Below, in pieces: positions 1-64,000 of a stretch of DNA of 64,000 bases. Positions within the stretch are counted from its first letter, which is position 1; each line of letters starts with the position of its first letter. Made by a program: the position numbers and the translations under genes. The stretch comes from Heptranchias perlo (Eukaryota), in contig NC_090353.1 of assembly GCF_035084215.1 (NCBI RefSeq), forward strand, positions 36,890,001 to 36,954,000, written 5' to 3'. The notes under the pieces are model-generated. The model ran no database searches, was not told the origin of the DNA, and worked only from the letters and a program-made list of their open reading frames with translations.

Positions 1-504
1 CAGCTCCCCCGACACAACGCTCCCCATCACACTGCTCCCCCGGCACGCCGCTACCGTTACGCTGCTCCAATGTCACGTTGCCCCGTCACGCCGTTCCTAC
101 ATCATGCAGCCCTATGTCACGCCACTCCCCTAGCACACCGTTCCCATGTCAACATGAAATTGATGGGCAGAGCATTGACTGATCCATACATTTACTAGTC
201 GATGGGAGAAAACAATTCTTAACATTTTTGCCATGTCCCAAAGTTCAGTGATCACAGTTTGCATTAACATCATTCACTGTTTACAAGCTCCCACTTGGGA
301 CTCGGTGGTTCAATTTTGGGGTTATGCAATTGACGCAGATTTGGTTCTAAGCAAGTGTAAACAGAAGTACAGCTGGTGAAGCTCCTTCGGATATAATTGC
401 TGATTCGAAGGTTCACCCCGCCCTCCCAATCCGAGAGATTCTAAACCCTGATGCTCCACAGTCCCCTCCCCGGGCGATCGATGCAACTTGTCACAATCGC
501 TTAC

Positions 505-608
505 CATAAAACAGGGGGTCCTTGTGGGATTTTCCTCTGACGAGCAGGTACAGCACCAGCAATAGGCCGAAGAGGACACCAACACCAGAGGCAAACACCA
601 CCACAGGA
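505..608 (-). CDS. TM6SF2: TM6SF-family (likely TM6SF2) coding exon 2, 104 nt
   Basis: Pyrimidine-rich acceptor (ttttcattttgaag) and donor TATG|gtaagc. Phase-compatible with exon 1. Encodes hydrophobic (S)PVVVFASGVGVLFGLLLVLYLLVRGKSHKDPLFY, like TM6SF1/2 'DPL(F/Y)'. The rest of the gene lies off the window's left end. Confidence 0.85.
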
Positions 609-689
609 CTTCAAAATGAAAAGGAGAAAAGAACCAGTCACAGACAGTCCTGAGGGTCAGACGATAACTATCGGCAAAGATTGAACCGG

Positions 690-1790
690 CTGGGGCTTTG
701 TTCTCTAGAAAAGTCTGAGGGGAGACCTGATAGACGTCTTTAAGATTATGAAAGGGTTTGATGGGGTAGGCGTAGAGAGATGTTTCCATTTATGGGGGAG
801 TCCAAAACTCGGGGCCATAAATATAAGATAATCACTAATAAATCCATTAGGGAATTCAGGAGAAACTTCTTTACCCAGAGAGTGGTGAGAATGTGGAACT
901 CGCTCCCACAAGGAGTAGTTGAGGTGAATAGTGTAGATACATTTAAGGGGAAGCTCGATAAACACGAGGGAGAAAGGAATTGAAGGATATGCTGATAGGG
1001 TGAGATGAAGTAAGGAGGGAGGAGGCTTGCGTTGAGCATAAAGACCGGCATGGACCAGTTGGGCCGAATGGCTTGTTTTTGTGCTGTAAATTAAAATGTC
1101 ATTAAATGGGAAGGCAAATGGTATGTTGGCCTTCATTACAAGAGGATTTGAGTACAGGAGTAAAGATGTTTTACTGCAATCATATAGGGCCTTGGTGAGA
1201 ACGCACCTGGAGTATTGTGTACAATTTTGGTCTCCTTACCTAAGAAAGAATATACTTGCCATTGAGGGAGTGCAACGAAGGTTCACCAGACTGATTCCTG
1301 GGATGGCGGGATTGTCATATGAGGATAGACTGAGTTGACTAGGCCTGTATTCTCTAGAGTTTAGAAGAATGAGAGGTGATCTCATTAAAACACAAAATTC
1401 TTACAGGGCTCGACAGGGTAGATGCAGGATGTTTCCCCTGGCTGGGGAGTCTAGAACCAGGGTCACAGTCTCAGAGTAAAGGGTCGGCCATTTAAGACTG
1501 AGATGAGGAGAAATTTCTTCACTCAGAGGGTGAATCTTTGGAATTCTCTACCCCAGAGGGCTGTGGAGGCTCAGTCATTAAGTAAATTCAAAACAGAGAT
1601 CAATAGATTTCTAGATATCAAAGGTATCAAGGGATAGAACCGTAGAACCATATCTATGGTTTCAAGGGATATGGGGATGCTGCAGGAAAATGATGTTGAG
1701 GTAGAAGATCAGCCATGATCTGCTGAATGGCGGAGCAGGCTCGAGGGGTCGGACGGCCACCTCCTGTTCCTATTGCTTATGTTCTTATGT
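690..1790 (+). mobile_element. Two adjacent CR1-type LINE 3' fragments
   Basis: ORF2 C-terminal motifs (RPHLEYCVQFWSP, RRNFFTQRVV..WN) and typical 3' tails (ggccgaatggc.., ttcttatg repeats). Confidence 0.85.
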
Positions 1791-2829
1791 AATTTCAGCA
1801 GGAATCGAAATGGCCACAAAGATCAGCAAAAAAAGCAAAAATGTAGAGAACCAAGAATCATCAACTTATATTCACGTTTAAACCTTTCACAGGTTTGTGG
1901 AAACATTTAGAATCGTGCTTTCAGTTTACTGACAACAATGTTAAAAATCACAGAGGTTAGCCCCAGGCTGGAGTCAGACTGGTCTCTGTGGGGGGGGTCG
2001 GGGGTCGGGGTTAGCCCCAGGCTGCAGTGAGAACAGTCTCATTATAGACCATGCTGAACAAAAAGAGAAACTGCAAATCTGAGCTAAAGGTTTAAAGTCG
2101 AGACTGACATCAGAGTGCAAAGATTGAGTGTGACATCAGAGTGCAAAGATCGAGTGTGACATTAGAGTGCAAAGATTGAGTGTGACACTGCAGACCTGCT
2201 GATAAATGTATCTGGGCACATGGGGGGCACATGGAGAGATCGGGGATAAAAATGACCCAACTCTAACCAGCTACACAATGTAAATCTCTCACTGTTCCCC
2301 GGCACCCTGGTCTGTGTAATCTGCTCGTTCTTATGTCTGAATTTGAAGAACATTTTCTTCTAATGTCACATCTCTGATGTCAGATTCTATGTTCACCACT
2401 GATTTTAGACACTAAGTAAATTAAAATGTCATTAAATGTAACTTCAGCTTGTCATTAAGATTGAAGCCCGTGGAATAAAGGGGGCAGTAGCAGCATGGAT
2501 ACAGAATTGGCTAAATGACAGGAAGCAGTAGTGAACGGTTGTTTTTCGGACTGGAGGGAGGTGTACAGTGGTGTTCCCCAGGGGTCGGTGCTGGGACCAC
2601 TGCTTTTCTTGATATATATTAATTACCTGGAAATTTAATGCAGAAAAATGCGAAGTGATACATTTTGGTAGGAAGATCGAGGAGAGGCAATATAAACTAA
2701 AGGGCACAACTCTAAAAGGGGTACAGGAACAGAGAGATCTAGGGGTGTATGTGCACAAATCATTGAAGGTGGCAGGGCAGGTTGAGAAAGCGGTTAAAAA
2801 AGCATACGGGATCCTGGGCTTTATAAATA

Positions 2830-3332
2830 AGTGTTCTCCCTGTCGGGGAACACTTCAGCAGTCATGGACATTCAGCCACCGACCTTCGGGTAAGCGTACT
2901 CCAAGGCGGCCTTCGAGACACACGACAACGCAAAATCGTCGAGCAGAAATTGATAGCCAAGTTCCGCACCCATGAGGACGGCCTCAACCAGGATCTTGGG
3001 TTCATGTCACACTACACGTAACCCCACCAGCGAACAAATGTTATCTGTTTTTAATATAACGGGTCATTGACTGTCTTCCTTCTCTCTCTCTTTTTTTTTG
3101 GGGGGTTTGTATATTCGGTGGCCTTTTAGGTGACACCTTTCTGTCTGCTCACTGTGATTGCCTTGGCAACAGGCAGTAATCACCAGGCATTGTTCTGTGA
3201 TTTTCAAATGCGAAGGATTCGAAAATTTCATTTCCACACCGTTCACCTGACGAAGGAGGAAGCCTCCGAAAGCTTGTGGAATTTAAAATAAATTTGTTGG
3301 ACTATAACTTGGTGTTGTAAAATTGTTTACAA
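2830..3332 (+). mobile_element. Penelope-like element 3' fragment with 10-bp TSD
   Basis: End of a GIY-YIG-like ORF (EQKLIAKFRTHEDGLNQDLGFMSHY), then a pLTR-like segment with a hammerhead core. Flanked by direct repeat TTTATAAATA (2820-2829 and 3333-3342). Confidence 0.75.
3241..3281 (+). ncRNA. Minimal type I hammerhead ribozyme (Penelope-associated)
   Basis: ttcac-CTGACGA-a-GGAGG aag CCTCC-GAAA-GCTT-gtgga: conserved cores, stem II, palindromic AGCT stem III and stem I pairing. Confidence 0.7.
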
Positions 3333-4109
3333 TTTATAAATAGAGGCAGAGAGTACAAAAGTACGGAAGTCATGATGAACCTTTATAAAACACTGGTCCG
3401 GCCACAACTGGAGCATTGTGTCCAGTTCTGGGCACCGCACTTTAGGAAAGATGTGAAGGCCTTAGAGAGGGTGCAGAAGAAATTTACTAGAATGATTCCA
3501 GGGATGAGGGATTTCAGTTACGCAGATAGACTGGAGAAGCTGGGGTTGTTCTCCTTGGAACAGAGACGGTTGTGAGGAGATTTGATAGAGATACTCAAAA
3601 TCATGAAGGGTCCAGACAGGATAGAGAGAAACTGTTCCCATTGGTGGAAGGGTCAAGAACCAGAGGACACAGATTTAAGGTGATTGGCAAAAGAACCAAA
3701 GGTGATATGAGGAAAAACTTTTTTACACAGCGAGTGGTTAGGATCTGGAATGCACTGCCCGAGGAAGTGGCGGAGGCAGATTCAATCATGGCCTTCAAAA
3801 GGGAACTGGATAAGCACTTGAAAGGAAAAAAATTGCAGGGCTACGGGGAAAGGGCGGGGGAGCGGTACTAGCTGGATTGGTCTTGCATAGAGCTGGCGCG
3901 GACTCGATGGGCCGAATGGCCTCCTTCCGTGCTGTAACCATTCTATGATTCTACTAGGCACCCTGTATAACCTGCGGTCGCCTCACCTCGATAATCTGCT
4001 GTGACACAAGTTCAACCTCCTCTGATCTCGACAGTCTGTTTGGCACAAAGAGACTTTTCCACAGTTGTCTATTTCTCTTTTCTTCTCCCCTCCTCTCCTG
4101 AAGGTGCTG

Positions 4110-4405
4110 TACAGTGACAGACCCTGTACCCCCCAATACTGTACCCCAGTGTTATACAGTGACAGACCCTGTACCCCCCCAATACTGTACCCCAGTGTTA
4201 TACAGTGACAGACCCTGTACCCCCCAATACTGTACCCCAGTGTTATACAGTGACAGACCTGTACCCACCAGTACTGTACCACAGTGTTATACAGTGACAG
4301 ACCCTGTACCCCCCAATACTGTACCCCAGTGTTATAGTGACAGACCCTGTACCCCCACCCCCCCCCCCCCCCCCGTACTGTACCCCAGTGTTATACAGTA
4401 ACTGA
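4110..4405 (+). repeat. ~46-47-bp minisatellite (acagtgacagacc(c)tgtaccc..tactgtaccccagtgttat)
   Basis: About 6 tandem units; same family at 25015-25490, 33785-34450 and 54210-54395. Confidence 0.9.
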
Positions 4406-4572
4406 CCTGATTCAAACCCTTACACACACTCATACTAAGACCCTTACACACTTAGACTCACACTCAGACTGACTCGCAGACCCTTAGACACTCAGGCTCA
4501 CACTAACTCACAGATCTTACACACTCAGACTGGCTCACAGACCATTACACACTCAGGCTCAAACTCTCTCAC

Positions 4573-4664
4573 CTCTCCATGGCCGACACCCTGTTCAGCA
4601 GGTATGAGATGGGGATCGCGGTCAGAGACAGGAGAAATCCCGCGGCTCCGGCGGCCAAGTCCAT
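4573..4664 (-). CDS. TM6SF2: TM6SF-family (likely TM6SF2) coding exon 1, 92 nt
   Basis: AGCATGG start in a CpG-rich context. MDLAAGAAGFLLSLTAIPISYLLNRVSAME resembles the TM6SF1/2 N-terminus (LSLSAIPVSY..N). Donor AG|gtgaga. TM6SF2 rather than TM6SF1 is inferred from its position just downstream of SUGP1 on the same strand, as recalled for human. Confidence 0.85.
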
Positions 4665-4774
4665 GCTCGCTGCTTCTGAGAGTGGCGGCGGCGGCGGGTC
4701 CCGGGGGCTGGAGCTCGGCTGTTCCGGGTTCCTGTCGCTGTTATTCCGCTGTCGGTTTGACGAAGGCAGAAACT

Positions 4775-4812
4775 GAGAGGAGGCAAAGGTCGCGGATCAT
4801 TAATATGGAGAG
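4775..4812. promoter_or_regulatory. Putative TM6SF2 proximal promoter elements (HNF4/DR1-like GAGGCAAAGGTCG; HNF1-like half site)
   Basis: Motif resemblance only, ~115-145 nt upstream of the ATG. Confidence 0.3.
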
Positions 4813-4829
4813 AGAGAGAGAGAGAGATA

Positions 4830-6625
4830 GCAGCCCCGGGGAGACAGGACCCAGTCCCGGGGGGTGGGGGAGACACAAGACCCAGTCCCGGGGGGTGGGG
4901 GGAGACACAAGACCCAGTCCCGGGGGGTGGGGGGGAGACACAAGACCCAGTCCCGGGGGTGGGGGAGACACAAGACCCAGTCCCGGGGTGTGGGGGGGAG
5001 ACACAAGACCCAACCCCGAGGGGTGGGGGGAGACACGAGACCCAGTCCCGGGGGGTGGGGGGAGAGACGAGACCCAGCCCCGGGGGGTGGGGGGAGAGAC
5101 GAGACCCAGTCCCGGGGGGTGGGGGGAGAGACGAGACCCAGTCCCGGGGGGTGGGGGGAGAGACAAGACCCAGTCCCGGGGGGTGGGGGGAGAGACAAGA
5201 CCCAGTCCCGGGGGGTGGGGGGAGAGACAAGACCCAGTCCCGGGGGGTGGGGGGAGAGACAAGACCCAGTCCCGGGGGGTGGGGGGAGAGACAAGACCCA
5301 GTCCCGGGGGTGGGGGGAGAGACAAGACCCAGTCCCGGGGGGTGGGGGGAGAGACAAGACCCAGTCCCGGGGGGTGGGGGGAGAGACAAGACCCAGTCCC
5401 GGGGGGTGGGGGGAGAGACAAGACCCAGTCCCGGGGGGTGGGGGGAGAGACAAGACCCAGTCCCGGGGGGTGGGGGGAGAGACAAGACCCAGTCCCGGGG
5501 GGTGGGGGGAGAGACAAGACCCAGTCCCGGGGGGTGGGGGGAGAGACAAGACCCAGTCCCGGGGGGTGGGGGGAGAGACAAGACCCAGTCCCGGGGGGTG
5601 GGGGGAGAGACAAGACCCAGTCCCGGGGGGTGGGGGGAGAGACAAGACCCAGTCCCGGGGGGTGGGGGGAGAGACAAGACCCAGTCCCGGGGGGTGGGGG
5701 GAGAGACAAGACCCAGTCCCGGGGGGTGGGGGGAGAGACAAGAACCAGCCCCGGGGGGTGGGGGGAGAGACAAGACCCAGCCCCGGGGGGTGGGGGGAGA
5801 GACAAGACACAGCCCCGGTGGGTGGGGGGAGACACAAGACCCAGTCCCGGGGGGTGGGGGGAGAGACAAGACCCAGTCCCGGGGGGTGGGGGGAGAGACA
5901 AGACCCAGTCCCGGGGGGTGGGGGGAGAGACAAGACCCAGTCCCGGGGGGTGGGGGGAGAGACAAGACCCAGTCCCGGGGGGTGGGGGGAGAGACAAGAC
6001 CCAGCCCCGGTGGGTGGGGGGAGACACAAGACCCAACCCCGGGGGGTGGAGGGAGAGACAAGACCCAGTCCCGGGGGGTGGGGGGAGAGACAAGACCCAG
6101 TCCCGGGGGGTGGGGGGAGAGACAAGACCCAGTCCCGGGGGGTGGGGGGAGAGACAAGACCCAGTCCCGGGGGGTGGGGGGAGAGACAAGACCCAGTCCC
6201 GGGGGGTGGGGGGGAGAGACAAGACCCAGTCCCAGGGGGTGGGGGGAGAGACAAGACCCAGTCCCGGGGGGTGGGGGGAGAGACAAGACCCAGTCCCGGG
6301 GGGTGGGGGGAGAGACAAGACCCAGTCCCGGGGGATGGGGGAGAGACAAGACCCAGTCCCGGGGGGGTGGGGGGAGAGACAAGACCCAGTCCCGGGGGGT
6401 GGGGGGGGGCGACACAAGACCCAGCCCCGGGGGATGGGGGAGAGACAAGACCCAGTCCCGGGGGGTGGGGGGAGAGACAAGACCCAGTCCCGGGGGGTGG
6501 GGGGAGAGACAAGACCCAGTCCCGGGGGGGTGGGGGGAGAGACAAGACCCAGCCCCGGGGGGTGGGGGGGGGAGACACAAGACCCAGCCCCGGGGGGTGG
6601 GGGGAGAGACAAGTCCCAGTCCCGG
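4830..6625 (+). repeat. ~31-bp G-rich minisatellite (cccggggggtggggggagagacaagacccagt), ~1.8 kb
   Basis: Near-perfect tandem array. It explains the spurious 560-680 aa ORFs in all six frames. Confidence 0.95.
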
Positions 6626-7154
6626 ACAGTCAAGAATCACCCAATCGGGTAATTAAGAGTCTATTCGCTGTCCAATTGGCCATGGGGTCAGGGCATCACC
6701 ATGATGGACATGTGGGGTGACCAATGGTTGGAGTGTGGGGGCGGGGCAGTAGGAGGCAAGAGCTCATGTGATGAAACCTTCAGGACTACCTCCAACTAGA
6801 ATTGGCAATCCCTAAACCAGGGCGTTCCCAGGATCACTCCTGATCTGCCCGAGGTTAGCTGATGGCAGCCAAAGTAGCAGTATTGGTACTGTAGTTGGCC
6901 TCAGTGCCGCTTGGTCGGGTTGGGGGTAAAGAGTCAGGGTTCCTGCTCCTGGTCACTATCCAGTGAACCCGTGCATGAGCGGACGACAGCGAGGGCATGA
7001 TTCATCCCAGCTGTGTTGCCCCCCAAGATCCAATAACCTGCCAACTTTATACTGTACTGCCGGATAAATGGGTGGTTCCAGACATTGGTCGGGCCATATT
7101 TAGAATAGGGTGTCCAATCGTGGCGTCTCCCCACTGCCCCCAAGCTGAGAAAGA

Positions 7155-7620
7155 ATAACGACTTGCACTTTTATAGCACCTTTTAAACCTCAAGATTTCC
7201 CAAAGTGCTTCACAGCCAAAGTTGTACTTTTTCTTGAAGTGTGGTCGCTGTTGTAATGTAGGAAACACGGCAGCCAATTTGCGCACAGCAAGAGCCCACA
7301 AACAGCAATGAGATAATGACCAGATAATCTGTTCTTGGTGATGTTGGTTGAGGGATAATTGGCCAGGACACCGGGGAGAACTCCCCTGCACTTCTTCGAA
7401 ATATTGTCGTGGGATCTTTTACATCCACCTGAGGGGACAGACGGGGCCCTTGGTTTAATGTCTCATTGAAAAGACAGCACCTCTGACACTGCAGCACTCC
7501 GCTTCAGTACTGCACTGGAATGTCAGCCTGGATTATGTGTTCAAGTCTTTGGAGTGAGGGCTTGAACCCACAACCTTCTGACTCAGAGGCGAGGGTGCTG
7601 CCCACTGAGCCACGGATAAC
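7155..7620 (-). mobile_element. Deu-domain tRNA-derived SINE (SacSINE1/AmnSINE-like), near full length
   Basis: tRNA-like head (ggttcaagccc), Deu core (gatgtaaaagatcc..ggagttctccccggtgtcctggccaa..tgctgtgcgcaaattggctgcc), tail ctataaaagtgcaagt. Confidence 0.75.
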
Positions 7621-7788
7621 ACTCTGCGATCAGTGTCGGGTTAGCCAAGATCACCGAACCCAACACAGCCCCAGGAATCGAAGCTGGACTTTCTCATCTC
7701 TGTTCAGTTACACAGTGCCCATTGGGGAAGCTGCAAAACAGCCATCCTTAACAAAAAAAGGACTCACATGATGTTTATAATTAATAAA

Positions 7789-7794
7789 TTTATT
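7789..7794 (-). terminator. SUGP1 polyadenylation signal AATAAA
   Basis: tttatt on the + strand ~740 nt downstream of the SUGP1 stop. Confidence 0.6.
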
Positions 7795-8534
7795 TAAGCA
7801 CAAACATGCAACTGTTCTACATTTTTCACGAAAATGTTTGAATGACCTTCTACTAGAGATTAAAAGGTTACTGAGCAACTATCAGAGATGTCCAAAATGG
7901 TTGAGATTTCACCTGCCGGTCCTCGGGCTCAGTAACCTCCTCAGGATTCTCTCTCTGTTTAAAAGCAGCGAGATGTTTGTCACAGGGAAGGCAAAGAATT
8001 CCTCACTCAGCGACTGGACCAGGAAATACAAGATCAGAGTGAGTCGCACTGCAGTTTACTCTCACAGCTGAATCTCCACGGGTGGGGGAGGGTGGGGTGG
8101 AGGGTGGTGGGGGGGGTGAAGGGGGCTGGACTGCGCTTCCCCCTCCTCCCCACTGTACCAGGACTCCCACTGTTAACTCTTCCAGCCCTTTGCCGCTCGC
8201 TGCGAGATTCAGGACTCTCTCGATCAGCTGGGAGCGGAACGAGGCGTTCAAAACTCATTTCATTTCGGGATTTCTTTTTTCTCTGTACAGTCCTCGTTCC
8301 TGTGTGGCGAGGGATGGGGTCCCTTCGAGACTAGAAACGAAATTGGGAGGAACGTAGCCTAATAGCAGTGGTACAGAAAGTTCCAGCACTGTTTATCAGG
8401 GAAATCCAACCCTTGAGTTCATCCCTCGCAAGCACATTCAACCCATCACTGTGCTCTCCAAGAACCAAACTAAACATCACAGCCAAGGATTTAATGTTAA
8501 AGTCTCTTTACAGCTCTGTGTGAAGTGTTGGGGG

Positions 8535-8561
8535 TCAGTAATAAGGCCTCCTAGGATTGTT
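8535..8561 (-). CDS. SUGP1: SUGP1 exon 14 (NNPRRPYY*)
   Basis: tttcag acceptor; hallmark SUGP1 C-terminus; TGA at 8535-8537. Confidence 0.95.
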   Translation of the reverse strand, partial: NNPRRPYY

Positions 8562-8764
8562 CTGAAACAAAGGAAAGATCAGCGTTACTTCATCCGAACA
8601 TACAAACATGACAGGCAGGAAAAGACCAGCTGGTCCATCAAGCCTGTCCCGCACCTCATGATGCATGGAGCATCATAACCAGACACTTCCTCCCTCTCTC
8701 CTCTCCCCCCGCAATCATGTAATCTCCCGGGAAAGGCAACAATAAGGGCCAGAACTGACAGGAT

Positions 8765-9210
8765 ATCCTTATCAGGAAAGGCTGAGCAGGCTGGGGCTCT
8801 TTTCTCTAGAATAAAGGCGGCTAAGGGGTGACCTGATAGAGGTCTTTAAGATTATGAAACTGTTTGATAGGGTAGACGTAGAGAAGATGTTTCCACTTGT
8901 GGGGCAGACCAGAACTAGAGGTCATAAGTATAAGATAGTCACTAATAAATCCAATAGGGAATTCAGGAGAAACTTCTTTACCCAGAGAGTGGTGAGAATG
9001 TGGAACTCACTGCCACAAGGAGTAGTTGAGGTGAATAGTGTAGATACATTTAAGGGGAAGCTAGATAAACACATGAGGGAGAAAGGAATAGAAGGATATG
9101 CTGATAGGGTGAGATGAAGTAGGGAGGGAGGAGGCTCATGTGGAGCATAAACACCAGCACAGACCAGTTGGGCCGAATGGCCTGTTTCTGTGCTGTAGTT
9201 TCGATGTAAC
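8765..9210 (+). mobile_element. CR1 LINE 3' fragment
   Basis: MFPLVGQTRTRGHKYKI..RRNFFTQRVVRMWN plus 3' tail. Confidence 0.85.
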
Positions 9211-10065
9211 TCCATGTAAGGGGGGAATAAAAATCTGAAAAAGGCTCAAGTCGGCAGTGTGATGGAAAACTCAAAAATCTCGACATTTTCCAGGACAGAG
9301 CAATCACTTGATTGGTACTGCTGCCTCTGGACTCAATAACCACCCCCTCCATCATTAGTGTGTGTACACTCTACAGGATGCACTGCAGCAACTCACCAAG
9401 CTTACTTTGACAGCATCTCCCTCCCCTGTGACCTCTACCACTGAGCAGGACAAGAGCAGCAAAGCGGTGGGAACACCATCATCACCAAGCTCCCCTCCAA
9501 GTCACACACCATCCTGACTTGGACATATACCGGCCGTTCTTTCATCGTCACTGGGCCAATATCCTGGAACTCCCTCCCTAACACACCAGATTTTATCCTA
9601 GCTGGTTTCACCTCAAATTTAACCCAAAGATCAGGTGGTCTAACTGCAGTGCAGGACATCACCAAGGTTGAAAGGTATAGGAGAGAAGGCCAGGCAGATG
9701 AGGAAGCGATAGGTGGGTGGCCCCAAACCTGGGTTTAAATAGCCTGTAGATTATAGGAGAAAGGGAGGATGGAGAGAAGGGAGGAGTTCCAATTTTTACA
9801 TCCAGAGAAGGAATGAGATAGAGTAGGAGACGTCGCAACGAGTCTTGATTTCAACACAGTGAGGACGGAGGGAGGAGGAAGAATATTCTCCAACAGCGCA
9901 AATCAAAGATCTGAAATCCAACAAAGTCTAAGGTCTTTACGGAGGAGAGAAAGTTCTCGGACGATCTGAACAAATTCTGTAAAGTCGGAGCTTTGCATAC
10001 ACAGAGCGCCAAACATCGAGACCCCCCCCAGAGCCCCTCACCCTTCTCCGCCCCTTGTCACCTAC

Positions 10066-10195
10066 CAGCGGGTTGGGCCTGAACCTGTAGGCCAGCATCA
10101 TCCGCTTACGGAATGCCTCGTATTCGTCATCGTCCTTATTCAGCTCTGCCGGGCGATCGATACCAAACCCGGCTCCATCCACCGCCGTGGTGCCT
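10066..10195 (-). CDS. SUGP1: SUGP1 exon 13 ([27 protein letters not shown])
   Basis: 130 nt, AG/GT boundaries, frame-continuous. Confidence 0.95.
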
Positions 10196-10904
10196 CTGTG
10201 CAGATAAGAAAAATAAAATACCATCACCAAAAGACTTATATGTATATATAATGCTTTATCATCTTTCCCCCTGGCGAGGGACTTCAGTTATGTGGAGAGA
10301 CTGGAGAAGCTGGGATTGTTCTCCTTAGAGCAGAGAAGGTTAAAGGGAGATTTAATTGAGGTGTTCAAAATCATGTAGGGGTTTTGACAGAGTAAATAAG
10401 GAAAAACTGTTTCCACTGGCAGAACGGTTGGTAACCAGAGGACACTCATTTAAGGTGATTGATCGGGAATGAGCTGCCTGAAAGGGCGGTGGAAGCAGGT
10501 TCAATAATAACTTTCAAAAGGGACTTAGATAAATACTTGAAAAGGAAGAATTTCCAGGGCTATGGGGAAAGAGAAGGGGAGTGGGAGTGGATAGCCGGCA
10601 CAGGCATGATGGGCCGAATGGCCTCCTTCTGTGCTATATGATGAGTCTTTGATTCTCCAAAATGTGACTGTTATGTAGCAAGGACAGCAGCCACTGAATA
10701 CAGCAAGATCCCACAATACCAACAGAATGAACGACCAGTTAAACTGTTTTTGGTGCTGTTGGTTGAGGGAAGAATTTTGACCAGGACTCTGGGAGAACTC
10801 CCTTGCTCTTCTTCAAATGGCGCTGTGGGATCATGAACATCCACCTGGGCCCCTGGAGTAGGCAGACAGGGCCTCGATTTCACGTCTTGTGGAAGACAGC
10901 ATCT

Positions 10905-11135
10905 CTGACAGTGCAGCACTCCCTCAGTACTGACCCTCCGACAGTGCGGCGCTCCCTCCCTCAGTACTGACCCTCCGACAGTGCGGCGCTCCCTCAGTAC
11001 TGACCCTCCGACAGTGCGGCGCTCCCTCAGTACTGACACTCCGACAGTGCGGCGCTCCCTCAGTACTGACACTCCGACAGTGCGGCGCTCCCTCAGTACT
11101 GACACTCCGACAGTGCGGCGCTCCCTCAGTACTGT
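10905..11135 (+). repeat. 33-bp minisatellite (cagtgcggcgctccctcagtactgaccctccga) inside a Deu-SINE copy
   Basis: About 6 units contiguous with SINE sequence at 10660-10905. Confidence 0.85.
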
Positions 11136-11925
11136 CCTTGAGCCTACATGATGTTCTGGAGTAGGGCTTGAGCCTCCTGATGGACTGTAGATTTTGAGCT
11201 TATTGGCTCGGTACTTCACAGTCCCAGTGGAAGAGGTCAGAACTCTTAGGGCCTGGAATAAAACCGAGGCCCAGAGGTATAGCCATTAAGATTCTTGGCC
11301 TGAGGGATGATAATTACTACCACCAGCTACACGACCTGGTGATTGAGCAGCTAACTCCTAATCACTCTTCATTGGCCCCCTGCTGAAAAAGTACCAATAC
11401 GTGGGCATCCTATGGGGGTGGAGGGGGAAGAGGAGAGGGATTGGTGGGGTGGGGGAGGGATGGGAGGGGAAAGGAAGGAGGGGGGGACAGGATTGGGACT
11501 GGCTGTGATGCCCTCCCCACCCCCCCCCCCCTCCCATGTTCAAACTGCCAGTTGACACGTATGTTCAAGTTAGGAAGGAAGAAATGCAGGAACAGGAAAT
11601 GGCTGTTCAGCCGCCCGAGCCTGATCTGTACCTTACCTCCATCTATCCGCACGCAAAGGAATGGCCATTCGGGTGAGATACAGGAGGGGCTGCTGGTACA
11701 AATCCGTGCCTTTGGAGGAGGGTAAAGTGACTACTTGCTTTCCTCCCCTTTAAAAATTATGTCGCGGGGCACTTCCAAAACACGTACAAGGATATGAGGA
11801 CTGCTGTTCGCAGAACAGGTGCACAGGCATCTCATAGCTCAGCCTCGGTCCCCTCCTCAGGACTGGCATTCAAACTCACGTTACCATACAGATTTATTTC
11901 ATAGATCAGAGCCTCGGTTCCGTAC

Positions 11926-12071
11926 CTGGGCACGGGAGCTTTGATGCCTTGTCCCTCAGAGCCTAGTCCATCGCCCTCTTTCCAGCCCATTTTCATCAGC
12001 ATCTGGTAGCCAATGTTCTCCACAGTTATTTTGAAGTCCTTGTAGTCCGAGTAATCGGGCTCTCTGCCTTC
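11926..12071 (-). CDS. SUGP1: SUGP1 exon 12, G-patch ([30 protein letters not shown])
   Basis: 146 nt, canonical G-patch motif, AG/GT boundaries. Confidence 0.95.
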
Positions 12072-12199
12072 CTGTGGGAGACAAACAAGAGAGTGTTGAA
12101 GCAGTTGCGGGGGAGGAGGGCAAGTGAGTGTGTACGCATGTGTGGCCAGTATACTTGTGATCCTTATGGGTGACTGTATACAATCACACACTAGAGGGT

Positions 12200-36819: not shown

Positions 36820-36950
36820 CGGGGTAACCGGGCCCTGTCTGGGGAGACGGTCTGATACCCCACCCCGGGGTAACCGGGCCCTGTCTGGGGAGACGGTCTG
36901 ATACCCCACCCTGGGGTAACCGGGCCCTGTCTGGGGAGACGGTCTGATGC
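36820..36950 (+). repeat. 45-bp tandem repeat x3 (ggggtaaccgggccctgtctggggagacggtctgat..)
   Basis: Direct inspection. Confidence 0.85.
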
Positions 36951-39900
36951 ACATTCTGGGGTAACTCGGGGCAACAAGGCCTTGTTTTTGGGAAAGCTCT
37001 GACACCCCTTCCCCTTCAACCTGGGCAGGGCTGTCAACTCTGGTTGGCTGCCTTCCTGGAGGTTTCATCACATGACCTCTCACCTCTAACAGCCCTGCAT
37101 TGTCAAACAGCCCTTTTCCCCATTTCCAATATTTAATAGAAAGTTACGGCACAGAAGGAGGCCATTTGGCCCATCGTGCCCGTGCCAGCCGAAAAAGAGT
37201 TATCCAGCTTTAATCCCGCTTGGTCCGTAGCCCTGTAGGTTACGGCACTTTAAGTGCACATCCAAGTACTTTTTAAATGAGTTGAGGGTTTCTGCCTCTA
37301 CCACCCTTTCAGGCAGTGAGTTCCAGACCCCCACCACCCTCTGGGTGAAAAAATTTCTCCTCAGCTCCCCTCTAATCCTTCTACCAATTACTTTAAATCT
37401 GTGCCCCCTGGTCACTGATCCCTCTGCTAAGTTTCTATAACTAATAAACAAAAGTGTTCAAAGAATAAGAAAATAAACATTTTTCAAAAATGCCTTTGAT
37501 TTTTCTTCTGGGTGTTGCTTGTAGCAGTGTCCAGGAAATTAATCTACAATTTCTGGAGACTCCAGAACAATCTCGGAGGGTTGGCAACCCTAATCCTGGG
37601 GCAATGGGTCCCTGTAAGGGGAGAGGGGCTGATACCACCACCCTCCCGGTAATCAGGCCTTGTTTTGTGGAAAGGTCTGGCCCTCCATCCTGGGATAACT
37701 GGTGTTATCGGAGAGGGGTCTGATACACTCCCCTCCAGGTTAACTGGGAGTAACCAGGTCCTGTATGGGTTGAGGGTTCAACACCCCTGTCTGCGGTAAC
37801 AAGGGACAACTGGGCCCTGTATGGGGAATGGATAAAGGGCCTGATCCCCCCCCCATCAAAAGATAATCAGAGCAATTGCACCTCCCCATTGGAATGACTA
37901 TAAACACCTCTGGGTTAGGAGTTCCCAGCTCTTAATCAGATTAAGAAAATAACTGCAAATGGTAGAGATCTAAATAAAAGCAGAAAACCCTGGAATCACA
38001 ATAAGACCTTCAGCATCTGACAGCTTAACCTTTCAGCTGAGGCAGAAATTGAGAGTCCTCAACTGTTTTCTCAGATGCAGACAGACCTGCTGTGTATTTG
38101 GAAAATGTTCTGTTGTTATTTCTTGATGAAATTCTTTGTGCACATGTATATGGTGGATGCTGTTTGTTCTCCAAGTCTGAACCTTCCTCTCTGTGGCTCT
38201 GTTCAACAACTGTCTAATTGATGCCATCTTATTGACTTATTTTTGTTAAGGTGTAGGTTTGAGTTATATTAAATGTAGTGAAAATCCTCTATGATCTCTG
38301 CTAAAGGATGTCAATCTGGGTGTTCACTACTGCAATGAAAGTTCCTTATGCTAAAATGATTTCTATCATATTCATATCCTGTACTGTTAACAATACCCAC
38401 TCCTATATATGTTTTTCAAAATGGTAAACCATATTGTCAATAGGTTTACCTCTATTGGAACCATTGTATAGTATATGAAAAAATCCATTTGTCGCTGCAT
38501 TGCTTGTGCTAATCTCATTCAAATTACTCACCACCAGTGACAGTCCTACTTGCACATGCTCTGATGTGCAGAAATGTCCCACGTTTAAATGTACTGTGTG
38601 AATCTTAAGGCTTAATGGAAATGGTAGACGTGGGGTGTTGCCGATGCTGCTGACCTGTTCTTCACCGTGTTATACAGCTCTAAATTGCTTCTCCAGTCAC
38701 AACACAAGTTTGGAAGGACAGAACCTATAACTATACTGCTGAATGATTTTCACAGTTCAAGTGGACACAGCATGAAAATTTCAAACACCTGCCATTATGT
38801 TTTACTGAAATCCTAGTGACAACTGTGTGTCACTAAACAACCATGAGTTACCCGAACAATGATAAAATCTACAGCAGCCTTCAAGGCTATTTGTTTTCAA
38901 AGAGGGCAGCGTGTTCTCTCCCCGGACTGTCCTGCTGGTTTCCCCCGTCTCTGAAACAGGTACATTGACAGCTGATCTCGTTTGTCCCTATGGAACGTGC
39001 TGATCAGTCAGTGAACTCCAACGACCAGCCCAAGTTTGTTCAGCATGTAAATGGCAACTGTAGCGGAGCAGGAGGTGATCTCCCCTGCTTTTAATTAACA
39101 TTGATTAAAAAGTAGGGAAATGTAAATGTATATTTCACATTGGTTGTATTTTAGAAATGGAATCTCTATAATTAGTGCTTTAATTATGGTAAATGAAGCC
39201 CATCTAAGGCCCACAGCTCTTTTCATTGTAGTAGACTTAGTAATATGGGGAAGTCTGGTAGCCATTTTGTGTCAGACTTGTAAGAAGTTCTTTCTGCTGG
39301 TCTGGATTCAGATGAAGTCATCTATCCGAAATCTCAGATTAATGACATTTTTGATACCTGTGCTTCATTTTCAGCTGGGAACTGTACAGTTTTCCTGCTG
39401 CATGACTTTGCACTGTGATTTAGCTGAAAGAAAAAAGAAAGTCTCCATTGCTGATTCCACATTAAAATAGGTTCAGAAAAATTATCTTTTTAAAAAAAAT
39501 ATCGAATCTTCACCTGAACAGACATCTGCCACGTCAGGTTTTCTCCTCGCTGTTAGCTTGCTCTGCTTATTCAATGAGTAAATGCCGTTCCAGGATCAGG
39601 TTGTTCCAGGTCAGCTTTCAAACTAGTCCAGCTTGATCATCCCTCCATTGGTTCCAATGCAACTACACCAGGCACTTTACTGTCGATGACATGAGGGAAT
39701 GGCCTACTAACAAGGAGACTACTAGATCTGGTGGGCTACCTGTCGGCTAGATATTCCATTTTCTTTTTAAAAGCAAGGATAGTTTTTTTGAGAATATATA
39801 TTTTTAATACAAAATACGGGAGTACTTTAAATAGAAAGCACCCCCAAGACTTCCCATCCTCTTTTTATGTAAGGCAAGAAGTGACTGAGGTTTTGGGACC

Positions 39901-42900
39901 AAGCCAGAGAACCATCTATCTGCAGCTCCCAAACACTGAAAGAAGAGATGGACTGAACGATCTTGCAAAAATTCATACTCCATTACTAGGGGAAACCTCT
40001 GCATGGATCTGAAGATTTTTAGTGTTGTGTCTCGAGTACTGTTCTTCCTTTCCCCTCCCATTACTAGTTTAAAAATTAGGGATCCCCAGGATGTTGAACT
40101 ATACCTAAAGTATGATTGATCCTTGCTAAATCTTGAGTAGAAATGTGACAATAGTATTTGTCTTCAAACAGAAATACAAATGCTCGCTGCTGCTTGCATT
40201 TTCTGGTGCATCCTTTTACCACAGAACCTGACTAACTGCTCTTTGACCTTATCATCAGGTGAGTAAATACAAAGGGGTGGGGTCCTCACTGACACTCCAC
40301 TTGGCATCAGGGGGCCAAACCCATTCTTGGACCAACCTGTTCTGATACCCTTAACAAGGTCTTTTGTGCATAGGGATGAAATGGAGCCTGTTCTCAGTGG
40401 ACTGCAGATAACTGAGAGGCTCCCACACCTGATACCTTTTGATATCTTGCATTCTTATTTGCAAGGCATCCTCTTTGCCTTCAGTCCTGATACTGATAAT
40501 CTCCCCTTTCTCTTTAACCCAGAGGGAGTGGTTTTAGCAGGAGCACCCTCCTTTTCTTTGACTCTGGGGAAAGGTGGTTATGTGACAGCCTCATTTTTTA
40601 ATTCCACATGAATTTCCTTGCACTTTCTTATCCTCTTCTACTTTAAGTTCCTTCCATTTCTTATGCTTTTGAGACATCCAGATTGATGCACCAGAGGACA
40701 GTGGTTCATAGTCAGTTATCTCTGCGTAATAATGCACTTTTCTTCGTGCTGTGCAATGACAAAGGGGCCCGACCTCTTCCTGACATGCAATAGTACTGTT
40801 CAGGTTTTGATGAACGCTGTGATCTTAGTAATTCCTAAATATTTTTTTTTCTGTTCTTATTCCAACACACTGCATATAAGAGTTGGACTTAATGTGGGTT
40901 AATCATTCCTCCCTTGTCCTCGAGGGCAGCGATGTTATCAAATGGTCATGACTTGTACTTTTTGGTACCAGGCTTTAATCTATTTGAGTAATCTTTCCTC
41001 TGTATCATTTTGCTACTCCTATCCCATGCATTTTTCTTCAGGCCTCTGGTTTTCTTCCATTGTGAGGCTGAGGTTAGCTGTTTTCTGTTTTGAGTTGCTC
41101 TCTGCTCAAGAGCCTTCATGCTCCTGGTGCATCTAGTTATTCCTAGGAAAGTCACCTGCAGCTATACTAAGAGGATTTCATCCTGGCTGTAGGATCCAAA
41201 TATATTCGCCAGTTATTGGAAGCCTTAATAATTGTATGTTATAACTAAATGTGCACTGCAGTAAATGTTCATAATTACAAAGAATTATAATTACATAGAA
41301 TTTACAACACAGAAACAGGCCATTCGGCCCAACAAGTCTATGCCGGTGTTTATGCTCCACACGAGCCTTCTCCCTTCCTACTTCATCTAACTCTACCAGC
41401 ATATCCTTCTATTCCTTTCTCCCTCATGTGTTTATCTAGAGTTCCCTTAAATGCGAACACACAGTGCAGACCAGGGAATCAAACCTTGGGGCCTCCTGGT
41501 GCAGAGGGCTCTAACAGGATGCGTCTCACACGAGCCAAATGGAGCAAAGCAGATCGGACAGTCAATCAGTGCATTTATTGATATAAGCAAAATCTGTCAA
41601 GAGAGTGCAATGTGTAGCGAGGACAGAAAAATTATTCTGCTGCTTTATCACTTTCAGATTACGAAGTCTAAATAAATTAAATGCATATTAAAAACAATCA
41701 TGAAAATGAAATATTCCAGGCTTGATCTGCTTCAAAGCAAGCCATATGCACAACTCTAACTTTCAAAAGTAATAGTTAAAAACATCTTTATGTACACATA
41801 AGAGTGAGTTTCAGCTCAATGGGCTCGACTTAAAAAAACAATTGCAATCCAAATTTGATCACTATATAAAAAGATTCAACAATGACAGTGCATTTCAATC
41901 CCATATAGCAGCAACCCTCTATACAAGCGTTTCTGTTGTTTTGTAACTGAACCAGTGTGAAACTATTCTACGGCAAGCTGGTTTAATGGTGAAATGGTCT
42001 ATCAGTGGAATGATGCAGGTTCACTTTGTCAATCTGTGATTTCAGCCAAGCAGCCAAGGGACACTAAGTGAATAAGACGTTCTTCTCCATTGGCAGAGAG
42101 AGTAAGCTCTCTCACTCTTGTTAATACTGCACCTGACTAACTCATCTTGTTTGTTCCAAGTTGTATACTCCTTGCAAGCACTAGACATTAATCTATCAAG
42201 GATAGGTCAGCCCTCATTCTTGACCACAAATCCTGGCTTTTGTAATGAACTTATACAATAGGACGTCATTGTGCAGTACTGAGTGTGTGCTGCACAGGCG
42301 AAGGTGCTGTCTTTCGGATGAGACGTTAAACCGAGGCCCTGTCTGACCTTTCTGATGTAAAAGATCCCACAACACTGTTCCGAAGAAGAGCAGAGGAGTT
42401 CTCCCCGGTGTCCTGGCCAATATTTATCCCTCATTATCTGGTCATTATCACATTGCTGTTTGTGGGATCTTGCTGTGCACAAATTGGCTTCCGCGTTTCC
42501 TACATTGCAACACTGACTACACTTCAAAAGTGCTTCATTGGCTGTAAAGCGCTTTCGGACATCCTGAGGTTGTGAAAGGCACTATATAAATGCAAGTCTT
42601 TTTTTTTCATTGTTGCCAGCCCACGTGCAATATGTCCTACTGGAATTTTATGTTTTGAATTAGTCTGGCATAACACAAGTTTTCTTTATAGTTTCATGTC
42701 ACTTTTGAGCGCATATCTGGCTTGCAAGCTCCTTTTCTTGCAGAGTCAGCAGAGAATCCAAGAAGAACTAAGCCATCCTTGGGGAAGACAAATTTTGGTT
42801 TATTTCGCAAGATAATGAACCATTCAGAAACTCTTGTCCTTGGTTTACTTTTAAGGAATGGTTGGGAGGTGGCTCTTTAGTAAGATACACATTCAGCTTT

Positions 42901-43531
42901 TACCCAGAGGCTGAGTTGAGCCACATCAACATGCTGGAGGTGAAGCAATATGAACTTGCTTCTCCACATCTGGACCTACAAAGGAGAGAGTAATTAACTG
43001 TACGGGATCTAGTCTGCTGAATTTTGTTCTAGGAGAATGGATTACAAATGGCTCAGTAAGCTCTAGAATACCTTTATGTAAAGTTGGCTTTCTCCAAGCT
43101 GCTTTCCTCCATTTGAGCAAGTGAGTTCATGCCAGGGTCCTTCACACCTCCATTCACCATACATGAAAACATTCTTGAGCCCAGAGGACAAAGTTGTACT
43201 GCTCTCTTTAGAATGCTCGTTATTTAGTCTCTTGAGGAGGACAACGCATGTCCCTGTTGCTAGGACAAATGATTCCTGTTTTTCTCACTTGTATCTCTTG
43301 GATTATGTCAGATTTCCCAAAAGCATTTTGCATCAGATGCATTTTGTGGTAAAAACCCATGATGTCTTCCTGATCTTAGTGGCGTTATCCGCATGCCCAA
43401 GTGATCTCTAATACATTAGCATTTACATGAAATATAGATTGCAACGTTTTTTTTATAATTGTTTTGATTTTAATAAAAGATAAGCTAAACACTTTTTTTC
43501 TTCCTTTCTTCCCCCCTGTCTTCCATTGAAG

Positions 43532-45493
43532 AAATGCTCAACTATGCACCCAGGCGATATCCCAGGGAATCTTATGAAGAAAATACACAATACGATGATG
43601 TGCCCTATGATGACTATGAATCTCCATCTCACAGGTCGGAGAGATGGAGGAATATGTCCAGTCAGGCAGAAATGCCATCTGAAGATAATAGAAGGTATTA
43701 TGATGATGCTTCCTATTCTACTTCAGGAAGAGAGAATTTCTTGGATCACGATGAGAGAGATGATCACCATTCACAGTATAATGAATTAAGGAACCCCGTT
43801 GAATCCAGTGGGGATCCAGGATTGTTTGGAAGACCAACAAGTTCCAATGACACTGATGCCAGGAGAGGATCTGGGATCTATAGAAGATCAGTGAGTCCTG
43901 CTGAGTCTAGAGATCGACCAGGATTGTACAGAAGACCACCGAGTCCAAATAATTGGCAGTCTCAGAGACCAGTTGATGACTCAAGGGATTACCAATTCTA
44001 TAGGAGATCCCAAAGTCCTGATGGCAGAGATGGTCAAAATTTATACAATAGATCCCAAAACCCTGTTGATAAAACAGGACACTCAGAATCACACAGGCGA
44101 TCCTGGAGCCCTGGTGATGAGACCAGGGATCAGGGATCAAACCCTAGACCCAGGAGTCCTGTTAAGGCACATGATGCAGAGTTATACAAGTTATTAAGTA
44201 ACGTTATTGATAATGCTCGGCGTTTGGCAGCTAGTAAGAATGACCCCTCTCACACATCCTGGAGAGACCAATCCAGGGACTCCTCTCAAATGGATTCCTC
44301 CCTTTACCAGACCGATACACCTACGGATGGGTTCCATGCAGCTGAGGATTATAACCCTCACTTGAACCAGCACAGTTATATTCATCAAAACACAGAAGTT
44401 TCCAGAAGAGGCCATTCCTTTCACGCTCCCCCTAAAAATGCAAGAGGGCCTTTGCTTAAGCGTCCAAAGGTTCCAGGCCGACGTGGCCTTCTAGGGCGAG
44501 CTCCTGGCCTTTTGGGGAGAGCGCCTGGTCTTCTGGGGGCAGCTCCTGGTCTTCTGGGGGCAGCCCCTGGTCTTCTGGGGAATGCCCCTGGTCTTCTGGG
44601 GACAGCCCCTGGCCTTCTGGGGACAGCCCCTGGCCTTCTAGGGACAGCTCCTGCTGGTTTAGTGGGGTCTTCTGTTTCCAGCATGGCAATGGCTGCCCAC
44701 AAAAATATTTCCCCAGACTCTCCTGCTCATTTGCAGTCATTGGGGAATATATCTGTTGCTCCAGGTAGTCAAATGGAACTGGGGCAACAAATAATAAAAT
44801 GGGCTGGTTTTCACAGTGTCGCTGCTGACCATTCCATGAAAAACAAGTTTGATCCCAACACAGATACCTGTTCTAAGGTAGCCACTGCCTTCCAGTGCTT
44901 GATGGCAAAGCAGCATCAGGATATCTGTCAGTCGACATCAGTGACACATCCAGGCCTCACGTGCCCTGTGATCGATAACTCTTTTGTGTCTCTGTTAAGA
45001 AGGAAGAATGTCATTACAAGTAGGAAAGAGTTGGATGATATTGTACGTCAAGAAGAACCTCTTTTGCAAGAGATCCAGAGCAAGCTGCTGGATTGTATAG
45101 GCCCAATTCTTGTAGCAAGCAGCACCCATGAGTTGAGCTCCAAGCCGCAAAGTTCACAGACCCCTAACCAACTTGCCAGTATGCTCGAGAGGGTGATCAT
45201 GGCTTGCCGCCAATCAATGGTGCTCATTGGGCAAACCTTTGCTTTTGTCAGCCAAGAAAGAAGGAAAAATCTGTTGCGCAAGACCGGGCTGGTCTCAATG
45301 GCTCCAAAGTATGATTATTTCGTGAATCTGGAAAACAATCAGCTGTTTGGGAACAAATACACAAATGAGCTGAGGAAGAGAGTGGAGAAAGTCTACCTCC
45401 CCCCAGTACATAGCCAGGTTTCTTGTTCCAGTAAGTTCATGATTAAAGAGGAGGAACAATCAAAGAACGACTCAGCAATCAAGTCCTCAACAA
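43532..45493 (+). CDS. SUGP2: SUGP2 giant exon (1962 nt): RS/RD-rich N-terminus, GLLGxAP repeats, helical domain (IIKWAGFH..GQTF..LFG)
   Basis: Long pyrimidine tract plus gaag acceptor; open frame; donor A|gtaagt. The IIKWAGFH..RQS..LIGQTF..LFG region matches my recollection of SUGP2. Confidence 0.85.
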
Positions 45494-46033
45494 GTAAGTG
45501 CTCCAATTAATCTCCTGATAGTTTATACAGATACACAGCTTGAATTTAATTTGTGATTACAATATACTGTAGCTATTATTAAAAGTCTCTTGGTGATATT
45601 TTGAATATGCCATGATCTGACAGTGAGTGGAAGGTGTATATATATATATACTTTTATTAAAACCCCATTGATCAGACAACACAACGAAGCCATGGATATC
45701 AATGAACTGAAGTATCATCCCTTCTCTGCTCAGTTCCTGGCCTGGCTAGTACCTAGTGCCCCCTAGCAGTTGGCTACATGGACGCATTTTCAATGGTCTG
45801 GGAGTGGGCCTAGCACCCGCTGTCTTGGCAGCAGAAGCCCGAATGCCTGAGGAGTGAGGTTGCTGTATCAATTTAGATCCAGTCAGAAAAAGGAAAGCCG
45901 GAACATTTCCCCTCCAAATTCTAGTGTCTTGGTTTTGCTGTTTTGAGATTCTGTTGCAGCCTCCTGTTAGCTCACCTCCTTTGCACAGAGATGGCTTGAA
46001 CTGTTGTCTTTTTTTAAGTTTCCTCTTTGGCAG

Positions 46034-46331
46034 ATGCCAAAGCCGGCAAGCAGACCGAGAGAGGTGCTTCGGCATCAGACAGCAGTGGTAGATGGAAGAC
46101 CGAGAAAGGCTCAGCACCCGCTGTCTGCAGTGGCAAGAGCATGGCAGAGAAAGATGCACCATCACAAGATGGCAAAAAAGGGTTTGGCCCAGCAGTTGGT
46201 GAGAGCATCCGCCCCCCAGAAGACACGCAGGTCAAGACTATTATTGATAAGCTAGCTATGTTTGTAGCAGAGAAGGGTGAGGCAGCAGAGAAAGCGGTCA
46301 TCCAGTACAAGAAAGAAGACTCCAATTATAG
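46034..46331 (+). CDS. SUGP2: SUGP2 exon (SURP N-half TIIDKLAMFVAE..)
   Basis: 298 nt, AG/GT boundaries, frame-continuous. Confidence 0.85.
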
Positions 46332-46920
46332 GTAAGCACAACGACGTAGCATATTGATATCAATACAGATGTGAAAGGAAAACTCACTTATTAAGGGGTC
46401 AGAAAGCCTTGAGTGGGTAGTTTGTCCAAAGCATTGCACCTGTTTTAAAATGAAAAAGTACCTACTGATCAGAATCCTTTTAAAAATTTTAATGTTCTTA
46501 CCTGCCAGTTCAGGTCCCTCTCCCAGTCAGGCCACACTTATGCCACTGAACAGAGATTGCGTATTGAAAACAACAGGGAGCACGATTTGAGACCAGCCTG
46601 AAAGCCCACCTTCATGGTTGAAGAGCCTAATGATATTTACTATCTAGGTCGAGCCCACGAACACTGTAACAGCCACTTGGGCAATGTACTAGAGGCCTGT
46701 GGGTGCCCAGGAGTTGTACCCCAGCAAGAATTAGCAGTGTCAGGAGGGGAGGATTGAGTTAATGATGTCAGCTATGCTGTAAGTAGCAGCTTCTGTACAG
46801 TGTTGGCTGATAGCTGCCTGCCCTCTCAGCTGTAGTTAATGCCTGGCCCAGGGAATAGTGACGAAAATAGGAAGGGGTGTCTTGCCTTCTAACTTTTTTT
46901 TAAAATTGTTCATTTTAAAG

Positions 46921-47165
46921 GTTTTTACTTGATGCAGAAAGCAACGAGTACAAGTATTATAAGCAGAAAGTGGCACAGTTCTATAGAGAGAACAGCTGCC
47001 AGTCAAGCAAACCTGGTCCAGAAAGAGATTCTTCAGGAGCTGCTGAGAACAGACAGTCAGGATACAAAATATCCGTGGAGGATAAGGCTGATACATCAGG
47101 GGGTCTCCAACCAGAGTTCCTGGTGAAAGTTGAGACCTCGACAACTTATCCAACAGCAGAAAAAG
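46921..47165 (+). CDS. SUGP2: SUGP2 exon (SURP C-half FLLDAESNEYKYYKQKV..)
   Basis: 245 nt, AG/GT boundaries, frame-continuous. Confidence 0.85.
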
Positions 47166-47629
47166 GTAGGGATAACATAACTGTTGTAAGGAAAGGGTTA
47201 ATCAGACTGTCCTGGAGTCTGTTAATGTTATACTACTATTGATTTCTCTTTGTATGATAGTAATGTTAGCCTTTAGCCTTTGCCTGTTGAGCAGGGAAGT
47301 TTGTCAATTTAAAGTACCACTGGGCTATTGAGCCAAGGCTAACCCTGCAGCAATGGTCAGTTTAGTCACTGCAGTAAACCTAATTAAAAGACATTGGCAT
47401 ACTGATTCATACATATATTTCATCAGTTGATAACAAGTGCAGGAAAAACAGTTTGTTCTGCAAGGGAGAACATCTGGGTATACATCATCCTTCTTAATTG
47501 GGGTTTCTGTAGAAGCAGGGGATTGACTGGTATGCTTTGGTACAGAATCAAAGACAGACTTATAACTATAGTTTCACTTGGTTGAATAACAATGATATGT
47601 AACAAGAGTGAAACTATCGATAAGATAAT

Positions 47630-48040
47630 AAAGTAGGGGAGTTATACTGTCTACGGAAAAAGAGTTTGTTAAGTAAGGAAAACTAAAGTTATTGATAAGG
47701 GATAAGTCAATTAAATTCTCCTTATATGGAGTTGTATTTTAACAATTATATAATTATGTAATACAGAATTGTGTGGATTGTCACGTAGAAGGAGTGAGAG
47801 AAATGTAAAAATATTTGGCCATTTGTAATGAGTATTTGGATTTGTAAAGGTCTAAGACACTGAGCTCAGAACTGTAACACGTTTTGAGTCTCTCAACTTA
47901 ACCAGCAAGGATCAGTTGCAAGTAGTGTCTTTTAAGTATATGTTTAAGTGCTATTATATGTGCTGTATACTTAATAAATCTGTAATACTTGATATTCAAT
48001 GTTTAAGAATCTTTTTGTTTTGAAGAGTAAATTATAACCC
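47630..48040 (+). mobile_element. Possible degraded LTR preceded by a polypurine tract
   Basis: aaagtaggggga PPT-like run, then gttata...tataac inverted ends and an internal aataaa. Lacks clean TG..CA ends. Confidence 0.3.
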
Positions 48041-49162
48041 TTCCTCTAACACTGTCATGACAAAACTCCAGGCAGTAAGATTATGTTTTCCCAGTTTTCT
48101 TCCCCCCCTCTGGAAGATGCTGACTCATCCAGGGGTACGGTTCCTCGAAAACCAGATCACCTCCGTCACCTCGCCATGCGGCTATTCACACGTGAGCCCA
48201 GACAGTGAAATGCCGGCAAAGTGTTGACTGTATGGAGTTTCACGGCCAAGACTGATCCTCTTTCTGCCCAATGTGCACAATTTCCAGTAAGGGTCACTGG
48301 ATAACGATTAGGAGTGGGAACCCAGGCTTCTGCCTCGCTATTCAGTAACCCCTGCTGGGAAGTGAGTGATTGCTCAGATGGGAAATCCCCCAGCCTATTG
48401 TCAGGTATCCTGCCGACACTCACTGGTTGAGGCTCACATACAAAGAACGCACACCTGGAGGATTGGCTGTCGCCTGTTGGACTGTACCCCAGTGAGAGTC
48501 AGTGCTTTCAGGAGGAAATCATAGATCATGGACTTCACAGCATAGAAGGAGACAATTTGGCCCATAGAAAATTTAATTTTTATGGAGGCAAAGGAACTGC
48601 AATTAGAGGTTACACATCCCCCAAAATATACCCCCAAAAATACCAATAAAATATTTGTACCCTTGATGGTGATTCTCATCTTGTAGGTGCTAAACTAAAT
48701 GATTGTCAATTCATCGATTTGTAATAATTTTCCCTGTTGATGGGGAGTTAACACTGCCTGATAACACCCTACATTCTGTCATGGGGTGCAGCATGATTTG
48801 AAGAGAGTGTTGGAGTATGAATGTGGAGTGTTATAGCATTGATGAGAGGCAGGTTCAGTCTCATTCCCACTCCCTGTGGGCCAGCAGCACTGAAGTACAC
48901 CCTCACAAGAAATGGGGGGAGTAGTCCGAGGGCAGATCCTTCCTGAACCGCTATTGTGTGCCTGCCCGTTTCTGACTCTGGGTTAAAGGCAGCAAAGGCC
49001 CTGGTTGGCCCTCCTTTGTGTGCATGCATGGTGTGAGGAGACTACGGTGATTTGGGTGAGGACTGAGGGCGTGTAGTGAAAATCGGCAGCAGGTCAGTTG
49101 TAGATGCTGCTGTCCATGAGCGATTGGTGTTTTCTGGAGCTTAATAACTTGCTTTCTCACAG

Positions 49163-49286
49163 ATGAATCTCTCAGTGACACCAAGACGAGAACCACTGCA
49201 GAGAAACTGGCCAAGTTTGTGGCTGAATGTGGTCCAGAGCTGGAAGAGATTGCCATTGAAAACAATCGGGACAATCCAACCTTCTG
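49163..49286 (+). CDS. SUGP2: SUGP2 exon (second SURP N-half [31 protein letters not shown])
   Basis: 124 nt, same size and phases as SUGP1 exons 5 and 7. Confidence 0.9.
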
Positions 49287-49959
49287 GTAAGAGTACAGAG
49301 ATTGGCTGCTTCCTGACACGTCAGGGATGTAAGAATGTGGGATAGGATCCATTCCTATCGGTAAGCGGCTCCCATATGCTCTCCAACCCAAGGGTGCGTT
49401 AGGTCAGTTGATCCTGTAAAAAATGAACACCAGTCAGCTCCCCGCTCCCATGGCTCAGTTGAAATATACAACACCTGGTGTGGTAATGACCAAAACAGAC
49501 CAGAAAGGCCCAGGTTCAATATCCCTGTCTCTGCTGGGTTAGCTGATCTTAGCTGGGACGCTACAATTGCCCTCAGTGCCTCAGGCTAAGGAGGGGTAAA
49601 AAAGAAATCAGCCAGCGTTCCCGCCCCTGATTAGCTATCCCTGTTGGAAAGTGCGTGTGTATATGGACATCGTTGAAGAGCCTGCGACTCCCAATGCCTG
49701 AGCTCACACAGGCCATTGGACAAGGTAACTCAGAAAGAGTCACTGCCTTCAGGAGAGGAAATGTTTTGGAGGGGGGGGGTGGCGGGAGGGGCGAGGAGAG
49801 GAATTCAGATTCTAGTTCCCTTCCATAAGGCAGGTGGGTATGCTGGCTGCATGGGGTGGGGGGGGGGTTGATCATGGTAGTGCAAAGTAAGCGAACAGTC
49901 TGCTTTTATGGCTCTGTTGCTTTTTTTGTTACATCTTCCTTCTACTTGTTTTCTTGCAG

Positions 49960-49965
49960 ATATTG
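49960..49965 (+). other. Candidate 6-nt microexon (ATATTG) creating TGA on inclusion
   Basis: ~55-nt pyrimidine-rich tract + ttgcag | ATATTG | gtgagt. Confidence 0.5.
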
Positions 49966-50884
49966 GTGAGTCTATCCCAAATCACCAGCTTGTCTGTCTG
50001 GGCACCTGTACCACTTCTTGTATCCACTTGTTAATGTGCCTTGAAATAAACATTGGTCTGCTGATTTCCAATCCATAACAGGAGGGTGATTGGTCCACCG
50101 ACACCCTCACCGATCTGTAACTTTGAGAGCGTGACTGTGACATTAGATCCTGATCCATAAAGTTGCAGCTGGTGAACGTGGCACTGGACCGCTGGCTCAG
50201 GTTCAGTGTTTTGCCAGCACGGGTAGATATCCTCCAGCTATGCACAGGGGAGCCAGTGCATTTTGTGTGCTGTTGCCATCCAGCAGTTGGAACTATGGAC
50301 CAGTTTACTCCTCACAATTGGCTGGTTCTCTGTTTTCATCTGGAATTCCTTGAAGGGCTTTGGGACATCCCAAGGCTGTGAAAGACGCTCTGTCAATGCA
50401 AGATTTTTTTTTCGTTTGGATTTGGGTTAGTGTGAGCGGTTATAATGTAAATCCAACCAAGTATTCCTGAATTGTAGTCACTGTTGTAATGTAGGATACA
50501 CGGCAGCCAATTTGCACACAGCAAGATCCCACAAACAGCAATGTGATAATGTCCAGATCATCTGTTTTAGTGATGTTGGCCCGAGGACACTGCGGAGAAC
50601 TCCCCTGCTCTTCCAGTAGTGGCCATGGAATCTTTTACATCCACCTGAGAGGGCAGACGGGGCCTCGGTGTAATGAGTCATACGAAAAACGGCACCTCCG
50701 ATAGTTCAGTACTGCACTGAAGTGTTAGTCTGGATTATGTGCTCAAGTCTCTGGAGTAGAACTTGAACCCACGATCTTTCCTGTTGCCGTCCTCCTTTAA
50801 TGGACATGCAGCTTTTCGCCACCCTGCTGCCCAGAAACAGGAAAGAGGTGATCACAGGGGTTCCCTTTTTTTGCCTCCCTGCAG

Positions 50885-51105
50885 GTTTCTCTACGACGAG
50901 AACAGTTCCTACTACAAATACTACAAGGAGAAGGTGAGGGAGTACAGTGGCGTGCCGGAGAAATCCGACCCTTCGGCCGATCCTGCACCGGAGGCGGCAT
51001 CCTCGGGCCGTTCCGTTCTGCTGCCCAAAAAGCGGAAGGGGCTGACGTTGAAAGTGGGCATGCTGCCACCCAAGAAAATCCGCCCAAAGGCAACGCCATC
51101 ACCGG
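50885..51105 (+). CDS. SUGP2: SUGP2 exon (FLYDENSSYYKYYKEKV..LKVGMLPPKK)
   Basis: 221 nt; LKVGM motif as recalled for SUGP2. Confidence 0.9.
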
Positions 51106-52574
51106 GTAAGCGGGAACAAGCTGTTTACATTTCACTGGAGATGTGTGGATCAAGCCGTGTTGCTCAATGCAGTGGTGACCCCGCCCCCCCACTACCTGAC
51201 CTAATAGAGGGACCCCGTCCAGCCCAGGGGCATTTTAGAAAAATGACGGAAATTAAGACTTAGAGTGACACACTTTTAAAATTTCTGAAAGGTCCATTTA
51301 AATTTATCATCAAGTTGTCAGCTATGACCCACCGCTTTTCATTTTAAAAATGAAATATCCTGGGAAAATTACTGGCACAATGTCCCCTGCTGGTCTCCCG
51401 GGCTCTCAAGTCTTCAGTTCTACATTGAAGTGTCAGCCTAGGTTATGTGCTCAAGTCCTGGAGTGGAGCTTCTGGCCCAGAGGCAATCAATAATGCTACC
51501 CGAGCCAAGCTTGACACACCTAAAGTTAATCCAAATGTGGCCAGGGTTTGACTGGAGGCACTTCACACACTTATTCACCAAGTAAAGGTGGCAGTTCAGT
51601 GTGGTTGTTACCAATTCGAGTCTGTCATAGATACCTTCACAAGTTCAGCGGTATTAGTCGTTCCTGTAAGCTCCTGTAGTCTGAGCATCTTACTTTTATG
51701 GGAGTTGACTCACGCTGCCCTGTATCTCCTTGTACAATAGCAGGACCCAGAGGTGTAACAACGAAACCTCCGTATGATCCGGACATGATCTCGTGTCTTT
51801 CACACATCTGTTTCTTAAATCTCTTGAAAGACTACCAAGTTCACACTAGATGAGACAAGGCTTGGTTTGAATCATTAAGCGGCTTCATTACACAGTTTGG
51901 TGAACATACAGAGCAACAGATAGAATCAGGTTCACTAAGTTCAATTAGTAAAGCCTATTTCCACAGAATGGTGTAAAAGTAATGAACACGTGACGCTACC
52001 CCACTTCAGTGGGTTGTATTACTTAAACAGAATAACCGCTCCGCATTCTGTCCTACATTCAAGGGCAGAACCTGTTCTCTCTGCAGTCTCCTGTCTTTTG
52101 CAGCCTTTTGCTGCCTCGCTCCCTGTGCAGCATCCTGTTTCGAAAGTCTCTCCCTGCGCCCCAAAAGCCTGTCCCTCTTCTATTCTCCATCTCATAGACA
52201 GACAGAGATTAAAGGGTTTTCCAGCACACGGGTGAGAGATGTTTTCTGACAACCCAGATTAGCTTAGAAATTGTTATTGTGGAATGTGTAGGAAAAGCAA
52301 CTTCTGATTAGCATATTGACCGCTTTTTGTCTGTCGTCTGATCTGCGTCCCCTTCATTGAAGCTGTCCCCAGAAAATAATCCCTTTAAAGCGAGATTTAA
52401 CTTAAAAACACGTTGTAAAATAACTAATCTACATCCTTTCAGTGGAAAAATGACCCACAAAAGAATCCAGAAATATGATCTGTCATTCATGTGTCAGTGT
52501 TGTTGAAGCTGTCCTTTTGGTTGTTGCTAAAATCACAGGCGTAAATCACTAATAACTCTCTGTTGTCATTTCAG

Positions 52575-52633
52575 TCCGAGAGCTGAAGAGAATCGGCTAT
52601 GACAAGCCAACGTACAAACAGAAGAAAAAAACA
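52575..52633 (+). CDS. SUGP2: SUGP2 exon (VRELKRIGYDKPTYKQKKKT)
   Basis: 59 nt, tttcag/gtaagt, frame-continuous. Confidence 0.85.
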
Positions 52634-52977
52634 GTAAGTTTAGGAGCATCGTGCACTCGGCCGTTTCTACTGGTACTTATCCTTCTAATCCTCAGTCCTG
52701 TTCCTAATCTGATATTTTTTTTAATATTCAATTGATATATAAATAATTGCTTTAGCTGGGAGCCTATTCCATGCATCCACTACTCCATGCTGGAGCGGAT
52801 ATTTAAATGCTGGCTTGTTGAGTGCAGTCAAACAGTTTAAGAATGTTTTCACATTTTCTCCCGTCCTCTCCCACAGTCCCAAACTCCCAAAGATGTTAGC
52901 CGCGGCTCAGTGGGCAGCACTCTCGCCGCCGAGTCAGAAGGTCATGGGTTCAAGTCCCACTCGAGAGACTTACCCAC

Positions 52978-53011
<34 letters not shown>

Positions 53012-53773
53012 AGAGTACTGAAGGAGCGCTGTGCTGTCTTTCGGATGAGACTTTAAACTGAGGCCCTGTCTACCTTCTCAGGCGGACATAAAATATCCTA
53101 TGGCACTATTTTGAGGAAGACCAGGGGAGTTCTCCTGGTGTCCTGGTCAATATTTATCTCTCAACCAACATCACTTAAAAAAAACAGATTATCTGGTCAT
53201 TATCAAATTGTTGTTTGTGGGATCTTGCTGTGCGCAAATTGGCTGCCACATTTCCTACGTTACAACAGTGACTACACTTCAAAAGTACTTCATTGGCTGT
53301 AAAGCGCTTTGGGATGACCTGAGGTGTTGAAAGGCACTGTGTAAATGCAAGTCTTTCTTTCAAAGGTACTGGTTGTTGTGGGTTCAGACACTCGCTCCAG
53401 TAGCTCCCTCAAGTGACCATTCTTCATACTTGAGCCTTGTCGGCAGCACATTGGACTCCGGAGGGGAGGGCACCCCCGCCGAGCCTGATCCTGTCCTCGC
53501 TGTGAACTCTCCATCAGGGGAGCCCGGGCCGTTTGATCCTCCCTAGGCAAGGGACGCTGAGACAACTTATACCAGTCTACTGTCACCTTGGCAGAAATGA
53601 GCTAACTAAGCACAGACCAGAGACCGAGCCGGGAACCTACTAGTCTGTAAGGCTCAGTTCCACATTGGATGGTGCCTTTAGCCACTGCACCAGTAAGGGA
53701 CCCTGACACCGGTTAAATTGATTCGCCGTTGGGGATGTAAAAGGTTTTTTCTGACCAAATGCTTCTCTTTCAG

Positions 53774-53910
53774 AAAAATGAGGATATAAATTACACTAAA
53801 AACAGGCTGGCAGTGGACAACCTTGGGTACCAGATGCTGCAGAAGATGGGCTGGAAGGATGGAGAGGGGCTGGGCTCAGGAAAACAGGGCATCAGAGACC
53901 CCATCAACAG
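53774..53910 (+). CDS. SUGP2: SUGP2 G-patch exon ([30 protein letters not shown])
   Basis: 137 nt, G-patch motif. Confidence 0.92.
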
Positions 53911-54127
53911 GTATGAAACAGGACAGACAGGGCTGGCTAGACACTGCCCTTTCACGTTTGGGTACTGGTTTCACACCCAGCCTAAACTCCGGCAATGAAT
54001 CTTTGTGTCTCTGCGGGCCGTAAGGGTCCCAGCTTGAACATCACGCCCATTAATGAGATCAAAAGTGTTTGTTGTTATTCAGTTGCCTGCACTCACATTC
54101 CTCACTGTATGAATTGGAAACTAGTAC

Positions 54128-54470
54128 CTTCCACTTCAGTGGGATTTATCAACGATAGGCATAGTACATCCACTGGAGCTGTGAACTCATCCAGTAGTTT
54201 GAATTGTATGACACTGGGGGACAGTACTGGTGTGTACAGGTCTGTCACTGTATAGCACTGGGGGACAGTACTGGTGTGTACAGGCCTGTCACTGTATAAC
54301 ATTGGGGGACAGTACTGGTGTGTACAGGTCTGTCACTGTATAACACTGGGGTACAGTACTGTACACACCAGTACTGTCCCCCAGTGTTATACAATTCAAG
54401 CAGCTGGATGAGTTCACAGCTCCAGTGGATGTACTATGTCTGTCGTTATGAAATCCCACTGAAGTGGAAG
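54128..54470. repeat. Inverted repeat with ~112-nt arms (54128-54239 and 54359-54470)
   Basis: Arms are reverse complements with ~9 differences; the loop consists of 46-bp satellite units. Confidence 0.9.
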
Positions 54471-54656
54471 ATACAGGTCTGTCACAGGAGGTGGTAGAGA
54501 TGGAACAACTTGAAGGAATAAATTCAGTATCTCATGACCTTAATCTGTCTTGGCTCCAGTGGTTTTTTTTTCTCAATACTGCTTTGGTACCAATATACTA
54601 AATAAGCCTTCTAACAGCACTGTAAATCTTACAGAGGAACCCTTTCTCCTCCTTAG

Positions 54657-54792
54657 GGGTGTGACGTCGTCAGACAGGTCTGGGCTAGGAGTCGGCAGTG
54701 CTGTGGAGACGGATGAAGGGGATAATGAGTTTGCCTCTTTCCGTAAACGGATGATGGTGGCATTCAGAAGCAAGCTGCTTTCTAAATCCTAG
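54657..54792 (+). CDS. SUGP2: SUGP2 last coding exon (..EFASFRKRMMVAFRSKLLSKS*)
   Basis: 136 nt; the stop TAG is the final codon, directly followed by donor gtacgt. Confidence 0.88.
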
Positions 54793-55454
54793 GTACGTAC
54801 ATCATACATCTGTGGGGCTGGCCTGCTGCAAACTGTTCAAAAGAAGCAAAACAACTGTAAGATTGTTAGCAGGAGCTGAGATGTTAAGAATGACTTGTAT
54901 TTGTATAGCTTATCGCAGTTCTCAGGGAAGTCCCACAGTGCTTCATGTGCGTTGATTTACATTGAATGTACAGCACAGAAACAGGCCATTCGGCCCAACT
55001 GGTCTATGCCGGTGTTTATGGTCCACACGAGCCTCCTCCTCCCTTACTTCATCTCACTCTTTCAGCATATCCTTCTAGTCCTTTCTCCCTCATGTACTTA
55101 TCTAGCTTCCCCTTAAAGGCATCTTTGCTATTCCCCTCAACATTCTCACCACTCTCTGGGTAAAGAAGTTTCTCCTGAATTCCCTATTGGATTTATTAGT
55201 GATTATCTTATATTTATGGTGGAGTAGAGTGATTGCTGTTATGTCGGCAAAGAAGTTGACCTAACCTTAGTGTCTGTCCCTTTGGCTGAGGAGGGGGGAT
55301 ATCAGACAGAGCTCAAATTCCTGACCGTATCCAGCAATCCCTTGTGTGGATGACAGATGACCACGGGATCGGGCTCAGCTGTTATACCCTCCGTGTTTGT
55401 GTAGCCTGCCAATACTCACTGGGTGAGGCACTGGGGGCAGGTCGTTGGGGCAGG

Positions 55455-56100
55455 AACTGTACCCCAGTGAGAGTCAGCACCTTCAGGAGAGGAGTGAACC
55501 TGTACCCCAGTGAGAGTCAGCACCTTCAGGAGAGGAGGGGACCTGTACCCCAGTGAGAGTCAGCACCTTCAGGAGAGATGGGGACCTGTACCCCAGTGAG
55601 AGTCAGCACCTTCAGGAGAGATGGGGACCTGTACCCCAGTGAGAGTCAGCACCTTCAGGAGAGGAGGGGACCTGTACCCCAGTGAGTGTCAGAACCTTCA
55701 GGAGAGGAGGGAACCTGTACCCCAGTGAGAGTCAGCACCTTCAGGAGAGGAGGGGACCTGTACCCCAGTGAGAGTCAGCACCTTCAGGAGAGGAGGGGAC
55801 CTGTACCCCAGTGAGAGTCAGCACCTTCAGGAGAGGAGGGGACCTGTACTCCAGTGAGAGTCAGCACCTTCAGGAGAGATGGGGACCTGTACCCCAGTGA
55901 GAGTCAGCACCTTCAGGAGAGGAGGGGACCTGTACTCCAGTGAGAGTCAGCACCTTCAGGAGAGATGGGGACCTGTACCCCAATGAGAGTCAGTACCTTC
56001 AGGAGAGGAGGGGACCTGTACCCCAGTGAGAGTCAGCACCTTCAGGAGAGGAGGGGACCTGTACCCCATTGAGAGTCAGCACCTTCAGGAAAGGAGGGGA
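55455..56100 (+). repeat. ~43-bp minisatellite (ctgtaccccagtgagagtcagcaccttcaggagaggaggggac)
   Basis: About 15 units in the SUGP2 3'UTR intron. Confidence 0.92.
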
Positions 56101-56155
56101 ACAAACTGAGCAGGGGGTTGGAAATAATCCCATCTGATCATTCTTTTTGTTTCAG

Positions 56156-57905
56156 GTTAACGTTGAGCTAGTGATGCTGGGAGTTGCCGGAGAGTGGAGG
56201 ATGGACTTCATGGCACAGGCTTACGGCCACAGGAAGTGAAGTGAAGTGACCTGAAAATGCAGAATATTTATAATAGAAACTATCCAGAGAAAGAATGTGC
56301 TGGAGTCCATTATATCTGGTGACTTGCTGTACCTGGTAACTCACTGTACCTAGTAACCTGGTAACTCACTGTACCTAGTAACCTGGTAACTCACTGTTCC
56401 TGGTAACCTGACCATGTAACAACGAAGTCCAGTGCTCCAGTTGGATAATTTGGAATATCCAATGATTCGACTGGAACCAAATGTTGGTGTATCTGGCTGG
56501 ATGTCCCAGGTGTATACACTTGGTCCCTTTGATGTCAGAGGATGAACTGTTATAGGAAATCTATAATGCACTTGTTTCATTTTCTTATATTTTTTTAAAA
56601 CGTGTCTTAACGTATTCTCCGATTTAGATGTCATTGTTTCCCACAGCGGACTGACTAGGCTTGTCCCTGTTTCCATACCCAGTGTTAGTTCTCTCTTTCT
56701 CTCTACTTACTACCCATTTTGAGGTAATATCTTGACGTTCACTGTTGCACGCCCTGGTCTTAGGTAAGTATCTGACTCAACCAGAAGAAAAGTTCACAGT
56801 TCCGTCTTTGGCGGGTTGCAGGTGGAGAGCTGGTGTCTGCCCAAACGTATGGTTGGTAGCGCAACTACCAACTTTCAGACTGCCAGCGGGAACTCTGCTT
56901 GCACAGTGACATTCAGTACAACACAGCCAACCATAGCCATAGCAGGTATTAATCTTGGGACAGTCATCATCACTTATTTTTGTTTGAGGGAAGAGTCTCG
57001 CACCATCACAGGCAAAAACAAAACAAAGCAATTATTCAGTTGTTCCAACAGCCAGGAGGAGTTGTAAGGTGGAGGGTCTGACAAAAGGAGAACTCAATGT
57101 CTGACCAATGTCGGTATTGACACTACTGGGAGGAAGATTTGTCGTGAAACCATAAACACATTTATAAAACACACGTTTGCAGTCTCGCCACAAATGGCAG
57201 GCAGGTGGAGTCCTGCCCCTCCCAATTCCTACTAAAAGGAGTCTCCTTTCCCCAAAGTGCACTGCCCTTCAAATCGCACTTGTCCCATCGCCATAATGTG
57301 TGCCCAAATCCCACAGCCACCAAGGTGGGCATTGGTACCAGAGGTGCAAGGACAATTTAGCAGAAGGCGTATTCGAGCACAAGGGTGTGGGAGTGGGGGG
57401 AGGGTTCTCGTAAAGCACAAGTGAGGCCGTCTGGTTTTGGTCCAGACGTGAGTGGACAAGAGATCGCAGCACTAGACTGAATATGCATCAAGAGCCTGGT
57501 AGGGAGGCGCACGTCCATAATGAAAACCTCTTTTTGAGCCCCGAGTTGTAAAGAGTATTGTAGTGAAAGTGCTTGTTCAGATTCCTGTGTTCTGTGCCGT
57601 TCTCCTTACCCTATTGTGTTTGTCATGTTATTTATATCAGTAGTCAAGCATTGTGAGATTTTGCTGAATTATTTTGCGTTACTTCACTTAGCTCAATCAC
57701 CGTAGGTGCAGCACGGGCCGTGGTGACATCACTTGCCACCGGCCTCACCTGCCCTGCACAGTTGTACTAAAGGTTCCATCTGGCATCTGAATGATGTCAC
57801 CTTCAGTAGTCGATGAGTTGAAGAGAGTGACAGTTTCTTACAGATGTGAAATTTATAATCTGGCTATACTGTACTGAAAAGAAATAAAGCAACTGTGCGC
57901 AAAAC
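56156..57905 (+). other. SUGP2: Probable non-coding terminal exon (3'UTR) of SUGP2
   Basis: Acceptor ttctttttgtttcag ending 56155; repeat-poor UTR-like sequence; AATAAA at 57883-57888. Confidence 0.6.
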
Positions 57906-59159
57906 TTGTCTCACTCACTGTGATATACTTGCATGTCTCTCGATTCAATGTGCAGCCATTTCGTGCACAGCACGATCCCACAAACAGCAATGAGATGATT
58001 GAGTTAGTCTATTTTAGGTGGTGTTGGTTATGGGGAGAATGTTGAGTTGGACACTGGGAGTACTCCCTATTCCTCTTCCAATAATGCCACATGATGTTTT
58101 AACATCTATCTGAACCCCTGCAGACGGGCCCTTGGTTTAAAGTCCCATCAGCTGGACGGCACCTCCGATACTGCAGCACTCCCTCAGTACTGCACTGGAG
58201 TGTCAGCCTGGATTATGTGCTCAGGTCTCTGGAGTGGGGCCTCGAACCTGCAACTGGGCCAGAGCTAAGATTGAAGAATGGGGGGAGAGAGGTTTTTAGG
58301 CTCAGATTTGGCCGACTTGGGCCCTAGAGGAAAACATTTAGGCGAGGGATCCAAGGGCTGCCAGAGGCCCCCACTGGGGCCCAGTTGCAGAGCACTGGTG
58401 GAGATCAAGGGGCTGCCAGTGTGGCCCAGGAGCCAAAGCCGCAACCACTCGTCACTGTTCAGCCTTTTGCAGCCATTACAGGGACTCTCCTATCAATGTT
58501 TTTTTCTTACATGCCTTTGGGGGCTCTTCTTTTTCTCCTTTCTTCTCTCTTTCATGTTCCCTCCCACTCTCCTCCTCACAAAAATTGGTCGACTTCAAAG
58601 TGACTGGGGAAGTCATGAACCTCCAAACCCCTAATGGCTGTGCCCCGCCCACGAAATTCTGATTCAGAACCAAGAGTACTACCCACTGAGCCAAGTCTTA
58701 ACAACTTGCATTTATTTTGCGCCTTTGGTGTAGTAAAATGTCCCAAGGCGTTTCACAGGAGCATAATCAGACGAAGATTGACACTCAGCCACATAAGGAG
58801 TTATTAGGACAGGTGACCAAAAGCTTGGTCAAAGAGGTAGGTTTCTGAAGAGCGTCTTAAAGGAGGAGAGGCGGAGAGGTTTAGGGAGGGAATTCCAGAG
58901 CTTAGGGCCTAGGCAGCTGAAGGGTTAGTGCTGGTGAAACCTACCTCAGCAAAAATTAACACCTTAGGGGGAGAGGGGGTTGAGAACTGGCAAGAAATTA
59001 CAAATGCAACCAAACCCAGCCAGGGTTAACTTCCAGGAAACAGCCACTCAAGCAATATATTTTTTCCCCAAAAAGGTGATTGTTAATTGGAAAAATTTTT
59101 TTTATTCAGAACTAAAATTGCAAGGCAGAAAAATAAATGTTAACATGAGAACTGCAATA

Positions 59160-59442
59160 AAGTGGGCGGCGTTATAATGTACTCCATTCAATTGCGAGGA
59201 GGACTCCTTGACTCTGATCTTCGCTCCATGGCGGCTCATCTTGGCCCGCGGTGGCTGTCGGCGCCGCGTGGCATTCTGGGAGTTGTAGTTCGCGACGTGG
59301 AGGTTGCGCTCGGCGGGCCCGGCATCCGGAACTACATGTCCCAGCAGGCAGCGCGGGGGCGGCGGGGCACGTGACTCCTCCCCGGCCCGGCCCGGGAAAG
59401 GCCCAGCCCAGCCTGAGCCGGCGGCCCCAGTGCAGGCGGGCG
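59160..59442. promoter_or_regulatory. CpG-island promoter of the next gene
   Basis: CpG-rich. ZNF143/SBS-type gcattctgggagttgtagtt (~59272-59290) and actacatgtcccagcaggca (~59331); YY1-like ccatggcggc; ccggaa; E-box cacgtg. Confidence 0.75.
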
Positions 59443-59493
59443 ATGGCAGCGTGCTGTGGGCAGATAGTTTTCCAGCAGGTACAGAGGGCAGCA
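59443..59493 (+). CDS. Candidate first coding exon of an unidentified gene (MAACCGQIVFQQVQRAA)
   Basis: GCGATGG start just after the promoter; donors CAG|gtacag (after 59478) or GCA|gtgagt (after 59493). Protein not recognised. Confidence 0.4.
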
Positions 59494-59829
59494 GTGAGTG
59501 ACTGACTGCAATCCCCAGGGAAATGCAGGAAGGAGGAGCTTGCATTTATATAGCACCTTTCACATCCTCAGGACGTCCCAGAGCGCTTCACAGCCAATCC
59601 TGTTAAAGTGCAGTCAGAGCTGTGGGGAAACAAAGCAAGATCCCACAAACAGCAATCAGATAGGCGACCAGTTAGTCTGTTTTATTAACGATGTTGGTCG
59701 AGGGATAACTATTGGGGGGGGGGCGGGGGAACTCCCCTGCTCTTCCAATAGTGCAGTGGGATCTTTTACATCCACCTGAGAGGAGCAGACGGGGCCTCGG
59801 TTTAACATCTCATCTGAAAGACGGCACCT

Positions 59830-62675
59830 CCGACAGTGCGGCTCTCCCTCAGTACTGACCCTCCGACAGTGCGGCGCTCCCTCAGTACTGACCCTCCGAC
59901 AGTGCGGCTCTCCCTCAGTACTGACCCTCCGACAGTGCGGCTCTCCCTCAGTACTGACCCTCCGACAGTGCGGCTCTCCCTCAGTACTGACCCTCCGACA
60001 GTGCGGCTCTCCCTCAGTACTGACCCTCCGACAGTGCGGCTCTCCCTCAGTACTGACCCTCCGACAGTGCAGCACTCCCTCAGTACTGACCCTCCGACAG
60101 TGCAGCACTCCCTCAGTACTGACCCTCCGACAGTGCGGCTCTCCCTCAGTACTGACCCTCCGACAGTGCAGCGCTCCCTCAGTACTGACCCTCCGACAGT
60201 GCGGCTCTCCCTCAGTACTGACCCTCCGACAGTGCGGCGCTCCCTCAGTACTGACCCTCCGACAGTGCGGCTCTCCCTCAGTACTGACCCTCCGACAGTG
60301 CGGCGCTCCCTCAGTACTGACCCTCCGACAGTGCGGCACTCCCTCAGTACTGACCCTCCGACAGTGCGGCGCTCCCTCAGTACTGACCCTCCGACAGTGC
60401 GGCTCTCCCTCAGTACTGACCCTCCGACAGTGCGGCTCTCCCTCAGTACTGACCCTCCGACAGTGCGGCTCTCCCTCAGTACTGACCCTCCGACAGTGCG
60501 GCTCTCCCTCAGTACTGACCCTCCGACAGTGCAGCACTCCCTCAGTACTGACCCTCCGACAGTGCAGCACTCCCTCAGTACTGACCCTCCGACAGTGCGG
60601 CTCTCCCTCAGTACTGACCCTCCGACAGTGCAGCGCTCCCTCAGTACTGACCCTCCGACAGTGCGGCTCTCCCTCAGTACTGACCCTCCGACAGTGCGGC
60701 GCTCCCTCAGTACTGACCCTCCGACAGTGCGGCTCTCCCTCAGTACTGACCCTCCGACAGTGCGGCGCTCCCTCAGTACTGACCCTCCGACAGTGCGGCA
60801 CTCCCTCAGTACTGACCCTCCGACAGTGCGGCGCTCCCTCAGTACTGACCCTCCGACAGTGCGGCTCTCCCTCAGTACTGACCCTCCGACAGTGCGGCTC
60901 TCCCTCAGTACTGACCCTCCGACAGTGCGGCTCTCCCTCAGTACTGACCCTCCGACAGTGCGGCTCTCCCTCAGTACTGACCCTCCGACAGTGCGGCTCT
61001 CCCTCAGTACTGACCCTCCGACAGTGCGGCTCTCCCTCAGTACTGACCCTCCGACAGTGCGGCTCTCCCTCAGTACTGACCCTCCGACAGTGCGGCTCTC
61101 CCTCAGTACTGACCCTCCGACAGTGCAGCACTCCCTCAGTACTGACCCTCCGACAGTGCAGCACTCCCTCAGTACTGACCCTCCGACAGTGCGGCTCTCC
61201 CTCAGTACTGACCCTCCGACAGTGCAGCGCTCCCTCAGTACTGACCCTCCGACAGTGCTGCGCTCCCTCAGTACTGACCGTCCGACAGTGCAGCGCTCCC
61301 TCAGTACTGACCCTCCGACAGTGCGGCACTCCCTCAGTACTGACCCTCCGACAGTGCTGCGCTCCCTCAGTACTGACCCTCCGACAGTGCAGCGCTCCCT
61401 CAGTACTGACCCTCCGACAGTGCGGCGCTCCCTCAGTACTGACCCTCCGACAGTGCGGCGCTCCCTCAGTACTGACCCTCGACAGTGCAGCGCTCCCTCA
61501 GTACTGACCCTCCGACAGTGCGGCGCTCCCTCAGTACTGACCCTCCGACAGTGCGGCGCTCCCTCAGTACTGACCCTCCGACAGTGCGGCGCTCCCTCAG
61601 TACTGACCCTCCGACAGTGCGGCGCTCCCTCAGTACTGACCCTCGACAGTGCAGCGCTCCCTCAGTACTGACCCTCCGACAGTGCGGCGCTCCCTCAGTA
61701 CTGACCCTCCGACAGTGCGGCGCTCCATCATTACTGCCCCTCCGACAGTGCAGCGCTCCCTCAGTACTGACCCTCCGACAGTGCAGCGCTCCCTCAGTAC
61801 TGACCCTCCGACAGTGCAGCGCTCCCTCATTACTGCCCCTCCGACAGTGCAGCGCTCCCTCAGTACTGACCCTCCGACAGTGCAGCGCTCCCTCAGTACT
61901 GACCCTCCGACAGTGCAGCGCTCCCTCATTACTGCCCCTCCGACAGTGCAGCGCTCCCTCATTACTGCCCCTCCGACAGTGCAGCGCTCCCTCAGTACTG
62001 ACCCTCCGACAGTGCAGCGCTCCCTCAGTACTGACCCTCCGACAGTGCAGCGCTCCCTCATTACTGCCCCTCCGACAGTGCAGCGCTCCCTCAGTACTGA
62101 CCCTCCGACAGTGCAGCGCTTCCTCAGTACTGACCCTCCGACAGTGCAGCGCTCCCTCATTACTGCCCCTCCGACAGTGCAGCGCTCCCTCATTACTGCC
62201 TCTCCGACAGTGCAGCACTCCCACAGTACTGACCCTCTGACTGTCTAGAGGACTGGAGTACAAGGGGGCAGAAGTTATGCTGCAGCTATGCAAAACCCTG
62301 GTTAGACCGCAGCTGGAGTACTGTGAGCAGTTCTGGGCACCGCACCTTCGGAAGGACATATTGGCCTTGGAGGGAGTGCAGCGTAGGTTTACTAGAATGA
62401 TACCCGGACTTCAAGGGTTAAATTACGAGGAGAGATTACACAAATTGGGGTTGTATTCTCTGGAGCGCTCCCTCAGTACTGCCCCTCCGACAGTGCAGCG
62501 CTCCCTCAGTACTGCCCCTCCGACAGTGCAGCACTCCCTCAGTACTGCCCCTCCGACAGTGCAGCACTCCCTCAGTACTGCCCCTCCGACAGTGCAGCAC
62601 TCCCTCAGTACTGACCCTCCAACAGTGCAGCACTCCCTCAGTATCGCCCCTCCGACAGCGCAGCGCTCCCTCATT
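59830..62675 (+). repeat. 33-bp SINE-derived satellite array (~2.6 kb) interrupted by a CR1 fragment at ~62243-62463
   Basis: Unit ccgacagtgcggc(t/g)ctccctcagtactgaccct. The array lies between a Deu-SINE body (59535-59830) and the SINE head (~62680-62790). Confidence 0.92.
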
Positions 62676-64000
62676 CTTGCACTGGGAGTGACATCCTAGA
62701 TTATGGGTTTAAGTCTCTGGAGTGGGGCTCGAACGCACGACTTTCTGACTTAGAGGTGAGAGTGCTACCCACCGAGCCAAACTGACACATAAAGTGAGAG
62801 TAATCTCCCCCCTTCCCCAATCCTGCTCCCAAACATCGAGTCTCCAGGAACTGGGAGCATGACGTGTGTCCTGAGCAGCAGGTATGGGCAGGATTGGGCT
62901 TGGCTGTGATGCCCCCCATGGTTAACCTGCCAACACTCAGTGTCTGGGCTGACACACGAAGAATGGCCATTTGGGCGAGATATCAAGGGCATCTGGCGCC
63001 TGTGGAACCCGTACCTCAGTAAGAGTCAGTGCCCTCGGGAGCAGCATGCTTTAGACAGAGCTAAGCGATCCCTTAACCAACGGACCTGACCAAAACTCTG
63101 CAGTCCTGACACATGCAGTCACGAATGGCAGTGGACAATTAAGCAACTACCGAGAGGAGGAGGGGAATAAAATGGGGTTCACAGAATGAGTACAGATAGG
63201 TTAATTATAATCATTCTTGGGATGTGCTCTCTGACACAGGAACGATGGGCCGAATGGCCTGCACTGTATCATTCTATGATGTGGGCGTCGCTGGCAAGGC
63301 CGGCATTTATTGCCCATCTCCAGTTGCCTTGAGAATTCTGTGGCGGGCCTTTATCTTGAACCGCTGCAGTCCTCGCTGTGAAGGTGCCTCCACAATGCTG
63401 TCCGGTCGGGAGTTCCAGTGCACTCGGCTGTTTTCTTGATGTCACGTGGAGTGAATCGAATTGGCTGAAGACTGGTATCTGTGATGGTGGGGATATCGGG
63501 GGGAGGCCGAGAGGGATCATCCACTCGGCACTTCCGGCTGAAGGTGGTTGCAAACGTTTCGCCCTTGTCTTTTGCACTCTCGTGCTGGGCTCCACCATCG
63601 CTGAGGACGGGGATGTTGACGGGGCCTCCTCCTCCCGGTAGTTGCCTAATTGTCCACCACCATTCGCATCTGGATGTGGCAGAACTGCAGAGCTTCACCA
63701 AAGTATTCTGGACAAACTATAGTTTTGGAAGGTGGAGTAAAGAGAATTCTATGCAATTAAGATTGTAAGTAGGAACATCAGTGCTGAAATCAGAAGTTGA
63801 AAAAAAAACTAAAGCTTGGTACAGTGCCAACACAATGAAACTGTCAGCTTGGCTCTGTTGGTAGCACTCTCAGAAAGTTGTAGGTTCAAGCCTCACTCCA
63901 GGGCACGAGTGCTTAATCTAGGCTGACGCTCCAGTGGAGTACTGTGGGAAGCAATGTCCTTTAGGTGAGATGTTAAACTGAGGCCCATCTGTCTCTTGCT

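Follow-up and report, generated by a model that had tools for sequence, protein, structure and literature searches.

The window analysed here, a stretch of 64,000 nucleotides from the shark Heptranchias perlo (GCF_035084215.1, contig NC_090353.1, positions 36,890,001 to 36,954,000 of the forward strand; all coordinates below are those of the window), contains the gene SUGP2 and raises the question of where the giant exon of this gene came from and what the domain encoded within it does. The LAP2alpha domain (PF11560, structure 2V0X) of TMPO, in its LAP2alpha isoform, and of ZNF451 originated from the ORF1 of DIRS retrotransposons (Abascal et al. 2015, PMC4495291), a paper whose accessible text describes these two genes alone, and the accessible sections of a 2018 Repbase review list the same two, both mammal-specific, as the only human genes with DIRS-derived domains (PMC5753468). 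SUGP2 appears once among genes with HMM-predicted retroviral-like ORFs, with no domain or DIRS link stated in the accessible part of that source (PMC7499964). The original prediction held that SUGP2 was possibly an unrecognised domestication and this agrees with the literature searched, from which subscription papers were mostly absent and in which no paper was found to link SUGP2 with DIRS or to list it beside LAP2alpha.

The H. perlo protein named SUGP2-like (P0003, 1072 aa) shows 100% identity across the domain, identifying the gene as shark SUGP2, and maps onto nine coding exons from 36563 to 54789. The giant exon has AG/GT borders, an open frame and a phase-1 intron on either side, and is enclosed in an open reading frame at 43489-45510. 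The features of the gene are as follows.

36563..36584, + strand: first coding exon of SUGP2, 22 nt, with a phase-1 donor.
43532..45493, + strand: giant exon 2 of SUGP2, internal, coding and skippable in frame, 1962 nt, with phase 1 at either end; spanned as a whole by one contig of run X5.
43534..44769, + strand: N-terminal arm of the giant exon, of low complexity, with many Ser, Arg, Asp and Pro residues and a 21-nt tandem repeat at its end.
44770..45390, + strand: all-helical domain of SUGP2, ~207 aa, very probably derived from a DIRS ORF1, with a predicted dimer core made up of a pair of long helices (residues 96-122 and 132-172 of the domain).
44851..45390, + strand: model residues 28-207, compared with LAP2alpha residues 492-689 (2V0X chain B; Z 8.3, 164 residues, rmsd 5.5, 10% identity; non-significant).
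44956..45387, + strand: core of the domain, aligned directly to a frog DIRS-type ORF1 (31% identity to P0062 over 144 columns).
44965-44985, + strand: motif PVIDNSF, inside the domain.
45064-45105, + strand: motif LQEIQSKLLDCIGP, inside the domain.
45223-45276, + strand: motif LIGQTFAFVSQERRKNLL, inside the domain.
45343-45372, + strand: motif LFGNKYTNEL, inside the domain.
46019..54789, + strand: seven SUGP2 exons downstream of the giant exon, with two SURP modules and a G-patch.

The single intronless exon of 1962 nt and its four motifs, all described in the original prediction, were found where it had placed them, and the compact helical domain that it had recognised in the C-terminal third of the exon is borne out by an all-helical model (pLDDT 82, pTM 0.73). 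The N-terminal 412 aa of the exon matched only chimaera SUGP2 among the 15 proteins tried and no element protein; an element origin is demonstrated only for the domain of ~145-200 aa, not for the whole exon. The 21-nt coding tandem repeat in this arm (44484-44653) consists of eight copies with APGLLG-type units; its copy number varies across sharks and rays, and the chimaera protein P0015 is without it.

A contig from another shark species (run X13, record 12; 2321 nt; a run presumed to be RNA) joins 44484-45481, 46127-46329 and 50884-51104, such that the domain exon is spliced across introns to the SURP exons. Contigs from all four runs examined, representing four organisms, cover intron 2 (45494-46018), where read-through would run into a stop (45508-45510) and two ATTAAA motifs (45578 and 45656), and it is possible that a short form of SUGP2 terminates after the domain in this manner. 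Upstream, contigs from three runs extend out of the giant exon into the preceding intron at 42534-43531, within which two shark gene models (P0008 and P0011) begin; this segment is possibly a second start or a retained intron. Elsewhere in the window there are LINE-like reverse-transcriptase fragments at 18529-20415, 31286-31813 and 62241-62699, and long minisatellite arrays at 4439-6720 and 59656-62410, which produce spurious long ORFs.

The paralog of SUGP2 occupies the opposite strand of the same window.

10078..36219, - strand: SUGP1 paralog, head-to-head with SUGP2, recognised by tblastn homology.

Its name and its start at this locus are our tentative assignment, made from homology and characteristic motifs. 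The likely SUGP1 start codon at 36219 (-) is 344 nt from the SUGP2 start at 36563 (+), and both first coding exons are 22 nt long, in phase 1, with GCAG as the final four bases before the donor. A head-to-head pair with equal first exons fits an inverted duplication and a common promoter; the human SUGP1 and SUGP2 are presumably not adjacent. By tblastn, only the SURP, G-patch and last exons of the two genes match, and the matches are interrupted at identical places within SURP and G-patch. Open segments of SUGP1 without a match in SUGP2 include 33396-33121, 32367-32233, 16944-16711 and 13655-13482, which argues that the giant exon replaced the N-terminal exons of SUGP1 rather than being a simple addition. 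The original description of SUGP2 as, in the main, SUGP1 with one further exon is thereby corrected: the large exon is real but substitutes for N-terminal SUGP1 exons that SUGP2 lacks. An HMM of the domain found one copy in the 64-kb window and none in any of the frames of SUGP1. SUGP1 shares with SUGP2 the two SURP modules, the G-patch, the last-exon sequence and the 22-nt phase-1 first exon; it shows no trace of the domain and has several exons of its own. Its SURP exons (28709-28947 and 23604-23842, - strand) have 87% DNA identity to each other over 239 nt, which suggests a recent exon duplication or conversion.

A phmmer search of the domain against 1.84 billion representative proteins returned 55 matches, of which 41 were SUGP2-type, seven were RRM-fused proteins of sharks and rays or a coelacanth protein, six were frog element-type and one was spurious (P0067, a Kelch protein with E 1.2e-5 over domain residues 5-47, discarded). 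The SUGP2-type matches comprise two cartilaginous and 39 bony representatives, with a SURP or G-patch match in 32 of the 39. Among the 17 bony representatives examined, 16 had a named member, belonging to coelacanth, lungfish, caecilians, salamanders, frogs, gecko, bird and pangolin; none of these 16 was a ray-finned fish, in which SUGP2 or its domain has possibly been lost or has strongly diverged. A word-indexed search returned none among 61 candidates of near length and, at longer lengths, only 13 SUGP2 proteins of cartilaginous fishes. In salamanders (P0023, P0027 and P0032 in Ambystoma; P0042 and P0058 in Lissotriton) and caecilians (P0019 and P0031 in Rhinatrema), the domain-bearing SUGP2-like genes appear to have expanded in number and to evolve fast, and several of them are without a G-patch match.

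The domain of ~200 aa has been retained from chimaera to pangolin, where it is present in all ten full-length isoforms. Between the shark and four bony vertebrates its identity (33-40%) is above that of the N-terminal arm (7-16%) and the linker (10-17%) and approaches that of SURP2 and the G-patch (40-57%). A branch with 100/98 support separates all 42 SUGP2 domains from the other rows of a 53-row tree, with the cartilaginous and bony rows each clustering, a topology that fits a single capture before the split of these lineages; the tree is unrooted, carries long-branch warnings and excludes the spurious match as well as five partial rows and seven close shark rows. The domain exon is orthologous, open and conserved across distant species, as is typical of a domesticated transposon exon. 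No reverse transcriptase or recombinase remnant was found in the 64-kb window, in contrast to the elements, which also have a methyltransferase that lacks a remnant here; a weak match at 63085-62852 (E 0.003) was set down to low complexity and not to an element remnant.

The frog proteins among the phmmer matches (E 4e-10 for the best, to 1e-4) tie the domain to a transposon. The best of them, P0062, is named a tyrosine recombinase and has 31% identity over 144 columns. A profile search with 13 rows, for which the best 8000 candidates from the 1.84 billion proteins were scored, found 21 proteins (best E 1e-15), 16 of which are Pelobates gene models distributed over six contigs that differ in length, a multi-copy pattern; the family occurs in Pelobates, Dendropsophus and Xenopus. 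An HMM built from 52 rows of SUGP2 only picked up 15 of the 20 element proteins from frogs at E < 1e-4 (best, 72 bits), with a best score of 6.1 bits among 1938 reversed or shuffled controls, and each of the five proteins that it missed covers the domain partially. The reverse HMM, from six element rows that had themselves come from a search with the shark query, gave 63 bits for the shark domain, 38 for that of pangolin and 25 for that of gecko (E 0.66). The SUGP2 and element rows have 24 conserved columns in common, including Pro, Gly, Asn and Gln. In addition to the motifs and the ~31% identity over the core that it shares with the frog ORF1, SUGP2 differs in having ~10 additional residues ahead of the first long helix. 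The outcome that the original prediction had named as contrary to it, matches to SUGP2 orthologs only, was not what was found, as frog element ORF1 proteins match significantly.

Element functions follow the domain in several of the 20 frog models, which are the evidence for the element in the form of gene models and not of an intact element observed as DNA. Reverse transcriptase follows in P0127 (RVT_1, E 5e-21; LKDAF to YLDD 64 codons apart), and a recombinase follows in P0062 and P0123, both named tyrosine recombinase by NCBI, with PF00589 at E 0.003-0.004, under the curated cut-off, and the HSIR motif as in LgDIRS1. P0131 has a methyltransferase motif after the domain, AFPP with PVW 27 codons later, assigned by motif alone, as the frog element proteins have no methyltransferase Pfam match. 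In the supplementary table of PMC3266345, which covers 28 DIRS1-like elements, AFPP and PVW are mostly 78-81 nt apart, and the motifs and spacings of the frog models agree with this table. As Ngaro elements have no methyltransferase domain (accessible text of PMC3266345 and PMC9210276), the motif in the relatives identifies them as DIRS1- or PAT-like and rules out membership in Ngaro. DIRS1-like and PAT-like elements are themselves told apart by their termini, which are either inverted repeats combined with an internal complementary region or split direct repeats. The predicted resemblance to "DIRS/Ngaro" ORF1 consequently stands for DIRS, through the frog ORF1 homology, and falls for Ngaro. 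Likewise, the label of transposon "Gag" is apt for a protein in the ORF1 position but is a positional name only, as a clear homology between retroviral Gag and the ORF1 of DIRS is lacking (PMC4495291, accessible text). No capsid (CA) fold of retroviral or Ty3 Gag was among the structural matches listed. A metagenome scan with P0127 gave 110 pattern matches and zero relatives.

A link to LAP2alpha through Pfam, one of the checks proposed at the outset, failed. The domain has two weak, unrelated Pfam matches only, and the search for PF11560 came back empty for the domain and all 13 aligned members at E up to 10, as well as for 19 relatives at E up to 5. The accessible text of PMC9210276 reports a LAP2alpha domain in all Xenopus DIRS-like families, and the present frog family, without a PF11560 match, would therefore form a separate ORF1 subgroup. 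By sequence, the PDB gave a best E of 0.069 with the single sequence and zero matches with the profile, and a viral structure library gave no match at E up to 0.001. A fold predicted from 13 close rows (pLDDT 44) was not used; the model rests on a 49-row alignment (pLDDT 82, pTM 0.73) and has a long hairpin of residues 96-122 and 132-172.

In all three fold comparisons with the PDB 2V0X ranked first, with significance in none, so that the second proposed check, against the LAP2alpha dimer structure, gave a first rank with a non-significant score. Foldseek against 350,542 PDB chains placed it at ranks 1 and 2 (E 0.63 and 0.91, non-significant; probability 0.66, as against 0.18 at rank 3; TM 0.39-0.44), and VIA-align against 48,161 chains placed it first (Z 8.3, 164 residues, rmsd 5.5, 10% identity, non-significant). 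It is the only VIA match among those listed with more than 107 aligned residues; most of the others align 60-80 hairpin residues, and unrelated hairpins come within 1 of Z 8.3. The weight of the match accordingly derives from its rank, its coverage and the independent ORF1 link and not from its score. In an atlas, feature neighbours at 0.89 have PF11560 in 21-25% of their members, which is a lead only, and one structure row of the atlas names PF30815 (TM 0.42). The domain is most plausibly a distant sister of LAP2alpha that lies outside PF11560.

When two copies of the domain were modelled together, the dimer score was 0.82 (best of three controls, 0.00), with contact agreement between runs of at least 89% and pLDDT of at least 79. 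On eukaryotic proteins the mark used for this score is reached by 17 of 29 solved homodimers and none of 30 single chains, and by just one of seven homodimers without an older solved relative, a rate that means the score here may reflect memory of 2V0X. The best predicted contacts, between residues 153-164 of one copy and 99-109 of the other, include Q103, which is invariant, and three other residues conserved in SUGP2 and element rows, G154, F157 and R164, and the contacts between the long helices are modelled as antiparallel. Based on these models, the domain is probably an antiparallel helical homodimer like the C-terminal domain of LAP2alpha.

Dimerisation is likely to be the main role of the domain, as far as the models indicate. 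It would double the disordered arms, SURP and G-patch modules of SUGP2, and a bivalent protein on nascent RNA could gain the avidity to coat long introns on chromatin, with the coated introns subject to splicing repression largely without DHX15. Such a scheme is in keeping with the accessible text of a study of human SUGP2 (bioRxiv 10.64898/2026.06.30.735655), in which the protein is mostly chromatin-bound, binds LINE sequence as well as long and deep introns, acts as a splicing repressor largely independent of DHX15, unlike other G-patch proteins, and co-purifies with 12 hnRNP proteins; in the accessible main text no word beginning with dimer, transpos- or LAP2 was found. According to the accessible part of PMC11417337, efficient chromatin association of LAP2alpha needs dimerisation through its C-terminal domain.

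An ORF1-derived domain might instead bind RNA, hnRNP proteins or lamins, or package element RNA as an ORF1 does. The deep-intron and LINE binding and the 12 hnRNP partners of human SUGP2 (bioRxiv 10.64898/2026.06.30.735655) would suit such a role, as would the binding of A-type lamins in vitro by the LAP2alpha C terminus (PMC11417337, accessible part), and it is compatible with dimerisation; it is nonetheless rather unlikely as the explanation, since the most conserved residues lie in the predicted dimer interface and, of the structural matches listed that span the domain, none is an RNA-binding fold.

The origin of the domain of SUGP2 from a DIRS-type ORF1 is very probable, and the account that best combines the evidence (probability of roughly 0.8) is that SUGP2 is a duplicate of SUGP1 in which a DIRS1/PAT-type ORF1 was captured as an internal exon before the split of cartilaginous and bony vertebrates and now serves as a dimerisation module. 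SUGP1 would have been duplicated to give SUGP2, the ORF1 would have been taken in once, in the ancestor of jawed vertebrates, and the enzymes of the element would have been lost. The core of the original prediction, a SUGP1 duplicate that captured a transposon ORF1, is in this form supported by the frog ORF1 homology, by conservation and by the splicing to the SURP exons.

Transfer in the other direction, with SUGP2 or a MATR3-type gene as the source of an old host domain that a frog DIRS family acquired, is highly improbable. The element relatives confirmed by alignment are one family in three frog genera, which leaves donor and direction unfixed, the host copies are more widespread, and the tree is unrooted. 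Against this, the domain is absent from SUGP1, lies within a single large exon and occurs in host genes that are unrelated; the fold of the domain points to LAP2alpha, which is itself of DIRS ORF1 origin (PMC4495291, accessible text); and the frog ORF1 P0063 has language-model look-alikes (0.94-0.95) in arthropod and mollusc clusters, a lead only. That the domain is a vertebrate invention resembling the elements by chance or convergence of helical hairpins, as the lack of a Pfam match, the non-significant fold match and the many chains that match helical hairpins at Z about 7 might allow, is scarcely credible and on sequence grounds close to refuted by phmmer and the SUGP2-only HMM, given that searches of 1.84 billion proteins reached E 4e-10 with the single sequence and 1e-15 with the profile, that the controls stayed at 6 bits and that 24 conserved columns are common to the domain and the elements.

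As a captured ORF1, the SUGP2 domain resembles the LAP2alpha domain of TMPO and ZNF451 in its DIRS origin, its single large exon, its nuclear host gene and, in the model, the same overall helical arrangement, with a homodimer predicted for SUGP2. It differs from them in that its exon is internal, with the downstream domains kept, whereas theirs is an alternative 3' exon; in its range from chimaera to mammals, whereas the exons of TMPO and ZNF451 are mammalian only; and in its lack of a PF11560 match and ~10% identity to 2V0X.

Further copies of the domain, either separate captures or exon copies and known here from gene models alone, are found in RRM genes. The seven RRM-fused or coelacanth matches of the phmmer search have E values from 2e-15 to 5e-11. 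The domain is C-terminal in the ray ZNF638-like proteins P0055 and P0054, one of them named ZNF638-like isoform X9, and in a second, related RRM gene of sharks and rays (P0057, P0059-P0061, P0117 and P0119), and is also present in the coelacanth protein P0056. We take the two shark genes to belong to the MATR3/ZNF638 family, based on the source name and on N-terminal and zinc-finger motifs. In Narcine, the predicted isoform P0092 shares residues 1-954 and is without the domain, which, by analogy, suggests that these genes carry the domain on an alternative last exon in the pattern of TMPO and ZNF451.

A broader and doubtful reading is that DIRS ORF1 is a portable dimer module that has been captured repeatedly, in TMPO and ZNF451 (mammals), in SUGP2 (the ancestor of jawed vertebrates) and in two shark MATR3/ZNF638-type genes; several of these hosts belong to the machinery for silencing that binds introns and LINEs. 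In its boldest form, this reading has the captures begin as defence, in which a host copy that paired with element ORF1, or kept an affinity for element RNA, would have brought splicing repressors to transposon transcripts.

For the family itself, SUGP2 would be the third DIRS-derived case beside TMPO and ZNF451 and far older than either, in a gene that mammals retain (here, pangolin). The unannotated N-terminal half of SUGP2 gains a structure and a role that can be tested, and the gene offers a second handle on the largely unknown role of DIRS ORF1 and hints at other captures that Pfam has missed.

Follow-up and report, generated by a model that had tools for sequence, protein, structure and literature searches.

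The window, i.e. the whole 64-kb stretch of Heptranchias perlo DNA analysed here, carries the paralogous genes SUGP1 and SUGP2 arranged head to head, with SURP introns placed at a matching codon position in both. One intron of SUGP2, about 1.6 kb long (49287-50884), contains a run of six bases, ATATTG, bordered on one side by an acceptor-like site and on the other by a donor-like site. The features relevant to the discussion are given below in window positions; the intronic elements are read from sequence only, and the hairpin from a folding prediction.

About 10000-36500, minus strand: SUGP1
36563-54792, plus strand: SUGP2
49163-49286, plus strand: SUGP2 exon that carries the initial two thirds of the second SURP domain, ending in phase 2 (TTC TG) and covered by contigs X2, X3, X4, X7 and X8
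49899-49957, plus strand: pyrimidine-rich stretch of 59 nt, AG-free
49956-49997, plus strand: predicted 14-pair hairpin extending over both splice-like sites
49960-49965, plus strand: ATATTG, the candidate exon of 6 nt, flanked by cag and gtgagt and not included in the covering contigs
49966-49971, plus strand: consensus donor-like GTGAGT following a G
50007-50050, plus strand: two TGTA motifs (50007, 50019) and an A[AT]TAAA (50045-50050), a possible intronic polyadenylation signal
50885-51105, plus strand: SUGP2 exon with the remainder of the second SURP domain, starting with G TTT and joined to 49286 in all contigs seen

The strong acceptor-like and donor-like borders around ATATTG are a real observation, and the arrangement cag/ATATTG/gtgagt lies, as an earlier note on this DNA had described, between the two exons listed. 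The intron interrupts the codon for W889 of SUGP2 (P0001), inside the Pfam Surp domain (residues 857-909), which bears out the claim that the candidate exon splits the second SURP domain; the G-patch (residues 997-1039) is encoded beyond the intron. Equally correct is the coding consequence ascribed to the exon. Direct joining of 49286 to 50885 yields TGG (Trp), inclusion of ATATTG yields TGA at the upstream junction and, given inclusion, later junctions would follow about 225, 285 and 420 nt downstream of the stop. As a rule, nonsense-mediated decay (NMD) acts on stops that precede a later exon junction by over 50-55 nt. If included, ATATTG would place the TGA at the distance typical of a poison exon, and NMD of the inclusion form is predicted because the later junctions, about 225 nt and more beyond, exceed this limit.

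The candidate acceptor is preceded by a good tract, 21 of the 25 bases upstream of the CAG being pyrimidines, which reaches position -6 relative to ATATTG. Branch-point-like A residues are found at 49908 (-52) and 49931 (-29), both weak matches. UGC occurs at 49901, 49918 and 49955 (-59, -42 and -5), the last copy being part of the acceptor's own ugcag. Since 16 UGC are found in the initial 674 nt of the intron, three of them in 60 nt are unremarkable. Of the long pyrimidine-rich tract with UGC motifs described in the earlier note, the tract is borne out, and the UGC part is weaker than described. The region 49860-50040 is single-copy in the H. perlo genome and is flanked by repeats at about 49430-49670 and about 50300-50800. 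A scan of the SUGP1 and SUGP2 introns in the window detected five microexon-like sites preceded by at least 18 pyrimidines in 25 bases, and the 49960 site ranks highest (21). In the same scan, the SUGP1 SURP introns which match those of SUGP2 carried no comparable microexon-like site. Weaker microexon-like sites reside in SUGP2 intron 1, plus strand, at 37313-37315 (3 nt) and 41042-41061 (20 nt).

Transcripts, proteins and a bird intron across the junction

Transcript data consist of eight contig sets from two studies and two organisms, none recorded as RNA and all devoid of tissue labels. Skipping was found in all five contigs covering the upstream exon, one each from X2, X3, X4, X7 and X8. 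As an example, in the X2 contig (707 nt, depth 145) letters 272-396 match 49161-49285, letters 397-618 match 50884-51105, and nothing lies between; the X3, X4, X7 and X8 contigs similarly run from the upstream exon directly into the start of exon 50885. The X7 and X8 contigs differ from the window at 3 of 128 letters and derive from a close relative. Sets X1, X5 and X6 have no contig on the flanking exons; records may have been filtered out. The region from about 49790 to 50290 is uncovered in all eight sets, which carries no weight as evidence. Contigs show presence rather than absence, and rare, tissue-bound or NMD-degraded forms are probably lost from them. The search for transcripts including ATATTG, indicated in the earlier note as one way to check the exon, leans negative, with none in the five covering contigs, on data from unlabelled tissue in which rare or NMD-degraded forms are dropped.

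SUGP2 records exist for about 20 species of sharks, rays and chimaeras. Among 62 SUGP2 proteins of cartilaginous fishes, 60 reach the junction and 59 read straight through it. The exception is isoform X7 of an electric ray (P0061), which leaves the junction into a tail of 9 residues having no counterpart in the intron 49287-50884. Of 263 records of bony vertebrates, 236 read straight through by pattern and three more by hand. Four deviate at the junction: one ends, one continues into another tail of 24 residues, one has an insert of 50 residues, one other sequence. The 20 records left over represent other proteins, fragments or unmatched entries. An insert of two residues at the junction, as expected from in-frame decoding of the exon, was found in none of the 60 cartilaginous-fish and 243 bony-vertebrate records reaching it. 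Very short exons are missed by annotation pipelines, and protein records are blind to NMD isoforms; therefore the survey mainly excludes a common in-frame version of the exon. The electric-ray isoform, one of orangutan (P0201) and one of marmoset (P0211) are annotated forms which leave the main frame, or carry the 50-residue insert, at the equivalent of the 49286/50885 junction. As they all deviate at one junction, this intron contains additional, lineage-specific exons in a number of species.

The absence of a 2-residue insert bears on the hypothesis that the exon is included and its stop neutralised, either by A-to-I editing at the exon's first base, which would turn the stop into Trp, or by readthrough, with the SURP domain gaining two residues. 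The first A of the exon is indeed paired in the hairpin predicted over both splice-like sites. Yet, according to the folding model the hairpin looks ordinary for this genome: its z score is -4.1 only if the fold is trimmed after the fact, and -1.7 and -1.2 in wider windows, and equally good folds are obtained at 19 of 150 random positions. The hairpin and editing reading was dropped on this account and, given also that inclusion is unseen, neutralisation of the stop is judged highly improbable.

The conservation of the element was assessed in a bird. Metagenome contigs scanned with a SUGP2 protein alignment provided one locus, L076 (1-8345), which is bird genomic DNA within the metagenome collection, avian by its nearest proteins (93-95%), and carries part of SUGP2. 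The locus contains the whole orthologous intron, 805 nt long and identical in position and phase to that of the shark. Three 6-nt AG..GT pairs are present, and none combines a good tract with a good donor, the best having 17 of 25 pyrimidines and a poor donor. The bird intron does not align to the shark stretch above shuffled sequences, 154 of 200 shuffles scoring as well, and it lacks AATAAA. The expectation of conservation in related species leans negative as well, no equivalent element being present in the single bony-vertebrate intron compared; the conservation among jawed vertebrates usual for SRRM3/4 microexons is not seen in this one bird intron. One bird intron says little, in turn, about an exon restricted to sharks. 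Microexon 33 of mouse and rat Cltc is reported to be lineage-restricted and unannotated and to introduce a stop (PMC13676984). Because lineage-restricted stop microexons of this sort exist, absence in the bird is compatible with a function in the shark. According to the same source the Cltc exon is 38 nt long, frameshifting and penultimate, escapes NMD and was demonstrated by RT-PCR, and in these respects it differs from the SUGP2 candidate.

Frequency of similar motifs in the genome

How frequently such a motif may arise by chance was estimated in a background sample of the same genome (74 stretches of 10 kb, both strands, for a total of 1.48 Mb), by using thresholds chosen after the site was known. 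Sites of the form YAG-(3-27 nt)-GTRAG preceded by at least 21 pyrimidines in 25 bases number six in the sample. None is left in the 1.48 Mb, both strands included, once either the donor G/GTRAGT or an AG-free zone of 55 nt is added to the pyrimidine threshold. Assuming independence, strict sites including the AG-free zone are expected at 0.33 per Mb, which corresponds to a chance of 0.05% per 1.6-kb intron and 1.6% per 47 kb of intron. The same model predicts about 2,000-2,200 equally good sites genome-wide, both strands considered. By this estimate, the motif would exceed chance expectation locally and not genome-wide.

A related class, Y12-N-CAG-(3-12 nt)-G/GTRAGT, has 138 matches genome-wide. 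Among the matches listed (100 of 138), lengths multiple of three were found in 41 cases versus 40 expected (P 0.46). Because no such excess is observed among the matches listed, frame-selected microexons may make up at most about a quarter of the class, with the proviso that the length test is inapplicable to poison exons. Counts of patterns versus reversed patterns (29 vs 6; 138 vs 84) are unusable as a measure of enrichment, and these controls were set aside because CG is part of the reversed pattern and repeat copies account for many of the matches. The motif by itself is striking within the window, yet a weak predictor of exon use.

The favoured interpretation is that ATATTG is a cryptic pseudo-exon, formed by chance in a pyrimidine-rich intron and with no selected role. 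We assign to it a probability of about 0.55, a figure which, as the odds behind the wording used for the other readings, reflects judgement and was not computed. It is favoured because the large pool of chance sites in the genome, the lack of inclusion in contigs and the absence in the bird outweigh the local rarity of the motif. According to this view, six bases would be too short for ordinary exon definition in the absence of a dedicated helper, and the real acceptor at 50885 would win. Rare inclusion events would create the TGA and be cleared by NMD, and clearance would keep the site harmless and allow it to persist. Against this interpretation, the site falls in the far tail of the local distribution (0 in 1.48 Mb; 0.05% per 1.6-kb intron) and is the best in the window. 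It resides in single-copy sequence between two repeats, within a compact splicing-factor gene. Neural or NMD-degraded isoforms would probably be missed by contigs of unlabelled tissue, and the P0061, P0201 and P0211 isoforms of other species leave the main frame at this same junction. If the site is indeed an unused look-alike, little follows, beyond the frequency with which convincing microexon motifs occur in a large genome.

Possible regulated uses of the candidate sites

The candidate could be a real poison microexon limited to cartilaginous fishes, or to some of them, a tentative reading to which we give odds clearly below even. Inclusion would take place in certain cells, upon the action of an SRRM3/4 helper or the loss of a PTBP1 repressor, and the resulting TGA would trigger NMD and lower SUGP2. 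The combination of a strong tract, a 59-nt AG-free zone and a G/GTGAGT donor is rare, later junctions would follow the stop by about 225 nt or more, and the host encodes a splicing factor. Two loci encoding an eMIC domain (PF15230) reside in the genome, which only permits a dependence on SRRM3/4 and a tissue-specific use. In a study of SRRM3/4 targets, these have a strong donor, and the tract and the branch point lie at a distance from the AG, the working UGC occupying the space between, though UGC is not strictly required (bioRxiv 2024.09.17.613571). The candidate resembles such neural microexons in its length (6 nt, within the 3-27 nt range), in having a strong donor and upstream UGC, and in its long pyrimidine stretch free of AG. 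In contrast to them, its tract extends to -6, the only nearby UGC being the acceptor's own; the copy at -42 falls past the branch point only if this is the A at -52. Judged from its sequence, the arrangement of UGC in the candidate does not fit well the spacer architecture of SRRM3/4 targets. Moreover, SRRM3/4 microexons mostly keep the frame open, whereas ATATTG would close it with a TGA. Inclusion in none of the five covering contigs, the absence of the element in the bird and the largely missing frame selection in the motif class genome-wide equally weigh against a regulated exon.

Splicing-factor genes are a class rich in poison exons, and poison exons of splicing factors, such as that of Srsf3, are embedded in very strongly conserved sequence. 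Conservation of this kind was not found for the SUGP2 candidate in the one outgroup compared, the bird. The candidate resembles exon 4 of Srsf3 in that its gene encodes a splicing regulator and its stop fits the distance rule of NMD; poison exons such as Srsf3 exon 4 are in turn long and NMD-sensitive by experiment, the candidate being only 6 nt (PMC13676984). A closer precedent may be BAK1 exon 5, which two reports describe as a poison microexon leading to a premature stop and NMD (bioRxiv 2025.11.26.689062, PMC13542418). The parallel concerns the generation of a stop by a microexon, and repression by PTBP1 through the pyrimidine tract would be a plausible parallel for the SUGP2 candidate; SUGP2 itself is presented in a further source as a little-studied partner of PTBP1 (PMC11045219). 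The BAK1 exon is described as highly conserved and was shown to be included in neurons, whereas the SUGP2 candidate is skipped in contigs and absent in the bird. It also differs from the BAK1 exon because the stop would be formed at the junction by an exon of 3n length.

The literature searched yielded no description of a microexon or poison exon in SUGP2, which speaks against the poison microexon; VastDB and the supplements of the SRRM3/4 paper may list SUGP2 events. The gene name SUGP2 had no match in paper supplements, the MicroExonator table reporting coordinates and transcript ids rather than names. In mouse, the same table lists nothing at chr8 70.23-70.27 Mb, which we take to be the Sugp2 interval (a positive control was found), and no mouse microexon shares the six letters ATATTG. 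If inclusion were true, the candidate would be a very small poison microexon, misfiled as frame-preserving by length-based screens because the stop forms only at the junction, and would provide a first handle on SUGP2 regulation.

The sequence downstream of the candidate suggests yet another use of the acceptor. The AATAAA at 50045 is the intron's single A[AT]TAAA motif and lies 85 nt past the candidate acceptor, so that an acceptor, an AATAAA and upstream UGUA motifs, as looked for in intronic polyadenylation, are found together. Among 438 strong acceptor-like sites of the background, AATAAA occurs within 120 nt in 9, and is preceded by TGTA in 3. The acceptor at 49960 could accordingly open an alternative last exon: splicing would lead to an immediate TGA, and cleavage after the AATAAA would produce a stable mRNA encoding a SUGP2 of 888 residues, lacking the end of the second SURP domain and the G-patch. 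Normally, U1 at the GTGAGT would keep such an event in check. The electric-ray model, which ends 9 residues beyond the junction, is in line with early termination; its tail, as mentioned, has no match in the intron, and all 60 cartilaginous-fish records extend past the junction. In none of the contigs covering the upstream exon is 49286 joined to 49960, though a stable last exon of 110 nt would be expected to assemble more readily than a microexon; contigs cannot show transcript ends. Taking into account also that the AATAAA is missing in the bird intron and that the signal was noticed after the fact, an alternative last exon seems unlikely.

The two uses of the acceptor could be combined in a shark-lineage off-switch of SUGP2 working in two ways, a scenario that we regard as rather improbable. 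One acceptor would make the junction stop, and the donor six bases on would decide the outcome. Onward splicing would generate a 6-nt frame-neutral poison microexon and lead to mRNA decay; if the donor were left unused, the AATAAA 85 nt further along would terminate the transcript, and a stable SUGP2 without G-patch would be made.

Other features of the window

On the minus strand, each of the two SURP exons of SUGP1 is preceded by one copy of an exact 117-nt duplicate (28831-28947 and 23726-23842), the adjoining coding parts having diverged. The duplicated sequence includes several AGs and has an open frame, and could have arisen by gene conversion or be an alternative-acceptor element common to both exons. 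In SUGP2, a donor-like GT directly follows the stop codon (54790-54798), and an acceptor-like site is found at about 56158. On the basis of these signals, an intron is probably present at the start of the SUGP2 3' UTR.
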